Positions 1 to 64,000 of a stretch of 64,000 nt of DNA are shown piece after piece (the first letter of the stretch is position 1; every line of letters starts with the position of its first letter). The notes beneath the pieces were generated by a model. The model was not told the origin of the DNA. It did no database searches and worked only from the letters and a program-made list of their open reading frames with translations. Source of the stretch: an uncultured Candidatus Saccharibacteria bacterium (GTDB lineage Bacteria; Patescibacteriota; Minisyncoccia; Phycocordibacterales; PALSA-1337). The position numbers were made by a program, and so were the translations under genes. The stretch covers positions 18,594 to 82,593 of the forward strand of contig CAYQFS010000003.1 in assembly GCA_964416985.1 (NCBI GenBank), read 5' to 3'.

Positions 1-1073
1 AGGCGGATGACGCAGTAAATATCCAGATCGGCCAGTTTCTCTTTAACAGGGACTCAGGAAGCGTGCAGCTCGTCTCTCTTATCACTGATTCGAAAATTTA
101 CAATAACATAAGTACACAGTGGACCGATGTGGGGAATATTTTTTATTCATGGAAAGTAAATATTGATTCTTTGACGAATACTTCAGCTGATGCCGAGATT
201 GATGCTGCTCTGGCTCTCGCTCAGAAAAATGCAGCAGCCGTGAATCGTTTCCTTGATCTTGTTTCAACAGCTCTTGTGAGTATTACGAATAGTTCAAGTG
301 TTGAGACTCTGCCAATTATTGCTGGATGGAAACAGACGGTCGGCACGATTCGTACTTCTATGAGTGCCGCAACAATTAGTCTCACAAGTGCTCAGTCTGC
401 TTTTGCAAATGCACGAAGTTCTCACACCTCTCCCGGTCAAGCACAAATTTCTTCTGCGGAAGCGGGAGTCAAGAATCTCGAAGCCCAGCTCGCAAAGACG
501 ATCATAACAGCACCACTTTCGGGAACTATCGCGGCGCTTCCTCTCAGAGCAGGAGAACTTGCTTCTCCAGGACAGCTCATTGCAACCGTGGTGGGTTCGG
601 GAGGGCTCCAGGTGAGGGCGTACGTAAGCGGGGAAGATCTGGCACGTATTCAGAAAGACGCTGAGGTAACCATCCGAGGATCTATCAAGGGGAGAGTTAT
701 AAGTATTGCACCGAGTGTGAGTCAGGCCAATAAGAAGGCTGAGATAAAGATTGCTATTACTGATCCAAAGACAGCAAATCTCGTCGTAGGGGAAAGTGTC
801 CAAGCTCTCATTAAGGCCGATTCAATGGCTTCTATTGCCGAGACAGCTGCTACGTCTGGAACATATATTTTGCCAATTCAGGATGTAAAAATTGTCCCTG
901 GTGATGCGTATGTCTTTACCATTGATTCTGAATCAAAAGTCAAAAAAGTTCCTGTAATTCTTGGTGAGGTGAAGGGAGATTTCATTGAAGTCAAAAGCGG
1001 ACTCGATGACAGTATGAGTATCATTTCCCCAGTCTACGAGCTTAATGAGGGGGATGTCGTTCGCGTACAATAA
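1..1073 (+). CDS. HlyD-family periplasmic adaptor (membrane fusion protein) of an RND efflux system, 5'-partial; the frame is open to the window edge
   Basis: ORF 63..1073 stays open upstream to position 1. Beta-barrel/lipoyl-like segments (ITAPLSGTIAALPLRAGELASPGQLIATVV) are typical of MFPs. It sits immediately upstream of an RND permease. Confidence 0.7.
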   Translation, partial: ADDAVNIQIGQFLFNRDSGSVQLVSLITDSKIYNNISTQWTDVGNIFYSWKVNIDSLTNTSADAEIDAALALAQKNAAAVNRFLDLVSTALVSITNSSSVETLPIIAGWKQTVGTIRTSMSAATISLTSAQSAFANARSSHTSPGQAQISSAEAGVKNLEAQLAKTIITAPLSGTIAALPLRAGELASPGQLIATVVGSGGLQVRAYVSGEDLARIQKDAEVTIRGSIKGRVISIAPSVSQANKKAEIKIAITDPKTANLVVGESVQALIKADSMASIAETAATSGTYILPIQDVKIVPGDAYVFTIDSESKVKKVPVILGEVKGDFIEVKSGLDDSMSIISPVYELNEGDVVRVQ

Positions 1074-1076
1074 ACT

Positions 1077-4000
1077 ATGAGTAATAATAACGAGCATTCA
1101 TCCGACAGTCGCTATCTTGATCGCCTCGAGTTCCGTCCGGAACTGAGGAATATGTGGCTTTACTTCTTTATAAAGAATTTCCGTGTGGTGATTCTTCTTA
1201 TTCTCATCATTTCAGGATGGGGGATATATTCTTTTTTGAGCCTGCCAAGAGAATCAAATCCTGAAGTCAAAATTCCTATTGCCATCGTGAGCACATTGTA
1301 CCCTGGAGCTTCTCCTTCGGATGTCGAGGAATTTGTTACAAAGAAAATTGAAGCGGAACTTTCCGGTCTCAAGGGTTTGAAGAAACTTACTTCGAGCTCT
1401 CTCAATTCGCTCTCTTCGATCACGGTTGAATTTAATGCAAAGGAGGATAAGGACGACTCGATCAGAAGACTTCGCGACAAGCTTGGAAATATTCAGTCAA
1501 AGATTTCAACTGATGCGGAGGATCCACAAGTCATAGAGGTTTCTCTCGACGATACGCCTATCTGGTCGATTTCGATCACTGGTCCGTACGATGGATTTAC
1601 TCTTAGGAAATATGCCGAGGAGATTCAAGATGAACTCGAAAAAATTCCTGGCGTAAGGGAGATTCAAGTTTCTGGAGGTGATGAAAAGGAATTCGAAATT
1701 GCTTACATTCCTGAGAAACTCCTTTTTTATGGCATAACAAGCCAGGATGCAAATCAGATTGTTATCGCAACAAACACAGCTATTCCAGCCGGAAACTTTG
1801 AGACTGGAAAATTTGTCGTGCCGATTAGATCTGACGCAAGAACAGTTACCGCTTCAACCATTGCTTCAATTCCCGTCGGGCATACTGACAGTGGTGCAAC
1901 AATATTTCTCCGCGACATTGCTCGGGTGAGTGAGACAGCTCTCAAAAAGACCGCCTACTCTCGTTTCTCGATCGGAGGTTCAGAACCAAGGAATTCGGTA
2001 AACCTTTCTCTTATCAAACGACAAGGATCTTCGGTTCTTGATACCGTCGACACTGCAAAAGCCACGGTCGAAAAAACGATCGCCACATTTCCTCCTGGAG
2101 TAAAGTACGATGTTTCATTTGATCTTGCCTCGCAGGTGCGTGAGGACTTTGATCAATTGGGCCACGACTTCCTCCTTACTGTTCTTCTTGTCGCAATCAT
2201 TCTTTTCCTCATTGTCGGACTCAAGGAAGCCTTCGTTGCCGGACTTGCCATTCCTCTGGTGTTTTCTGTTACATTTGGTGTACTTCTTTCTCTAGGAATC
2301 ACTCTAAACTTTCTTTCGTCCTTCTCTCTTATTTTGGCTCTCGGTCTCCTCGTTGATGATGCAATCGTGGTTGTTTCTGCAACAAAACAGTATCTCAATT
2401 CAGGAAAGTTCACACCAGAGGAAGCCGTTCTCCTTGTTCTCAATGATTTTAAGTGGGTTCTTACGACAACGACTTTGGCAACAGTTTGGGCATTTCTCCC
2501 ACTTCTTTTTGCTTCAGGAATCATGGGGGAATATTTAAAATCAATTCCAATTACCATTTCCATTACCCTCACTGCTTCGCTTCTCATTGCCCTTATGGTG
2601 AACCATCCTCTAGCTGCTGTTCTTGAGCGCATTCGCCTTACAAAAAGATTTTTCTTCATCATTGAGGCAGTGATCATCCTCGTTGCGGGTGTGATGTTCT
2701 ATATTGGAAGCATTCTTGCAATTGTCCTTGGAGTTATCGCCCTCGTTATCGAAGGTTACCTCATCTGGTGGTATGAAAAAGATGGAAAGAGAATTCTTCG
2801 TGAAAATGCATTGAAAATGGAGAGGGAATGGAAGAGTGATGACCTCATTAGACAGAAGCTTCACGAGCAGGGAAGCAAGCAACACTCGAGTTTTTCATCA
2901 AAACTGATTCATGGAATTGTCAATTTTCATCAGTTCTTGCCTATTTATGAAAAATATTTTAAGTATTACATTCTCGACAAAAAGCGTAGAAAAAGAGTAA
3001 TTAGCTCGGTCATTGTACTTTTTGTTTTTGCTGTTGGTCTCGTCGCTACTGGTATAGTGAGGACGGAATTTTTCCCGGTTTCAGATCAGCAATACATTTA
3101 TGTTGATATGAAGGCTCCTGTCGGTACACGTCTCTCCGAAACAGATATTCACATTCGTGAGGTCGAAGAGAAGCTTCTTGGATATGAGGATGTCTCAAAT
3201 TTCTCGACTATCGTTGGACGACCGAGTGCAAATGGGGGATTTGTAGGAGGAAATGGCTCTTCAAATCTCGGCTCGATCACCATTACTCTCAAAAAGAAAG
3301 AAGAGAGAAAGATGAAATCATACGAACTGGCCGATATTATCCGAAATGACCTTTCAAAAATACAGGATCCGAGTCTCTCGATCGAAGTTTCCATTCCCGC
3401 AGGAGGTCCTCCTGCTGGAGCGGCATTTGAAGGGAGGATAATGGGGGACAACCTCGATGTGCTTACACAAATTGTCGCAGATCTTCGACCGCAACTCGCT
3501 TCGATTCCCGGGGTGATTAATGTCGGAGTTTCTCAGAAGGATTCTGTTCCTCAGTACACATTTGTTCTCGATCCCACACGAATGGAACAACATGATTTGA
3601 ATGCCGCCTACGTAGGATCGGTTTTGAGAACAGCAGTTGCTGGAATTGAACTTACCAAAATTATCAAAGATGAAAAAGAAGTGAAGCTCATTGCGACATT
3701 TGACCAATCGACCATTCCAAACCTTGCTGCTATTCAGAACATGCAGATTCTCAACATGAGAAAACAGCCGGTTTTCCTCAAAGATGTTGCTACAATTGAA
3801 CTCAAGCCTGCTGTTGATGTCATTACCCGAATCGATCAGAAGAGAACCATTCTTCTTTCGGCCGGTGTTGACTCATCAACAAACGGTCAGCTCGTTCTCG
3901 CTCAATTCCAGAAAAAGATTGCCGACTACAACATGCCTTCTGGATATCAGATTGTGTTTGGTGGTGAAAATGAGCAGAACGCTGAGTCAGTGATGTCCAT

Positions 4001-4478
4001 TCTTCGCGCCATGATTATTGCTCTCATTCTCATTGTTGCTACTCTCGTTATTCAATTTAATTCATTCAGAAAAGCTCTCATTGTTCTCGTGCCGATTCCT
4101 CTTGCTTTGATTGGGGTATTTATGGGTATGGCGATCTTTGATGTTCCATTGAGCTTCCCAGCTTTGATCGGAGTTCTGGCCCTCTTTGGTATCGTGGTCA
4201 AGAACGCCATCATCCTTGTTGATAAGATAAATATAAATATTAAAAGTGGAATTGAGTTCGAAGATGCTGTCGCTGACGCCGGTAAGTCCCGTCTCGAGGC
4301 AATCTTCATTACCTCAATCTGTACCATCATGGGTATCCTTCCTGTAACATTCTCAAATGAGTTCTGGATGGCCCTCGGCAGCTCTGTCATCTTTGGCCTT
4401 ACGCTCTCGTCCTTCCTCACGCTCTTTCTCGTCCCGGCGTTCTATCTTGTGTTTGTTAAAAGAGATGACAATATGTAG
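1077..4478 (+). CDS. RND family efflux transporter permease (AcrB/HAE1-like), 1133 aa
   Basis: Length, 12-TM architecture and two large periplasmic loops; conserved RND segments (ALGLLVDDAIVVV, FLPLLF..GIMGEY). Directly follows the MFP gene. Confidence 0.9.
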   Translation: MSNNNEHSSDSRYLDRLEFRPELRNMWLYFFIKNFRVVILLILIISGWGIYSFLSLPRESNPEVKIPIAIVSTLYPGASPSDVEEFVTKKIEAELSGLKGLKKLTSSSLNSLSSITVEFNAKEDKDDSIRRLRDKLGNIQSKISTDAEDPQVIEVSLDDTPIWSISITGPYDGFTLRKYAEEIQDELEKIPGVREIQVSGGDEKEFEIAYIPEKLLFYGITSQDANQIVIATNTAIPAGNFETGKFVVPIRSDARTVTASTIASIPVGHTDSGATIFLRDIARVSETALKKTAYSRFSIGGSEPRNSVNLSLIKRQGSSVLDTVDTAKATVEKTIATFPPGVKYDVSFDLASQVREDFDQLGHDFLLTVLLVAIILFLIVGLKEAFVAGLAIPLVFSVTFGVLLSLGITLNFLSSFSLILALGLLVDDAIVVVSATKQYLNSGKFTPEEAVLLVLNDFKWVLTTTTLATVWAFLPLLFASGIMGEYLKSIPITISITLTASLLIALMVNHPLAAVLERIRLTKRFFFIIEAVIILVAGVMFYIGSILAIVLGVIALVIEGYLIWWYEKDGKRILRENALKMEREWKSDDLIRQKLHEQGSKQHSSFSSKLIHGIVNFHQFLPIYEKYFKYYILDKKRRKRVISSVIVLFVFAVGLVATGIVRTEFFPVSDQQYIYVDMKAPVGTRLSETDIHIREVEEKLLGYEDVSNFSTIVGRPSANGGFVGGNGSSNLGSITITLKKKEERKMKSYELADIIRNDLSKIQDPSLSIEVSIPAGGPPAGAAFEGRIMGDNLDVLTQIVADLRPQLASIPGVINVGVSQKDSVPQYTFVLDPTRMEQHDLNAAYVGSVLRTAVAGIELTKIIKDEKEVKLIATFDQSTIPNLAAIQNMQILNMRKQPVFLKDVATIELKPAVDVITRIDQKRTILLSAGVDSSTNGQLVLAQFQKKIADYNMPSGYQIVFGGENEQNAESVMSILRAMIIALILIVATLVIQFNSFRKALIVLVPIPLALIGVFMGMAIFDVPLSFPALIGVLALFGIVVKNAIILVDKININIKSGIEFEDAVADAGKSRLEAIFITSICTIMGILPVTFSNEFWMALGSSVIFGLTLSSFLTLFLVPAFYLVFVKRDDNM

Positions 4479-4485
4479 GCAAACT

Positions 4486-4515
4486 AAAAGCCCCGAAACA
4501 TCGCGGGGCTTTGAG
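4486..4515. terminator. GC hairpin between convergent RND and pilin genes; putative bidirectional rho-independent terminator
   Basis: aaagccccgaaacatcgcggggcttt forms a 7-bp stem agccccg/cggggct, flanked by A-run and T-run. Confidence 0.5.
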
Positions 4516-4534
4516 GTTCTTGGAGAACCATGTG

Positions 4535-4900
4535 TTATCGCTCACTTTCTTCACGCAGCGGTGCTGCCAGAGGTAAACTGTGGCCGATAGTGGAGCAAGT
4601 GGGGGGAATGCCAAATTCATTGATCTTGTATTTTTCCTTGGATGCAAGACAGATTGGATATTTATCAAGTATCCTGTTTTTGTCTTCTTCCCGCATGACC
4701 TTGATCGGACTATTTTGGCGATACCAGGTTTCAACTTCTTCATTGAGCCGTACGAGGTTCATGATGCAGGCTTTTTTGTGAGTCTTTGACTGGCCAGCCC
4801 GATACATTGGGATGAGGGTTGCCGAGAGCAGAGCAATTATTGCGAGGACGACGAATAGCTCGACGAGCGAGAATCCATTCCGACAATTCAGTTTTTTCAT
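4535..4900 (-). CDS. Type IV pilin / pseudopilin with prepilin-type N-terminal cleavage-methylation domain
   Basis: N-terminus MKKLNCRNGFSLVELFVVLAIIALLSA matches the G|FxxxE class III signal peptide of type IV pilins. Confidence 0.8.
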   Translation of the reverse strand: MKKLNCRNGFSLVELFVVLAIIALLSATLIPMYRAGQSKTHKKACIMNLVRLNEEVETWYRQNSPIKVMREEDKNRILDKYPICLASKEKYKINEFGIPPTCSTIGHSLPLAAPLREESER

Positions 4901-4906
4901 TCAATT

Positions 4907-4932
4907 CTTTCTAGCACACGTTCTAGCACACG
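4907..4932. promoter_or_regulatory. Perfect 13-bp direct repeat (ttctagcacacgt x2) immediately upstream of the pilin start codon
   Basis: Seen directly: ctttctagcacacgttctagcacacgtttg. It lies in the 77-nt region between the pilin start (4900) and the MFS stop (4978). Confidence 0.4.
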
Positions 4933-4977
4933 TTTGTTGTTTCCGTGTGCGTTTCTGAGGAACTTATATCATGGATT

Positions 4978-6213
4978 CTATTGCTTGGCAACCTTGTCGC
5001 TCCTTACTTTCAAAAGACAAATAAATCCAAAAACAATAAACGCTGAGACTGCGAGAGTTGCAAGTCTGTAGCGGTCACTTCCGAGTGAAATAAATCCCGA
5101 AACTACGAGACCCCAGACAATAGGTCCTGCAAAAGAAGAAACCCTCTCAACGAGGCCGAAGTATGAAAAGGCGAGGTTATGTCCTCCAAGGGGAGCGAGG
5201 TACGACATGACTGATCTTGAGACAGCCCAGCTTGCTCCAAACCAGAAACCCATGAGAGTTGTGGCGATAATGAAAAGAGTAAAGTTGGTGACGAAGGCAA
5301 TTGAAGGAAGAATAAAAAGCCATCCGCCAACGAGGAAGAGAAGAGTTTTCTTGTGGCCAACTTTGTCGGCAATAAGTCCAGATATCATTCCTCCCATTGC
5401 TGACGTTAAAAGAATACCTATCATGATATATGTTTTAATTGCATCTGAAATATGCCAAACTTGCTCCATAAAAATGGAAAAGTTATTGGCAGCTGTAAGG
5501 ACTGCATCGTTAAAAAAGAAATATGAAAGCATGAAAAGGGCGATTCCAGGGAAAAGAAAAAGCGCCTTCGTGCTTGTAAGAAGATTCCGAACCTCGTTCT
5601 TTATTTTGAGCTCAGGACGAACTTTTTTTGGTTCGTTAAAGAATATGAGCATTGGCAGAGCAAGGATGGCAAAAAGAATAATTGCCGGGAAAAGAGTCTC
5701 AACTCTGAAAGCAGAATGGAAAATACTCCAGTGGCCAGAAGAAAAAGGAAGTACAACAAGAAGTCCGACGAATTGCCCGACATAATTTGCAGCAATTCCT
5801 ATTCCAGAAGTTCTTCCTCTTTTTCCTTCGGAGGCAATGTCATTTAAAAGGGGAGTATAGAAAGTAAAGGTAAGAAGATAGAAATAATTAGCGAAGGTGA
5901 ATAATCCAAGAGCCAAAAATCCCTTATCATACATAGCACTTACAGCGCATCCGATATAAAATATAACTGCAAGAACAGTACTTACTCGCAACCCGGTTAT
6001 TCTTCTAAAAAATCGATCGAGAAGAAGTCCAGTAATCGGTACAGTAAACAAAAGAAGTACAGCGGCAACTGTAAAAGTGAGATTGAGATAAATGTCGGCA
6101 ATACCCTGATCGACTACAATCCACTGGCCAAAATAGAAGAAAAAGACTATTGAAAGAATAGAATTTGCGAAATCGTAGAGTGCCCAGAGGAAGATATTTT
6201 TCCGAGTATTCAT
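4978..6213 (-). CDS. MFS-type transporter (12 TM predicted)
   Basis: 411-aa hydrophobic protein with two 6-TM halves and a basic inter-helix loop (DRFFRRITGLR) typical of the major facilitator superfamily. Confidence 0.65.
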   Translation of the reverse strand: MNTRKNIFLWALYDFANSILSIVFFFYFGQWIVVDQGIADIYLNLTFTVAAVLLLFTVPITGLLLDRFFRRITGLRVSTVLAVIFYIGCAVSAMYDKGFLALGLFTFANYFYLLTFTFYTPLLNDIASEGKRGRTSGIGIAANYVGQFVGLLVVLPFSSGHWSIFHSAFRVETLFPAIILFAILALPMLIFFNEPKKVRPELKIKNEVRNLLTSTKALFLFPGIALFMLSYFFFNDAVLTAANNFSIFMEQVWHISDAIKTYIMIGILLTSAMGGMISGLIADKVGHKKTLLFLVGGWLFILPSIAFVTNFTLFIIATTLMGFWFGASWAVSRSVMSYLAPLGGHNLAFSYFGLVERVSSFAGPIVWGLVVSGFISLGSDRYRLATLAVSAFIVFGFICLLKVRSDKVAKQ

Positions 6214-6215
6214 TT

Positions 6216-6290
6216 GTGCGCCCAGTAGGAATCGAACCTACGACCCACTCCTTAAAAGGGAGATGCTCTACCGACTGAGCTATGGGCGCA
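6216..6290 (-). tRNA. tRNA-Lys (anticodon UUU)
   Basis: The reverse complement folds as a cloverleaf: acceptor gcgccc/gggcgc, D-arm agctcagtcggtagagc, anticodon loop cTTTTAa, T-loop ggttcgattcc. No encoded CCA. Confidence 0.8.
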
Positions 6291-6332
6291 TATATGACTG
6301 CGAGCAAAACTATAGCATACTCAGGCCAAAGT

Positions 6333-7904
6333 TCAATTTTTGAGAGGCAATGAGAATGAGAACTGGCTTCCTTTACCCGCCCCTTCGGAGGCTACCCAGA
6401 TTTTGCCCTCATGGTGCTGGATGATCTTTTTTGATATGAAGAGGCCGATTCCCATGCCCTCAGTGTCGGAGGAACGGGCTTTGTCGGAGCGGTAGAATTT
6501 TGAGAAGATCATTTTGAGCTCGCTTTCCATCATTCCAATTCCGTCGTCTTTGACCGAGAAGACGGCGTTGCCATTATCGTTGAAAGAAGTTACTGAAATC
6601 TTTCCTGATTCTGGAGTGTAATGAATTGCATTCTCAATAAAAGTTTGGATAACGAATTTAATTCGGAGTTCATCACAGGGAGCTGTGAGTCCCGGCGTGT
6701 AATTTGTTTCAACAAACAATTTTTTTGTCGTGATCTGGAGAGAAAGGGAAGCAATTACTTCTGCAGCAAGAGCGGAGATGTCGTGAGATGTTTTCTGGTA
6801 ATCGTAATCACCCTTTTCTGTTTCTGAGGCATTTGCGAGGATGTCTGTTAGCTCGATGAGCTTGCTGTTTGAATTTTTGATATATTCAATCTGGGCTAGA
6901 CCTTCATTTGAAAGATTTTCAGCCTTGAGATTTTCTGTCGCCCATTTTATGGTGGTCAAAGGCGTGCGGAATTTGTGGGTGACTGTTGTAATGAATTCGT
7001 ACTTGAGAATATCTGTGGTACGGAGATTTTTCCAGACGAGGGTGCTGATTGTTGCCACGAGAATTCCCGATACAAGAGCCGTAACCCATGAAGGATATCC
7101 TGGATATGCTGCCACGATAAATGTGTGGAGATAATTGAGGATGAGGACAATTGCCCCGACTACAATAACAATAATTGAATAGAAAAAGGCCTGCTGCGCG
7201 ATCACTTTTACGTTAAGAAGGCCGTATTTTACGGCACCATAGAGAAACGGGACAGCGAACATAAGGCCGAATGCCATGCCCCAGAGAGGGTCAATCTGTA
7301 TGTTGTAGACGAGAAAGTTTGGGATGAGACCAACAAGGTAGGTGACAATGATGGCATAGGTGAAATATTTGTACTGGAGTCTCTGGTCATGCTCCACCGT
7401 CTTTTTCCAAGCCGTTGCCATTTTGTAGGTTATGTAAGGAACAATGAGGACATAGAGGTAGACAACCCGAATCCAATTAAATACTCCTGGAACATAATAA
7501 TTTGGGAAATACATTTTTGGTTCTGAAGGAAGGAAGAAAAGATTAGGATAGAATGAAAAGAAGATCGTGACGCCAATCGCAACTCCATATGAAATGGCGA
7601 TTATATAACGGTCTTTCCATTCCTGATCAAGAAGAGCAAGAACACTATGAAGATTGAATGCTCCAACAAAAAGCATTGAGAGATTGAACATGAGGATAGT
7701 TCGTGAAAGAAGAGGATCGGTGATGTTGACCCCGATTACATGTGAGACGACAAAGAAAAGAGCAGCGACACCGGTGAGGCCAAGGGCGATGTTTGCACGG
7801 CGTCGCGATCCATTCAAAAAGACGAAGAGAGAAAGTCCAGCAAGGGCGACTGCTGAAGCGATACAGATGATATTGTGCGCGACAAGATGAAAGCTTGCGA
7901 ACAT
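6333..7904 (-). CDS. Sensor histidine kinase with multi-TM N-terminal sensor domain (HisKA + HATPase_c)
   Basis: H-box TTVTHKFRTPLTTIKWATENL, and N/G1/G2 boxes (DDGIGMMESELKMIFSKFYR, GMGIGLFISKKIIQHHEGKIWV). The N-terminal half has about 8 TM helices. No response regulator is adjacent. Confidence 0.85.
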   Translation of the reverse strand: MFASFHLVAHNIICIASAVALAGLSLFVFLNGSRRRANIALGLTGVAALFFVVSHVIGVNITDPLLSRTILMFNLSMLFVGAFNLHSVLALLDQEWKDRYIIAISYGVAIGVTIFFSFYPNLFFLPSEPKMYFPNYYVPGVFNWIRVVYLYVLIVPYITYKMATAWKKTVEHDQRLQYKYFTYAIIVTYLVGLIPNFLVYNIQIDPLWGMAFGLMFAVPFLYGAVKYGLLNVKVIAQQAFFYSIIVIVVGAIVLILNYLHTFIVAAYPGYPSWVTALVSGILVATISTLVWKNLRTTDILKYEFITTVTHKFRTPLTTIKWATENLKAENLSNEGLAQIEYIKNSNSKLIELTDILANASETEKGDYDYQKTSHDISALAAEVIASLSLQITTKKLFVETNYTPGLTAPCDELRIKFVIQTFIENAIHYTPESGKISVTSFNDNGNAVFSVKDDGIGMMESELKMIFSKFYRSDKARSSDTEGMGIGLFISKKIIQHHEGKIWVASEGAGKGSQFSFSLPLKN

Positions 7905-7910
7905 GGTTTT

Positions 7911-8279
7911 TTAAAGAGGCATATCGATCGAGAACGCACCAGGACCTGTGAGGAGAAGGCACAGTGAAATGACGAGGAGGATGAAGTAATAGTTGATACC
8001 ATTTGTGAGAAATGCTCGGTTTTTAACCTTACGAACAAGATGAGTGAGGAAGACGAGCGTGGTGAGAAGGGCAATGAGCTGCGTCAGGAAACCAATTACG
8101 AGGCAGATTCCGAGGAAGGCCTCAAATGCGACGCAAGCCATTTTCATTCCCTTGCTTTCTTTGTCCTCGCGGCGGGTTCGTCGGTATGCCCAGAAAAGAA
8201 AGACAATTCCTAGAGTGAGCCGAAGGAGTAATGGGGAGAATTCCTGGTATGTAAGGAGCCATGGAAAAAGTGAAAGCAT
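7911..8279 (-). CDS. DoxX-family small membrane protein
   Basis: 122 aa and 4 TM, with overall similarity to the DoxX/SURF4 family. Weak call. Confidence 0.45.
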   Translation of the reverse strand: MLSLFPWLLTYQEFSPLLLRLTLGIVFLFWAYRRTRREDKESKGMKMACVAFEAFLGICLVIGFLTQLIALLTTLVFLTHLVRKVKNRAFLTNGINYYFILLVISLCLLLTGPGAFSIDMPL

Positions 8280-8317
8280 GGTATTGATATTTAATTAAAC
8301 TCTTATATAGTGTCTTT

Positions 8318-8794
8318 ATGATACCACAGGAAAGCGAAATCTGTCTGGCACTCCACAACATCCGAAGTACCCATAATGTTGGGGCTATTTTTCGCACGGC
8401 AGATGCAGCTGGTGTCTCAAAAATCTACCTCTGCGGCATCACTCCAGCTCCTATTGATCGTTTCGGGAGGGATCGAAAAGATATTTCCAAAGCTGCTTTA
8501 GGAGCAGAGAAAGTCATAGAATGGGAACAAGTCAAAGATATTAAGGCTCTCATAAGAAAGCTTAAGAAAGAAAAATATCAAATTATTGCGATTGAGCAAG
8601 ACGAAAAGTCTAAAAATTACAAAAAAATAAAATTAGTGAGAAAGAATTTAATAATTCTTGGAGCTGAAGTTGAGGGAATTGGAAAAGATATTTTGGATAC
8701 GTGTGACCAAATTGCCGAAATCCCAATGAAGGGCACAAAAGAATCGCTCAATGTTTCCGTCGCGGCGGGGGTCATCCTATATTCTCAGCTCTGA
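8318..8794 (+). CDS. SpoU/TrmH-family RNA 2'-O-methyltransferase
   Basis: Motifs NIRSTHNVGAIFRTADAAGV, IILGAEVEGI and LNVSVAAGVILY match the SPOUT (SpoU) methylase signature. Confidence 0.8.
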   Translation: MIPQESEICLALHNIRSTHNVGAIFRTADAAGVSKIYLCGITPAPIDRFGRDRKDISKAALGAEKVIEWEQVKDIKALIRKLKKEKYQIIAIEQDEKSKNYKKIKLVRKNLIILGAEVEGIGKDILDTCDQIAEIPMKGTKESLNVSVAAGVILYSQL

Positions 8795-8843
8795 AATGTT
8801 TACATTGTTCATACATTGTATATACTTGACTCAACAAAAAAAC

Positions 8844-9098
8844 ATGAAGACCCCCGAGACTCAAACAATAAGCATTAGACTCGAGAAAAAGACAAAGGAA
8901 GAGGCCCAGGAAATTTTGGAAAAAATGGGGCTTGACCTTTCGTCCGCTGTAAAAATCTTTCTGTATAATATTATTCTTAATAAAGCCATTCCTTTCGAAA
9001 TTAAATCAGAAGCCAATAAATCTTTTAGACAAATTGCAAAAGAAAACCTTAAAAAAGAGCTCGGTAAATTAAATTATTCTGATGTAGACGAAGGCTAA
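8844..9098 (+). CDS. RelB/DinJ-family type II antitoxin-like protein (ribbon-helix-helix), apparently orphan
   Basis: ISIRLEKKTKEEAQEILEKMGLDLSSAVKIFLYNIILNKAIPFEI parallels DinJ (VRARIDEDLKNQAADVLAGMGLTISDLVRITLTKVAREKALPF). Start moved to the ATG at 8844 to avoid overlap with SpoU. No toxin gene follows. Confidence 0.55.
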   Translation: MKTPETQTISIRLEKKTKEEAQEILEKMGLDLSSAVKIFLYNIILNKAIPFEIKSEANKSFRQIAKENLKKELGKLNYSDVDEG

Positions 9099-9970
9099 AT
9101 TTTTTGAATTTTCTGGTGACTTGTGCAAAAGTGTGTACCTCGGCCCGCAACGACGATGCGGGTAATGAAGCCGGGGCAGCCTTTTTTCGAGCATTTTTTG
9201 CCGGTTTTTCGGTAGGCATTGTGCTGTTCTTGGAATTTTCCGGGCTTTCCATGAATATTTCTATAGTCCGACATCGAATCTCCTCCGAAATCAATTCCTT
9301 TTGCGAGAGTTGTCTTTATGGCATTAAAAAGCTTTCTTAATGCGGGAGTGGGGACATCTTTTACAAGCTGCTCTGGATGGATTCCTGCTCTCCATAAGCT
9401 TTCGTCGGCGTAAATATTTCCAATTCCAGCAATGATGCTCTGGTCCATGAGAGTTGGTTTAATTTTCCCGTTTCTTTTTGTATATATTCTTTCGATAAAT
9501 TTCTTGAAATCAAAAGCTTTTTCGAGAGGCTCCGGGCCGATCCCCTTGAGATGCTCTGAATCGTGAATTGTGTCTGTCGGGACAACTGCAACTTTTGCAA
9601 ACTTTCTCATATCAGAAAGCTCGATATTTTTTCCATTCGAAAGGTATAAAATGAGATGGATAAAACGGTTAAATGGATCGCTTCGGTCGTAATCTCCATA
9701 GAGAAGGTGGCCGGTCATTTTCATGTGCACAATAATGGTGAGGTTATCGGACAGATGGATGAGGACATTTTTTGCTCGTCTCGAAACCTGGAGAATTTTT
9801 TTCCCAGTGATTTCCTTTTTAAAATATACAAAATATTTTGGATCCTTTATGTTCTTTGATCCTCTAAAATAGGTGCTTTTGTAGTCCGTCCAGACGTCAG
9901 AAATGGAAAGCCCCCGCACGACGCGGTCGAGTCCTCTTGCTGTTGTTTGTACTTCGGGCAATTCTGGCAT
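9095..9970 (-). CDS. mutM: Formamidopyrimidine-DNA glycosylase (Fpg/MutM; Fpg/Nei family)
   Basis: N-terminal MPELPEV catalytic Pro2/Glu3, H2TH region and C-terminal zinc finger CSKKGC...HFCTSH. Confidence 0.85.
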   Translation of the reverse strand: MPELPEVQTTARGLDRVVRGLSISDVWTDYKSTYFRGSKNIKDPKYFVYFKKEITGKKILQVSRRAKNVLIHLSDNLTIIVHMKMTGHLLYGDYDRSDPFNRFIHLILYLSNGKNIELSDMRKFAKVAVVPTDTIHDSEHLKGIGPEPLEKAFDFKKFIERIYTKRNGKIKPTLMDQSIIAGIGNIYADESLWRAGIHPEQLVKDVPTPALRKLFNAIKTTLAKGIDFGGDSMSDYRNIHGKPGKFQEQHNAYRKTGKKCSKKGCPGFITRIVVAGRGTHFCTSHQKIQKI

Positions 9971-9995
9971 ACAATTCTTATATCATACCTTGTTC

Positions 9996-11249
9996 ATGAA
10001 ATACATCTCCATCGCTTTTATTGCTACTGTTCTTCTTGTCACACCGTGGCTTATACAGAATTCTCCACGCACACTTGAGTATCTTGATAGTGCGTACAGT
10101 TTTGTTGGGCGCAACCTTGCAGCGGTTATTCTTCATGATCCTGTGACTATTGCAGATCTTCGAACCCGCTATGACAATGTAACTTCTGAGAAAAAGATTC
10201 GCATCCTCATTGTTCCGGGGCACGAGCCTGGTTATGGAGGGACTGAATACCGTGGAGTCACAGAAAGAGAACTCAATGTGCAACTCGCTAGAAACCTCCG
10301 TGATTTTCTAGTAAAGAATGGTCATTATGAAGTTATTATGACTCGCGATAATGAGAAATGGGATCCTATTTTTAGTACATATTTCCAGGCGAACTGGAGT
10401 GACATCATCTCATTTTTTAAGATGAACAAGGAGGATACGCTCCATCTCGTCTCGTTGGAGGGTGCCGCGAAAACAACCGGAAAAGTCTATCACAATGCCG
10501 CTCCTCAGAATGTTGCGTACCGCCTCTACGGAATTAATAAATGGGGAAATGAAAATAATGTTGACATCGCCATTCATATTCATTTCAACGATTATCCACG
10601 AAGAAATACTTCCGAACCAGGAACGTACTCGGGATTTGCTATCTATGTTCCAGAAAGAATATATGCAAATAGTACGACGACTCGAGCCATTGCCAACACT
10701 GTCTTCAAACGTCTTTCAAAATATAATCCAGTGAGCAATCTTCCAAACGAAAACTCCGGCGTTGTCGAAGAACCGGACCTCATTGCCATCGGTGCGTACA
10801 ACACCGCTGATGCGGCGAGTATGCTCATTGAATATGGATACATCTATGAGCCACAGATTTTCAATGAAAGTGTCCGTGACACGACTCTCAAGGATCTCGC
10901 ATTCCAGACATATCTCGGACTCCAAGACTTTTTTGGAAGTGGAAATGATGTCTCATTTGCCTACGATACACTCGTCCTTCCTCATGCATGGAAAGATATC
11001 ATGACGTCATCCCAGTCAAAGCCCGATGACGTAATTGCTCTACAAACCGCGATGCTTCTTGATGGTGTGTATCCTGGTGAAGGGAAGACAAAAAATGATT
11101 GTCCTCGAACTGGTAAATTGGGCCCATGCACACTGAATGCCCTTACAAATTTTCAGAAAAAATATGGGATTAAAGGAGAAGAGGGGATAGTTGGTGAAAA
11201 GACGAAGAAAATTTTGAATACCAAGTACTCAATCCAATCGGTTATATAA
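9996..11249 (+). CDS. N-acetylmuramoyl-L-alanine amidase (Amidase_3) with C-terminal peptidoglycan-binding domain
   Basis: N-terminal signal/TM (MKYISIAFIATVLLV). ILIVPGHEPGYGG..E..N, typical of the zinc amidase family. C-terminal ALQTAMLLDGVYPGEGK...LNALTNFQKKYGIKGEEGIVGEKT matches the PG_binding_1 pattern. Start taken at the ATG at 9996, in frame with the track ORF, to avoid the Fpg overlap. Confidence 0.7.
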   Translation: MKYISIAFIATVLLVTPWLIQNSPRTLEYLDSAYSFVGRNLAAVILHDPVTIADLRTRYDNVTSEKKIRILIVPGHEPGYGGTEYRGVTERELNVQLARNLRDFLVKNGHYEVIMTRDNEKWDPIFSTYFQANWSDIISFFKMNKEDTLHLVSLEGAAKTTGKVYHNAAPQNVAYRLYGINKWGNENNVDIAIHIHFNDYPRRNTSEPGTYSGFAIYVPERIYANSTTTRAIANTVFKRLSKYNPVSNLPNENSGVVEEPDLIAIGAYNTADAASMLIEYGYIYEPQIFNESVRDTTLKDLAFQTYLGLQDFFGSGNDVSFAYDTLVLPHAWKDIMTSSQSKPDDVIALQTAMLLDGVYPGEGKTKNDCPRTGKLGPCTLNALTNFQKKYGIKGEEGIVGEKTKKILNTKYSIQSVI

Positions 11250-11254
11250 CAGTC

Positions 11255-12523
11255 TTATTTCGAAGTAAGCAGTTTCTCGATTTCTTCTTTTGCAATCTGG
11301 GAATCACTCCATGGAGTTTTTGTTCCATTTGGTCCCATGATGTAGGGATCAGTTCCTTTTCCTGTAATGAGAACGGCATCACCAGTTTTTGCTCGCTTCA
11401 GAGCTTCTGCTATGGCAGCTCGGCGATCCATTATAATAGTTGGCTCCTGATCTTTTATTCCCTCGGCAACGTCAGCGACGATCTTGTTCGGATCTTCATC
11501 GTATGGATCCTCGTCAGTAAGAATAATTTCTTCACAATACGAATCTGCAATTCGCCCCATTTCTTTTCTTTTCCAATTATCTCTTCCACCCCCTGTTCCT
11601 CCAAGTACGCAGATATTTCGGGATGTCTCAAAAACCTGGTAAAGCTTTTCGAGCGAATCGGGAGTGTGGGCGTAGTCCACCACAACAGAAAAATCCTGTC
11701 CGGCGTGTATTCTCTCAACCCTTCCTTTTACCCCGTCAAACTTTTCGATTGCTCGTACAATGATGTCATTAGAAACGCCAAAGTTTCTTGCACAAGCAAT
11801 TCCCGCGAGTAGATTGTAAAGATTGAATAATCCAGAGAGGGGAGAATGAACCTTTTTCCCACTGAGTGTGAAATCGATTCCTTCTGATTTTACTTCATAC
11901 GGCTCAGCGTCCTTGATGCTGTAGGTAATTTTTTTGTCAGCTTCACAGGCAAGAAATCGATAAGCTTCTTTATCATCTCCATTCGCGATGATCGTCTTAT
12001 TTTCTTTTTTTGATGTAATCATTTCGCAGGCGATCTTCACTTTTGCAGCCGCGTAGTTTTCAAATGATCCATGAGAGTCAATGTGCTCTGGAGTTAGATT
12101 TGTAAAAACGAAGCAGTCGAGATCAATGAACTTGTGACGATACTGGAGCGTCCCTTGGGATGTCATTTCGAGGATGACGAAATCGCACTTTGCATTTACC
12201 GCCTTGCGAATGAGCCTCTGTACAAAGAATCTTCCCGGCATCGACATTTTAAATTTATTGTCCATCGAATCATGAGCGATTTTGTATCGAATGGTGTTTG
12301 AAAGGGCAGTGGCGTATCCTGCTTCTTCAAGAAAGGCATTGATTGCCTCTGTTGTTGTGCTCTTGCCTTTTGTTCCAGTGACCCCGATTACCTTTATTTT
12401 CCTCGATGGGAATCGGTAAATGAGAGCCGCAAGAAGTGCAAGAGTGTAATGATATGCGGGTTGAAAAAAAGCGAAGAGCTTTGTGGGGATGATTTTACGG
12501 CCGAAATTGAGGATTGATTCCAT
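11255..12523 (-). CDS. Mur ligase family protein (MurE-like UDP-MurNAc-peptide ligase)
   Basis: P-loop VIGVTGTKGKSTT; central Mur ligase domain (DxxxLE, TNLTPEHID); C-terminal domain GKGTD. 422 aa. Confidence 0.75.
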   Translation of the reverse strand: MESILNFGRKIIPTKLFAFFQPAYHYTLALLAALIYRFPSRKIKVIGVTGTKGKSTTTEAINAFLEEAGYATALSNTIRYKIAHDSMDNKFKMSMPGRFFVQRLIRKAVNAKCDFVILEMTSQGTLQYRHKFIDLDCFVFTNLTPEHIDSHGSFENYAAAKVKIACEMITSKKENKTIIANGDDKEAYRFLACEADKKITYSIKDAEPYEVKSEGIDFTLSGKKVHSPLSGLFNLYNLLAGIACARNFGVSNDIIVRAIEKFDGVKGRVERIHAGQDFSVVVDYAHTPDSLEKLYQVFETSRNICVLGGTGGGRDNWKRKEMGRIADSYCEEIILTDEDPYDEDPNKIVADVAEGIKDQEPTIIMDRRAAIAEALKRAKTGDAVLITGKGTDPYIMGPNGTKTPWSDSQIAKEEIEKLLTSK

Positions 12524-12562
12524 GGTTCAATTATGCCCTATTTTTAGGGTTTTATTAGTATT

Positions 12563-12597
12563 GACTTTTATGTCTATTTGTGCTATTACTCTTTACA
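12563..12597 (+). promoter_or_regulatory. Candidate sigma70-like promoter upstream of 12639 ORF
   Basis: ttgact, 17 nt, tattac; seen in sequence. Weak. Confidence 0.3.
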
Positions 12598-12638
12598 GAA
12601 TTCCCTGGTAATTAACCAAAACGACTACTGTCAAAGGG

Positions 12639-13481
12639 ATGTCAGCCAAGGAAAATAAAGAAAGGATCGTCATGGCAACTATTGTCGCAGGCGAGATGTA
12701 CGAAAAGTTGGATGGTCAGTTGTTCGAAATTAAACGGCAAATGCGTCAACCGAACGGCTACCCTCACGACCCAGAAGTTCTCTCACGAGGACTTCAGCAA
12801 CTCATCGAAGGTAACTTCGGAACACAACCTGTTGTTGAGGTCATGCAAACAGCTAAACCCCAACCTCTCATCCTCACTGGCACAGGTAACACCCTTGCCG
12901 ATTGGCTCAAAGCTCGTGAAAAAATGCACGAGTTTCTCACGGGAGAAAAAGTCAACTTCCTTGACATGTTTGTGGTGGATGACAAGACTCTCACTCGCAC
13001 AGATATCATGCCGTTCTTCCGTCCAGCTGGTGCCACTAACAGAATGGCCTTGGACTGGAAAGTGAAGCTAGGCATGAATCCCTCGTATGAGGAAGTGGAT
13101 GTGATGAAATACCGGAATGCTGGCGGATTAAATGCTCCTCAGCTTGGTTTCATGAAGCGCTCAATCCGGCCAGATGAGGAAACTCTCGGGAAACACGCGA
13201 TGTCTCCTGATGGACTCATCGAGACAAGGAAGACTTGGGTCAACCTGTTCGGTTACTCGGATGCGGATAGTCTTCACTTTCTCATAACTGGCGAGCACCT
13301 TGATTCTGGGGAAACATTGACATGGTTCCCAGATGATCGCTTGCCCGGTGGCAGGGAGGTGGCTCACGGCGATTGGGGCGTCCACGACGCTCAGGCCAAC
13401 TTCGACTGGAACTATCATGGCTATTGCCATCCGTTCATTGGGGCTCGTCTGGCAGAGCTCTTTCCCTTCAAAAAATCTTAA
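12639..13481 (+). CDS. Hypothetical protein (no recognisable domain); slightly GC-enriched relative to neighbours
   Basis: Long, clean ORF with good coding periodicity. No motif I can name. The true start may be the second Met, at 12672. Confidence 0.4.
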   Translation: MSAKENKERIVMATIVAGEMYEKLDGQLFEIKRQMRQPNGYPHDPEVLSRGLQQLIEGNFGTQPVVEVMQTAKPQPLILTGTGNTLADWLKAREKMHEFLTGEKVNFLDMFVVDDKTLTRTDIMPFFRPAGATNRMALDWKVKLGMNPSYEEVDVMKYRNAGGLNAPQLGFMKRSIRPDEETLGKHAMSPDGLIETRKTWVNLFGYSDADSLHFLITGEHLDSGETLTWFPDDRLPGGREVAHGDWGVHDAQANFDWNYHGYCHPFIGARLAELFPFKKS

Positions 13482-13555
13482 CCTTATTCCCTTGAACTCA
13501 GGGATTCACAGAGTGGCATGTATGAAAATTGCATGCCGCTTTTCTTTTTTCTATA

Positions 13556-14134
13556 CTATTTCCCCAAAACCTTCAACGCCTCCCGGACCTTGTCACTTGT
13601 TTTTGTAATTGTTTTTGGCAATTCTTTGAGAACATCTCGAGCTTCGTTTTGGGTATAGCCCAAAGATTTGAGAGCTTCGAGAGCGTCTGCGTCATTTTTC
13701 ATTGCACTCTTTGACTCTGGAGTGTGAGCAACCTTGTCGATCTTGTCCTTGAGTTCCATTACAATTTTTTCAGCAACCTTTTTACCAATTCCCGAGACCT
13801 TTGTGAGGTGCGAAGTATCTCCGGTTTGGACTGCAGTTTCGATAGCATGAACTGAAGCGGCGTTCAAAATTCCGAGAGCGGTTTTTGGGCCAATTCCAGA
13901 GATGGTAATGAGAAGTTCAAAGAAATTGAGTTCGGCAAGGGTGAGGAAGCCATAGAGATCGAGAGCATTTTCCCTGACGGCGAGGAATGTCCACAAGGTC
14001 ACTTTTTCCTCATCTTTACCGAGTTTGCTCAGTATATCCGAGGTCGTAGCAACCTTGTATCCGACGCCAGAAACGTCAAGAACGATGTATTTTGGGTCAA
14101 TATAGGCAATGGTTCCGGTCAAACGTGAGATCAT
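13556..14134 (-). CDS. ruvA: Holliday junction branch migration complex subunit RuvA
   Basis: N-terminal OB fold (MISRLTGTIAYIDPKYIVLDVSGVGYKV), tandem HhH motifs (ISGIGPKTALGIL; VSGIGKKVAEKIV) and a C-terminal RuvB-binding domain. Confidence 0.9.
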   Translation of the reverse strand: MISRLTGTIAYIDPKYIVLDVSGVGYKVATTSDILSKLGKDEEKVTLWTFLAVRENALDLYGFLTLAELNFFELLITISGIGPKTALGILNAASVHAIETAVQTGDTSHLTKVSGIGKKVAEKIVMELKDKIDKVAHTPESKSAMKNDADALEALKSLGYTQNEARDVLKELPKTITKTSDKVREALKVLGK

Positions 14135-14203
14135 GGGCTAATCATATAGTAAATGTTGCCTTTTTTAAAGCACTATGGTACGTTACAGGGACAACAAATA
14201 CAT

Positions 14204-14476
14204 ATGCCTATCACATCATCAGCGCAAAAGGCTCTCAGGGCCTCAATGAAGAAGAGATCATATAACCTTAAAACAAAGGCTTCTATTGACCTTCCTTTGA
14301 AGAAATTCAAGAAGCTTATTGCTGAAAAGAAGATCACAGAAGCAAAGGCACTCGTTCCCGCTATCTACAAGGCCCTCGACAAGGGAGCAAAGCGAAATTA
14401 CATCAAGGCAAACCACGCAGCTCGCAACAAGTCACGAGTCATGGCAGCGTTGAAGAGAGTAGAGGGGGTGAAGTAG
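14204..14476 (+). CDS. rpsT: 30S ribosomal protein S20
   Basis: MPITSSAQKALRASMKKRSYNLKTKASIDLPLKKF...ANHAARNKSRVMAALK is typical bS20. Start taken at the internal ATG at 14204 of track ORF 14153..14476. Confidence 0.85.
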   Translation: MPITSSAQKALRASMKKRSYNLKTKASIDLPLKKFKKLIAEKKITEAKALVPAIYKALDKGAKRNYIKANHAARNKSRVMAALKRVEGVK

Positions 14477-14585
14477 TATCTCAGCAAAAAAGAGATTCCA
14501 ACACAGAAAGTCTCATTCACACAATGGGATTTTTTGTTGCAATTAATAGTTTGTAGATATGACTTATATAACATATACTTAAACC

Positions 14586-14879
14586 ATGTTAAATCCAAAG
14601 ATTAAATTTATTAATTTTGAAGATATGCACCGAGAAAGCATGAAGGATCCTGCCTTTAGAAAAGCCTGGGATGCTCTTGATGTCGAATTTCAGATTATTC
14701 ATGATATTCTCAGAAAACGTATCGAGAAAGACATGAGCCAAAAACAGCTTGCGAAAAGGATTGGGAGCGACCAGTCAGTCATTTCGCGTCTTGAAGCAGG
14801 GAATTACAATCCTTCCATTAAATTTCTAAAACGTGTAGCAAAAGCTCTTGATGCAAGACTTAAGGTGACTTTGTTATAA
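14586..14879 (+). CDS. XRE-family helix-turn-helix transcriptional regulator (HigA/antitoxin-like architecture with a 45-aa N-terminal extension)
   Basis: HTH_XRE core: MSQKQLAKRIGSDQSVISRLEAGNYNPSIKFLKRVAKAL. Confidence 0.6.
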   Translation: MLNPKIKFINFEDMHRESMKDPAFRKAWDALDVEFQIIHDILRKRIEKDMSQKQLAKRIGSDQSVISRLEAGNYNPSIKFLKRVAKALDARLKVTLL

Positions 14880-14892
14880 TTTTCTGGTGGAG

Positions 14893-14967
14893 TGGTGCCC
14901 TCAGTAGGAATCGAACCTACATCGCAACTTCCGCAAAGTTGCGTCCTATCCATTGAACGATGAGGGC
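14893..14967 (-). tRNA. tRNA-Arg (anticodon GCG), CCA encoded
   Basis: Reverse complement gccctca...caact-ttGCGga-agttg...gtagg ttcgatt cctac tgagggc a cca. 7-bp acceptor stem; 7-bp anticodon stem with G37. Confidence 0.7.
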
Positions 14968-14992
14968 GTAGCAACAGGTTAGCATATCTAGC

Positions 14993-15451
14993 CTAAAATC
15001 CAAATCTTTCGAGAATTTTCTGAGTCAGAGGTTCGTGGTGTTCTGTTTCGGCAATATAATTCAAAAGAATGTCCCGCACTTTTTCTGGATCTACTTCATC
15101 AATATAAATCACAATGTAAGGCATAAACGTTTTCAAGGACTTGATGAGAATTTTTGAAGGACGCTCGTGAGCATCGATCCAGAATGATTCGAGAGAAAGA
15201 AAAGGGTAGAGGACATTTTCAGCCACGATTCCTCGATCATTTATTTCTATGTGAATAGTTTTTGGTTTTCGTGAAGCGTGTACGAGAAGGGCAAAGACCC
15301 CGATAATGATGAGGAGTCCAAATATCACGTTTCCAAAAATGAATGCGAGCGTTGCGGCTGTCAGAGTGATAATTCCGACTGCCCAGTACCAGTCGTTATT
15401 TTTTTCCGTATGAAAATGCTCAGGAGCATCCCATTCGATGAGCGGTTGCAT
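14993..15451 (-). CDS. Hypothetical membrane protein (2 TM)
   Basis: ORF with hydrophobic segments (VGIITLTAATLAFIFGNVIFGLLIIIGVFALLV). No family assignment. Confidence 0.35.
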   Translation of the reverse strand: MQPLIEWDAPEHFHTEKNNDWYWAVGIITLTAATLAFIFGNVIFGLLIIIGVFALLVHASRKPKTIHIEINDRGIVAENVLYPFLSLESFWIDAHERPSKILIKSLKTFMPYIVIYIDEVDPEKVRDILLNYIAETEHHEPLTQKILERFGF

Positions 15452-15513
15452 GGGGCTATTATAGCATCTTCAAAAGACCTGTTCGGTGAGAAGTGTGGGT
15501 AACGTATATATTC

Positions 15514-15598
15514 TGCGGATGGAGTGAGATTCGAACTCACGGCCCCCTTACGAGGGCGACGGTTTTCAAGACCGTTGCCTTAAACCACTCAGCCATCC
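15514..15598 (-). tRNA. tRNA-Ser (anticodon UGA), long variable arm
   Basis: Reverse complement contains anticodon arm acggt-ctTGAaa-accgt, variable arm cgccctcgtaagggggc, and T-arm gtgagttcgaatctcac. The ends are approximate. Confidence 0.75.
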
Positions 15599-15669
15599 AT
15601 CCATTGGTTAACTGTACAAAGATCCTCTCATATTTTGCTCTAATTTTCAACTTGGAGTAGACTGAGGCC

Positions 15670-16056
15670 ATGAGACTCCTCGGAATTGACTACGGAACAA
15701 AAAGGATTGGCATTGCTGTTTCAAATGAGGGTGCGGAATACGCCCTGCCTTTTTCGACCATTTCAAACTCAAAACGAATGCTCGACGAGATTGTAGAAAT
15801 AGCCAAGAGCAATTCAATCAAAGAAATTGTTCTTGGTGAATCGAAGAATTATAAAGGGGAAGCCAACGCGATTTTGCCAGCTGCTCTTGAACTCAAAAAA
15901 AATCTCGAAGCAAAGGAATTCATCGTTTACCTCGAACCTGAATTTATGACAAGCGCACATGTCGAAAAACTCCAAGGAAAGACAGATACCACTGACGCCT
16001 CGGCGGCGGCCCTCATTCTCCAGAGCTTCTTGGATAAAAGGAAAAATAGTGCATAA
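15670..16056 (+). CDS. ruvX: Putative pre-16S rRNA nuclease / Holliday junction resolvase-like YqgF (RuvX)
   Basis: MRLLGIDYGTKRIGIAVS, plus conserved acidic residues of the RNase H-like YqgF fold; 128 aa. Confidence 0.85.
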   Translation: MRLLGIDYGTKRIGIAVSNEGAEYALPFSTISNSKRMLDEIVEIAKSNSIKEIVLGESKNYKGEANAILPAALELKKNLEAKEFIVYLEPEFMTSAHVEKLQGKTDTTDASAAALILQSFLDKRKNSA

Positions 16057-16057
16057 T

Positions 16058-16435
16058 ATGGGCATGATTACATACGAAGACTTTGCAAGGGTAGAAATAA
16101 AGACAGGGAAGATACTTTCAGCTGAAAAAATCCCGGATACGGACAAGCTTCTGAAGCTCATGGTTGATTTTGCTGAATCAGTTGAAACAAAGGACGCGGA
16201 AGGCAATGTTACAGTAACTCAAAAACCCCGCCAGATTGTCTCGGGAATTTCCCTCTACTTTCCTGACCCCGCGATCCTCGTAGGGAAGACCTGCATGTTC
16301 GTGACAAACCTCGAACCAAGAATGATAAAGGGATACGAGAGTAATGGGATGCTTTTTGCGGTATCTACGGCAGAGGGAGCTTTCTCACTTCTTGAACCAA
16401 ACTCGACTATACCTCCTGGGACAAAAGCAAAATAG
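16058..16435 (+). CDS. Standalone tRNA-binding domain protein (CsaA / MetRS C-terminal EMAP-like OB fold)
   Basis: FARVEIKTGKILSAEKIPDTDKLLKLMVDFAE...VSGISLYF matches the tRNA_bind (Myf) domain. Start at the ATG at 16058, immediately after the ruvX stop. Confidence 0.7.
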   Translation: MGMITYEDFARVEIKTGKILSAEKIPDTDKLLKLMVDFAESVETKDAEGNVTVTQKPRQIVSGISLYFPDPAILVGKTCMFVTNLEPRMIKGYESNGMLFAVSTAEGAFSLLEPNSTIPPGTKAK

Positions 16436-16450
16436 AGATTCAATACAACT

Positions 16451-17080
16451 ATGTCATTTTACGATGTACTCGATCCAGAAAAGCTCATCACCACCTTCGG
16501 GCTTTTGGGAATAATCACCATCATTTTTCTCGAATCGGGAGTTTTCTTCGGTTTCTTTTTCCCAGGAGATTCACTTCTTTTTACGGCGGGATTTTTGGCG
16601 TCGCAGGATGTATTGCCTATCGTGATACTTACAATAGGAGTTTTTATTGCAGCAGTTCTTGGGGACAGCGTTGGTTACTGGTTTGGGAGAAAAACGGGCC
16701 CGAAATTATTTACTAAAGATGATTCTTTCTTTTTCAAGAAGAAGTATGTCACTCAAGCTGCGCATTTTTACGAAAAACATGGTAAAAAAACTATTATCTT
16801 TTCTCGGTTCATGCCGATCATTCGTACTTTTGCGCCGATTATCGCAGGAATTGGCTCAATGAACTACGCAACATTTCTTACGTACAATGTTGTCGGTGGA
16901 TTCATTTGGGCGGTCGGGATGACCCTCGGGGGATATTTTCTTGGACAAGTAGTTCCACATGCCGACCGATATATGTTGCCGATCGTTTGTATCATCATTG
17001 TTTCATCGTTCATTCCTCCAATTCTCCATTTTATCCGAAATAGGGACCATAAACACGAAGACAAAGATGTAGTACAATAG
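16451..17080 (+). CDS. DedA-family (VTT/SNARE-associated) membrane protein
   Basis: FFPGDSLLFTAGFLA and the GxxxP...RF(M/I)P re-entrant motif, with the GRKTGPKLF loop; 209 aa. Confidence 0.85.
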   Translation: MSFYDVLDPEKLITTFGLLGIITIIFLESGVFFGFFFPGDSLLFTAGFLASQDVLPIVILTIGVFIAAVLGDSVGYWFGRKTGPKLFTKDDSFFFKKKYVTQAAHFYEKHGKKTIIFSRFMPIIRTFAPIIAGIGSMNYATFLTYNVVGGFIWAVGMTLGGYFLGQVVPHADRYMLPIVCIIIVSSFIPPILHFIRNRDHKHEDKDVVQ

Positions 17081-17092
17081 AAGGGAATCTTT

Positions 17093-18073
17093 ATGATTAC
17101 CCAATCATTCTTCAAACTTTTCCCTCCTCCGAAATTTCTGAACATTCCTCATGCTGGCCTCGATATTTGTGATGATGCAGTCAGATGCATCGAATATTCT
17201 CATGGTGCACGAGGAATTACTATTCATCGTTACGGCACGAAGATGCTTCCTCCGGGAGTTGTCGAGTCTGGCCACATAAAGGACGAGCATCTTCTCGAAC
17301 AAACTGTCCGTGAGCTTGCACATGAGCTTAAAATTTCGATTGTTAAAGCGTCATTGCCAGAGGAAAGAATGTATCTCTTTAAAACAGAGGTACCCGATGC
17401 CTACGAAGAGGAAATTCGCCAGAATATTGAATTTAAACTCGAGGAAAATGTTCCTGTTTCTGCAGCTGACTCAGTTTTTTTCTTTGACCTCATTCCTCTA
17501 AATGCTGTTTCTGCTGAGATGAAGGATAAGAAAATAGCAAGCGTCTCGGTTGCTCCTCACGACCTTATTTCATCGTATCTAGGTGTACTCCAACGAGCGG
17601 GCCTGACAGTTCTTTCATTTGAAATCCAGGCAAAGGCAATTGCCAGGGCAATTGTGCCGAGGGATTCAATAGAAACACAGATCATTGTCTATATAATGGG
17701 GAACAAGACAGGTATTTATATCGTGTGTGGAGGTGTGGTTTGCTTCACCTCGACTATTTCATGGGGATACAGCACCATCGCTCAGTCGGCGGATGTTCCT
17801 GCTACTGCCGGAGAATTGAAAACCGAAATCCAAAGAGTGTATGGTTACTGGGTCGATCATGGAGGAGGAACCGATATTTCACGAGTCATTCTTGCTGGTC
17901 GCGGAGCTCTTTTTGAAGGGTTGGCATCACACTGTTCCCCCGATCCTAGGATTCCTGTCGAAGTCGCCCAGGTTTGGCAGAATGCTTTTTCTTCTGATAG
18001 ATACATTCCCCAAATTCCGTACGAAGATTCTCTCGACTATGCGATTGCGGCAGGTCTTGCTCTACCATCATGA
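17093..18073 (+). CDS. pilM: Type IV pilus assembly protein PilM (actin-like ATPase fold)
   Basis: GLDICDDAVRCIEY parallels the GLDIGSSSIK start of PilM. 326 aa. Followed by two single-TM genes in the PilN/PilO positions. Confidence 0.7.
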   Translation: MITQSFFKLFPPPKFLNIPHAGLDICDDAVRCIEYSHGARGITIHRYGTKMLPPGVVESGHIKDEHLLEQTVRELAHELKISIVKASLPEERMYLFKTEVPDAYEEEIRQNIEFKLEENVPVSAADSVFFFDLIPLNAVSAEMKDKKIASVSVAPHDLISSYLGVLQRAGLTVLSFEIQAKAIARAIVPRDSIETQIIVYIMGNKTGIYIVCGGVVCFTSTISWGYSTIAQSADVPATAGELKTEIQRVYGYWVDHGGGTDISRVILAGRGALFEGLASHCSPDPRIPVEVAQVWQNAFSSDRYIPQIPYEDSLDYAIAAGLALPS

Positions 18074-18624
18074 TTCATTACACACTTTTACCTGAACCAG
18101 AAATACGCAAACTTCGTCGCGAATATCGCGTCCGTGTTTTTGTGACCCTCCTTCTTTTTGTTTCGTGCGCAATTTTCATTGGCAGTCTCTCTCTTCTTCC
18201 TTCGTATTTTCTCTCTGACGATCAAGGGACAAAGGCTCTCAAAAGCGCTGAGGAGTTGCAAAAGGGTCGTGAAGAAAGGGGTATTGATCAGGTTGAAAAG
18301 GAATTAGCCAGAACTCAGACAATCTTGAAGCAGCTCACTCTTGAAAAAAGTAAAGTTGTTTTTTCAGATTTGATACAGACTGTCGGAAAATATCGCTCTC
18401 CTCAGATCCTCATCTCTGCTTTCGAACTTTCGAGTCTTCAATCGAAAGGAACAACCACAGTAACTGTTGTTCTGCAAGGAAAGGCACTTACTCGTGATGG
18501 TCTTATTGCTTTCAAGAAAAATCTTGAACAGGACAAGAGGTTTAGCGGAGTCGAATTGCCGATTTCAGATCTTGCTAAAAGTAAGGACATTCCGTTTGCG
18601 TTGAGGCTTTCATATTCCCAATAA
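18070..18624 (+). CDS. PilN-like type IV pilus inner-membrane assembly protein
   Basis: Overlaps the pilM stop by 4 nt. N-terminal basic stretch then a single TM (VFVTLLLFVSCAIFIGSLSLL) and a coiled-coil periplasmic region; called by position and topology. Confidence 0.5.
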   Translation: MIHYTLLPEPEIRKLRREYRVRVFVTLLLFVSCAIFIGSLSLLPSYFLSDDQGTKALKSAEELQKGREERGIDQVEKELARTQTILKQLTLEKSKVVFSDLIQTVGKYRSPQILISAFELSSLQSKGTTTVTVVLQGKALTRDGLIAFKKNLEQDKRFSGVELPISDLAKSKDIPFALRLSYSQ

Positions 18625-18625
18625 C

Positions 18626-19195
18626 ATGAAGATTAACCACCGACATTACATACTTCTTATCGTAGCATTCATTGTATTTCTTATTTCAGCTGCGAGCTAT
18701 CTTCTTTTGTATAGGGAGGTCGTTTCTCAGGCACGTCAATCATCGCAGATTCTCGCTGAGGTTACTCTCGAAAGTAACAAGAAACTCCATGAACGTGAGC
18801 TCACAGCTACATATGCAGATACACTAAGCGATAGGACTCGAGTCACATCTTTTGTTGTGTCTGAAGATAAAATAGTTCCTTTTATTGAGTCAATTGAAAA
18901 AATAGGGACTGATTCTGGGACTGACCTCGAGATTTCTGCAATTGGAACAGAAAAATCAACCACCCAGGATGCTGGTTTTGGCCATATCGCCGCCCATATT
19001 GATGTCAAGGGTTCTTGGACAAATGTTATGCGCGCACTTCTTCTCATTGAAAATATGCCGTACAGTGCCGTTATCAATAATGTGAGGCTGGTTGCCTCTG
19101 ACGCCATCCAGACAGTTGAAGTTAAAAAAGGGACGTCTCAAAAAATACGGCAGTGGGGACTTTCACTCGATATTCGAATACTCACTTCAAAATAA
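18626..19195 (+). CDS. PilO-like type IV pilus assembly protein
   Basis: Single N-terminal TM (YILLIVAFIVFLISAASYLLL) followed by a periplasmic domain. Gene order pilM-N-O. Confidence 0.45.
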   Translation: MKINHRHYILLIVAFIVFLISAASYLLLYREVVSQARQSSQILAEVTLESNKKLHERELTATYADTLSDRTRVTSFVVSEDKIVPFIESIEKIGTDSGTDLEISAIGTEKSTTQDAGFGHIAAHIDVKGSWTNVMRALLLIENMPYSAVINNVRLVASDAIQTVEVKKGTSQKIRQWGLSLDIRILTSK

Positions 19196-19197
19196 TC

Positions 19198-19533
19198 ATG
19201 AATACTACACCTTTCAAAAAATATATTCCTGTTCCTGATCTCTCTTTTTCGCGGGCAATGAAAGAGATGGGAAGAAATTCCTACGTTGACTGGATTGTCA
19301 TCATCTTCTTGAGTTTCATTGTAGCGATCGTTCTTATTGCAGGAAGTATGTACCTTTATTTCGCAGTCACGAAAGGAAACATCCGCTTTACAACTGTTTC
19401 TGACCCGGAAGCTACAGCAGCATCATTTGACGAGCGAAAACTTGTTGAAGTCATTTCAACATTTGATCAGAAAAATGCTGTGACTGAACAGGCCAAAAGA
19501 GCATTCACTGGAATCACAGACCCTTCGCAATAG
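19198..19533 (+). CDS. Small membrane protein co-transcribed with pilMNO (function unknown; occupies the PilP position)
   Basis: ATG at 19198, 2 nt after the pilO stop. One TM (WIVIIFLSFIVAIVLIAGSMYLYF). Confidence 0.35.
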   Translation: MNTTPFKKYIPVPDLSFSRAMKEMGRNSYVDWIVIIFLSFIVAIVLIAGSMYLYFAVTKGNIRFTTVSDPEATAASFDERKLVEVISTFDQKNAVTEQAKRAFTGITDPSQ

Positions 19534-19560
19534 GGGATATTTCTGGTATATTCTTACTAC

Positions 19561-19635
19561 GCTCTCGTAGTTAAATGGATATAACTGCGGACTTCTAAGC
19601 CGTAATTCGTGGTTCGATTCCACGCGAGAGCACCA
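19561..19635 (+). tRNA. tRNA-Arg (anticodon UCU), CCA encoded
   Basis: gctctcg ta gtta aatggata taac t gcgga cuUCUaa gccgt aatt cgtgg ttcgatt ccacg cgagagc a cca. Confidence 0.8.
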
Positions 19636-19738
19636 AATGTGTGAATAACTTGTGGGTAACCTGTATATTATCTGTGCATAAGAATGATATACTGGTAGGG
19701 TACGTTTACAACAATTATTATTAAATAAGTAATTTATT

Positions 19739-20092
19739 ATGGCTAAATCATTAGCGTTGGTTATCGGTATTGTTTTCCTTCTCGTTGGAGCAGCGGGTCT
19801 TTTTCCAAACACTATCGTAGGAGAAAATGCATTGTTTGTGACAGATTTTACTCATAACCTTATCCACTTGGTTGTCGGTCTCATCTTCGTCCTTGTTGCT
19901 GAAAAGGCAACTGCAAAATCAAGCGCAACATTGAAAACTCTCGGTATTATCGTCATCATCGTTGCTGCTCTTGGGTTCTTCTACGGAACAAGCATCTTTG
20001 GATTTATTTCTACAAATGCTGCTTCAAACTGGTTCCACCTTGTGATCGGCCTCATCGCTCTCATCGCAGGATTTTCTGGAAAGAAGTCGTAA
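19739..20092 (+). CDS. Small 4-TM membrane protein (DUF4383-like)
   Basis: 117 aa, four hydrophobic helices. Weak family guess. Confidence 0.35.
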   Translation: MAKSLALVIGIVFLLVGAAGLFPNTIVGENALFVTDFTHNLIHLVVGLIFVLVAEKATAKSSATLKTLGIIVIIVAALGFFYGTSIFGFISTNAASNWFHLVIGLIALIAGFSGKKS

Positions 20093-20117
20093 TTAATCTT
20101 TACTCAAGTAAAACAAA

Positions 20118-20142
20118 AAAGTGCCTTGCTGGCGCTTTTTTG
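20118..20142 (+). terminator. Rho-independent terminator after the 19739 gene
   Basis: aagtgccttgctggcgctt hairpin followed by tttttg. Confidence 0.45.
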
Positions 20143-20161
20143 TTGATAAGATATTTTTCTG

Positions 20162-20234
20162 TGCGCCCTAAGAGACTTGAACTCCTGACCTTCCCCGTGT
20201 AAAGGGGCTGCTCTACCAACTGAGCTAAGGGCGC
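20162..20234 (-). tRNA. tRNA-Val (anticodon UAC)
   Basis: Reverse complement gcgccct ta gctc agttggta gagc a gcccc uuUACac gggga aggtc aggag ttcaagt ctctt agggcgc a. No CCA. Confidence 0.8.
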
Positions 20235-20258
20235 ATATGTATGCTAGACTAACGTAAA

Positions 20259-21032
20259 ATGGATAAATTATCAAGAAAAATAAGCAAAAATATTGAGATT
20301 CTCTACGAAGATCCTGATATTGTGGCGGTCAACAAGCCGGCTGGTCTTGTCGTGCACTCTGATGGAAGAACCGATGAACCCGCGCTCACCGACTGGGTTA
20401 TCGAACACTATCCAAGGACAAAGAATGTTGGTGAAGCTCTCACAGACAAAGAAGGGAATGCAATTCCTCGACCAGGAATTGTTCATCGTCTTGATCGGGG
20501 AACTTCCGGAGTGATTCTCGTTGCAAAAACAAAAAAGGGTCATACACATCTCAAAGAGCAATTTCAAAATAGAACTCTTTCAAAAAAATATATTGCATTT
20601 GTTCATGGTGATATGAAAGACACGTATGGAATTATCAATCGCCCCATCGGAAAAAGTCCGAGCGATTTCCGAAGATTTTCTGCAACTCGAGGGGCGAAGG
20701 GGGAGATGCGGGAAGCCGAGACGTGGTGGACGATGTTTGCCTTTAAGTCCGGTTTCTCACTTGTCGAAGCCGAGCCAAAGACAGGTAGGACGCACCAGAT
20801 TCGAGTGCACTTTAAAGCCATCAATCATCCTGTTGTTTCCGATCCTCTCTATGGTGCGGGGAAGCCTCAGGCACTCGGTTTTGCACGAACTGCCCTCCAT
20901 GCAGCATCTATCACCTTTATCAATTGTAAGGGTAAGGAGGTGACCGTCAAAGCTCCGCTCCCAAAAGACTTTCTCGACGCGTTTGAGGAGCTTGGCATTG
21001 CTGATATTGCTAAAAAGAAGGGCTTGTGTTAG
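20259..21032 (+). CDS. RluA-family pseudouridine synthase
   Basis: Catalytic motif [16 protein letters not shown], and downstream GRTHQIRVH; 257 aa. Confidence 0.85.
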
Positions 21033-21046
21033 ATTTATCCCCACGT

Positions 21047-21478
21047 ATGGCAACAAACAAGGGTATTATTTCAACAGTAGATACAGCTGATCGAAAGGCA
21101 ATGAGTCTTCGTTCTGGCGACAATGTCCGCGTATGGCAAAAGGTTAAGGAAAAGGACAAGACACGACTCCAGGCTTTTGAAGGTCTCGTCCTCTCTCGAA
21201 AGCACGGCACAGAAGCTGGTGCCACTTTTACTGTGCGAAAAGTAATGGATGGTGTTGGTGTTGAAAAGATTTTCCCTCTCTACTCTCCAATGATCGACAA
21301 GATCGAGGTTCTCCGACGATCAAAGGTTCGACGAGCAAAGCTCTACTTCGTTCGTGAGAAGGCCACAAAGGAAATTCGACGCCAGATGCGCCGAATGCTT
21401 GCTCTCGACCCTGGACAGAATACTGATACAAAGATTGCAGCTCCTGCAGAAGCGAAGAAAGAAGAAGTCGCGGCGTAA
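21047..21478 (+). CDS. rplS: 50S ribosomal protein L19 with lysine/alanine-rich C-terminal extension
   Basis: [31 protein letters not shown]...FTVRKV...[13 protein letters not shown] is the canonical bL19 core. Start at the ATG at 21047. Confidence 0.9.
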
Positions 21479-21524
21479 TTTTGAGTTGAAAATAAAGGAT
21501 ATTTTAGGTATAGTTCCTTCTAAT

Positions 21525-21608
21525 GCGCAGATGGCGAAACTGGTAGACGCACTACCTTGAGGTGGTAGCGCCCTCACGGGCTTGGAGGTTCGAGTCCTCT
21601 TCTGCGCA
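21525..21608 (+). tRNA. tRNA-Leu (anticodon GAG), long variable arm
   Basis: gcgcaga tg gcg aaactggtag acgc a ctacc uuGAGgu ggtag cgccctcacgggcttg gaggt tcgagtc ctctt ctgcgc a. Confidence 0.8.
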
Positions 21609-21618
21609 CATTTTGAAG

Positions 21619-22695
21619 ATGAACATTAAAAAAGATCATCATGTTAGATTACTCCTTCTCTGTTGTTTTGTTTTTGTAGTGTTTGTTGGTATTGATTGGG
21701 CGATTGTTTTAATTAAATATAAGAGCGAGCCGAAGAATCCTCCTATTTTAGGTTATGTCCCTCAATTCGTTCTCCTCTCCTTTGATGGCTCAAAGGCTGT
21801 TTCGATGTGGAAGGAGACAAGAAGTTTTGAAAGGGAAATGAACAAGGACAAAAAGATTCTCAACTTCACCTATTTCATAAACGCCGCCTACTTCATTACC
21901 CCAGACAAAGCCAACCTCTACCAAGCACCAGGTCATCCTCGAGGTGAGAGTAATATTGGTTTTTCTGAAGATCTCGATAATCTCCGCGCTCGGATCGAGC
22001 AGGTGAATGTCGCTGTTGCTGACGGAGACGAAATTGCATCTCACACCGCCGGGCATTTTTGGGGAGGTACATGGTCAAAAGAGGACTGGCAAAAGGAGTT
22101 TGTTTCGTTTGATGATCTCCTCTTTGGTATAGCTCGTCATTATCCAGATACTACTCTACCAACCCTTCATCTCGACCCAAAAGATATCATTGGCTTCCGA
22201 GCGCCAGCTCTTTCGATAAATTCGTCACTTTATTCTGTTCTTGGCGAGCGTCATTTTCTCTATGATTCAAGTGAAATCTCTCAAGGTAAAAATGATATCT
22301 GGCCAACTAAGGACGAGAAGGGTATTTGGCATATTCCTCTTGGTATCGTTTTTCTCGATCGTGGTGCGAGTCCTGTCGTAGCTATGGATTACAGTATTCG
22401 TGAACATGTGCATTCTCTCAGCGCCACTGATTTTAGGAAGGGAACTCCCGAATGGAAAGCGACCTATGACGATGTCCTTGGTTCCTATCTCCGCTACTTT
22501 GAAAATAATTATAAAGGCACCCGTGCCCCGGTTCTCATTGGCCACCATTTTGAAGCATGGGACGACGATCTCTATTTTGAAGTCATGAAGGCGTTTGCGC
22601 GAGAAGTCTGCAGTAAGCCGGAGGTGCGATGCGGAACATTTCGAGATCTTGTCTTGTATATGAATGAATATGGGGTGCCGCTCGTCAAGAAGTAG
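21619..22695 (+). CDS. Polysaccharide deacetylase-family protein (NodB homology domain) with N-terminal TM anchor
   Basis: SFDGSK (Asp-Asp-type metal site variant), HT.GHFWG histidine motif, and overall CE4 layout. Start at the ATG at 21619, downstream of the tRNA. Confidence 0.6.
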   Translation: MNIKKDHHVRLLLLCCFVFVVFVGIDWAIVLIKYKSEPKNPPILGYVPQFVLLSFDGSKAVSMWKETRSFEREMNKDKKILNFTYFINAAYFITPDKANLYQAPGHPRGESNIGFSEDLDNLRARIEQVNVAVADGDEIASHTAGHFWGGTWSKEDWQKEFVSFDDLLFGIARHYPDTTLPTLHLDPKDIIGFRAPALSINSSLYSVLGERHFLYDSSEISQGKNDIWPTKDEKGIWHIPLGIVFLDRGASPVVAMDYSIREHVHSLSATDFRKGTPEWKATYDDVLGSYLRYFENNYKGTRAPVLIGHHFEAWDDDLYFEVMKAFAREVCSKPEVRCGTFRDLVLYMNEYGVPLVKK

Positions 22696-22738
22696 AAGTT
22701 GTGCTATAAATTGAAGGTTCTCGTGTGTGTTTGCATAT

Positions 22739-22810
22739 GGTGGCTATGGTGTAATGGTAACACTGGAGCTTGTGGAGCTCTCAACTCGGGTCCGATTCCC
22801 GATAGTCACC
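22739..22810 (+). tRNA. tRNA-His (anticodon GUG) with genomically encoded G-1
   Basis: g|gtggcta tg gtgt aatggta acac t ggagc uuGUGga gctcc tcaac tcggg tccgatt cccga tagtcac c. The extra 5' G pairs with the discriminator C. Confidence 0.8.
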
Positions 22811-22845
22811 CATTTAGAGATTTTCCTTAAATATGAAGCAGGTCA

Positions 22846-23178
22846 ATGACTTTTCGGTTCCAATTTGATATAATTTTCCTATATATGCAATTTAAAGGAG
22901 ATTTTAATATAAACAGAAAGACAATTCCTCGCCTTGTTGCCGTTTTTCTTTTCATAATTAGTTTAGCTGTTGCCAGAATAAATTTCGCTTATACTGGAAT
23001 AGGTATAGCACTATCAATAATTATTCTTGTATTCCAACAGCGTTTTTTAAATACAAAAGCGAGTGAGGAACCAGTAGTTGTCTATACGGGGCGTCAGAAA
23101 ATATTTGCTATTGTTGGTTTCTGTATTATAGCAGCACTTTTTGTATTTATGGGAGTTACGGCAGTAATGGAAAAATAG
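22846..23178 (+). CDS. Hypothetical small membrane protein (AT-rich)
   Basis: ORF with 3 hydrophobic helices. Composition is more AT-rich than the genome average. Confidence 0.3.
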   Translation: MTFRFQFDIIFLYMQFKGDFNINRKTIPRLVAVFLFIISLAVARINFAYTGIGIALSIIILVFQQRFLNTKASEEPVVVYTGRQKIFAIVGFCIIAALFVFMGVTAVMEK

Positions 23179-23393
23179 GGATATAAATTGTTGGATCGTC
23201 TAATTTTTCAAACACAGTTCTAACACCCTCTGCGACGGCACCCCACGTTTGACATATGAATTGAATTATGGTATTAATTACCTAGATCATTTTTGTTACA
23301 TCAGCAGCAGTCTGTTCGGAAAATTTCTAAATAGATTGTTGCTGATACGGTAACTTGGTAGGAAATCTACCGAAATCCTGATACGGGAGAAAA

Positions 23394-23783
23394 ATGAAAA
23401 AGATAACTCGGTTAAACTGCACATTAACAACACTCAAAGCAATCAATGTTTGCAATCAGATGGTTAAGTTGACTCTGGGTACTGACTTTGAATTGCATGA
23501 TGCTAAGTTTCGTTTTGAATCATTTAGCCCACAAGAGGGAGGCGGGATAATGATAAAAACTGAGGCCACACTAAGCATCCATAGTCTCAAACGCCCAGAG
23601 TTTGATTTAGGAGGAGCTCGTAAAATGGAAGTCTCATTTGCCTTCATTACGTGTTCATACGGATGGAGGATTGATCGAACTGTCCCTTTACTGGCTGTAA
23701 GTCTGGGAAAGGTGGCTCATTTTGATGTAAACAAGATCGATGAGTTGAATCTGTTGGAAGACAAGACCTTCGCACGCACGTAG
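23394..23783 (+). CDS. Hypothetical protein (AT-rich, orphan)
   Basis: ORF only; no motifs recognised. Confidence 0.25.
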   Translation: MKKITRLNCTLTTLKAINVCNQMVKLTLGTDFELHDAKFRFESFSPQEGGGIMIKTEATLSIHSLKRPEFDLGGARKMEVSFAFITCSYGWRIDRTVPLLAVSLGKVAHFDVNKIDELNLLEDKTFART

Positions 23784-23975
23784 TAATCGACGGCTCTTCC
23801 AAGGGTCTTCGATAGTTTTTTATTTTCAAACAACCGCAGAGTAACACCTGCGGTTTGTCTTTATACCAAACAAGTTCTAAATTTATCCACCACACGACCC
23901 CCATTTTGTTGTATACTTACCCCAGTAAGGCACGTAACCATTATCATCTAATTTAATTCAAAACAATGAATAACA

Positions 23976-24158
23976 ATGAATAATAATGAATCATCAAGCA
24001 TGGGAGTTGTCATTGGTATTTTGCTTGTAGTCGTCATCGCAATTGTGGCGTGGGTTGCATATACTCAGGGCTTTTTTAAGGTGAAAGAAGAGACAAAGGA
24101 CGACGCAAGCCTCCAAATAAATCTCGGAGGATCTTCAAGCGATACAGAGAAGAAATAA
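23976..24158 (+). CDS. Hypothetical small single-TM protein
   Basis: 60 aa; TM VVIGILLVVVIAIVAWVAY. Preceded by an aatgaata-type short repeat. Confidence 0.25.
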   Translation: MNNNESSSMGVVIGILLVVVIAIVAWVAYTQGFFKVKEETKDDASLQINLGGSSSDTEKK

Positions 24159-24206
24159 GCTTTAGTAGAAGGACATCGAGTATTATATTTAATCCCGAGT
24201 AAACAT

Positions 24207-24608
24207 ATGCGTGATCCAAATAATATTTTTCATTTAGCTATACCATGCGCAAATATTGATACCACTAAGGAATTTTACGTCGATAAGTTAGGTTGTAAAA
24301 TGGGCCGAAGGTATGACGATCGCATCACTCTTAATTTCTTCGGTGATCAGGTGGTTTGTCATCTACATCCAGATAAGGTAGACAAAGAACCCCAGATGTA
24401 TCCTCGTCATTTTGGAGTTACATTTAAAAATGAGGCTGAATACGATGCTCTTTTGAAGATGGCGACAGAGCAGAGACTGACATTCTATGAAAAACCATTC
24501 AACAGATTTCCAGGAAAAAAAGAAGAACATAAAACCTTTTTCCTGATAGATCCATCAAATAATCTTCTCGAGTTCAAGTACTATTTTTCCTCGGAAATGA
24601 TGTATTAG
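24207..24608 (+). CDS. VOC-family protein (glyoxalase/bleomycin-resistance/dioxygenase fold)
   Basis: FHLAIPCANIDTTKEFYVDKLGCK start is typical of VOC beta-alpha-beta-beta-beta modules; 133 aa. Confidence 0.55.
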   Translation: MRDPNNIFHLAIPCANIDTTKEFYVDKLGCKMGRRYDDRITLNFFGDQVVCHLHPDKVDKEPQMYPRHFGVTFKNEAEYDALLKMATEQRLTFYEKPFNRFPGKKEEHKTFFLIDPSNNLLEFKYYFSSEMMY

Positions 24609-24668
24609 CTTTTCTTTCACCCCTCGAGGTATACTTAACTAGTCAATAAAATTTGAAACTAGTTATTT

Positions 24669-25790
24669 ATGGACTTCATTATCTCATCTCGAAACGCGAT
24701 CATGGGTGGCCTCTACAAAGGCCTCCTCAAGCCTTTTTTCTTTGCCCGAGACCCTGAAGAAGTGCATGACAGAATGATAAGAGTGGGGGAGGGACTAGGA
24801 AAACATTATCTAGGTAGGTCGTTTGTTTCTCTTCTTTTTAAATATAGCAATCCGGTTCTTGAACAAAAAATTCTTGGCATGACATTTAAAAATCCCGTAG
24901 GACTTTCTGCAGGATTCGACAAGAACGCCGAGCTCACGGAGATCATACCTTCGGTGGGATTTGGATTTGCGGAAGTGGGATCGGTCACAGGGAATCCTTG
25001 TGAAGGCAATCCAAAGCCACGTCTATGGAGGCTCCCACATTCAAAAAGCCTCATGGTCCACTATGGGCTCAAGAATGATGGTTGTATCGTCGTTTCAAAA
25101 AGACTCGAATATAAAAATCATGAAATTCCGATCGGTATAAGCGTGGCAATGACAAACTGTGTTGAGAATGCCGAAGTCGGAGTTGCAATACAGGACGTCG
25201 AAAAAGCATTCAGGATAATGGAGCCACTCGCTCAGTACATTACGGTGAATATTAGCTGCCCAAACACTCATGGTGGCCAGCCCTTTATGCTTCCCGAAAA
25301 TTTGGAAAAACTTTTTGTAGTTCTCGATACCATTAAGACAACGAAACCTGTTTTCATAAAGCTTTCTCCTGATGTTTCATTTTCTCAGATAGATGGAATT
25401 CTCGATGTCGCTCGGAGACACCGTATTCAGGGAATTATTTGCACAAATTTGACCAAGAAAAGGGATAATCCAAAAATTGCAGACGAAAATATCCCGACTG
25501 TCGGAGGAATGAGCGGCAAGCTTGTCGAGGATCTTTCTGACAAGTTGCTTTCATATATTTATACAAAAGAAGGAAAAAGGTTTGTGCTTGTCGGAAGTGG
25601 TGGAGTTTTTTCGGCCGAAGATGCCTACAAAAAGATAAAAGCGGGGGCTTCGCTTGTTCAGATGATTACTGGGATGATATTTGAAGGGCCGCAAGTTGTG
25701 GGGAAAATAAACAGGGGATTGGTGAGTCTCCTCGAGCGTGATGGTTTCAAAAACATAAGTGAGGCAGTGGGAACTGGTATAATGAAGTAA
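24669..25790 (+). CDS. pyrD: Dihydroorotate dehydrogenase (quinone), class 2
   Basis: GLSAGFDKNAE, GFGFAEVGSVT, NISCPNT, GTGGMSG and IGSGGV motifs. Confidence 0.85.
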   Translation: MDFIISSRNAIMGGLYKGLLKPFFFARDPEEVHDRMIRVGEGLGKHYLGRSFVSLLFKYSNPVLEQKILGMTFKNPVGLSAGFDKNAELTEIIPSVGFGFAEVGSVTGNPCEGNPKPRLWRLPHSKSLMVHYGLKNDGCIVVSKRLEYKNHEIPIGISVAMTNCVENAEVGVAIQDVEKAFRIMEPLAQYITVNISCPNTHGGQPFMLPENLEKLFVVLDTIKTTKPVFIKLSPDVSFSQIDGILDVARRHRIQGIICTNLTKKRDNPKIADENIPTVGGMSGKLVEDLSDKLLSYIYTKEGKRFVLVGSGGVFSAEDAYKKIKAGASLVQMITGMIFEGPQVVGKINRGLVSLLERDGFKNISEAVGTGIMK

Positions 25791-26689
25791 TGAGAAAATC
25801 TTTTCTTGCGGCAATTTTCATTATTCTTGTTGTTTTTGTTTTTTCTTTGCATGAAATAAAGACTCGCTATGCAGTTGTCGAAGATGCAGGTCAAGTGGGC
25901 TCGGAGCCGATTTCCATATCTCCCTCAACCATTTACCCTGGTGATCCGATCATGATCACAGCAGGAGTTGGGAATCTTGTGCCTCGAAAAATAACGTTTG
26001 ATGGTAAAAAAGTCCCTCTCATTCTTTATGATACGAAAATACGAGGTTTTATTCCTATTGATTTTTATGAAAAAAATTCGAGCCACATAGTTGAAGTTAC
26101 TTTTTCAAATGGAACTCAGATGTCTAAAGCTATTGCTATTACTCATCGTCAAAAAATAGAGAAACCACTTGGAATTCCGGAAAAGCTTGGGGGGAATACC
26201 ACAGCTGCAGCACAAAGTATTGTGAGTAATCTTGAAAGAGAAAATGCAATTCTCAATAATATAAAAACAGCCCCCACTTCACTCTGGTCAGATGCATTCA
26301 GCTTTCCTCTCCCAACTATTTTTGTAACTGACGACTATGGCTATAATCGTACGACGGTGGGGGAGACGATCGTGCACAAAGGGACTGATTTTCGAGCAAG
26401 CGTGGGAACGCCAGTTGCCGCAATGAACAATGGTGTTGTCAGAATCTCGAGGATGTTTACTGTGTACGGGAATACGATTGTTGTGGATCATGGAAAAGGA
26501 ATTCAGACATTGTACATGCACCTTTCAAAAAGGAATGTCAAAGAAGGGGACATGGTCAAACGAGGAGAAATAATCGGACTAAGTGGCATGACAGGATATG
26601 CCGAGGGAGCCCATCTTCATGTAAGCATAAAGATCAATGGGATTTCCATTGATCCGATGACCTTTATGCATTTTTTTGTGTCACTGTGA
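25790..26689 (+). CDS. M23-family metallopeptidase (lysostaphin-like) with N-terminal TM anchor
   Basis: HxxxD zinc motif (VHKGTDF) and HxH (GAHLHVSI) within VVDHGKGIQTLYMHLS. Confidence 0.85.
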   Translation: MRKSFLAAIFIILVVFVFSLHEIKTRYAVVEDAGQVGSEPISISPSTIYPGDPIMITAGVGNLVPRKITFDGKKVPLILYDTKIRGFIPIDFYEKNSSHIVEVTFSNGTQMSKAIAITHRQKIEKPLGIPEKLGGNTTAAAQSIVSNLERENAILNNIKTAPTSLWSDAFSFPLPTIFVTDDYGYNRTTVGETIVHKGTDFRASVGTPVAAMNNGVVRISRMFTVYGNTIVVDHGKGIQTLYMHLSKRNVKEGDMVKRGEIIGLSGMTGYAEGAHLHVSIKINGISIDPMTFMHFFVSL

Positions 26690-26705
26690 TGACTACTAAT
26701 CTCGG

Positions 26706-27074
26706 TTAAGAAGCTGATTCGAGGAGTGTTAGCCATCCTCGACTGTTGAGGTACATCTGCAGCGCTTGACGGGTTTTTGTCCCATAGTAACCGATAGATG
26801 GATAGACTCCTGTTGCAAGCTGGAATCGACCAAGAGCAGCTTTGGTGAGTGGTCCAAAATATCCCAAAGGAACTCCTTGTGGTACCTGAAGGTATCCAAG
26901 TTCAGAGAGAAGTCCTTGTAGCTCTACAACATTGTATCCCGTCGAAGCAAGAGTCATGTCGGGACTTCCAAGAAGTGTAAACGGTGCTGCCTGTGCCGTG
27001 TTTGTATTGAACGCAAGGAATGAGACTCCAAGAAATACGGCAAGGCTCAAAACTAAATATTTTTTGTAGTTCAT
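26706..27074 (-). CDS. Secreted/anchored peptidoglycan-binding (PG_binding_1) domain protein; possible anti-sigma partner of the upstream ECF sigma factor
   Basis: Signal/TM (YLVLSLAVFLGVSFLAF) then VVELQGLLSELGYL...GYFGPLTKAALGRFQ, the PG_binding_1 signature. Start at the internal Met (MNYKKY). Confidence 0.5.
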   Translation of the reverse strand: MNYKKYLVLSLAVFLGVSFLAFNTNTAQAAPFTLLGSPDMTLASTGYNVVELQGLLSELGYLQVPQGVPLGYFGPLTKAALGRFQLATGVYPSIGYYGTKTRQALQMYLNSRGWLTLLESAS

Positions 27075-27152
27075 ATGCGTAAGGTTTAATTGGTAAACTG
27101 CGCCAGTGGGGAACTGCCCCACGTATTCTGTGACGTTTATCGAGCAGGTATA

Positions 27153-27665
27153 TTACAGCCCTTTGTCTCTGTAAAGTTTTTGTAACCGGGCCATTCCACG
27201 ATGGATATGGACAGCTATGACATTTTTCTTTTCGTGGGTTATTTTTGAAATTTCGCTAAGTGAAAGTCCTTTGAAGAATTTCATCACAAGTGTTGTACGG
27301 TACGGCTCTGGAACTTGTTTCAAAAGTTTCTGTGCTTCATGGGCGTCAATAGTATGTATCATCTCTTCGGTATCATTGAATCCAGGGTCAAATCCTTTTT
27401 CGTGAAGATCTTCGAGAGAATCGAGAGGCTTTCGTTTTCGGTATTCATCGATGACAAGGTTTGAAGTTATTTTGTAAAGAAGGGCACGCATGTTCTTGAC
27501 TGGTTTTACAGCCATGTACTGCCATGCCTTTATAAATGCTTCCTGGAGAATATCTGTCGAGAGCTCACGGTCATTGAGCTTGAAAAAGCTGAAGCGGAAG
27601 AGGGAATCAGCATATTTTTTGTATGCTTCATTGAATTTTTTGTGCCTCGAAGTTTCTTTTTCCAT
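27153..27665 (-). CDS. ECF-type (group 4) sigma-70 family RNA polymerase sigma factor
   Basis: Region 2 (ILQEAFIKAWQY...LYKITSNLVIDEYRKRK) and region 4 HTH (LSLSEISKITHEKKNVIAVHIHRGMARLQKL). Start placed at MEKETS. Confidence 0.75.
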   Translation of the reverse strand: MEKETSRHKKFNEAYKKYADSLFRFSFFKLNDRELSTDILQEAFIKAWQYMAVKPVKNMRALLYKITSNLVIDEYRKRKPLDSLEDLHEKGFDPGFNDTEEMIHTIDAHEAQKLLKQVPEPYRTTLVMKFFKGLSLSEISKITHEKKNVIAVHIHRGMARLQKLYRDKGL

Positions 27666-27695
27666 AGGCATCACTACCATGCTATCATATATCAT

Positions 27696-30008
27696 ATGTT
27701 TGCACATAGACTCGCTGCCTTTGACCTTGATGGAACTCTTTCAGAGAGTAAATCTCCCATGACTATGGAGATGGGCGAGCTCGTCTATAAACTTTCTCAA
27801 ATTACAAAAGTGGCTATCATCTCTGGGGGAAGTTTCGCTCAGTACGAAGAACAGTTTTTGCCGTTCATCAAGCCATCAGCAAATATTATCCTTCTTCCAA
27901 CTGATGGAAGTCAGAGGTTTGAGTACGATGAAAAAAAGAAGCAATGGATACGTGTCGACAAGGAAATTTTTCCTGAAGCACTGAAGGCTGAGGTAATGAA
28001 GGTTTTGACTCAGATTATTTCTTCACGACGTTTTGACATTCCCCAAAATCCCGTGGGGAATTATCTTGAGGATCGTGAAACAGAGATCAATTTCTCGGCC
28101 CTTGGTCAGAGAGCCTCTATAGATGCAAAAAAAATCTGGGATCCTCATCAGGAAAAAAGAATGAAGATAAAGGAGGAGATAGAAAAAAGAGTAAAGGGAA
28201 TTACCGCAAGTGTGGCTGGCACAACATCGATCGACATTCTTCCTTCTGGTTTTGACAAGGCTTTTGGACTCTGCCTTTACTTGAAAAAGATGGGAATGGA
28301 GAAAAAAGATCTTATTTTTATTGGTGACGCTATTTTCCCTGGTGGGAATGACTACTCAGTCTTTGAGGCAGGAATTGAATCAATCAAAACTGACGGGCCT
28401 TCTCATACTGCCGCACTACTTCGCTCCTGGCTTTCAGGGGGAGAGGGAACTTCGATTTTTCCAAAAAATCCAGTGGCTTTCTTTTGCACCGAGTACGCCC
28501 TCGAAGACAATCATCACATGTACGCAGGAGGACTGGGAATTCTTGCGGCTGACTATCTTCTCGAGGTCGCTGACAAAAAGATTCCATTTATCGCTCTTGG
28601 GCTCAATTATGATCCAGAAAAAATAAAGGATTTTGCAATTTATCATCACGAAGGACAGCCACTCATTGTCTCGGTGCCGATTAGCGATCACATTCTTCAT
28701 GCACAGGTGTGGCATCGGATTCTTTCCGAAAATGTGCATATTTTTCTTCTTGATACCAATATTGAAAAAAATAATGAAGAGCGAAGAAAGATAACATCTC
28801 TTCTGTATGATCCTCATTTCTATACTCGCGTTCAGCAGCAGATTCTTCTCGGAATTGGGGGGATGCAGATACTCAAAAAACTTGGCATCAATCCCTCCAT
28901 CTATCATCTGAATGAAGGACATACGGCTTTTGGTGGTGTGGCTGTAATGGTAGAAAAGAAAGAAGACACGTCAAAAATTGTAGCCACGAAGCACACTATT
29001 CTTTCTGAGGCTGGGCTTCATATTCCTCGAAAAGATTTTTCTGTTCTTCTCGGAGTATATTGCAAAGAATTTGGCGTTGATCCGGCTGACGTGTTTGAAA
29101 AAGGAAAGTACGAGCTTGATCCCGATATTTTTTCAACTACAAAGTTCGTTATGAACATTTCAAACAGGAAAAACAGTGTGAGTACTCTCCATGCAGTTTT
29201 TGAAAAGAGACGACATCCTCATAGTCTTCTCATTCCAATTACCAATGGTGTCTATGAAAAAAGATGGCAGGCGAAAGAACTCCTTGCTCGCGACAGAGAT
29301 ATTTCTGACAGGGATCTTTGGAAGATAAAAAGAAAATTGAGGTCCAATCTTTTTAACTATCTCGAGGAAAATCATGGGAAAGAATTGAATCCTGATATCT
29401 GTACTGTTGTGTGGGCACGAAGGTTCGCTGCCTACAAAAGGCCATTTCTCCTCTTTTCTGATTACGAGAGAATTATAAAACTTCTCTCAAACCAGGAGCA
29501 CCCTGTTCAGTTCATCATTTCAGGAAAAGCTCATGATGCCGACGAAGAAGGTAAGGAAATTGTAAGAAAAATAACCGCTCTCTCTGAAGATCCAGCAACT
29601 CATGGAAGAGTTGTCTATATTCCACATTATTCTCTCGATGTTGCCCGTGAGCTCGTTCGTGGTGCCGATATTTGGCTCAATACCCCTGAACGAGGAAAAG
29701 AAGCCTGCGGTACAAGCGGCATGAAGGCGGCCCTTAATGGTTCATTGCAGTGTAGTATTTCTGATGGCTGGGTTGATGAGGTTAATTGGGGAGGGCGGGG
29801 ATGGATTCTTCCCGAAGAAAATACGGCCCACGTTCTCTACGACCTTCTCGAGCACGAAATTCTTCCGGATTTCTATGGAGTTTCGGATGGAGGAGTCCCA
29901 CATCAATGGATAAATAAGATGCGCTCGACAATTGAGCTCGTCGAAAAGACGTATACGACTTCTCATATGCTTGATCGCTATATGAAAAACCTCTATTTTC
30001 TGGTATAA
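27696..30008 (+). CDS. Fusion protein: N-terminal eukaryotic-type phosphomannomutase (PMM, HAD-IIB) domain + C-terminal alpha-glucan (glycogen/maltodextrin) phosphorylase domain
   Basis: N-term: FDLDGTLSE...KVAIISGGSFAQYEEQ...FGDAIFPGGNDYSVFE parallels eukaryotic PMM (DVDGTL, VGGSD, FGDKTMPGGNDHEIF). C-term: GGLGILAADYL and the PLP-lysine motif GTSGMKAALNG of GT35 phosphorylases. Confidence 0.75.
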   Translation: MFAHRLAAFDLDGTLSESKSPMTMEMGELVYKLSQITKVAIISGGSFAQYEEQFLPFIKPSANIILLPTDGSQRFEYDEKKKQWIRVDKEIFPEALKAEVMKVLTQIISSRRFDIPQNPVGNYLEDRETEINFSALGQRASIDAKKIWDPHQEKRMKIKEEIEKRVKGITASVAGTTSIDILPSGFDKAFGLCLYLKKMGMEKKDLIFIGDAIFPGGNDYSVFEAGIESIKTDGPSHTAALLRSWLSGGEGTSIFPKNPVAFFCTEYALEDNHHMYAGGLGILAADYLLEVADKKIPFIALGLNYDPEKIKDFAIYHHEGQPLIVSVPISDHILHAQVWHRILSENVHIFLLDTNIEKNNEERRKITSLLYDPHFYTRVQQQILLGIGGMQILKKLGINPSIYHLNEGHTAFGGVAVMVEKKEDTSKIVATKHTILSEAGLHIPRKDFSVLLGVYCKEFGVDPADVFEKGKYELDPDIFSTTKFVMNISNRKNSVSTLHAVFEKRRHPHSLLIPITNGVYEKRWQAKELLARDRDISDRDLWKIKRKLRSNLFNYLEENHGKELNPDICTVVWARRFAAYKRPFLLFSDYERIIKLLSNQEHPVQFIISGKAHDADEEGKEIVRKITALSEDPATHGRVVYIPHYSLDVARELVRGADIWLNTPERGKEACGTSGMKAALNGSLQCSISDGWVDEVNWGGRGWILPEENTAHVLYDLLEHEILPDFYGVSDGGVPHQWINKMRSTIELVEKTYTTSHMLDRYMKNLYFLV

Positions 30009-30012
30009 TCTT

Positions 30013-31530
30013 ATGTACATGCCAATTTTCCGCCTCAAGAAAAGTCTCAAAATCCTCTTCGTTGGCGCAGAAGCCGCTCCTTTTGCAAAAGTGGGGGGTG
30101 TAGGCTCCGTAATGTACTCTTTGCCAAAAGCTCTTGCCGAGCTCGGCCACGATGCTCGTGTGATGATTCCGCGGTATCTTTCGATCGAAGATAGCAAATT
30201 TTCCCTCACCATGGAGCACAAAGAGCTCAGAGTCCCAACAGGGAATGAAGAGGGACCGGAATTTCTCATTTGTAATGTAAAGAAATGCGATCCTGGAATC
30301 TCTGGTGGAGCAGTCACAACCTACTTTCTCGAAAACCAGGAATACTATGAACAAAGAGCAAACGTTCACGGTTATGCCGATGATTCGACTCGGTGGGCAC
30401 TTCTTTGTCGTGGAGTTCTCGAATTTATCAGCAAGTCATCTTCGTGGGTTCCAGATGTTGTTGTTTCTCTCGACTGGCAGGCAGGCCTTCTTCCTGATTA
30501 CATAAAGACTGTGTACAAGTCGGACCCGATTCTTTCAAAAATCTCTACAGTTTTTTCAATCCATAACCTGTATTTCCAGGGAATGTTCGATCATCATTTT
30601 GTTTCTGAAATGGATTTTGATGATGGCCACTCTCCGATTCCCGGTTTTAACAACCCTCGTCTCGCAAAAATAAATTCAATGCGAAGGGGAATCATGCACG
30701 CTGATATCGTAAATACCGTTTCTCCAAATTATGCCAAAGAAATTATGACAAAAGAATACGGAGAACTTCTCGATGAACTTCTTCGCGAGAGAAAGGCAGT
30801 ACTTTCAGGAATATTAAATGGTATCGACTACTCTGTGTGGGATCCAAAAAACAATAGCCATGTTGCATTTCCTTATAATGAAAAAAGTCTTTCGGAACGG
30901 GCCAAAAATAAAAAGGCTCTCCAGGAACGTTTTGGACTTCCGGCTAAAGAAGACGTTTTTCTTGTTTCTATAGTCGGACGTCTCGCAAAACAAAAAGGTC
31001 TTGATCTTCTCACAAACACGATCGAAGTTCTTCTCCAAGAATTACCCCTACAGCTCGTAGTCGTGGGGGAGGGTGATTCTGAGTTTATGAGTCTTTTTCA
31101 TGATCTTGAAACAAAGTATCCAAAACAGGTTGCGACTCATCTAAAATACGATTCAGTTCTTCCTCATATGGCTTTTGCTGGAGCTGATGTAGTGCTTGTC
31201 CCATCTCGTTTTGAACCATGTGGTCTTGTTCAAATGGAAGCGATGCGAATGGGATGTATTCCGATTGTCCGGAAGACAGGAGGTCTTGCAGACAGTGTTG
31301 AGGATTATAATCCTGACAAACAGACAGGAACTGGCTTTGTTTTTGAAAAATTCGATTCATCTTCTCTTATGATTGCTCTCATTAGAGCTTTCGAAGATTT
31401 TCGTGACAAGAAAAAGTGGCAGGGGCTTCAGAAGCGTGCCATGACTGAGGATTTCTCTTGGATACATTCAGCAAAAAAATACTCCGAACTTTTTGCTCGA
31501 GCTATCCAGATTCATGGCAAGAAAAACTAA
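30013..31530 (+). CDS. glgA: Glycogen (starch) synthase, GT5 family
   Basis: KILFVGAEAAPFAKVGGVGSV (KxGGL motif), a central GT-B fold, and C-terminal E....PSRFEPCGL. Confidence 0.9.
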   Translation: MYMPIFRLKKSLKILFVGAEAAPFAKVGGVGSVMYSLPKALAELGHDARVMIPRYLSIEDSKFSLTMEHKELRVPTGNEEGPEFLICNVKKCDPGISGGAVTTYFLENQEYYEQRANVHGYADDSTRWALLCRGVLEFISKSSSWVPDVVVSLDWQAGLLPDYIKTVYKSDPILSKISTVFSIHNLYFQGMFDHHFVSEMDFDDGHSPIPGFNNPRLAKINSMRRGIMHADIVNTVSPNYAKEIMTKEYGELLDELLRERKAVLSGILNGIDYSVWDPKNNSHVAFPYNEKSLSERAKNKKALQERFGLPAKEDVFLVSIVGRLAKQKGLDLLTNTIEVLLQELPLQLVVVGEGDSEFMSLFHDLETKYPKQVATHLKYDSVLPHMAFAGADVVLVPSRFEPCGLVQMEAMRMGCIPIVRKTGGLADSVEDYNPDKQTGTGFVFEKFDSSSLMIALIRAFEDFRDKKKWQGLQKRAMTEDFSWIHSAKKYSELFARAIQIHGKKN

Positions 31531-31554
31531 TTTTTCCTACAGCTATATACCACT

Positions 31555-32955
31555 ATGAAATGGGCAAATTTTTTGCATATTTATCAACCTCCAACACAGA
31601 AACCAATCTGGGTGAGGCGCATTGCTGATGAATCCTACAGAAAAGTTTTTTCAGGTCTCAAAAATATTCCCCGAGCCCGCATTACATTAAATATGAATAG
31701 TGTCCTCTGTGACCTTCTCGCGGAAAACGGGGCTCAGGATGTAATCGACAACATACGGTTTCTGCTTGAAAGGGGGAATATCGAGCTTACCGGAAGTGCA
31801 AAATACCACGCTTTTCTTCCGCTCTTACCGGAGTCAGAAATTGAGCGCCAAATAAAGCTCAATGAAGAAGGACTAACAAAATATTTTGGAACTAGCTGGA
31901 AGAAAGGAGGCTTTTTCTCTCCCGAAATGGCATATTCAAAAAAGGTGGCGCAGGTCGCACAAAGACTCGGTTATAAATGGATCATTATTGATGAGCTCGC
32001 ATTTCCTAAGGGAAAAACTCTTTCTCGCGACGTGGTATATGAAATAGAGGGCATTAAGGATTTTTATGTATTTTTTAGAGAAAGAAATTTTTCTTTTAAA
32101 ATTCTTTCAGCTTCACAGCTTTCAACTCTACCAGCTATTCTTCGTTTTCTCGAACCCCGTTTCGGAAAAAATGAATACACAGTAACGGGGATGGATGGAG
32201 AAACGTTTGGTCATCACAGGCCAGGACTTGAAAAGCTTCTCTTCGATCTTCTCTCACATCAAAACATTGATCCGATTTCTCTTGGCGATGTCCTCAATCT
32301 TGGCTTAAAAAAGGAAAGTATCGAGCCGTGTTCCTCGACATGGGCTTCAATGCCGAACGATCTTGACAACCATGAGCCATTTTTGAGGTGGAATAATCCG
32401 AACAATGAAATTCAGCAGTATCAATGGAAATTGACAAATCTTGCCATTCAGATTGTCGGCCGTGATCAGGGTCAAACGTCACGTCTTATTCTCGATCACT
32501 CTCTTCACTCAGATCAGTACTGGTGGTCATCGGCACGGCCGTGGTGGAGTCTTGAAATGATTGAACGGGGAGCTTTTGACCTTAAAAATGTGGTTGATAC
32601 TTCAGAAAAAGCTACTGAAGCTGAAAAAGCTGAAGCGGCAGATCTTTATAAAAGGATTCTTTTTACCGGTTTTGAGTGGCAGAGAACAGGGAAGGTTGAT
32701 GAGATTTCGCGCACTGAAAATGAAGAAATTCGTGAGCGTCTCGAAGAAAAGGAAAAACTTTTCATTACACGAGAGGAATTTCAAGACATGATAAACAATC
32801 TTGCTGAACAAATGAAATCAGCCGCAGATTCACAGGAGTATCACCGTGCTTCGATGATAAAAGACCGCATGCGTGAGCTCGAAGAAGAGATGGAAAGGAA
32901 TGACAGAGGGGAGAGCAAAAATCAGCACAAACCAGGAGGGGATTTGATGTTTTAA
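31555..32955 (+). CDS. Glycoside hydrolase family 57 enzyme (alpha-glucan branching/amylase type) with C-terminal charged coiled-coil tail
   Basis: GH57 signatures: HIYQPP near the N-terminus, and catalytic MDGETFGHH. Confidence 0.75.
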   Translation: MKWANFLHIYQPPTQKPIWVRRIADESYRKVFSGLKNIPRARITLNMNSVLCDLLAENGAQDVIDNIRFLLERGNIELTGSAKYHAFLPLLPESEIERQIKLNEEGLTKYFGTSWKKGGFFSPEMAYSKKVAQVAQRLGYKWIIIDELAFPKGKTLSRDVVYEIEGIKDFYVFFRERNFSFKILSASQLSTLPAILRFLEPRFGKNEYTVTGMDGETFGHHRPGLEKLLFDLLSHQNIDPISLGDVLNLGLKKESIEPCSSTWASMPNDLDNHEPFLRWNNPNNEIQQYQWKLTNLAIQIVGRDQGQTSRLILDHSLHSDQYWWSSARPWWSLEMIERGAFDLKNVVDTSEKATEAEKAEAADLYKRILFTGFEWQRTGKVDEISRTENEEIRERLEEKEKLFITREEFQDMINNLAEQMKSAADSQEYHRASMIKDRMRELEEEMERNDRGESKNQHKPGGDLMF

Positions 32956-33521
32956 TTTTTGAACACCGGTGCGTCCTCGATCGAAGCCTCAGGAACTTTT
33001 TTATACAAAGGATTTTTGACGAGTGAAGGCACACCGTTTTTTTCTATGACATAATATGCAGCACCACGGAATTTTTTGAATTGACTATAGTCTGCATGGC
33101 CGGGAAGGGAAACAGGGTTCTTTTCTTCAAAATTGACCGGACTGTCGTCTGATGTGACAAACCAGACCTTCCCAGTATTGATAGCAAGGTGACCTGTCTC
33201 TTTTGGAATATGAACTTTGTCTCCAGCCTTTACTCTGAATGCTCGGAACGTTTCGACTTCGCCATCAACTATTTTTCCTTGAAGGATGACAATTCCTTCA
33301 CCTTGGAGAACTGTGTAGACTTCTTCGAGGTCTCCGACATGGTAATGGCCATAAGTCTTTATGTATTCGCCTCCGATAGTGCCACTTTCCCATACGGTGA
33401 TATTGGTCCGGGGAGTGCCTCCACGAATCATATAATAATGAATCTCGGGCCCCGCCGTTCCGGGACTCATGAGAACATCCTGCATTTCTTTGTGACTGCG
33501 TGTGGCAAATGGTTGTAACAT
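32952..33521 (-). CDS. Cupin-type glucose-6-phosphate isomerase (archaeal-type PGI)
   Basis: TYGHYH..DLEEVY and HIPKETGHLAIN correspond to the metal-binding T.GH.H...E.Y and H motifs of Pyrococcus cupin PGI. Start at the internal Met (MLQPFATRS). Confidence 0.75.
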   Translation of the reverse strand: MLQPFATRSHKEMQDVLMSPGTAGPEIHYYMIRGGTPRTNITVWESGTIGGEYIKTYGHYHVGDLEEVYTVLQGEGIVILQGKIVDGEVETFRAFRVKAGDKVHIPKETGHLAINTGKVWFVTSDDSPVNFEEKNPVSLPGHADYSQFKKFRGAAYYVIEKNGVPSLVKNPLYKKVPEASIEDAPVFKN

Positions 33522-33562
33522 CCCTACATAGTAACAGATTGTTGAGGTATAATAAATACAAC

Positions 33563-34162
33563 ATGTCCAAGGCAAAAGGCTCTCGAAAAAGTGGAATCAG
33601 AAGACTGAGTAGGATGCGCGGCGCTGCTCTTGCGGGGGATCTTTTCATTATTGCAATTGGAATTTTCATTGCCTACATTCTCGTGAGACTTGGAGCTGTC
33701 GATTTTTTTGTAAATGCCGTCCATGGTTACCACGCGGTAGCAAGTTTTATCGCTGGTATTTTCTTTACCTCAGCTTTCACTCTCGCTCCCGCATCAATTG
33801 CTTTGAGTCGTATTGCCGAGACGGCACCTATCTCGAGTGTTGCTCTCTGGGGAGCTCTCGGAGCGCTTGTCGGAGACATGATTCTTTTCTTCTTTGTTAA
33901 GGATAAATTTTATGATGATCTCATCAAGGCTATAAAACCCTCTGTCCGGCATCATATTTTCCGGTCGTTTCACCTCGGTTTCCTGAAATGGCTCTCACCA
34001 GTTATCGGGGCTCTCATCATCGCTTCACCTTTACCTGATGAACTCGGCATCGCCCTTCTTGGTGCATCAAAAGTGAAGCTCTCGGTTCTCGTTCCAATAG
34101 CATTTGTGATGAATATGATCGGAATCTGCCTTCTTTTGGGTCTTGTGCATATTTTCTTTTGA
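33563..34162 (+). CDS. Hypothetical polytopic membrane protein
   Basis: 5-6 TM helices. Start choice (33563 vs 33614) is uncertain. Confidence 0.4.
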   Translation: MSKAKGSRKSGIRRLSRMRGAALAGDLFIIAIGIFIAYILVRLGAVDFFVNAVHGYHAVASFIAGIFFTSAFTLAPASIALSRIAETAPISSVALWGALGALVGDMILFFFVKDKFYDDLIKAIKPSVRHHIFRSFHLGFLKWLSPVIGALIIASPLPDELGIALLGASKVKLSVLVPIAFVMNMIGICLLLGLVHIFF

Positions 34163-34171
34163 TAGAGTATA

Positions 34172-34840
34172 ATGGCTTCCATGACATCAAAACGAATCAT
34201 TACCTGGGCGAGTTTTATAATCATTATCGGACTCATCATTTGGGGTCTTATTGCAGCTCAGATCAAGAACAATAGGGAACAGGAGCTTGCTGCATTGCCA
34301 GGAGAAGTGGTCGCTACGGACCATATAAAGGGAAGCGAAGGCGTTCCAGTGACTGTCGTTGAGTATGGTGACTTTCAGTGCCCAGCTTGTGCACAGTATT
34401 ATCCTATAGTTGAACAAGTCTTTTCCGAACTCGGAACAAGCACAGCTCGTCTCGTATTTCGTCATTTTCCTCTTCAACAGCATGCAAATGCTATTCCAGC
34501 TGCTCATGCTTCAGAAGCAGCTTCAAATCAGGGTAAATTCTGGGAAATGTACTCAATGCTCTATGAAAAGCAGGAAGAGTGGCAAGGACTCACTGATCCA
34601 AAAGAAACATTTGTTTCGTATGCAAAACTGCTCGGACTCGATACTGTCAAATTTGCGTCTGACATGGAGCTTCCTGAAACTGCAGAGAGAGTTTTGACTG
34701 ACTATCGTGGAGGAGTAAGTGCAAAAGTCGGTGGAACCCCTACATTCTTTGTAAATGGAAAGCAGATCGTTACACCTCAAAGCTATGAACAATTTAAAGA
34801 ACTTCTTCAAAAAACCGCTTCAGAAGGAACACATTCCTAA
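34172..34840 (+). CDS. DsbA-family thiol:disulfide oxidoreductase (thioredoxin fold, CPAC active site)
   Basis: N-terminal TM, VVEYGDFQCPACAQYYP, and a cis-Pro region (GGTPTFFVNG). Confidence 0.8.
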   Translation: MASMTSKRIITWASFIIIIGLIIWGLIAAQIKNNREQELAALPGEVVATDHIKGSEGVPVTVVEYGDFQCPACAQYYPIVEQVFSELGTSTARLVFRHFPLQQHANAIPAAHASEAASNQGKFWEMYSMLYEKQEEWQGLTDPKETFVSYAKLLGLDTVKFASDMELPETAERVLTDYRGGVSAKVGGTPTFFVNGKQIVTPQSYEQFKELLQKTASEGTHS

Positions 34841-35285
34841 GTGGATCGTCATAAAGCTTCTCGTTATTGCCCTCCTGGGCTTTGCTGATGCGACATATCT
34901 TGTGATTGAGCACTATCTAAATGCCATTCCTCCCTGTGCGATTGGTAGCTGTGAGCTTGTCCTCACGAGCGCATATTCGAGAGTTTTTGGTCTGCCCGTC
35001 TCTCTTCCAGGAGCCTTGTACTACCTAGCTCTCCTTGTTCTCTTCACTATGTACCTCGATACAAAGAGGGAAAAAGTTTTGAGAGTCGCGCTTCTCTTGA
35101 GCCCTCTTGGATTTCTCGTTTCCCTCTATTTCTTCGTCATTCAGGCTTTTGTTCTCCACGCTTTCTGCCAGTATTGCATTGGCTCGGCCATTACCTCAAC
35201 CCTCATCTTCATCATTTCTCTCTACACCCTCATTACATATCGAAAAGAAGCTCAAAAAGAAAATATGACCTGCCCAATTTCATGA
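34785..35285 (+). CDS. Vitamin K epoxide reductase (VKOR)-family membrane protein, likely DsbA reoxidant
   Basis: Loop cysteine pair CAIGSC and TM CxxC (CQYC). Overlaps the DsbA 3' end in another frame, so the start is uncertain. Confidence 0.65.
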   Translation: MNNLKNFFKKPLQKEHIPKWIVIKLLVIALLGFADATYLVIEHYLNAIPPCAIGSCELVLTSAYSRVFGLPVSLPGALYYLALLVLFTMYLDTKREKVLRVALLLSPLGFLVSLYFFVIQAFVLHAFCQYCIGSAITSTLIFIISLYTLITYRKEAQKENMTCPIS

Positions 35286-36166
35286 TCATAAGTACAATTC
35301 TCATTTTAAAACCAACAAAAGACTACGAACTTCTCGACTCAGGAGAAGGTGAAAAACTCGAACGCTTTGGGAAAGTTATTCTCTCGCGTCCTGATCCACA
35401 AGCTCTTTGGAGGAAATACCTCCCACTTGCTGAATGGAAAAAAGCTGATGCTACGTTTTCACGAGAGGCACGGGAGGGAAGTTGGAATATCAAAAAAGAC
35501 ACCCCAGAAAAATGGACAATCGAATTTGGTGATCTCAAATTTTTAATTAAACCGACAGCTTTCAAACACACGGGACTTTTTCCTGAGCAGGTTTTGAACT
35601 GGGACTGGACTCGAGAAATTATTTCAAAAGCAGTTCTCAAAGGGGAGACACCCGAAGTTCTCAATCTTTTTGGATACACGGGAGGAGCTACTCTCGCATG
35701 CGCACAAGCCGGAGCAAAAGTCGTTCATGTCGACAGCTCAAAGTCCGCAGTCGCCTGGGCGCGTGAAAATGCTGAGCTCTCAGGTCTTTCTGAAAAACCT
35801 GTAAGATGGATTCTCGATGACACCAGAGTTTTTGTCGAAAGGGAAATAAAAAGAGGAAGAAAGTACGACGCCATCATTATGGATCCTCCGGCCTTTGGCC
35901 ACGGTCCTTCAAAAGAGCTCTGGAAAATTGAGGATCATTTTCTTCCTCTTGTCGAAGATTGCTTGAAGCTCCTCTCTGACAAGCCTCTTTTCTTTATCAT
36001 AAATGGATACTCTGCAGGGTATTCTGCTGTCGCGTATGAGAATAACCTAAAGACTCTTGTCGAGAAGTTTGGTGGCAAAATGGAAATAGGCGAACTCACT
36101 GTCGAAGAATCAGCAGGCAAGCGACTGCTTCCTTGTGGAATATTTGCAAGGTGGCAGAGAAACTAG
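35282..36166 (+). CDS. Class I SAM-dependent RNA methyltransferase (RlmI/YwbD-like)
   Basis: LNLFGYTGGATLACAQAGA (motif I) and DPPAFG (motif IV). Start at the ATG that overlaps the VKOR stop by 4 nt. Confidence 0.65.
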   Translation: MIISTILILKPTKDYELLDSGEGEKLERFGKVILSRPDPQALWRKYLPLAEWKKADATFSREAREGSWNIKKDTPEKWTIEFGDLKFLIKPTAFKHTGLFPEQVLNWDWTREIISKAVLKGETPEVLNLFGYTGGATLACAQAGAKVVHVDSSKSAVAWARENAELSGLSEKPVRWILDDTRVFVEREIKRGRKYDAIIMDPPAFGHGPSKELWKIEDHFLPLVEDCLKLLSDKPLFFIINGYSAGYSAVAYENNLKTLVEKFGGKMEIGELTVEESAGKRLLPCGIFARWQRN

Positions 36167-36900
36167 AAGTCGCAGAATGATACTGTATATGAGCGAGTCG
36201 AATCGGTATCTTGTACTACCAAGGCATCTTTCGTAGTGTCGACACCGCTAAAGTCGTCCCAGATTCCGAAACCGCTACTAGTATTTATGTATGTGTAAGT
36301 CGTATTGCCATTTATTCCACTATCATTATTTTCTTTCCATGCTCCCGATGAAGCATTTTGTATATAAAACGAGTCAAATTTTATATTACTTGCTGCTGCT
36401 GAACTATCGTAAGAAAAAGCTTTCCAAGAGCATCCCCCAGCATCTGTACAAATGTTTTGACTACCCTTCAGGAGACTCAATGTCATGGTTCCTGTCCAGG
36501 CCACATTGTTTGTTCCTTGCCCCGTATCTACAGAGTTACAAGAATTCGCCTCCCCTCCACCACCGCTACTCGGTGTCGTCCACGTCGCGTTTCCATTTGC
36601 GTCTGAAGTCAAAATTTTATTTGCACCAGCTCCGCTCAAAATCTGCACTCCTCCATTAAAAATAGCTTTTCCAAAGACTGAAAGTCCGACTGTGAAAGGA
36701 GTGTTGGCATCGGTGTTAATGAAGAGTTGCCCAAGCTTTGACTGGCTTGTTGCACCAACATTCACTGGAGCATCCACATTGCTTCCTGGAGGCGCACCGG
36801 CTGGTGTAGTCCAGGCTGCCTGTAGGGAAGAAACCCCAAGGACAACACCGAGACCGAGGACTATTGCTACTGCGTATTTTGTTATTGATTGTTTGTTCAT
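36163..36900 (-). CDS. Secreted Gly/Ser/Thr/Asn-rich protein with signal peptide (possible surface/adhesin-like)
   Basis: Signal peptide MNKQSITKYAVAIVLGLGVVLGVSSLQA; low-complexity G/S/T/N-rich mature region with conserved Cys pairs. Confidence 0.45.
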   Translation of the reverse strand: MNKQSITKYAVAIVLGLGVVLGVSSLQAAWTTPAGAPPGSNVDAPVNVGATSQSKLGQLFINTDANTPFTVGLSVFGKAIFNGGVQILSGAGANKILTSDANGNATWTTPSSGGGGEANSCNSVDTGQGTNNVAWTGTMTLSLLKGSQNICTDAGGCSWKAFSYDSSAAASNIKFDSFYIQNASSGAWKENNDSGINGNTTYTYINTSSGFGIWDDFSGVDTTKDALVVQDTDSTRSYTVSFCDF

Positions 36901-36909
36901 GTTATTTTT

Positions 36910-37221
36910 TTAAATTCCTTGGGTTCTTTTAATTTGTGATAATTTCTCGTCCTTTTCTTTTTGTGTCAGCTTGACTTGTGATGTGTCCGATCCCTCGAGT
37001 ATCTTCTGTTTGGCCACCGATTCTTGCGGAGTTAGAGTGACTCTCCGATGGATTTCGGGGATCTGTTGTTCGACGATGATGGATTCAGGAGTTGCTTTGT
37101 ACATGTAGATCACGTACGCAAGAAAAACGAGAACTATCATCACGAAAATCGAGAGGATGACGATGAAGTGAGAATGTTTTTGTTCTTGAGGGAAATCAGG
37201 GAATGTACTAACCATACACAC
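36910..37221 (-). CDS. Small single-TM protein
   Basis: ORF with TM FIVILSIFVMIVLVFLAYVIYM. Sits immediately upstream of the secreted protein. Confidence 0.3.
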   Translation of the reverse strand: MCMVSTFPDFPQEQKHSHFIVILSIFVMIVLVFLAYVIYMYKATPESIIVEQQIPEIHRRVTLTPQESVAKQKILEGSDTSQVKLTQKEKDEKLSQIKRTQGI

Positions 37222-37289
37222 ATTATAGTATCGAATGGGGGTTGAGGCAATTTAAAATATGTGAATATCTTCTCCTCTGTGCTAGTATG

Positions 37290-37958
37290 AAAACTATGAA
37301 GGTACTTTACGAGGACAATCATCTCATTGGCATCTACAAACCAGCAGGAACCCTCATCCAGGGCGATAAAACTGGGGTTTCTTCCATTATGGACGAGGTC
37401 AAAGATTATTTGAGACAAAAATACAAGAAGCCGGGGAATATTTTCCTTGGGCTCATTCATCGCCTCGACAGGAATGTGGACGGAGTCGTTCTCTTCGCAA
37501 AAACGTCAAAGGGAGCATCGAGACTTTCGGAACAATTTCGTCTTCATACAGTTCAAAAGACCTACCATGCCTGGGTCGAGGGGATTCCACGAAAGAGCAA
37601 GGATACTCTTGTTCATTATCTCTATCATGATGAAATTAAAAATGTCTCAACCATTACTGAAGAAGAAAAAAAGCATGCTGATATGGCTGAACTTTCCTAT
37701 GATGTCATTAAAAATGAGGAAGGATTTTCTCTTCTTAAAATTACCCTGAAGACAGGTCGACATCACCAGATTCGAGCACAGCTTTCACACATCGGTCACC
37801 CCATCGTTGGAGACACGAAGTATGGTTCAAAGGTCAAACTTCCTGATCAGAGAGTGATGCTTACCGCCACGTCTCTTTCATTTGATCCTGCTACGGCTGT
37901 CGATGCTGACATAGAACGAAAAACTGTGAGCATAGAAATTCCAAAGAAATCGTGGTAA
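37290..37958 (+). CDS. RluA-family pseudouridine synthase (second paralogue)
   Basis: HRLDRNVDGVVLFAKT and GRHHQIRAQL. Confidence 0.8.
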   Translation, partial: KTMKVLYEDNHLIGIYKPAGTLIQGDKTGVSSIMDEVKDYLRQKYKKPGNIFLGLIHRLDRNVDGVVLFAKTSKGASRLSEQFRLHTVQKTYHAWVEGIPRKSKDTLVHYLYHDEIKNVSTITEEEKKHADMAELSYDVIKNEEGFSLLKITLKTGRHHQIRAQLSHIGHPIVGDTKYGSKVKLPDQRVMLTATSLSFDPATAVDADIERKTVSIEIPKKSW

Positions 37959-37968
37959 TGTAATCTTC

Positions 37969-38793
37969 ATGCAACTTCTCGACGGAAAAAAAGTACGCGA
38001 AGCCCGAACTCCGCTTCTCATAGAAAAAATAGCGGCTCTTTCTTTTACCCCATGCCTCGTCATTGTCCAGGTTGGAAACAGGGAAGACTCGACGGCATTT
38101 ATTAGTGCAAAAAGGTCTTTTGCAAAGAAACTGGGGGTCAAGGAGATTCATGTCCAGCTCGAGGAAAAAGCAACACAGGATGAAGTTATAGAAACTATAC
38201 AAAAGTACAATTCTGACAAAGACGTTCATGGGATTATTGTCCAGCTTCCATTGCCTATCAACATGGATCCTGATGCAGTTATTGATGCAATAGATGTCTG
38301 TAAGGATGTCGACGGTCTTACGTCTCATAACGTGAAGCGATGGATGAATGGCCGCGCTGACGGTGTTATGCCTGCCACAACCCGCGGGATAAGGGAGCTC
38401 CTCGATTTTTACAAAATTGATCTTTTCGGAAAAAAGGTGGTGATGATTGGAAGGTCGTCGCTTGTGGGAAAACCAACCGCGTTTATGTGTCTCAATCAAA
38501 ATGCAACTGTCACAATCTGTCACAGCAAGACTCACGATCTCGAAAAAGAAACAAAGAATGCCGATGTTGTCATTGTGGCAATAGGGAAGCCAGGATTTAT
38601 CGGGACAAAGCATCTTTCGAAAGGCCAGATTGTCATCGATATCGGAATTACCCGTTTGCTTGATGGAAAACTTTCAGGAGATGTCAATTTTGAAGAGGCA
38701 AAAAATCTCGTAGAAATGATCACCCCAGTCCCAGGAGGTGTTGGCCAAATGACCGTCCTCGCTCTTTTTGAAAACCTCGTTGAAATGTGCTAA
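37969..38793 (+). CDS. folD: Bifunctional methylenetetrahydrofolate dehydrogenase / methenyl-THF cyclohydrolase
   Basis: MQLLDGKKV..., HGIIVQLPLP, GRSSLVGKP and PGGVGQMT motifs. Confidence 0.9.
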   Translation: MQLLDGKKVREARTPLLIEKIAALSFTPCLVIVQVGNREDSTAFISAKRSFAKKLGVKEIHVQLEEKATQDEVIETIQKYNSDKDVHGIIVQLPLPINMDPDAVIDAIDVCKDVDGLTSHNVKRWMNGRADGVMPATTRGIRELLDFYKIDLFGKKVVMIGRSSLVGKPTAFMCLNQNATVTICHSKTHDLEKETKNADVVIVAIGKPGFIGTKHLSKGQIVIDIGITRLLDGKLSGDVNFEEAKNLVEMITPVPGGVGQMTVLALFENLVEMC

Positions 38794-38838
38794 AATCAGC
38801 TTCTATTACAAATTATTACAAAGTAACTATACAAAATT

Positions 38839-39636
38839 ATGAATAATGACATGCTTAAGCAAAGAATGTGGAAAGTTGCCATTACTGCAGGAGGACTCCT
38901 CTCTCTTTTTCTCGTAGTCATCTCCATCAAAGTCATCCGAGAAACTGCCTATGTTGGACGTGATGTTCCCGCAATGAATACGATCAGTGTTAATGGAAAA
39001 GGGGAGGAATTCCAAGCTCCAGACATTGCGACGTTCTCATTTGGAGTAACCGAAAATGCAAAGACAGTCGATGTAGCCCAGACCGCAGCGACAACAAAGA
39101 TCAATGCAGCGATCAAGGCCTTGAAGGATAATGGAATTGATGAAAAGGATATAAAGACAACTTCATACAATATCAATCCTCATTATGAATATCAGCAGGA
39201 AATGTGTGTAGCAGGAAGCTGTCGAAGTGGTCGCCAGGTTCTCACAGGATACGATGTTAGCCAGAATGTTGAAGTAAAAGTACGAGATATTTCAAAGGCT
39301 GGATCACTCTTTACGACAGTTGGAAATCTTGGAGTTCAAAACGTAAACGGTCTAGCTTTCTCAATCGATAAAATCGAAGATGTGCGTGCAAAGGCTCGGG
39401 CAGAAGCTATCTCTGACGCTCAGGCAAAGGCAGAAGTCCTTGCAAAGCAGCTTGGGGTTCGGATTGTACGAATCAGCAGCTTCTATGACTCAGGAGACGC
39501 TCAGCCGTACTATGGCTATGCAAAGGGAGGAATGGAGATAATGAATGCTTCAGTCGCACCAATGGCAACACCTTCGATTCCAAGCGGAGAACAGAAAGTC
39601 ACCTCACAGGTTACTATCACGTACGAGATTCGCTAG
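38839..39636 (+). CDS. SIMPL-domain (DUF541, YggE-like) protein with N-terminal TM anchor
   Basis: Two SIMPL half-domains with conserved Cys (CVAGSC). Confidence 0.65.
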   Translation: MNNDMLKQRMWKVAITAGGLLSLFLVVISIKVIRETAYVGRDVPAMNTISVNGKGEEFQAPDIATFSFGVTENAKTVDVAQTAATTKINAAIKALKDNGIDEKDIKTTSYNINPHYEYQQEMCVAGSCRSGRQVLTGYDVSQNVEVKVRDISKAGSLFTTVGNLGVQNVNGLAFSIDKIEDVRAKARAEAISDAQAKAEVLAKQLGVRIVRISSFYDSGDAQPYYGYAKGGMEIMNASVAPMATPSIPSGEQKVTSQVTITYEIR

Positions 39637-39648
39637 ATCATTGACTAA

Positions 39649-39700
39649 AACCCCACAAAAGAGTACTATATCCCTGTCACCCCAGGGAGGGGTTTTTTAT
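39649..39700 (+). terminator. Rho-independent terminator after the SIMPL gene
   Basis: ccctgtcaccccaggg hairpin nested in cccc...gggg, followed by tttttt. Confidence 0.5.
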
Positions 39701-39730
39701 TAGAAAAAGCTCGATTAAAGAGAAAATATC

Positions 39731-39907
39731 ATGAAACTAGCAGAATATGTAAATGAAACAAAGGCCGAAATGTCGCATGTTAGCTGGCCGACTCGACGAC
39801 AGGCGATTAGCTACTCGGTAGCGGTTGTTCTCGTGTCAGTTATCACAGCTCTCTTTCTCGCATTTTCTGACTATATCTTCTCACGACTTCTCACCCTCCT
39901 CGTCTAA
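39731..39907 (+). CDS. secE: Preprotein translocase subunit SecE (58 aa; below the ORF-track length cut-off)
   Basis: Manual translation: MKLAEYVNETKAEMSHVSWPTRRQAISYSVAVVLVSVITALFLAFSDYIFSRLLTLLV. Single TM. Position immediately upstream of nusG-rplK. Confidence 0.7.
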   Translation: MKLAEYVNETKAEMSHVSWPTRRQAISYSVAVVLVSVITALFLAFSDYIFSRLLTLLV

Positions 39908-39932
39908 TTTATAAAACTTTTTACACATCATT

Positions 39933-40478
39933 ATGAGCAAACAGCAAGTTGGAGGACAAAGGAATTGGTACGCCATTCACACCTATGCAGGGTATGAAAA
40001 TGCAGTGGCGCGAAACCTCAAGCAACGTATTGAGTCTCTCGGAATGGAGGATCGCATATTTAATGTTCTCGTTCCGACCGAAAAGAAAATCAAAATTAAG
40101 GGAGGAAAACGGGTTGAAGAAGAAGAAAAAATTTACCCTGGATATGTCCTTGTTGATATGATTGTTACTGATGACTCATGGTATGTTGTCCGAAATACCC
40201 CCCGAGTTACCGGTTTTGTCGGTTCTGGAGTTTATCCTGTTCCTCTTGAGAAGAAAGAGGTTGATATGCTTTTTGCCCGAATGAACAAGGACGAAGTCAA
40301 ACACACCATCGATCTTGTTGTTGATGACGTTGTGAAGATTGTTGACGGTCCTTTCAAGGATCTTGAAGGCAAGGTTAATGAAGTCGATGACAGCCGAGGA
40401 AAGGTCAAAGTTCTTGTCTCGATGTTCGGCCGGGAAACACCGGTAGAACTCGATTTCTTGCAAGTTAAGAAGATATAA
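39933..40478 (+). CDS. nusG: Transcription termination/antitermination factor NusG
   Basis: NGN domain ([14 protein letters not shown]) and C-terminal KOW ([19 protein letters not shown]). Confidence 0.9.
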
Positions 40479-40503
40479 GGTAATCTACATCCACCAACAT
40501 TTT

Positions 40504-40929
40504 ATGGCTAAAAAGATAATCAAAAAGGTAAAAGTAAGCGCTCCAGCAGGGAAAGCAACCCCAGCTCCTCCTTTGGGCCCTACTCTCGGACAGGCGGGCG
40601 TCAACATTGGTGATTTCACAAAGAAATTCAACGATGCTACAAAGGGCATGATGGGAGACATTGTTCCTGTTGTCATTTCTGTTTATGAAGACAGAACATA
40701 TAGCTTTGTTTTGAAAACTCCTCCAGCAAGTTCACTCATTCTTAAGGCCGCAGGAGTTGAAAAAGGTTCAGGAAAGCAGGCTTTGAAAAAAGCGGGAACC
40801 ATTACTCGAGCTCAGGTAAAGGCAATTGCAGAAAAGAAAATGCCTGATCTCAACGCAAGCGACATCAACTCAGCAATGAGAATAATTGAAGGATCATGCA
40901 GATCTCTTGGGATTGAGGTGAAAGGTTAA
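40504..40929 (+). CDS. rplK: 50S ribosomal protein L11
   Basis: [30 protein letters not shown] is the invariant uL11 N-terminal domain. Confidence 0.95.
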
Positions 40930-40931
40930 TT

Positions 40932-41456
40932 TTACCTCTCCATATCTACCCAACTGTATTTGAGACCTGTTTTTTCGTCAAAGTGTTCCTCGTTGAAAGT
41001 TATTTTTTTAAATTCACTATAATCTGGGAAAAAGACATCTCCCTCTGCATCTGTCTCGACTAAGGTCAGGTATAATCTGTCAGTTAGAGGAAGCCCTTGT
41101 TTATAAATTTCACCTCCACCAATGAGAAAGATTTCTTTAGTTTCATTTTGACTTGCCATCTCATGGGTCGAAGCTTTTTCAACAGCTTCTTCAAGTGTTG
41201 AGCAGATAATTGCGTCAGGAGCTTTGAAATCTGCATTTCGGGTGATGACGTAGTTTTGGCGATTGGGAAGAGCTTTTCCGATTGATTCATACGTTTTTCT
41301 GCCGAGGATTACGGCGTGGCCGGAGGTGATTCGCTTGAAACGCTTGAGATCATCGGAAATATAGACCAGGAGTTTACCCCCGTTGCCTATAGCGGCATTT
41401 TTTTTGCTCAATGCGACAACGATGCTTATGAGGGGTTTTTGTTGTGATGACATCAT
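40932..41456 (-). CDS. folA: Dihydrofolate reductase
   Basis: ISIVVALSKNAAIG, LGRKTYESIG and a GGGEIY-type motif are typical of DHFR. Confidence 0.85.
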   Translation of the reverse strand: MMSSQQKPLISIVVALSKKNAAIGNGGKLLVYISDDLKRFKRITSGHAVILGRKTYESIGKALPNRQNYVITRNADFKAPDAIICSTLEEAVEKASTHEMASQNETKEIFLIGGGEIYKQGLPLTDRLYLTLVETDAEGDVFFPDYSEFKKITFNEEHFDEKTGLKYSWVDMER

Positions 41457-41542
41457 AGGAAAGTAGATTTTGAGGCTTGTCATCTATGACAATTCCTTTG
41501 TTAGGATTATACTTTATCTATTGATTAAATAAAACTCACTTC

Positions 41543-42223
41543 ATGCAGACAAATTACGAAATCGAAATAAAGACACTTCTCGGATCCAAAGAAAATGCAG
41601 AGAAACTAAAAAAAGACCTCAAGAAAAATTTTCCTGATATGAAGCTTGTAGGGCAGGGCCGTCAGCTTAATCATTATTTTAATCTTCCACCAGACATAGC
41701 CCTCTTACAAAAGAATGTTGCAAAGTTTGTTCCCACAGAAAAAGAATTGGAATTAGAGAATATCTTGAGTCATGGAAAGAAAATGTCTCTTCGAACTCGC
41801 GACGCGGATGGAAAAGTCTTTCTCGTTATAAAAGCATCATTGGGGGATGATACTAGTTCAAATGGAGTCAAACGAGTTGAGTTCGAGTGTTCAGTCAGCA
41901 AAACACTTGCACAGCTTGATCAAATTCTCCTTGATTCTGGAGCAACATATCAGGCAAAATGGTCTCGTGAGAGGGAAGAATATGATGCAGGAGGTATGCA
42001 TGTTTGTATCGATAGGAATGCTGGATATGGCTATCTTGCAGAATTTGAAAGAGTAACTCAGGATGAAGCATCTTTCGATTCAATTAAAACAGAGCTTTTG
42101 TCGGTCATGAAAAGGCTTGGGGTAGCTGAACTTGCCCAAGATCGTCTCGAGAGGATGTTTGCACACTATAATGCTCATTGGTCGGAGTATTATGGAACAG
42201 AGAAGACTTTTACTATAGAATAA
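41543..42223 (+). CDS. CYTH-domain protein (triphosphate tunnel metalloenzyme)
   Basis: N-terminal EIEIK (ExExK) signature and later acidic strands (EFE, ERE). Confidence 0.6.
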   Translation: MQTNYEIEIKTLLGSKENAEKLKKDLKKNFPDMKLVGQGRQLNHYFNLPPDIALLQKNVAKFVPTEKELELENILSHGKKMSLRTRDADGKVFLVIKASLGDDTSSNGVKRVEFECSVSKTLAQLDQILLDSGATYQAKWSREREEYDAGGMHVCIDRNAGYGYLAEFERVTQDEASFDSIKTELLSVMKRLGVAELAQDRLERMFAHYNAHWSEYYGTEKTFTIE

Positions 42224-42231
42224 AGAAACCT

Positions 42232-42819
42232 ATGTATCTTTCAGATGTTGATATAAAGAAAGCAATAAAAAAAGGAGAAATAATCATTCGGGATTATGAT
42301 GAGGCGCGTCTTCAGCCGGCAAGTTACGATATTCTTTTGGGAAATAAATTCATTGTTCACAATACTCAGTCTGTTGCGGCAATCGACCCGGTCATGAAAA
42401 TTTATCCTGAATCGAGTGAAATTATTGTTCCAGACAATGGAACATTTATCCTTCATCCTGGAGTGAGTGTCCTCGGGACTTCGGTTGATCACTTTGGATC
42501 CGACAAATTTCTCATACAACTTTCAGGGAAAAGCAGTCTAGCTCGTATCGGTCTCATCATTCATAATACAGCCGGGATCATCAATCCAGGACATTTTCTT
42601 AATATTACCTTCGAACTCTGCAACCTGAACCACATGCCGATTATTCTTCGTCCAAATATGAGGATTGGCCAGATTCTCTTTTCAGAACTTTCAAGCCCTC
42701 CGGCGAAGGATTACAAAACAACAGGAAGGTATCATGGAAGGGACTGGCAGCATTTTGTCGATCCAAAAGAAGAGGAAATGAAGGCCAAGAAAAAAACCTT
42801 GAGCAAGAAATCAAAATAA
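42232..42819 (+). CDS. dcd: dCTP deaminase
   Basis: [19 protein letters not shown]..., [22 protein letters not shown] and ELC..N motifs of the Dcd/dUTPase superfamily. Confidence 0.85.
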
Positions 42820-42835
42820 ATCTCTCAAAAATCCG

Positions 42836-43882
42836 ATGAAGAAAAAAGCCATTCCAAAGAAGAAGAAATCAGCCAAGAAAAATGCCCGGCATCCTGAGTA
42901 TCAGTATCTCGACATACTTAAGGATATTTTGGAAAATGGTTTTGAGAAAAAAGAATTTAATAGCGGGATTGCCATCAAGAGCGTTTTTGGACGGATGATG
43001 CGTTTCGACCTTTCAAAAGATTTTCCTCTTCTCACAACAAAAAAAGTCTTTATGCGAGGAATCATCCATGAGCTCGTGTGGTTTCTTCGAGGTGAGACAA
43101 ATATAAAATATCTTGTTGACAATGATGTGCATATCTGGGATGAGTGGCCTTACAAAGAGTACAAAAAGAAAATGGAGGCTGGAGAAGTTCCTACTATGAC
43201 CCAGGTCGAGTTTATTTCAAAAATAAAAGACGATTCATCTTTTGCAAAAAAATGGGGAGAACTTGGTCCTGTCTATGGACGGCAGTGGAGAAAGTGGCCT
43301 GCCTCAGACGGAAGGGAAATTGACCAGCTTGCATGGGCAATTGAGAAGACAAAAAAGTATCCAGATAGAAAGCACGTTGTTATTTCTGCGTGGAATCCTG
43401 AATATGTCTATGAAATGGCTCGTCCGGGAACGTCGATGGCAATACCTCCATGTCACACACTTTTTAACATCAATGTGACGAACGGAAAACTTTCTCTTTC
43501 CCTCTATCAGAGGAGTGCGGATACATTTCTCGGGGTTCCATTTAACATTGCTTCGTATTCTCTCATGGCTCTCGTTCTCGCACAGATCTGTGGATATAAG
43601 CCAGGAGAGTTTGTTCATATGCTCGGAGATACACACCTCTATGGAAATCATTATGAACAAGCACGAGAGCAGATGAAGAGGAAACCGCGGCCGTTTCCTC
43701 GTGTGAAGATAAATCCAAATCTTAAGGATATTAATGACGTGAGATTTGAAGACTTCGAGCTCATTGAGTATGATCCACACCCTCCGATAAAAGGGGAGAT
43801 CACTGTCGTTGGAGGTTTTCATGAAAAGGACAGGAAAGATTTTAGTTTCAAGGATAAAAAGGGCGTCAAGAGGAACAAATAA
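42836..43882 (+). CDS. thyA: Thymidylate synthase (ThyA, folate-dependent), with basic N-terminal extension
   Basis: Catalytic [30 protein letters not shown] and DTHLYGNH. Confidence 0.9.
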
Positions 43883-43951
43883 TATTATTATGATTTAACA
43901 CACTCATTTTTAAATAGATCTTATTTATTCTTAAAAATATATTAATTCCCC

Positions 43952-45124
43952 ATGAAAGACATTCAAATCAAAAAACTTATCGAAGCTGAAAAGAAGCGCC
44001 AAAAGAGTGTCGTGAATCTCATTGCGTCCGAAAACTACGTCTCAAAGGATGTTCTCGAGGCCCTTGGCTCTGAACTTACAAATAAATACGCAGAAGGTTA
44101 TGCTGGCAAGCGTTATTATGGTGGGAATCATATTGTTGATAAAATTGAGACACTTGCGATCGAGCGAGCCCTCAAGCTTTTTGGACTTTCTACAGAAACA
44201 TGGCATGTGAACGTCCAGCCTCTGTCGGGCTCTCCTGCAAATCTCGCAGTGTATGCTGCTCTTGTTCCATCAGGAGCAAAGATCATGGGAATGTCTCTCG
44301 ACCAAGGAGGACACCTCACCCATGGCCACAAAGTTTCTGTTACAGGAAAATTCTGGATGCAGATTCCGTACGGAGTAAACAAACAAACCGAAACACTTGA
44401 CTACAATGAACTAAAAGAAATTGCTCTTCGTGAAAAGCCAGCGATCATCGTCGGGGGATACACGGCGTATCCTCGAGTCGTCGATTTCAAGAAACTTCGT
44501 GAAGTTGCAGATGAGTCAGGAGCTCTTCTCATGATCGACATGTCGCATTTCGCTGGTCTTGTGGCAGGAAAGCAGTACCCATCTCCGTTTGAATATGCAG
44601 ATATTGTCACAACGACAGTTCACAAGACTCTCCGTGGCCCACGAAGCGCAATTATTTTCTCAAAGAAGGACGAAAGAGAACTTGGGAAGAAAATTGATCG
44701 CGCGGTGTTTCCTGGACTTCAGGGAGGTCCTCACTTGAATCAGATTGCAGCAGTTGCCGTTGCGCTCAAGGAGGCCTCGACTCCTGCTTTCAAAAAATAT
44801 GCACTTCAGGTAAAGAAAAATGCAAAGGTTCTCGCAGATGAACTTGCAAAAAAAGGATGGAAAATAATTTCTGGAGGAACAGACAGTCATCTTGTACTCA
44901 TTGATACATGGATGGGCGGAAAGGGAATTTCAGGCAAGGAGGCTGGAGACAGACTTGAAAAAGAGGGAATTATTGTAAATAAAAATGCGGTGCCATTTGA
45001 TACTCGGCCACCAATGGATCCTTCAGGTATTCGTCTCGGAACTGCTGCCGAGACTACTCGAGGAAAGAAAGAAAAGGACATAAAAAAAATCGCCGAGCGA
45101 ATTGATGCGATCTTGAGGGGATAA
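43952..45124 (+). CDS. glyA: Serine hydroxymethyltransferase
   Basis: NLIASENYVS..., YAEGYAGKRYYGG, and PLP-lysine TTTVHKTLRGPR. Confidence 0.9.
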   Translation: MKDIQIKKLIEAEKKRQKSVVNLIASENYVSKDVLEALGSELTNKYAEGYAGKRYYGGNHIVDKIETLAIERALKLFGLSTETWHVNVQPLSGSPANLAVYAALVPSGAKIMGMSLDQGGHLTHGHKVSVTGKFWMQIPYGVNKQTETLDYNELKEIALREKPAIIVGGYTAYPRVVDFKKLREVADESGALLMIDMSHFAGLVAGKQYPSPFEYADIVTTTVHKTLRGPRSAIIFSKKDERELGKKIDRAVFPGLQGGPHLNQIAAVAVALKEASTPAFKKYALQVKKNAKVLADELAKKGWKIISGGTDSHLVLIDTWMGGKGISGKEAGDRLEKEGIIVNKNAVPFDTRPPMDPSGIRLGTAAETTRGKKEKDIKKIAERIDAILRG

Positions 45125-45131
45125 AAACAAA

Positions 45132-45174
45132 CCCCTCTCTCCTTCCGGTTTTATCCAGCAAAAGAGAGAGGGGG
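45132..45174. other. 10-bp perfect-stem hairpin (cccctctctc ... gagagagggg) starting a 215-nt structured intergenic region
   Basis: Seen directly. No T-run follows, so it is not a simple terminator. Confidence 0.4.
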
Positions 45175-45340
45175 CCTCAGTGGCAGGCGCGGCGAAACGG
45201 GTTCCTCAAGTTGGTGTCATGCACAAGACACGTTTGTTTCTTCCGGCCAAAATAATGATCGTATTTACTGCAAGTAGCATAACAGAATCCTCAAAAAAGT
45301 CAACTTTTGGCACTTTGGAGGTGTTTAATGCTAGAATGTC

Positions 45341-47053
45341 GTGGTGAAACATACTATTAAAGAAAAGCTCATTCTGAGCCTTCGGACGGCCGCAGAAAAG
45401 GCAGGAATTACCGATCCAAAGGTGCACCTCGAACACCCTGAGGATATTTTTCATGGGGATTACGCTACAAACCTCGCCCTGGCGTACTCAAAAGCACTAA
45501 AGACTAGCCCAAAAATCCTTGCCGAAAAGATTCTTGAAGAATTTAAAAAAGATTTGCCGAACGAAGTAGAATCAACAAGTATTGCTGGTCCTGGGTTTAT
45601 AAATATAAAACTAAAAGACAGCGTTTTCATCGAGAACGTCCTCACTATTGGTAGCGACTATGGAAAGGGAAATCAGGATATGGGAAGAAAGGTAATGGTT
45701 GAGTACACTGATCCCAATCCATTCAAAATTTTTCATATCGGTCACCTCATGGCAAACGCTATTGGGGAATCTCTTTCAAGGATAATTGAATTTTCAGGAG
45801 CGAAGGTTATTCGAGCCAATTATTTTGGTGACGTAGGACTTCATGTGGCAAAAACCATGTGGGGTATTTTGAATACTAAAGCTGATTTTCCTGATGAGTC
45901 AGAACCGCTTGTTTCGAGGATAGAATTTCTAGGAAAAATGTACGTTACCGGATCAAATGCTGAAGGCGAAAAGGAAATAAAGGAAATTGCAGCAATTAAC
46001 AAGAAGATTTTTGAGAAATCAGACGCAGAAATAAATGAGTTCTATGATCTTGGAAGAAAATGGAGCCTCGAATATTTCGAAACCATTTACAAAAAGTTGG
46101 GAACGAAATTTGATGAGTATTTTCCTGAAAGTTCTGTCGCTGGCGATGGGGTAAAAATTGTTCAGGAATTTCTTAAAAAAGGCATATTCGAGACAAGCGA
46201 AGGTGCCACCATTTTCCCGGGAGAAAAATATGGAGTTCATACCCGCGTTTTCATTAACTCTCAAGGACTTCCAACATACGAAGCAAAGGAACTCGGCCTC
46301 ACGAAGAAAAAGTTTGAGCTCTATCCTGACCTCTCAGAATCGGTCGTCGTGACTGCAAACGAGCAGAGTGATTATTTTAAAGTTCTTATACGGGCTATTG
46401 GTGCAATTTATCCTGAAATTGCCTCAAAAATGAAGCACCTGAGTCATGGGATTCTGCGGCCTTCAACTGGAAAAATGTCTTCTCGAAAGGGAAATGTTGT
46501 TTCAGCTGAGGAATTATTGAATGAATTCCAAACTCTTGTTCTCGAGAAAATGAAGGATCGTGAATGGAAAGGAAATGAAAAAGAAATGGTCGCAGAGATG
46601 GTCGCCATTGCTGCTCTCAAGTACGTTGTACTCCGCCAAGCAATCGGAGGCGATATTATATATGACAAGGAAAAAATAGTTTCATTTGAAGGGGACTCGG
46701 GTCCATATCTCCAGTATGCGGCCGTTCGCGCTGAGGCAGTTGTAAGAAAAGCTCATGATGTCGGAATTTCTGAAAAAGTTTCTTCAAAGCCGACAGAAGC
46801 TACACTACTCGAAAGAATGCTCGCTCGTTTTCCTGAAACCATTGAGCGCTCTCGCATCGAATACGCCCCTCATCACATCGTGACCTATCTCATTGAGCTT
46901 TCTTCTGCTTTCAATTCCTACTATGCCGTCAATAAAATAATTGATGAAAAAGATTCTCTTTCCTCATATCGAGTGGCTCTGACAAAAGCTTTTGTCTCGG
47001 TGATGAAAAATGGTCTTTGGGTTTTGGGTATCAAAGTGCCGGAGAGGATGTAA
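45341..47053 (+). CDS. argS: Arginyl-tRNA synthetase
   Basis: Class I HIGH motif (FHIGHLMANAIGE), ArgRS N-terminal add-1 domain, and KMSK-variant region (GKMSSRKGN). Confidence 0.9.
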   Translation: MVKHTIKEKLILSLRTAAEKAGITDPKVHLEHPEDIFHGDYATNLALAYSKALKTSPKILAEKILEEFKKDLPNEVESTSIAGPGFINIKLKDSVFIENVLTIGSDYGKGNQDMGRKVMVEYTDPNPFKIFHIGHLMANAIGESLSRIIEFSGAKVIRANYFGDVGLHVAKTMWGILNTKADFPDESEPLVSRIEFLGKMYVTGSNAEGEKEIKEIAAINKKIFEKSDAEINEFYDLGRKWSLEYFETIYKKLGTKFDEYFPESSVAGDGVKIVQEFLKKGIFETSEGATIFPGEKYGVHTRVFINSQGLPTYEAKELGLTKKKFELYPDLSESVVVTANEQSDYFKVLIRAIGAIYPEIASKMKHLSHGILRPSTGKMSSRKGNVVSAEELLNEFQTLVLEKMKDREWKGNEKEMVAEMVAIAALKYVVLRQAIGGDIIYDKEKIVSFEGDSGPYLQYAAVRAEAVVRKAHDVGISEKVSSKPTEATLLERMLARFPETIERSRIEYAPHHIVTYLIELSSAFNSYYAVNKIIDEKDSLSSYRVALTKAFVSVMKNGLWVLGIKVPERM

Positions 47054-47105
47054 AATATGTCTATTTTCATCTTTAGTATGTGATATCCGGTGTGTATCAG
47101 ATTGT

Positions 47106-47135
47106 ATTAGATAGTATTAGATAGTATTAGATAGG
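47106..47135. repeat. Tandem repeat (tattagatag)x3
   Basis: Seen directly: gtattagatagtattagatagtattagatagg. Confidence 0.6.
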
Positions 47136-47173
47136 GCAATAATCCAGTGTTCGCTGCATTTTATGGCATGCTA

Positions 47174-47203
47174 TTGACAAATTGGGTAGAGTTGGTGTAT
47201 AAT
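47174..47203 (+). promoter_or_regulatory. Near-consensus sigma70 promoter (TTGACA-18-TATAAT) upstream of the DGR target gene, followed by a long 5'-UTR hairpin (about 47232-47290)
   Basis: ttgacaaattgggtagagttggtgtataat. Downstream, an imperfect inverted repeat cttcgctgcaacag...ctccgttgtggcgaag encloses a perfect hairpin gccttaa-at-ttaaggc. Confidence 0.55.
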
Positions 47204-47333
47204 AGTAATGTAGTTCTTTGATTTGCCAGTATCTTCGCTGCAACAGAAAGCGCCTTAAATTAAGGCTTTCTCCGTTGTGGCGAAGAGCCCAACAAACTAA
47301 ACTTGTGTCCGAAAGGATACTAACCAAGAAAGG

Positions 47334-48056
47334 GTGACAACGATGAAAAATCCATCGATTGCATCAGACAACGAAGTCAGTGAAGGCCAAATCGAAACCT
47401 GTGTGACCCTAGTCACCGATGCTACGCGCAAAGGGACAGGCACAGCGCTTCGCGAACTCGCCAAGAACGGTGTTCTCACCAAAAAGAATATTGAGCGGGT
47501 GCGGGCGCGCGGCAACGAAGTGGTTGCTGAGATTACGAGAATCGTAAAGGAGAAGTTTGCCGAAATTGCCGAGAATATCGCCGGCATCGTCAAGCTCATC
47601 TCCGGCGCGGAAATTCTCGAACTCGACGAGACGGACGGGAAGGCAACCATTGCGAAAGCGAAGGATGCCTTTCCCGGCTGGATCGATCCCGACTTCAAGG
47701 AATACGGTTGCGATGTGAAGTCGGAGCCGACCAAGAAGGCACAGGTTTCCGTCCATGAGATGATCAAGGACGGGACATTCGCCCAGATCTTTAATGGCAT
47801 GGGCGATGACCTCAATAGTCTTTGTCTTACACAGCCGCAGATCATCCAATTCGTGGAGAAACACCACAAGTGGCTCCGCACGGATGGATATGCAACCTTT
47901 TTCTTATTCAAGGTTGGCGAAGAGTTCTTCGTTGCGGACGTGGGCTTCCACGTCGGGCGTCTCGAGGTCTACGTGCGCCGCTTCTCGAACGACTTCGTCT
48001 GGCGCGCCGAGGACCGTCATCGCATTGTAGTCCCGCAACTGGCACTTGCAAATTAG
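47334..48056 (+). CDS. DGR target (variable) protein; GC-rich; VR at the C-terminus
   Basis: The 3' approximately 117 bp is a mutated copy of the downstream template repeat (see VR/TR features). About 55% GC, against about 40% for neighbours. No recognisable C-type-lectin GGSW motif. Confidence 0.75.
   Translation: MTTMKNPSIASDNEVSEGQIETCVTLVTDATRKGTGTALRELAKNGVLTKKNIERVRARGNEVVAEITRIVKEKFAEIAENIAGIVKLISGAEILELDETDGKATIAKAKDAFPGWIDPDFKEYGCDVKSEPTKKAQVSVHEMIKDGTFAQIFNGMGDDLNSLCLTQPQIIQFVEKHHKWLRTDGYATFFLFKVGEEFFVADVGFHVGRLEVYVRRFSNDFVWRAEDRHRIVVPQLALAN
47925..48041 (+). repeat. DGR variable region (VR), including the 3' invariant IMH-like segment cgtcatcgcattgtagtcccg
   Basis: Aligns base for base with TR 48366..48482. 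All 20 mismatches in the alignment fall at positions that are A in the TR. Confidence 0.85.
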
Positions 48057-48057
48057 T

Positions 48058-48080
48058 CCTGAGCCTTTGGCTCTCAGTCC
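48058..48080 (+). other. GC hairpin (gagcc-ttt-ggctc) just downstream of VR/stop; candidate DGR target-recognition stem-loop
   Basis: Inverted repeat ctgagcctttggctctcag, seen directly. Position relative to the VR matches known DGR hairpin/cruciform elements. Confidence 0.45.
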
Positions 48081-48365
48081 CTCTGACCCTTGTCAAAATT
48101 TATTTTGGCAAATCAGGGGGATTTTTGTATACTGGAAAGGCACGCATGAATGTACGGTGGCTATGGCTCCCGTGCCACGCTTGTGAAAAAATACGTTCGA
48201 GAATTCTGCCGCCCGCCAGCTGGCGGGTTGCAGAAGAGTGGATGTATTTTTATCTAAACAAAAAATAATCAGTTGGTGTAGTGGACTGGAGGACTTCAAT
48301 GTCCCGAATACTATTCAATCTGTCCTGATTGGGCGGATGGTGTACTGGATGGTTCGTTGCACATT

Positions 48366-48482
48366 ATCTTCGTTGCGAACGTGAACTTCAACGACGGGCA
48401 TCTCAAGGTCAACATGAACCGCTTCTCGAACGACAACGTCTGGAACGCCGAGAACCGTCATCGCATTGTAGTCCCGAAACTG
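48366..48482 (+). repeat. DGR template repeat (TR), non-coding, rich in AAC codons in the VR frame
   Basis: atcttcgttgcgAACgtgAACttcAACgacgggcatctcAAggtcAACatgAACcgcttctcgAACgacAACgtctggAACgccgagAACcgtcatcgcattgtagtcccg. 21-nt exact match to the VR at the 3' end. Confidence 0.85.
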
Positions 48483-48497
48483 TCATTTCTCTCATCA

Positions 48498-48866
48498 TTA
48501 TTTGGTGAGAGTTTTGTTGAGTATTGATTTAGCAGTGGGACTTTGGAGGCCTTTGCGCCATCCACCAAGCATTCGCCCTATCTCTTCTAGCTTTTCCGAG
48601 AGTTCTGTATATTTGTCAGTCGGAATGAGCTTGCTCTCCCAGGCTAGCTGATAAAAGAATTTAAGAGTGTCTACCTTCGTTATGGTCCGGCCGAGCATAA
48701 CAGTCTTGGCTTCTGGTGGCAGATAAATGCAAGAGAAACTGAATTCCAAAGTATCAAGAAATAAGTCTTCAATCTTCTGACCAATACCGAGACGTTCAAC
48801 GCGCGGAAAGTTCCTATGAATGGCTAACCAAAATTGGTATGCTTCCTTTTCCTTCAAAATCACCAC
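48498..48866 (-). CDS. avd: Avd-like accessory variability determinant (four-helix-bundle / 23S rRNA intervening-sequence protein family), GTG start, opposite strand to TR/RT
   Basis: 122 aa, with the ...FP..E..G...Q.... pattern; the C-terminal EEIGRMLGGWRKGL parallels Bordetella bAvd EVGRILGSWIARV. Located between the TR and the RT. Confidence 0.7.
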   Translation of the reverse strand: MVILKEKEAYQFWLAIHRNFPRVERLGIGQKIEDLFLDTLEFSFSCIYLPPEAKTVMLGRTITKVDTLKFFYQLAWESKLIPTDKYTELSEKLEEIGRMLGGWRKGLQSPTAKSILNKTLTK

Positions 48867-48877
48867 TGGAGAATTGC

Positions 48878-48887
48878 GGGGGGGGGG
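48878..48887. repeat. Homopolymeric G10 tract between the divergent avd start and the RT start (C10 in the avd 5'-UTR)
   Basis: gaattgcggggggggggtcgtc, seen directly. It lies inside the upstream extension of the RT ORF (which would read GGG) and 12 nt upstream of the avd GTG. Confidence 0.9.
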
Positions 48888-48910
48888 TCGTCATAGTCAT
48901 TTTAATTTTT

Positions 48911-49900
48911 GTGAAAAATAAAGGGGTTGCGTACAACCATATCATATCTCTCAAAAATATCCACGAAGCGTGGCGTGAATTTGTCTCTGGTAAAAAATAT
49001 AAAACCGATGTGGCAGAATTCCTGCTCAAACTCTCGGAGAATACTTATAAGCTTCACATTGATCTAAAAAATAAAATATATGTCCACGGACCGTACGAAG
49101 CCTTCGCGGTTAATGACCCAAAGCCGCGCAGTATCCATAAAGCGAGCGTGCGGGACCGTTTACTCCACCATGCTCTCTATCGCCAACTCTACCCTTATTT
49201 TGATCAGAAATTTATTCACGATTCCTATTCTTGCCGTGACTTCAAGGGGACGCATCGGGCATTGGAGCGCTTTATGCAATTTTCTTGCAAGGTTTCAAAG
49301 AGCAATAAACGCACTTGTTGGGTATTGAAATGTGATGTTCGTAAGTTCTTTGCTTCGGTGGATCATTCAGTTCTCATGACGATACTTAAAAAGCATATTT
49401 CTGATCCTGATATTATCAATCTTGTCGGTGGGGTAGTGGAGAGTTTTAAAAGTACTGGTCCGGGAAAGGGTTTGCCACTCGGTAATCTTACTTCGCAACT
49501 TCTGGTGAATGTTTATATGAATGAATTTGATCAATACGTAAAGCATATTCTCAAACAGAAGTTTTATATTCGCTATGCTGATGATTTTGTGATTATGCAT
49601 CATGACCGCATTACATTACTAGAAGTGTTACCGAAAATTCATGCTTTTCTTGGATCGGTCCTTAAACTACAGCTTCATCCCGATAAGGTTTCTATCGAGA
49701 CAGTTTCTTCTGGCATTGATTTTCTTGGCTGGATCCATTTTCCTAATCACCGTGTGTTGCGGACCACCACAAAAAGAAGAATGTTCAAGAATTTAAAAAT
49801 GACAGAGACAAAACGTGAGACACTTCAATCGTATCTTGGACTTTTAAAACACGGCAATACCCATAAGTTACAAAACTCAATAAATAAATTTAAGACATAA
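48911..49900 (+). CDS. DGR-type reverse transcriptase (track ORF 48839..49900; probable start GTG at 48911, downstream of the G-tract)
   Basis: RT motifs 1-7, including NIHEAWREF, the DGR-type GKGLPLGNLTSQLLVNVYMNEFD and IRYADDFVI (YxDD), around 330-353 aa. No maturase or endonuclease domain, so not group II. Confidence 0.9.
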   Translation: MKNKGVAYNHIISLKNIHEAWREFVSGKKYKTDVAEFLLKLSENTYKLHIDLKNKIYVHGPYEAFAVNDPKPRSIHKASVRDRLLHHALYRQLYPYFDQKFIHDSYSCRDFKGTHRALERFMQFSCKVSKSNKRTCWVLKCDVRKFFASVDHSVLMTILKKHISDPDIINLVGGVVESFKSTGPGKGLPLGNLTSQLLVNVYMNEFDQYVKHILKQKFYIRYADDFVIMHHDRITLLEVLPKIHAFLGSVLKLQLHPDKVSIETVSSGIDFLGWIHFPNHRVLRTTTKRRMFKNLKMTETKRETLQSYLGLLKHGNTHKLQNSINKFKT

Positions 49901-49953
49901 AAAATTATCCTCTGGAACTTCCTTTTTATTTTTTTAGGAATATAATTTTCTTT

Positions 49954-50781
49954 ATGCCACAAGAAATTACTATCACTGCTCCCCATAAAGATTTCGAATC
50001 AATCAAAAAGATTGATGAGAATGGCGTGGAATACTGGACAGCAAGGGAGCTTATGCCAATACTTGGGTATTCAAAGTGGCAGAATTTTGAAATAGTCATA
50101 AAAAAGGCTCAAGAAGCTTGCGTCAATAGCCGCCAGTTTCCCCAGGATCATTTTACTGAAGCCAGTAAATTGATCAAAATGGCTAAAGATGCTGTGCGTG
50201 AAATAAACGACTATAACCTTGATAGGTATGCCTGTTATTTAATTGCCCAAAACGGAGACTCTACTAAGAAAGAAATTGCCCTTGCCCAAACATATTTTGC
50301 GGTACAAACGCGTAACCAGGAGATGTTTAATAAACTTTCTGATGATGAGAAAAGAATACAAAGACGAGAGGAAGTAACTGACAGAAATAAACATCTTTTC
50401 AGTACGGCCAAACTTGCAGGCGTCTCAAATTTTGGAAAATTCAATGATGCAGGGTATAAAGGCCTCTATACCATGCCTCTTTCTGAAATTGAGAAGAGAA
50501 AGAAGGTAAAGAAAGGAGAATTACTCGATCGTGCAGGAAGTGTAGAACTTGGAGCCAATCTTTTTAGAATTACCCAGACAGAAGACAAAATCAAGAGAGA
50601 AAATATAAAAGGAGATACAGAAGCACAAAGAACACACTTTGATGTTGGAAAGAAAGTTCGTCAGACAATGAAAGAACTTGGCGGGGAAATGCCAGAAAAT
50701 CTCAAACCAGAAAGGCATATAAAGGAAATTAGGAAGAATAACAGATTCCTCAAAAAGAAATCACAAGCGAGAATAAAATAG
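49954..50781 (+). CDS. dinD: DinD-like protein (DNA-damage-inducible protein D family)
   Basis: GVEYWTARELMPILGYSKWQNFEIVIKKAQEAC and LDRYACYLIAQNGD closely parallel E. coli DinD segments (..WSARDL..LGY..W.NF...I.KA; LTRYACYLIVQN). Confidence 0.6.
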   Translation: MPQEITITAPHKDFESIKKIDENGVEYWTARELMPILGYSKWQNFEIVIKKAQEACVNSRQFPQDHFTEASKLIKMAKDAVREINDYNLDRYACYLIAQNGDSTKKEIALAQTYFAVQTRNQEMFNKLSDDEKRIQRREEVTDRNKHLFSTAKLAGVSNFGKFNDAGYKGLYTMPLSEIEKRKKVKKGELLDRAGSVELGANLFRITQTEDKIKRENIKGDTEAQRTHFDVGKKVRQTMKELGGEMPENLKPERHIKEIRKNNRFLKKKSQARIK

Positions 50782-50796
50782 TATTTTTAGCCAAAA

Positions 50797-53700
50797 ATGC
50801 TAAAATGGCATTTACGTATGGAAAAGAGCAAGCAAGCCCAAACCGAAGAGAAAATACTGGCTTTTTGGGAAGAAAAAAAGATATTCAAGAAAACCCTCGA
50901 CAAGGAATTTCCGAAGGGCGATTTTATCTTTTATGATGGACCACCATTTGCAACAGGAGAGCCACACTATGGTCACGTCGTCCCGGGAACAATCAAAGAC
51001 ATAATTCCTCGTTATAAAACGATGAAAGGCTATCGCGTCCGCAGGCGATGGGGTTGGGACTGTCATGGATTGCCGGTAGAAAATCTCATCGAAAAAGAGC
51101 TCGGTCTTAAATCAAAAAAAGATATCCTTGACTACGGTATTGGAAAGTTTAATGCAAAGGCCCAAGAAAGCGTCATGCGGTATGCTGATGACTGGAGAAG
51201 GATCATTCCTCGCCTCGGTCGTTTTGTCGACATGGAGGATGACTATCGAACAATGGATACACCATACACCGAGTCAGTGTGGTGGGCTTTTTCTGAACTC
51301 TATAAAAAGGGATTAATTTATGAAGGATTCAAGTCAATGAATCTTTGCCCTCGCTGTGAGACAACACTTTCGAACTTTGAGGTAAGTCAGGGGTACAAGG
51401 ATATAACGGATATTTCGGTTTTTGTTACATTTGAAATAGTCGATGAGCCGGGAACTTTTCTTCTCGCATGGACGACAACCCCGTGGACTCTTCCAGGAAA
51501 TGTAGCGCTCGCAGTGAATCCTTCAATTCAATATTCAAAAATAAAAATACATAATCAGCAGTTATACGTAGCAACACCACGACTTTCTGCTGTGAAAGTA
51601 GAATATACAGTTGTCTCTGAAATTTCAGGAAAAGATCTTATCGGAAAATCATACAAACCTGTTTTCCCTTACTATTTTTCTGATCAAAAATTAAAAAATA
51701 AAGAAAATGGTTGGAAAGTTTATGGTGCCGATTTTGTAACAACGGAAGACGGAACAGGGATCGTTCATATTGCCCCAGCTTTTGGAGCCGATGATTACGA
51801 ACTTTCACTGAAGCACAATCTGCCGTTTGTTCAGCATGTTGGAACGAATGGCCAGTTCAAGGCGGAGGTTACGGATTTTGCTGGTCAGGATGTAAAACCA
51901 AAAGATTCTCCAGAAGAAAAGGACAAGCACCAAAAAGCTGATATTGAGATTATCAAATATCTTGCAGCCCACGGAACTCTTTTTGCAAAAGAAAAACTTG
52001 TACACTCATATCCGCACTGCTGGAGATGTGATACTCCACTTCTCAATTACGCAGCCTCATCATGGTTTGTAAAGGTTACTGATCTGAAGGATAAGCTCGT
52101 CAAAGAAAATAAGAAAGTGGGGTGGATTCCTCCTGAAGTTGGTGAAGGGCGGTTTGGAAATTGGCTCATGGGTGCTCGGGACTGGGCAATTTCACGTTCA
52201 CGTTTTTGGGGAGCGCCTCTGCCGGTCTGGAAAGAAGAAACAACAGGGGAATGTCATGTTCTCTCGTCGATTGCCGATCTCAAAAAATACAGTCATGCAA
52301 GAAATACCTACTACGTGAGCCGACACGGAGAAGCGGAAAATAATGTAAAGATGATCATCAGTTCTCTCAAGGAAAATCCGCATCATTTGACCGACCTTGG
52401 AAAAAAGCAGGCGAAGGAAGCGGGGCAATGGCTCAAGGATAAACATATTGATCTCATTATCACATCTCCATTTGTTAGAACAAAGGAGACGGCTGAAATC
52501 ATTGCTCAGCAGATTGGATTTGATAAAAATAAGATTGTTTTTGACGAAAGACTTCGGGAGCTTGGGGCGGGAATCTGGAACGGGAAAAACTTCCATGATT
52601 TTGTAGCGCATCTCAAAGAAGAGGATCGCTTCGAAATTGCTCCAGAGGGAGGTGAACAGTATGCTGATATAAAAAAGCGTATGGGGGACATCCTCTATGA
52701 CCTCGAGCAGAAGCATAGTGGCAAAAATATTCTTCTCGTTTCTCATGATACGCCACTTTTTCTTCTTGAGACAGTCGCCCAAGGCCTCAATCGAAAGCAG
52801 TCGATAGAACTCCGAGGTCACAAGGATCATTTTAATGAAAATGCAAAGCCTCGAAAGCTCGAATTTCATCCCTTGCCGCATAACGCTGAGTACGAAGCCG
52901 ATCTCCATCGGCCGTTCATTGACGAAATTCCTCTCATCTCCGAAAAGGGAAACAAGCTCGTGCGAATTCCCGAAGTTTTTGACTGCTGGTTTGAGTCGGG
53001 TTCAATGCCGTTTGGAGAAGCTCATTATCCATTCCAAAAATGCGATTTCAATCCTAAGCCGGGTCCATTTACAAAAATTCTCGGAAAAACTAAAGGCTAT
53101 CCTGCTGATTTTATTGCAGAAGGACTTGACCAGACTCGTGGCTGGTTTTACTCGATGATGGTCCTTGGGGTCGCTCTTTTTGGCCGATCTCCTTACAAAA
53201 AAGTTGTGGTCAATGGTCTCGTCCTTGCTGAAGATGGTCGCAAGATGTCGAAGCGTGAGAAGAATTATCCCGACCTCATGCTTATTGTAAATAAATATGG
53301 AGCTGATGCTCTCCGCTACTTCCTCATGTCATCTCCGGTCGTTCATGCTCAAGATTTTTGTTTTTCTGAGAGGGGAGTTGATGAGGTAATGAAAAAGCAC
53401 ATTGGTCGACTCAACAACGTCGTGACATTCTATGAAATGTATGCGAGTGAAGCAACCGATCTCACGATCACAAGCACCGATCCTCTCGATCTTTGGATTG
53501 TTTCTCGATTAGCAGAGCTAGCCTTAGAAGTCACACATGGTCTTGAAAAATATGAAATCGACCGAGCATCACGTCCTTTTGCAGAATTTATTGACGACCT
53601 TTCAACGTGGTATATTCGCCGTTCACGAGATCGATTTAAGAGTGAAAATGTGGAAGACAAAAATCGAGCCCTCGCTACGACTCGAAAAGTCCTTCTCGAT

Positions 53701-54297
53701 CTCTCAAAACTTCTGGCACCAATTATGCCGTTTCTTGCCGAGGATATGTACCAGCATGTGAAAGGTGAAAAGGAGAGTGTGCATCTCGAGCCGTGGCCTG
53801 AATTTAAAAGGGCTGATGCAAACATAATTGTAGACATGAAAGAGGTTCGCCGTGTCGCGTCCCTTGGCCTCGAAGCCCGCATGAAGGCAAAGATAAATGT
53901 CCGCCAGCCCCTCGCAAAGCTTTCAGTTAAATCTCCAATTCCAAAAAATCTCGCAGACATTATTAAAGATGAGGTAAATGTAAAAGAAGTTGTGACAGAT
54001 GCAGCGCTTTCGGAAGAAGTAGTACTTGATACTATCCTTACGCCTGAGCTCAGAGAAGAAGGGAATGTCCGTGAACTTCTTCGCGCAATTCAGGATCTTC
54101 GAAAAGAAAAAGGACTGACGATACAGGATCGTGCAATTTTGACAATTGATACCGATCGAAAAACTCAGGAACTTATTACAAAAAACAAAGAAGGCCTTTC
54201 ATCTGCGACGTTGCTCAAAGAAATAAAGTTTGGAAATTTGGAAGGTGAGGTAAAAATGGTGGGAGAACTCAGCTTAAAAATAGATATCGGGAAATAA
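50797..54297 (+). CDS. ileS: Isoleucyl-tRNA synthetase, type 2 (eukaryote-like), carrying an inserted ~170-aa histidine-phosphatase (PGAM-like) domain
   Basis: GPPFATGEPHYGHV (HIGH) and RKMSKREKNYPD (KMSKS), plus the CP1 editing region. The insert at about 52300-52810 is YYVSRHGEAENN...ITSPFVRTKETAEI...LLVSHDTPLF (RHGE + SHD catalytic motifs). Confidence 0.9.
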   Translation: MLKWHLRMEKSKQAQTEEKILAFWEEKKIFKKTLDKEFPKGDFIFYDGPPFATGEPHYGHVVPGTIKDIIPRYKTMKGYRVRRRWGWDCHGLPVENLIEKELGLKSKKDILDYGIGKFNAKAQESVMRYADDWRRIIPRLGRFVDMEDDYRTMDTPYTESVWWAFSELYKKGLIYEGFKSMNLCPRCETTLSNFEVSQGYKDITDISVFVTFEIVDEPGTFLLAWTTTPWTLPGNVALAVNPSIQYSKIKIHNQQLYVATPRLSAVKVEYTVVSEISGKDLIGKSYKPVFPYYFSDQKLKNKENGWKVYGADFVTTEDGTGIVHIAPAFGADDYELSLKHNLPFVQHVGTNGQFKAEVTDFAGQDVKPKDSPEEKDKHQKADIEIIKYLAAHGTLFAKEKLVHSYPHCWRCDTPLLNYAASSWFVKVTDLKDKLVKENKKVGWIPPEVGEGRFGNWLMGARDWAISRSRFWGAPLPVWKEETTGECHVLSSIADLKKYSHARNTYYVSRHGEAENNVKMIISSLKENPHHLTDLGKKQAKEAGQWLKDKHIDLIITSPFVRTKETAEIIAQQIGFDKNKIVFDERLRELGAGIWNGKNFHDFVAHLKEEDRFEIAPEGGEQYADIKKRMGDILYDLEQKHSGKNILLVSHDTPLFLLETVAQGLNRKQSIELRGHKDHFNENAKPRKLEFHPLPHNAEYEADLHRPFIDEIPLISEKGNKLVRIPEVFDCWFESGSMPFGEAHYPFQKCDFNPKPGPFTKILGKTKGYPADFIAEGLDQTRGWFYSMMVLGVALFGRSPYKKVVVNGLVLAEDGRKMSKREKNYPDLMLIVNKYGADALRYFLMSSPVVHAQDFCFSERGVDEVMKKHIGRLNNVVTFYEMYASEATDLTITSTDPLDLWIVSRLAELALEVTHGLEKYEIDRASRPFAEFIDDLSTWYIRRSRDRFKSENVEDKNRALATTRKVLLDLSKLLAPIMPFLAEDMYQHVKGEKESVHLEPWPEFKRADANIIVDMKEVRRVASLGLEARMKAKINVRQPLAKLSVKSPIPKNLADIIKDEVNVKEVVTDAALSEEVVLDTILTPELREEGNVRELLRAIQDLRKEKGLTIQDRAILTIDTDRKTQELITKNKEGLSSATLLKEIKFGNLEGEVKMVGELSLKIDIGK

Positions 54298-54318
54298 ATA
54301 AACCCAAAATCACCCTAT

Positions 54319-54876
54319 ATGCACCACATCTACACAACTCCAGCCTTCGTTGTGAGCAGTCTTCCTCGAGGGGAAGCGGGGAAGTCCCTTCTTCTTTTTA
54401 CTCGTGACTTTGGAATGATATGGGCAACTGCGCAGGGAATCAGGCTCTCTCAGTCAAAACTTCGCCACCACATCCAGGACTATTCTTTTTCGTATGTTTC
54501 AATTGTGCGGGGAAAAGAAATGTGGAGACTGACCGGCGCAGGCGAGCTTCAGGAAAAAATAAAACCAAGCAAACTCTATGTTCGCATTTTGAATGTATTA
54601 AAAAGGCTTCTGACGGGGGAAGAAAAAAATGAGAAACTTTTTGAAATAATCGAGACAAGCTCGAAGGCCACTTACGAAGAAAAAGATACTGAAATCATTG
54701 AGTGTATTATAATGCTTAGAATCTTGAATGCACTTGGATATATTTCAAATAAAAAAGAATTCGATAAGTTTTTAATTGACAACGCACTTTCACCCGATTT
54801 GGTTGAAGAAATGAAAAAAGTGAAGCTCCTCGTGGTTAAGGAAATCAACTCAGCTCTCAAGGAGAGTCAGCTCTAG
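54319..54876 (+). CDS. recO: DNA repair protein RecO (short form lacking zinc finger)
   Basis: N-terminal OB fold TPAFVVSSLPRGEAGKSLLLFTRDFGMIWATAQGIRLSQSKL parallels the RecO N-domain. Confidence 0.55.
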   Translation: MHHIYTTPAFVVSSLPRGEAGKSLLLFTRDFGMIWATAQGIRLSQSKLRHHIQDYSFSYVSIVRGKEMWRLTGAGELQEKIKPSKLYVRILNVLKRLLTGEEKNEKLFEIIETSSKATYEEKDTEIIECIIMLRILNALGYISNKKEFDKFLIDNALSPDLVEEMKKVKLLVVKEINSALKESQL

Positions 54877-54903
54877 TATTGCATATGGTATAATAGTTCC
54901 ATT

Positions 54904-56847
54904 ATGGCACAGGACCCGAGCCAAATTGAAGAACTTAAAAAAACTCTCTATTCCCGCAATGCTCCCCTTATAAGGACAAAGCGCAGACTTCGTTTTGAAA
55001 AACCGCAGACGGAAGGGGTGCAGACTGACTGGGAACATCCACCTGAGGATCCGGAAAATGTCGAGCTCAACAAATATTATCAAGATCACTCAATGTCATT
55101 TCTCAAAAAACTTTTCGTCGCATCACTCCTCTTTTTTATCCTTGCGGTTGGAATTGGGGCGTATCTCGTTTTTAACGGGGCAAATATTGTTTCAGCAAAC
55201 AACATCGACATCACAGTGAGTGGTCCTGTCTCTGTTGCAGGAGGAACTCCCGTTTCATTTGAAGTGCAAGTCATAAATAAAAATAACATCAAGCTCCAGA
55301 ATGTGGATTTTCTTGTTGAATTTCCTGCAGGGACTGTTGATCCAAACGACACTACAAAAGAACTCAAGCAGTACCGAGAATTTATAGGTGAAATAGAACC
55401 AGGAGCAGTAGCTCAGAAGACAATTAAGGCAGTTATGTATGGGCAGGAAAATAGCAAAAAGGAGATTGTAGTTACTACCTCCTATCAAGTTAAAGGATCA
55501 AACGCTATAGTCCCAAAGCAAAAGACATTTGACATTCTCATCAGTTCATCGCCACTTTCTCTTACTGTTAGTTCATTTGATGAGATAACATCGGGTCAGA
55601 CCTTTGACATGAAAGTAACCCTCGCTTCCAATTCAAAAGAAACATTGAAAAATCTTGTCCTCAAAGCAAATTATCCTTTTGGCTACAACTTTGTTTCTTC
55701 CGATGTTCAGACAATAGGTGACAGTTCAACATGGAAAATAGGGGATATTCCTCCCGGAGGGAAGAAAGTCGTTACAATCAAAGGAAAGCTCGAGGGTGAG
55801 GATGACGAGACACGGGCATTTAGATTTATGGCAGGGACTCTGAGTCAAAATGGACAGAGTGTTGTGCCGACGATTGGAACACAGTTCATTTCTGAATCAA
55901 AAGAAATAAGCATACGAAAACCATTCATTACTGTTGGTATTTCTCTCGATGATACTGTTGGAACAAAGGAATACATTGGAGAATTTAATGATTCAATTAA
56001 GGTGGAAGTCTCCTGGTTCAATAATCTCCCGACAGCTATCAGTGACGGAGAAATCCATTTGAAACTGACAGGAAATGCCTTTGATAAATTTTCTGTTTCT
56101 CCAGAACAGGGCCTCTACCAATCTGCAAACAATACTATAACCTGGAACAAAATTACTACTCCTGAGCTCGGTACGATTGGCGCCGGTGAAAGTGGAAAGG
56201 TTACCTTTAACCTTACTCCTCGAGATTTGAGTACATCATTCAAGGGAGTTTCCAATCCTTCAATTTCTCTTTCGGTTGATGTTGAAGGTCGAAGAGTTTC
56301 CGAGAGTAATGTCCCCGAGCAGATCAGCTCGAGCGCTTCTCGAAAATTGAAGATTTCTTCAAACGCTTCTCTTTCATCACAGATTCTTCGGTCAACTGGT
56401 GGATTTACCAACACAGGACCGATTCCTCCTCGTGCTGAACAACAGACAACGTACACAGTCATCTGGAACGTCGACAACACCGCCAACACTCTTTCTGGTG
56501 CCGAAGTCCATGCATCTCTTCCTGCATACGTAACATGGCTTGGAAAAGTTTCTCCTTCCGATGAGGACATTACATTTGATAAGAGCTCCGGTGATATTAT
56601 CTGGAAAGTGGGAAGTCTTGATACTTACACCGTAAGCAATAGGCGCCGACGCCAGGTAGCTTTCCAGATTTCATTTGAGCCAAGCGTTGCCCAGATTGGC
56701 CAGTCTCCAAACCTCGTAAACCAGGCTATTCTCACTGCTCACGACGACTTTACCGAACAAACCCTCACAAGTGCTAATAGTCCTATCAACACGCGATTTA
56801 CCGGTGATCCAACGTTCAAGGATGGAGATGAGGTGGTGGGGAGGTAG
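54904..56847 (+). CDS. Large membrane-anchored extracellular protein with tandem beta-sandwich (CARDB/Big-like) repeats
   Basis: Single TM (LFVASLLFFILAVGIGAYLVF) then roughly four repeated ~100-aa beta-rich modules (e.g. VSGPVSVAGGTPVSFEVQVINK...; ...GESGKVTFNLTP...). No catalytic motif. Confidence 0.4.
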   Translation: MAQDPSQIEELKKTLYSRNAPLIRTKRRLRFEKPQTEGVQTDWEHPPEDPENVELNKYYQDHSMSFLKKLFVASLLFFILAVGIGAYLVFNGANIVSANNIDITVSGPVSVAGGTPVSFEVQVINKNNIKLQNVDFLVEFPAGTVDPNDTTKELKQYREFIGEIEPGAVAQKTIKAVMYGQENSKKEIVVTTSYQVKGSNAIVPKQKTFDILISSSPLSLTVSSFDEITSGQTFDMKVTLASNSKETLKNLVLKANYPFGYNFVSSDVQTIGDSSTWKIGDIPPGGKKVVTIKGKLEGEDDETRAFRFMAGTLSQNGQSVVPTIGTQFISESKEISIRKPFITVGISLDDTVGTKEYIGEFNDSIKVEVSWFNNLPTAISDGEIHLKLTGNAFDKFSVSPEQGLYQSANNTITWNKITTPELGTIGAGESGKVTFNLTPRDLSTSFKGVSNPSISLSVDVEGRRVSESNVPEQISSSASRKLKISSNASLSSQILRSTGGFTNTGPIPPRAEQQTTYTVIWNVDNTANTLSGAEVHASLPAYVTWLGKVSPSDEDITFDKSSGDIIWKVGSLDTYTVSNRRRRQVAFQISFEPSVAQIGQSPNLVNQAILTAHDDFTEQTLTSANSPINTRFTGDPTFKDGDEVVGR

Positions 56848-56903
56848 GGAGAAGGTTAATAAAAACTGGCCAGAGTAGTGTCCTCTGGCCAGTGCCTCCG
56901 TAA

Positions 56904-56942
56904 CCACGACTGGAGGCGGCTAATGCATGTCGTGGTGTTTTC
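56904..56942 (+). terminator. Rho-independent terminator after the 54904 gene
   Basis: ccacgac-tggaggcggctaatgcat-gtcgtgg, followed by tgtttt. Confidence 0.5.
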
Positions 56943-56954
56943 CCTGCCGATAAC

Positions 56955-57095
56955 GCGATAGACGAGTTTCGCTGATCAGGGCTTCATTATTGCGCCTGTA
57001 TCAACAGGGCTTTCGCGGGAGCGTTCGTGCTATTTAAGACAAGAATACTCTAAATTTTCTGGTAGTCAAGGGTATCCTGACTTTTTGCCTTGTGG
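56955..57095 (+). ncRNA. Candidate small structured RNA between two terminators (unknown family)
   Basis: Begins right after terminator 56904..56942 and ends with its own hairpin+T-run (agtcaagggtatcctgact ttttg). Internal helices ccctg...caggg and gcga...tcgc. No ORF of 60 aa or more across the 56.9-57.3 kb gap, which is unusually long for a genome this compact. Confidence 0.25.
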
Positions 57096-57336
57096 ACACA
57101 TGCCGAAATACATCGAACCGCCTAAAAGACTACCTTTCTCGGTTCTGGGATTATTATAATTCAAACCTTGCTTTGCAGAAGATGTTTGCTGTAGCTAGAA
57201 AGTTCTTCCCAAAGGGTCACAATAAGGGCATTTAAATGTCTTCTGTATTGGCGCGTGATTTTCTAAAAAAGCCTTCCCGTAATTACGCAAAAATAATGGG
57301 TAAAAAACGGCGAATAATGTTAAAATTAGTTTAATT

Positions 57337-58026
57337 ATGGTTGAATTTTATGAAGATTGGTACAAGAATTTAATAAATCATAGTAATGAAAAAGACCTCC
57401 TCGTAAACAAAATCAAGGACCTGCTCAAGGGCAAGGTCGATGATTCTTGCCTTGAGATCGGTTTGGGAGTATATGCCTATTTTGCTGAAAATCTTTCCTC
57501 TCTTTTCAATAAATACCTAATTGTTGAAAAACGAGCTGTAGAGGCAACTTTACCTAGGGGTGTTCATCTAATAAATGGTGACTGGGAGAGTACGAAAATT
57601 GAAGAAAAATTTGATGTGATTTTGGCGTCTCATGTTATTTATTATTTTAAGGATACAAAAGCTGCTGTTGAAAAGATGTTTGATAGTCTAAAAGAGGGTG
57701 GTAGAGTTTATTTTGTAGTAAATGGTAGAGAGTCAGATTATGGGCCTATTAAATTAGCTTTTGCTGAAATGATCAGTGTTCCGTATGTTTTTACTTACGA
57801 TACATTACACAAAATTCTTGAGGGTAGAAAAGTAAGAGAATATACGACACAAGCAAGTCTATCTTTTGTAGATTATGACGAGCTCTATGATGTGCTTAAA
57901 CTCTCTTTCGACATGTATCCAGAGGAATATAAAGCAAATAAAGATAACGTAATTCAGTGGCTTGAGCAAAATATAAAAGGTGACAAATTTTTTATAGATC
58001 AAAAAATCATTGAGGTAACAAAGTAA
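57337..58026 (+). CDS. Class I SAM-dependent methyltransferase (Methyltransf_11/12-like), AT-rich
   Basis: Motif I-like LEIGLGVYAYF; motif post-II FDVILASHVIYY. About 33% GC. Confidence 0.55.
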   Translation: MVEFYEDWYKNLINHSNEKDLLVNKIKDLLKGKVDDSCLEIGLGVYAYFAENLSSLFNKYLIVEKRAVEATLPRGVHLINGDWESTKIEEKFDVILASHVIYYFKDTKAAVEKMFDSLKEGGRVYFVVNGRESDYGPIKLAFAEMISVPYVFTYDTLHKILEGRKVREYTTQASLSFVDYDELYDVLKLSFDMYPEEYKANKDNVIQWLEQNIKGDKFFIDQKIIEVTK

Positions 58027-58030
58027 ATCT

Positions 58031-58705
58031 ATGACACAGATAAATCCTGAAATAAGCCAAAAATTTCTTAACGAGATAAAAAATCAAACCTCAAGGGTTT
58101 TGGATATTGATGGTGTAAAAATCAAAACTTGCAAAGATGTTTTCCCACCACAAAGCGATTTTTCAAGAACCTCTGAAAAATTACATACAATCTTTGAGAA
58201 TTTAACCAATAAAAGCGTTCTAGATGTTGGTACAGGTACTGGTGTCCAAGCTGTACAAGCTGCAAAAGCTGGCGCAAGAAAAGTTGTTGCATTGGATATA
58301 AATCCCGCTGCAATTTCTTGTGCTAAAGAAAACATCGAGCTAAATAATGTTGGTGATGCTGTTACTGTACTCGAGAGTGATCTATTCAACTCATTAGGGA
58401 AAGAAGATAAATTTGATGTTGTAATAGCCAATTTACCAATTACCGATTTTCCTATTGAGGGTATTGTTGAATCAGCATTATATGATCCGGATTATAAACT
58501 CCACAAACGCTTTTTAACTGAAGTAAAAAACTATCTTAGTGAGGACGGCTTTATTGTAATGACTCATATCAATTTAAAAGGGCTAAGTGATTTTGAAGAA
58601 TTTGAAAAAATGCTATTTAAATACGAATTTACACCTGAAAAATATAATGAGATTAATTACGCTGGTTACTTATGGAGGATTTATAAAATTGTCCCAGTTA
58701 AATGA
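58031..58705 (+). CDS. Class I SAM-dependent methyltransferase, 'small domain' (HemK/RsmC-like) with a degenerate NPPY-to-NLPI motif, AT-rich
   Basis: VLDVGTGTGVQAV (motif I), VALDINPAAI, VIANLPI (motif IV). Confidence 0.55.
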   Translation: MTQINPEISQKFLNEIKNQTSRVLDIDGVKIKTCKDVFPPQSDFSRTSEKLHTIFENLTNKSVLDVGTGTGVQAVQAAKAGARKVVALDINPAAISCAKENIELNNVGDAVTVLESDLFNSLGKEDKFDVVIANLPITDFPIEGIVESALYDPDYKLHKRFLTEVKNYLSEDGFIVMTHINLKGLSDFEEFEKMLFKYEFTPEKYNEINYAGYLWRIYKIVPVK

Positions 58706-58995
58706 TTGTTTCAGCACTTACATAGCCTAGCTCTGAATTTTCTACAAAGCCTTCCCAAAACTCTTTTCCAAATTTTTCTATGCCTCCCTCTGAAATAATT
58801 GGCCCATGCCATTGAATATTGCCATATTTGGCTATCAAAAAGGACGGTATTTTTGCATAACTCACATTGATCGTGGTGGCATTATTCATCATTCCTAAAA
58901 TACGCCACAGAAATGTAAATAAGACACCGGTCAAGGCCGTTGAGCCCTAATTTGTAATTATCCCTCATAGGATGTACTATAAGAGCAATAAATAT

Positions 58996-60570
58996 ATGGC
59001 CCAAGAAGAGACAAAGATGGAAAAAATCATATCCCTCGCCAAGCGACGAGGTTTTGTATTTCAGGGATCTGAGATTTATGGGGGACTCGCAGGAACATGG
59101 GATTACGGGCCTCTCGGAGTCTCTTTGAAGAATAATATTCGCTCTTTGTGGTGGAAGCGTTTTGTCCTTGATCGTGAGGATATGTATGGAACTGACGCTG
59201 CGATTCTCATGAATCAGAACGTTTGGAAGGCGAGCGGGCATGTGGCGGGATTTTCTGATCCACTCGTTGAATGTGAAAATTGTAAAAAACGTTTCCGAGT
59301 CGATCATCTTCTGAATGAAAGAAACTATGTAAATTTACTAGACTCAGTTTCTAATTTTTCAGATGGCCTGATTAAAAGATTAAGGCCTGAATTGGATGAT
59401 CTAAAGTCTATCGCTGAGTATCCTTCAACTTCAGAAGAGGCAAAAAAAGCACTTTTTGCTGATCTAGAAAAACAGCTCAGTAACAAGATTATAAATGCTA
59501 AGAAAATTGTTGATGAAGAAAAGAAAGCCCGAAATTACTTAGGAATTTTTCCTCAATTTCTTCTTAACCAAGAGAATGATTGTCCAAACTGTGGTAAAAG
59601 AAAATGGTTGGAACCCCGTCAGTTCAACATGATGTTCAAGACCAACGTTGGTCCCCTTGAAAATGAAGACTCAATTTCATATCTTCGACCGGAGACAGCA
59701 CAGGGAATGTTTGTAAATTTCAAGAATATTCTTGACACATTTCACCCAAAGCTCCCGTTTGGAATGGCTCAGATCGGAAAGGCTTTTCGAAATGAAATCG
59801 CTCCGCGAGATTTTGTGTTTCGATCACGGGAATTTGAGCAAATGGAAATCGAATATTTTGTTACTCCAAAAGAGTGGGAAAAGACATTTGAGCATTTTGT
59901 AAAGGAAGTTCGTGCATTTACTGACGATGTTGGTCTCGACAAGAAGCATGTTCATGAGCTTGAGATAGAAAAAGATAGCCTTGCGCATTATTCAAAACGC
60001 ACGATTGATTTTGAGTTTGATTTTCCATTTGGAAAAAAGGAACTCTATGGACTCGCGTATCGAACAGATTTTGACCTGAAACAGCATTCAGAATATAGTA
60101 AGGTTGACCTCTCATACTACGACGAAGAGACAAAAGAGCGCTTTATCCCTCATTGCATCGAGCCGTCATTCGGACTTGATCGAACAGTTCTTGCGGTTCT
60201 TTCGGATGCATATATGGAAGATACTTCCGGTGAAGAGCCACGAGTCTATATGAAATTTTCTCCAAAAGTCGCTCCCGTTAAAGTTGCAGTCTTTCCACTT
60301 CTCAAAAACAAGCCGCAGCTCATCGAAAAGGCAAGGGAGGTCTATACAATGCTCAAGAAAGAGATCGGGGCAGTGACATTCGACGACAACGGAAATATCG
60401 GAAAGCGCTATCGAAGACAGGATGAAATTGGTACACCGTACTGCGTGACTGTTGATTTCGAAACAATTGAAAAAGATGCGGGAGTTACCATTCGTGACCG
60501 TGATACTGGAAAGCAGGAAAGAATGAAAATTGAAGATCTCACTCCATTTCTAAAGTCAAAGATCAACTAG
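58996..60570 (+). CDS. glyS: Glycyl-tRNA synthetase (alpha2 dimeric, class II)
   Basis: KRRGFVFQGSEIYGGLAGTWDYGPLG, class II motif 2 (FRNEIAPRDFVFRSREFEQMEIEYF), motif 3 and a C-terminal anticodon-binding domain. Confidence 0.9.
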   Translation: MAQEETKMEKIISLAKRRGFVFQGSEIYGGLAGTWDYGPLGVSLKNNIRSLWWKRFVLDREDMYGTDAAILMNQNVWKASGHVAGFSDPLVECENCKKRFRVDHLLNERNYVNLLDSVSNFSDGLIKRLRPELDDLKSIAEYPSTSEEAKKALFADLEKQLSNKIINAKKIVDEEKKARNYLGIFPQFLLNQENDCPNCGKRKWLEPRQFNMMFKTNVGPLENEDSISYLRPETAQGMFVNFKNILDTFHPKLPFGMAQIGKAFRNEIAPRDFVFRSREFEQMEIEYFVTPKEWEKTFEHFVKEVRAFTDDVGLDKKHVHELEIEKDSLAHYSKRTIDFEFDFPFGKKELYGLAYRTDFDLKQHSEYSKVDLSYYDEETKERFIPHCIEPSFGLDRTVLAVLSDAYMEDTSGEEPRVYMKFSPKVAPVKVAVFPLLKNKPQLIEKAREVYTMLKKEIGAVTFDDNGNIGKRYRRQDEIGTPYCVTVDFETIEKDAGVTIRDRDTGKQERMKIEDLTPFLKSKIN

Positions 60571-60587
60571 GCGTTCACTAAACCTCT

Positions 60588-61868
60588 ATGAAATTCAAAA
60601 AGACTATTTTAAAAAGTGGCCTCCGGGTCATAACGGTACCGATGCAGGATAATCCGGCGGTGACTGTTCTTGTGATGGTTGAAGCTGGCTCAAAATATGA
60701 AAAAAAGGAAAATAATGGGATCTCTCATTTTCTTGAACACATGATGTTCAAAGGAACTCCACGAAGGCCAAAGGCTATCGATATTTCAAGAGAATTCGAT
60801 TCGCTTGGAGCGCGACACAATGCATTTACGTCTCAGGAATATACTGGCTACTATGCAAAAGTTGATGCAAGACATCTCGATCAGGCCCTTGATATTGTCT
60901 CCGACATGTACCTCAATCCACTTTTTGATACAGGAGAAATAGAAAAAGAGAAAGGAGTAATTATTGAGGAAATAAAAATGTACAATGATCTTCCTCAGCA
61001 TCATGTCCAGGATGTGATAAGTGAATTGATGTTTAGAGGACAGCCTGCGGGACGAAGTGTTCTCGGGACAGAGGAAAATATTCGCTCATTTGACCGGGGC
61101 CATTTTGCTGATTATATGAAGAAACACTATGTTGCACCAGCCACAACTGTTATCGTTTCAGGATCAATTAAGGAAGATGAGGTTGTTTCAAAGGTTGAAA
61201 AACTTTTTAAAAACATTCCAGTTCGAGAAAAAGGCAAAAAAGTAGCTGTAAAAGAATCACAAAAGAAACCAGACATTGCTGTTGTCCACAAGGCAACAGA
61301 TCAGACACATCTCGTCATTGCTCTACGAACTTTTCATGTAAAAGATCCGAGAATTCCAACCATGAAAATCCTTTCAGCTATTCTTGGAAAAGGAATGAGC
61401 TCGCGTCTTTTTTCAAAAATGAGAAATGAGCTCGGCATCTGCTATTACATTAACGCGTCACATAGTCCAAGCACAGATCATGGAGACCTTTCTATTTCAG
61501 CCGGGGTCGATAACAAGAGAGTCGATCTCGCAATAAAACATATCTTAATTGAACTCAATCGAATGAAGGATGAGCTTGTTTCTGATGTTGAAATGAAAAA
61601 AGCAAAGGACTATATTGCCGGAACAATGATGCTCGACCTCGAAACATCCGATTCTCAGGCGGAGTATGTGGGGTATCAGGAAATTTTGAAAGGTGAGATC
61701 AAATTGCCCGAACAGGCCATTGCCGAAATGGCTAGTATAACAGCTGAGCAGGTGAGGGAGTTGGCGCGGGAGATTTTTGTTGATGAAAAACTCAATATGG
61801 CGATCATCGGTCCTTACGAGGATGCAAAACGCTTCGTGCCCCTCCTTACGTTCAAAAAGCTCCCGTAA
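60588..61868 (+). CDS. M16-family zinc peptidase (pitrilysin/insulinase-like)
   Basis: Inverted zinc motif HFLEHMMFKGT (HxxEH) and downstream E; two M16 halves. Confidence 0.85.
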   Translation: MKFKKTILKSGLRVITVPMQDNPAVTVLVMVEAGSKYEKKENNGISHFLEHMMFKGTPRRPKAIDISREFDSLGARHNAFTSQEYTGYYAKVDARHLDQALDIVSDMYLNPLFDTGEIEKEKGVIIEEIKMYNDLPQHHVQDVISELMFRGQPAGRSVLGTEENIRSFDRGHFADYMKKHYVAPATTVIVSGSIKEDEVVSKVEKLFKNIPVREKGKKVAVKESQKKPDIAVVHKATDQTHLVIALRTFHVKDPRIPTMKILSAILGKGMSSRLFSKMRNELGICYYINASHSPSTDHGDLSISAGVDNKRVDLAIKHILIELNRMKDELVSDVEMKKAKDYIAGTMMLDLETSDSQAEYVGYQEILKGEIKLPEQAIAEMASITAEQVRELAREIFVDEKLNMAIIGPYEDAKRFVPLLTFKKLP

Positions 61869-61889
61869 TAGTATATACTTGAGCGTACT

Positions 61890-63341
61890 ATGGCAAAAAA
61901 CGGAGAATTGAAGAATTTTTACATAACCACTACATTGCCCTATGTAAACGCAGAGGCTCACATTGGTCATGCCCTCGAATTTATCCGTGCCGACGTCATT
62001 GCCCGTGAGAAAAAGCTCAAAGGCAAGGATGTATTTTTCGGAACTGGGACGGACGAACATGGGGCAAAAATAGAGAGGAACGCAGCATCTCTCAATATAA
62101 AGCCTCAGGAATTTGTCGACAAAGTCTCGAAAACCTTTAGAGATCTTATGAATCAGTTGGGAATTTCTCCCGATGTTCATTTTCATCGCACAACCGACCC
62201 AAAGCATATTGCAGCTGCTCAGGAATTTTGGAAGATCTGCAAGAAAAACGGATACATTTACAAAAAGAATTACAAAATAAAATATTGCGTTGGTTGCGAA
62301 CTTGAAAAGACGGAGTCAGAACTCATTGATGGAAAATGTCCGATTCACCCATCTCTTCAGATCGAGGAAATTGATGAAGAAAACTATTTCTTCAAATTTA
62401 GCGAATTCCAGAAGCCACTTCTTGAATTTTATGATGAAAATCTTGAGTTTGTCGTGCCATCGTTTAGATTTAATGAAATAAAAGCCTTTGTAAAAAATGG
62501 TCTCAATGACTTTAGTATTTCTCGTTTGAAAAGCAAAATGTCATGGGGAGTTGAGGTTCCTGATGATCCACACCATGTCATGTATGTATGGTTCGACGCT
62601 CTCGTGAGCTACATTTCAAATATCGGCTGGCCGCAGGACAAGGAATCATTTGAGAGATGGTGGATTTCTACGGGTGGCGTAGTGCAGTATTGTGGAAAGG
62701 ATAATCTTCGTCAGCAGTCGGCGATGTGGCAGTCGATGCTTATGGCCGCAGGACTTCCAAATTCAAAGCAGATTGTAATCAATGGCTTTGTGACTGGTGA
62801 AGGTGGGATAAAGATGAGCAAATCGATCGGCAATGTAGTCGATCCTCTCGAAATTATAAAAGAATATGGAACTGATGCCCTTCGCTACTTTGTTCTTCGT
62901 GAAGTGCATCCTTTTGAAGATAGCCCATTTACTCTTGAAAAATTTAAAGAATCCTACAACGCCCATCTTGCAAATGGTCTCGGAAACCTCGTCAGTCGTG
63001 TCATCAAGATGGCTGAGACAAATAATGTGACACTTGATCCAAAATGTACCCCGACTGATGATCCTCGTCATGCTGCTTTTTATGCTAGCTATGAAATTAA
63101 CAAAGTTTGTGACGACATCTGGCTTCGCATCCAGCATGCCGACAAATTTATCCAGGACAATCAGCCTTTCAAGGTTATAAAAACAGATGAAGCGAAAGGA
63201 AGGGAACAAATTGCATATCTACTCACACAGATTGCGGAAGTGGCGCATCTTTTGAGACCAATTTTGCCTCAGACTTCAGAGAAGATTTCGCAGGCGCTCA
63301 GGGATAATAAGATTGGGGAACCTCTTTTCATGAGGAAGTAA
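61890..63341 (+). CDS. metG: Methionyl-tRNA synthetase (short form without the C-terminal tRNA-binding domain)
   Basis: HIGH-variant AHIGHALE, zinc knuckle CVGCELEK...CPIH, and KMSKS (GIKMSKSIGN). Confidence 0.9.
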   Translation: MAKNGELKNFYITTTLPYVNAEAHIGHALEFIRADVIAREKKLKGKDVFFGTGTDEHGAKIERNAASLNIKPQEFVDKVSKTFRDLMNQLGISPDVHFHRTTDPKHIAAAQEFWKICKKNGYIYKKNYKIKYCVGCELEKTESELIDGKCPIHPSLQIEEIDEENYFFKFSEFQKPLLEFYDENLEFVVPSFRFNEIKAFVKNGLNDFSISRLKSKMSWGVEVPDDPHHVMYVWFDALVSYISNIGWPQDKESFERWWISTGGVVQYCGKDNLRQQSAMWQSMLMAAGLPNSKQIVINGFVTGEGGIKMSKSIGNVVDPLEIIKEYGTDALRYFVLREVHPFEDSPFTLEKFKESYNAHLANGLGNLVSRVIKMAETNNVTLDPKCTPTDDPRHAAFYASYEINKVCDDIWLRIQHADKFIQDNQPFKVIKTDEAKGREQIAYLLTQIAEVAHLLRPILPQTSEKISQALRDNKIGEPLFMRK

Positions 63342-63342
63342 T

Positions 63343-64000
63343 ATGAAATTTATCGATATCCATTGTCACCTCAACCTTGAGCAATTTGATCTTGATTACG
63401 AAGAAGCTATTTCCCGTGCTCAGGAAAAAGAAGTTGGGATGATTGTTGTGGGAGTCGATCTTGCAACTTCAAAAAAAGCTGTGGAAATTGCAGAAAAGCA
63501 TCACAATATCTGGGCGGTGGTAGGACTTCACCCGACAGATGCTCCAAATGAAATTTTTGAAAGGGAAGAGTATTTAAAATTGGCGCGTCATCCGAAAGTC
63601 GTAGGGATAGGGGAGTGTGGACTCGAGTATTGTCGAGGGGCCATTAAAAATAAAGAAAATCAGACCAAGATTTTTCTTGAGCACATATCTATCGCAAATG
63701 AAGTGAAAAAGCCCCTCATGCTCCACATTCGAAACGGCCTTACTCCAGAAGAAAATGCATACTCTGATGCAATTGAAATACTAAAAAAACATGCAAAGGT
63801 TTCCGGCAATGTGCACTTTTTTGCAGGGACATGGGAGGAGGGTAGGCAGTTCATTGACCTCGGATTCCGTCTTTCATTTACCGGAGTCATTACATTTACA
63901 CATGATTATGATGAAGTTATCAAGAAAGCACCGCTTAACATGATTCTTTCAGAGACTGATGCGCCATTTGTTGCACCTGTTCCACATAGAGGGGAAAGGA
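63343..64000 (+). CDS. TatD-family metal-dependent hydrolase (3'-partial; runs off the window)
   Basis: MKFIDIHCHLN (HxH), GECGLEY, LMLHIR and HFFAG motifs. ATG sits 2 nt after the metG stop. Confidence 0.85.
   Translation, partial: MKFIDIHCHLNLEQFDLDYEEAISRAQEKEVGMIVVGVDLATSKKAVEIAEKHHNIWAVVGLHPTDAPNEIFEREEYLKLARHPKVVGIGECGLEYCRGAIKNKENQTKIFLEHISIANEVKKPLMLHIRNGLTPEENAYSDAIEILKKHAKVSGNVHFFAGTWEEGRQFIDLGFRLSFTGVITFTHDYDEVIKKAPLNMILSETDAPFVAPVPHRGER

Follow-up and report, generated by a model that had tools for sequence, protein, structure and literature searches.

A histidine phosphatase domain inserted in the isoleucyl-tRNA synthetase of Patescibacteria

The isoleucyl-tRNA synthetase (IleRS) encoded in the window, the whole stretch of 64,000 nucleotides that was analysed, contains a complete short-type branch-1 histidine phosphatase domain that is inserted in frame. 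The source of the insert is hisP, which elsewhere is a gene of its own with about 190 codons; in the lineage of the window it moved inside ileS and the free copy is gone. The insertion is a clade-wide trait of Paceibacteria-type Patescibacteria and not peculiar to the genome of the window. On balance we lean towards a bifunctional enzyme in which a working type-2 IleRS is combined with a second, independent active site, a phosphatase that would operate alongside the tRNA-charging enzymes.

The features of the locus are listed in Table 1. The real start of ileS is probably M8 (nucleotide 50818) because the closest homologues consist of 1159 residues. The protein scores 870.1 bits with the NCBIfam ileS model TIGR00392, above the equivalog cutoff of 621.4. 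Its assignment to the type-2 enzymes, made in the preliminary description, is confirmed by the solved structures: 8c8u (which we take to be Priestia megaterium IleRS2), 9w01, 6ldk, 7d5c and 1ile match with E values of 1e-191 to 1e-211 (9e-211 for 8c8u), whereas the type-1 enzymes 1ffy (E 3e-89) and 8c9e (E 3.5e-87) match far more weakly. Pfam identifies tRNA-synt_1 on both sides of His_Phos_1, Anticodon_1, and a C-terminal DUF5915, which is typical of type 2 and stands in place of the type-1 zinc-binding C-terminus. Residues 1-499 comprise the first Rossmann half, the CP core, the CP1 editing domain, CP2, the CP2-3 linker and the first half of CP3; residues 691-1166 comprise the junction HPLPHNxEYExDLHRP, the rest of CP3, the second Rossmann half, the anticodon-binding domain and DUF5915. 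The class I signatures HYGH (residues 57-60) and KMSKR (residues 816-820) and the CP1 editing motifs TTTPWTLP (residues 226-233) and GTGIVHIAPAFGADD (residues 319-333) are invariant in 56 homologues. Judged from its sequence, the IleRS moiety around the insert otherwise looks functional. The protein does not reach the cutoffs of the mupirocin-resistance enzymes MupB (748 versus 1900) and MupA (721 versus 1900), nor is it a member of ileS_w_GNAT, NF040702 (334 bits versus a cutoff of 1999).

Table 1. Position of ileS, its insert and its conserved neighbours in the window
Feature	Position	Strand	Basis
argS (arginyl-tRNA synthetase), conserved upstream partner	45341..47053	+	Pfam Arg_tRNA_synt_N, tRNA-synt_1d, DALR_1
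ileS, type-2 isoleucyl-tRNA synthetase with internal phosphatase domain	50797..54297	+	1166 aa from first ATG, uninterrupted ORF
IleRS N-terminal part, aa 1-499	50797..52293	+	aligned to 8c8u residues 9-478
Branch-1 histidine phosphatase insert, aa 500-690, hisP-derived	52294..52866	+	Pfam PF00300; block missing from 8c8u
RHG motif: R509, nucleophilic H510, G511	52321..52329	+	invariant in 121 fused IleRSs
R561, second phosphate-binding arginine, in SPFVRTKET	52477..52479	+	invariant
E588, general acid/base	52558..52560	+	invariant
H650, second catalytic histidine, in VSHD	52744..52746	+	invariant
IleRS C-terminal part, aa 691-1166	52867..54294	+	aligned to 8c8u residues 477-902; Pfam Anticodon_1, DUF5915
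recO, conserved downstream neighbour	54319..54876	+	Pfam RecO_N

In the alignment with 8c8u, residues 11-499 of the window protein correspond to residues 9-478 of the chain and residues 691-1117 to residues 477-902, leaving an extra block of 191 residues at one point with nothing deleted. The preliminary description had placed a block of about 170 residues in the catalytic core, between WGAPLPVW and DLHRPFIDE. The two flanking motifs stand, in frame, at residues 471-478 in the CP2-3 linker (nucleotides 52207-52230) and at residues 702-710 (nucleotides 52900-52926), but the block is longer and its site is a surface loop of CP3, a peripheral, structurally variable subdomain, and not the Rossmann core itself (CP3 boundaries taken from PMC7191050 and PMC7955072). 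Both junctions are short and conserved; among the fused homologues, conservation reaches 97% or more at each of P694, H695, N696, E700, H704 and R705. The motifs quoted from within the block, YYVSRHGEAENN (residues 505-516, nucleotides 52309-52344), ITSPFVRTKETAE (residues 555-567, nucleotides 52459-52497) and LLVSHDTPLF (residues 646-655, nucleotides 52732-52761), are all present, in frame, in the same reading frame as the synthetase. That this is a single polypeptide also proved correct: a frameshift or a chimeric join is excluded because the GC content stays flat across the junctions (0.43-0.47) and the insert is carried, in the same architecture, by every one of the 120 best homologues, which come from independent assemblies.

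The identity of the insert follows from its profile and its fold. His_Phos_1 (PF00300) matches residues 506-667 clearly (E 8.3e-34; 117.4 bits versus a cutoff of 21.7; profile positions 2-164 of 194), and the insert modelled alone by AF2 has a pLDDT of 92.2 and a pTM of 0.90. Together with the complete set of catalytic residues, these results bear out the PGAM-like histidine phosphatase that had been recognized from motifs. In the full-length AF2 model the insert (pLDDT 88-97) and the editing domain are also confident and the overall pTM is 0.62; the pLDDT of the Rossmann halves, 36-60, is too low for a distance between the two active sites or their orientation to be read from it. A Foldseek search with the insert yielded 304 PDB matches at E<=1e-3, the best 50 of which are all histidine phosphatases or PGAM-fold enzymes, among them PspA (4ij6), GpgP (4qih), PhoE (1h2e) and CobC (6nru) with TM scores of 0.70-0.78 and rmsd values of 2.2-2.8 Å. 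True dPGMs rank below the short phosphatases, and the 191-residue insert covers less of them. The scores with the mutase models dPGM_arch (86.8 versus 225), GpmB (62.7 versus 261) and PRK01295 (42.5 versus 316) lie below the cutoffs, as do those with the CobC, PspA and SixA models TIGR03162 (74.9 versus 162.9), NF045917 (56.8 versus 350) and TIGR00249 (44.7 versus 74.5). The top histidine phosphatase model in NCBIfam, NF005567, matches residues 499-658 with 87.8 bits (cutoff 326).

R509, H510, G511, N516, R561, E588 and H650 show no variation among 121 fused proteins. In sampled pairs of fused homologues the mean pairwise identity is 56% for the insert, 70% for the core and 47% for the C-terminal domain. 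The pattern of conservation points to strong purifying selection on the active site of the insert.

Among the Patescibacteria (Paceibacteria/Parcubacteria groups) no fewer than 127 GTDB species carry the insert, and it is present with identical architecture in more than 200 independent assemblies; in 80 of 80 GTDB cases inspected the domain lies within an ORF of IleRS length. The sources name the fused proteins merely 'isoleucyl-tRNA synthetase' or 'class I tRNA ligase family protein', the latter being the PGAP name, so that both functions are under-annotated. A literature search for any aminoacyl-tRNA synthetase with a histidine phosphatase yielded no published description, and the word 'phosphatase' is absent from the main text of the AARS Online paper, including its table of domain superfamilies. 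The earlier impression that such an enzyme had not been described thus holds for the literature, although among IleRS orthologues the insert is common and not unique. The CP3 zinc ligands CxxC...CxC are gone in the subclade of the window (32 of 72 fused sequences) and kept in 39 of the 72; the idea that the insert replaced the CP3 zinc knuckle was rejected on account of these retained cysteines.

Free genes of about 190 residues, the hisP genes, are the nearest relatives that the insert has in related lineages; their products are 39-42% identical to it in the tabulated set and 37-47% identical among the ten best matches. A word-indexed search with the insert alone returned free-standing relatives only, whereas an exhaustive search of representatives also recovered the fused proteins. 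For scanning by pattern, the 34 free hisP proteins in alignment A3 proved too heterogeneous; alignment A4 worked. The closest free relatives are encoded directly upstream of an ileS without insert, and in related Patescibacteria hisP is situated between argS and ileS, mostly a few bases from both or overlapping them. In a hisP-centred metagenome scan, ileS followed hisP in 64 of 71 loci (in 59 within 200 nucleotides), and argS preceded free hisP in 64 of 65. RecO is encoded downstream in most unfused loci, and since recO also lies downstream of ileS in the window, this locus is syntenic with the unfused operons. The fused loci retain the order argS-ileS-recO-DUF11; among 80 from GTDB, ArgRS is encoded upstream of ileS in 56 and RecO downstream in 63, and none has a free hisP. 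The free hisP proteins are basic (pI 9.3) and the inserts nearly neutral (pI 6.6). The charge of hisP was considered as evidence of RNA binding and rejected, as it is confounded by lineage composition: the neighbouring ArgRS (pI 9.1) and IleRS (pI 8.5) of the unfused lineages are basic too. In the window a reverse transcriptase gene and a DinD-like gene lie just upstream; Rfam revealed no group II intron or retron RNA beside the former. An SHMT gene lies just upstream of argS.

Internalisation of hisP appears to have occurred more than once. In the hisP tree, 67 of 72 inserts form one clade and those of L164, L166, L153, L077 and L072 branch within the free hisP genes. By eye, the L164 insert and the free hisP of L168 share roughly 75-80% identity, and their neighbour-joining (NJ) distance is 0.20. 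The claim is based on this tree and on nearest neighbours and not on the IleRS NJ tree, which implies at least seven changes between the fused and the unfused state but has backbone branches of just 0.01-0.02. Some IleRSs contain two to four hisP-type copies, or copies elsewhere, after HYPF or before the anticodon domain. By primary sequence the insertion sites are located at residues 499/691, around 745-770 and around 860-900, on either side of KMSKS (residues 816-820). Copies within one protein share 25-38% identity, and all the full-length ones keep R, H, R, E and H, with N516 replaced in two.

Proteins other than IleRS have also acquired hisP. It is fused to the C-terminus of ArgRS in L117 and P0285, and to TsaC in four clusters; one TsaC-HisP gene lies beside genes for the CCA-adding enzyme (with HD domain), TGT, Q-salvage and TruD. 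As TsaC is encoded neither in the window nor in any of 160 argS-hisP-ileS loci (L001-L171 except L081-L091), its fusion is not an effect of adjacency at the ileS locus. The larger hosts identified among the best 150 matches are IleRS (95 of the 100 proteins that were longer or matched IleRS), ArgRS and TsaC. TsaC is also joined to the Ogt C-domain, TruB, GNAT, NUDIX and DNA glycosylase domains. Other domains occur in IleRS: that of L082 has a NUDIX insert, in CP1 and not in CP3, whose origin as a recent copy of the free NUDIX gene upstream was rejected (29% identity over 41 residues), and an IleRS fragment from CPR, P0301, contains both His_Phos_1 and GNAT as well as an in-frame transposase domain.

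According to the chemistry of the family, H510 would attack a terminal phosphoryl group held by R509, R561, N516 and H650, and the resulting phospho-histidine intermediate would be hydrolysed with E588 as acid/base. The phosphatase may serve the tRNA-charging machinery rather than central metabolism because hisP recurs in association with enzymes that form adenylates and are centred on tRNA (IleRS, ArgRS, and TsaC beside the CCA-adding enzyme). The gene context thereby supports the earlier idea of a moonlighting phosphatase that acts on a nucleotide or a tRNA phosphate, which is a live hypothesis. Two preferred substrates are put forward speculatively: the pyrophosphate (PPi) of adenylate formation, hydrolysis of which would pull activation forward, and a 2'/3'-(pyro)phosphate on the CCA end of tRNA, removal of which would restore chargeability. 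The CP2-CP3 linker, which immediately precedes the insertion, lines a pocket for the tRNA 3' end (PMC7955072). Pyrophosphorylation of the CCA end by toxSAS toxins blocks aminoacylation (10.1101/2021.04.30.441581; PMC11559606) and is reversed by small alarmone hydrolases (10.1101/2021.04.30.441581). Against a role in tRNA charging count the nearest folds, which in Foldseek are small-molecule metabolic phosphatases and not RNA or protein phosphatases, and the NCBIfam comparison, in which no curated subfamily cutoff was reached, so that the substrate is not predictable from sequence. Moreover, fusion or adjacency alone is weak evidence of mechanistic coupling because these genomes abound in end-to-end fusions of unrelated housekeeping domains. 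The active site of the insert may also point away from the tRNA, since CP3 is peripheral and in human IARS1 is the surface that binds LARS1 (PMC13439101). The case of TsaC fits PPi better than a tRNA-end substrate, since TsaC itself, to our knowledge, does not bind tRNA. The most far-reaching version, a built-in preparation or repair site that strips a 2'/3'-phosphate or pyrophosphate from the CCA end, left there by nucleases or installed by toxSAS-type toxins, or that hydrolyses PPi from the adjacent adenylation site, is rather doubtful.

It is possible, though less probable, that hisP is an ordinary phosphatase or short mutase of central or salvage metabolism, for phosphoserine, phosphoglycerate or a nucleotide monophosphate, which in the streamlined genomes of CPR was embedded in an essential, constitutively expressed gene for co-expression and gene economy only and is mechanistically unrelated to IleRS. 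Its closest folds, including the phosphoserine phosphatase PspA, GpgP, PhoE and CobC, and its top NCBIfam matches are metabolic, CP3 is a subdomain of the surface that is variable and permissive (PMC7191050), and fusions in CPR often seem arbitrary, as illustrated by TsaC with the Ogt C-domain, DNA glycosylase or TruB. However, all the metabolic subfamily cutoffs are missed, and the SHMT gene next to argS in the window, which would suit a metabolic role, has no such counterpart in the three free-hisP loci with listed genes (L081, L082, L085). Gene economy predicts end-to-end fusion and not that one protein repeatedly receives the domain internally, in at least three different loops, nor does it predict two to four divergent, catalytically intact copies. 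Furthermore, the larger hosts identified in the best 150 matches are without exception enzymes of translation or of tRNA, and the TsaC-HisP gene belongs to a tRNA-maturation cluster.

Class I synthetases are targets of HipA-type kinase toxins, which phosphorylate them close to the KMSKS loop, and the domain might be a protective, anti-toxin module that reverses a phosphorylated lesion on IleRS or hydrolyses a phosphorylated or phosphoramidate mimic of the aminoacyl-adenylate. The three insertion sites flank KMSKS in primary sequence, several divergent copies would suit an arms race, and the NUDIX domain (L082) and the GNAT domain accompanied by His_Phos_1 (P0301) of other patescibacterial IleRSs would represent parallel detoxifiers; NCBIfam already contains a model for IleRS with GNAT (NF040702). 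We nevertheless consider this improbable: the inspected neighbourhoods contain no toxin or kinase gene, the operon is a housekeeping one (argS, ileS, recO), the domain occurs throughout the clade under strict conservation whereas defence genes are usually patchy, and its neighbours in fold are not those members of the superfamily that act on proteins. Still less probable is a structural role in which catalysis is irrelevant and the fold stabilises CP3 after loss of the zinc knuckle or bridges ArgRS and IleRS. Such a role would agree with the absence of the zinc ligands from the window's subclade (32 of 72 fused sequences), with highly conserved junction residues that suggest rigid packing, with CP3 as a protein-protein interface in human IARS1 (PMC13439101) and with the position of hisP between argS and ileS and its fusion to either. 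It does not explain why the catalytic residues are invariant in 121 sequences and kept in each full-length domain of the multi-copy proteins despite 25-38% identity, and the 39 of 72 fused IleRSs that retain the ligands show that the insertion is not their replacement. An artefact or a selfish element, be it a chimeric assembly, a frameshifted gene pair or an intein-like or mobile insertion of no benefit to the host, can be set aside with near certainty. The conserved H695-N696 after the insert superficially resembles an intein C-terminus, the reverse transcriptase and DinD-like genes lie just upstream, and P0301 has its transposase domain; but the ORF is continuous with flat composition, the architecture recurs in over 200 assemblies, Pfam gave no Hint, intein or homing-endonuclease match, and the residue that follows H695-N696 is variable and mostly non-nucleophilic (most commonly E, 31%; A in the window). 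The selfish insertion entertained in the preliminary description is likewise contradicted by the donor, a cellular operon gene, and by an invariant active site under strong purifying selection.

Few enzymes have been studied as thoroughly as the aminoacyl-tRNA synthetases, whose added domains have been catalogued. Here a complete enzyme of another class lies inside IleRS across much of a major bacterial radiation, and comparative genomics displays both the state before, the argS-hisP-ileS operon, and the state after, the internal domain. Action of the phosphatase on PPi, nucleotides or tRNA ends would constitute a new accessory activity of tRNA charging and could account for the upkeep of tRNA pools in ultra-small symbionts. 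Were the doubtful repair or PPi reading true, Patescibacteria would possess synthetases with a third catalytic centre besides those of synthesis and editing, the NUDIX and GNAT insertions of sister lineages would be parallel solutions, and the repeated capture of hisP by IleRS, at multiple sites and in multiple copies, would be adaptive and not accidental. Even as a mere passenger, the domain would show with unusual clarity how, in nature, a whole gene can be inserted into permissive loops of an essential enzyme, which is of use to protein engineering and to the study of genome streamlining.

Compared with known systems, the synthetase resembles the type-2 enzymes 8c8u and 1ile (Thermus thermophilus IleRS), to which it is collinear over residues 11-499 and 691-1117 and with which it shares the HIGH-type, KMSKS-type and CP1 editing motifs and DUF5915. 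It differs from 8c8u by the 191-residue phosphatase in CP3 and a segment of about 12 residues after HYPF (residues 746-768), and from the Thermus enzyme, which has CP3 zinc ligands (PMC7191050), by their loss in its subclade. The insert has the fold and the size, about 190-210 residues, of Hydrogenobacter PspA (4ij5/4ij6), Geobacillus PhoE/YhfR (1h2e/1ebb), mycobacterial GpgP Rv2419c (4pza/4qih) and the alpha-ribazole phosphatase CobC (6nru/6e4b). It shares with them RHG, the second Arg, Glu, the second His, a short cap and the lack of a dPGM C-terminal tail, at only 23-28% identity. These enzymes are free-standing and have known metabolic substrates, whereas the insert resides inside a tRNA synthetase and has its free relatives in an argS-ileS operon.

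A branch-1 histidine phosphatase is likewise joined to a nucleic-acid enzyme in the bifunctional RNase H/acid phosphatase of the Rv2228c type (NF005567). Sts/UBASH3 combines a 2H phosphoesterase with a PGM domain, and TFIIIC tau55 has a histidine phosphatase domain. All three are end-to-end fusions with unrelated partners in unrelated lineages, in contrast to the insertion inside a catalytic domain in the window. Family NF040702, 'isoleucine--tRNA ligase, N-acetyltransferase domain-containing', is a precedent for an IleRS with an extra small-molecule-modifying domain, although that domain is a GNAT and not a histidine phosphatase. In bacteria the CCA-adding enzyme has an HD domain with 2',3'-cyclic phosphodiesterase/phosphatase activity. 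By analogy, this domain and the small alarmone hydrolases may share with the insert the concept of a phosphatase that serves an enzyme in need of a free tRNA 3'-OH; the HD domain is metal-dependent, whereas the insert would employ metal-independent phospho-histidine chemistry in a different fold.

The ileS product of the window is clearly a type-2 (eukaryote/archaeal-like) isoleucyl-tRNA synthetase (IleRS). In NCBIfam it scores 870 bits as an ileS equivalog against a cutoff of 621. Its matches to the solved type-2 structures 8c8u, human 9w01, Candida 6ldk, yeast 7d5c and Thermus 1ile have E-values of 1e-191 to 1e-211; the match to the type-1 enzyme of S. aureus (1ffy) has an E-value of 3e-89. 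Pfam finds the class I synthetase core (tRNA-synt_1) in two stretches (E 6e-136), with Anticodon_1 and DUF5915 C-terminal to the split core. HYGH, KMSKR and the motifs of the CP1 editing domain are kept, all of which are invariant among the relatives, and the synthetase looks functional. Translation probably starts at nt 50818, because the closest homologues are 1159 residues long and begin at the equivalent of M8; residues are numbered here from the first ATG.

The two core stretches flank a His_Phos_1 domain (PF00300, residues 506-667) that scores 117 bits (E 8.3e-34), the cutoff being 21.7. The preliminary description had proposed, from motifs that were all recovered where it placed them, that a branch-1 histidine phosphatase is carried in frame within a type-2 IleRS as one continuous polypeptide. 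The profile match bears this out, as do the single reading frame, a GC content that is level across both junctions and the same architecture in relatives; all testable defining features of both protein families are present.

Features of the argS-ileS region of the window and of the IleRS that it encodes
Feature	Window position (nt)	Residues	Strand	Remarks
ORF without assignment	47334-48056			within the argS-ileS block
Group-II-intron-like reverse transcriptase	48839-49900			TIGR04416 at 142 bits, short of its cutoff of 300
DinD-like protein (DNA-damage-inducible protein D homologue)	49954-50781			322 bits against 242
ileS with internal phosphatase	50797-54297		+	single uninterrupted ORF, 1166 aa
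CP3 segments without zinc ligands	52207-52290 and 52921-52980	476-492 and 708-726	+	
Foreign phosphatase block	52294-52866	500-690	+	191 residues, gap in the 8c8u alignment

An AF2 model of the insert alone, built with 14 homologues, has a pLDDT of 92.2 and a pTM of 0.90, and the insert keeps a pLDDT of 88-97 inside a full-length model that is not reliable overall. The nearest PDB structures found by Foldseek are PspA, a phosphoserine phosphatase of the same short branch-1 fold class, mycobacterial GpgP, PhoE, the HFP of the riboflavin pathway and CobC (TM 0.70-0.78, 23-28% identity). Short "phosphatase-type" branch-1 enzymes thereby outrank true phosphoglycerate mutases. No curated NCBIfam subfamily model reaches its cutoff for the insert, and homology therefore cannot assign a substrate class. 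R509, H510, G511, N516, R561, E588 and H650 are invariant in 121 fused proteins, i.e., IleRSs with the insert. In sampled pairs of fused homologues the mean identity is 56% for the insert, 70% for the core and 47% for the C-terminal domain. To judge from such comparisons, the insert is under ordinary purifying selection. It is a complete branch-1 phosphatase and probably active.

The alignment with 8c8u has one break, residues 11-499 corresponding to chain residues 9-478 and residues 691-1117 to 477-902, such that no IleRS residues are lost at the insertion point. Residues 15-503 align with yeast residues 12-496 and residues 16-499 with Candida residues 20-499. As the CP3 subdomain comprises residues 459-526 in yeast and 473-534 in Candida IleRS (PMC7955072, PMC7191050), the insertion is within CP3. 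The topology of CP3 varies between IleRSs (PMC7191050); the CP2-3 linker ARDWxxSRxRYWG that precedes it lines the pocket for the tRNA 3'-end (PMC7955072), and CP3 of human IARS1 is a surface for protein-protein contacts (PMC13439101). Conservation in the fused proteins extends to the junction residues N503, Y505, F690, P692, P694, H695, N696 and E700, which suggests that the insert is packed against CP3 in a fixed manner. The zinc-knuckle ligands of CP3 (CxxC...CxC), present in Thermus IleRS (PMC7191050) and in most unfused CPR IleRSs, are absent from the window protein and from 32 of 72 fused IleRSs. They are kept in 39 of the 72, and the loss of the ligands is therefore later than the insertion. 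A second extra segment, about 12 residues relative to 8c8u, is lineage-specific (residues 746-772, FQKCDFNPKPGPFTKILGKTKGYPADF, window 53032-53112); in the IleRSs P0235, P0292 and P0174 this loop is the site of a whole His_Phos_1 domain.

PF00300 is present in all of the best 120 database homologues (57-89% identity, 1099-1281 aa), which, where the source is named, come from Patescibacteria, Parcubacteria or Paceibacterota. In 80 of 80 retrieved loci the phosphatase is encoded within an ORF that has IleRS motifs and is about 1120-1290 aa long wherever no contig end cuts it, and a pattern scan of GTDB with one genome per species found the fusion in at least 127 species. Carrier lineages with names include Zambryski-, Yonath-, Taylor-, Nomura-, Lloyd-, Kaiser-, Wildermuth- and Sungbacteria. 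From this spread across loci and species it follows that the fusion is real, old and common and that an artefact is excluded; the survey of orthologues advocated in the preliminary description thus shows an insert shared clade-wide and not peculiar to the window genome. The hundreds of fused proteins in databases are labeled only "isoleucyl-tRNA synthetase" or "class I tRNA ligase family protein". The latter, rather than isoleucine--tRNA ligase, is the NCBI name of P0015 (MEK7463660.1), P0116 (MFA6295201.1), P0005, P0025 and P0047, and a phosphatase domain is mentioned in no source name.

The nearest free-standing relatives of the insert, here called hisP, are proteins of about 186-197 aa with 37-47% identity in the ten best hits (39-42% for the tabulated free proteins). 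Their genes lie after argS and directly before the gene for an insert-free IleRS (950-1000 aa), as in the loci L081, L085 and L082. A hisP-centred scan of metagenome contigs yielded 75 free hisP genes. Upstream, 64 of 65 have argS; downstream, the sequence was long enough for 71, of which 64 are followed by ileS, 59 of them at a distance of 200 nt or less. The genes for RecO and a DUF11 protein often follow, and the order argS-ileS-recO-DUF11 is retained in fused loci and in the window. No free hisP occurs within 6 kb of a fused ileS in any of the 80 loci, such that a locus has either the free or the internal copy. On the simplest history, hisP was transferred from its own place in the operon into a loop of the gene that follows it, ileS.

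Two tandem free hisP paralogues (L081 7400-8008 and 8001-8594) precede the insert-free ileS of L081; the second (P0122) has Glu in place of Asn516 and Asp in place of Glu588. In the window, the position of free hisP in unfused lineages is taken by a block of about 3.7 kb between argS and ileS (47054-50796), in which Rfam detected no intron or retron RNA. The unfused loci L101 and L126 have closely similar reverse transcriptases (E 1e-114 to 1e-119) ahead of argS, and reverse-transcriptase hits adjoin fused ileS, 13 nt upstream of it in L052 and about 2 kb downstream of it in L077. Serine hydroxymethyltransferase is encoded directly upstream of argS (window 43952-45124). The window also contains, in its first third, seven tRNA genes (6216-22811: Lys, Arg x2, Ser, Val, Leu, His) and, near its end, another ORF that resembles a class I synthetase (about 489 aa, 61872-63338).

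It appears that hisP was internalized more than once. Of 72 inserts in a hisP-domain tree, 67 group in a single clade, with that of the window among them; the inserts of L164, L166, L153, L077 and L072 branch within the free hisP genes. The L164 insert and the free hisP of L168 are roughly 75-80% identical by eye (NJ distance 0.20); the IleRS cores of these two loci are only 50% identical. The IleRS tree is too weakly resolved for the events to be counted. An exhaustive search of representatives (1427 at E<=1e-10) revealed IleRSs with two copies, P0174 and P0233 (1419 aa), P0221, P0260 and P0292, and one with four, P0156. Further insertion sites, after HYPF (about residues 745-770) and before the anticodon domain (about residues 860-900), occur in this group, to which the variant P0235 also belongs. 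Copies inside one protein are only 25-38% identical. Every full-length copy keeps the catalytic R, H, R, E and H. Another residue takes the place of N516 in a single copy of P0156 and of P0246, the latter a protein of 410 aa with two domains in which no IleRS part was detected.

IleRS is not the sole partner. Of the best 150 matches, 100 are longer proteins or match IleRS, and 95 of these 100 are IleRSs or fragments of IleRS. At most loci the genes argS and hisP overlap or are separated by no more than a few bases; in L117 (3381-5567) and P0285 (689 aa) the frames coincide without a stop, and the C-terminus of ArgRS is fused to hisP. In P0232, P0304-P0306 and L172 (1964-3292) the partner is TsaC/Sua5, which as threonylcarbamoyl-AMP synthase belongs to the t6A pathway. 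None of the examined argS-ileS loci encodes TsaC; one TsaC-HisP gene adjoins genes for a CCA-adding enzyme (HD domain), TGT, queuosine salvage and TruD. Fusion of Patescibacteria TsaC to the Ogt C-domain is very common, and fusions with TruB, GNAT, NUDIX, a 2H cyclic phosphodiesterase or a DNA glycosylase also occur. The hisP family is thus recurrently tied to acyl-adenylate-forming enzymes that serve tRNA. Other domains enter IleRS as well in sister lineages. In the L082 enzyme (8066-11515, 1149 aa) it is the CP1 editing domain, not CP3, that holds an inserted NUDIX domain (residues 327-452), whose NUDIX box is intact; a free NUDIX gene (7548-8060), only distantly related to the internal copy, and a free hisP (6001-6561) lie upstream. 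P0301, a truncated IleRS of 1066 aa, combines His_Phos_1 (residues 680-854) and a GNAT acetyltransferase (935-1063) with an in-frame REP-associated/IS200-like tyrosine transposase domain in the editing region (326-472; NF047646 at 81.3 bits, cutoff 80).

A phosphatase whose catalytic set is complete and which derives from an operon partner is covalently integrated in IleRS, and we infer that its activity serves tRNA charging. By analogy with the chemistry of the family, His510 would accept the terminal phosphoryl group and Glu588 would assist hydrolysis. IleRS, ArgRS and TsaC all release PPi on making an adenylate, which would make PPi the most economical shared candidate substrate. An attractive alternative candidate is a 2'/3'-(pyro)phosphate at the CCA end of tRNA; such ends block aminoacylation (10.1101/2021.04.30.441581; PMC11559606), and the position of the insertion after the linker that forms the tRNA 3'-end pocket (PMC7955072) counts toward it.

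A serious rival to a role in charging is a passenger phosphatase that is mechanistically independent of IleRS. The nearest folds are metabolic small-molecule phosphatases, CP3 may point away from the tRNA, and CPR genomes fuse many unrelated housekeeping domains, such as TsaC with the Ogt C-domain, TruB or a glycosylase. The invariant active sites and the distribution of the fusion weigh against a purely structural role of the insert, against a selfish element, which the preliminary description had raised, and against an artefact.

Full-text literature searches found no description of a histidine phosphatase inside IleRS, and the word "phosphatase" does not occur in the main text of the AARS Online paper, including its table of domain superfamilies. 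Extra catalytic domains in IleRS are already known, since NCBI has a model, NF040702, for IleRS with a GNAT domain. The component families are likewise known; new is the histidine phosphatase in CP3, with its traceable operon origin and repeated capture.
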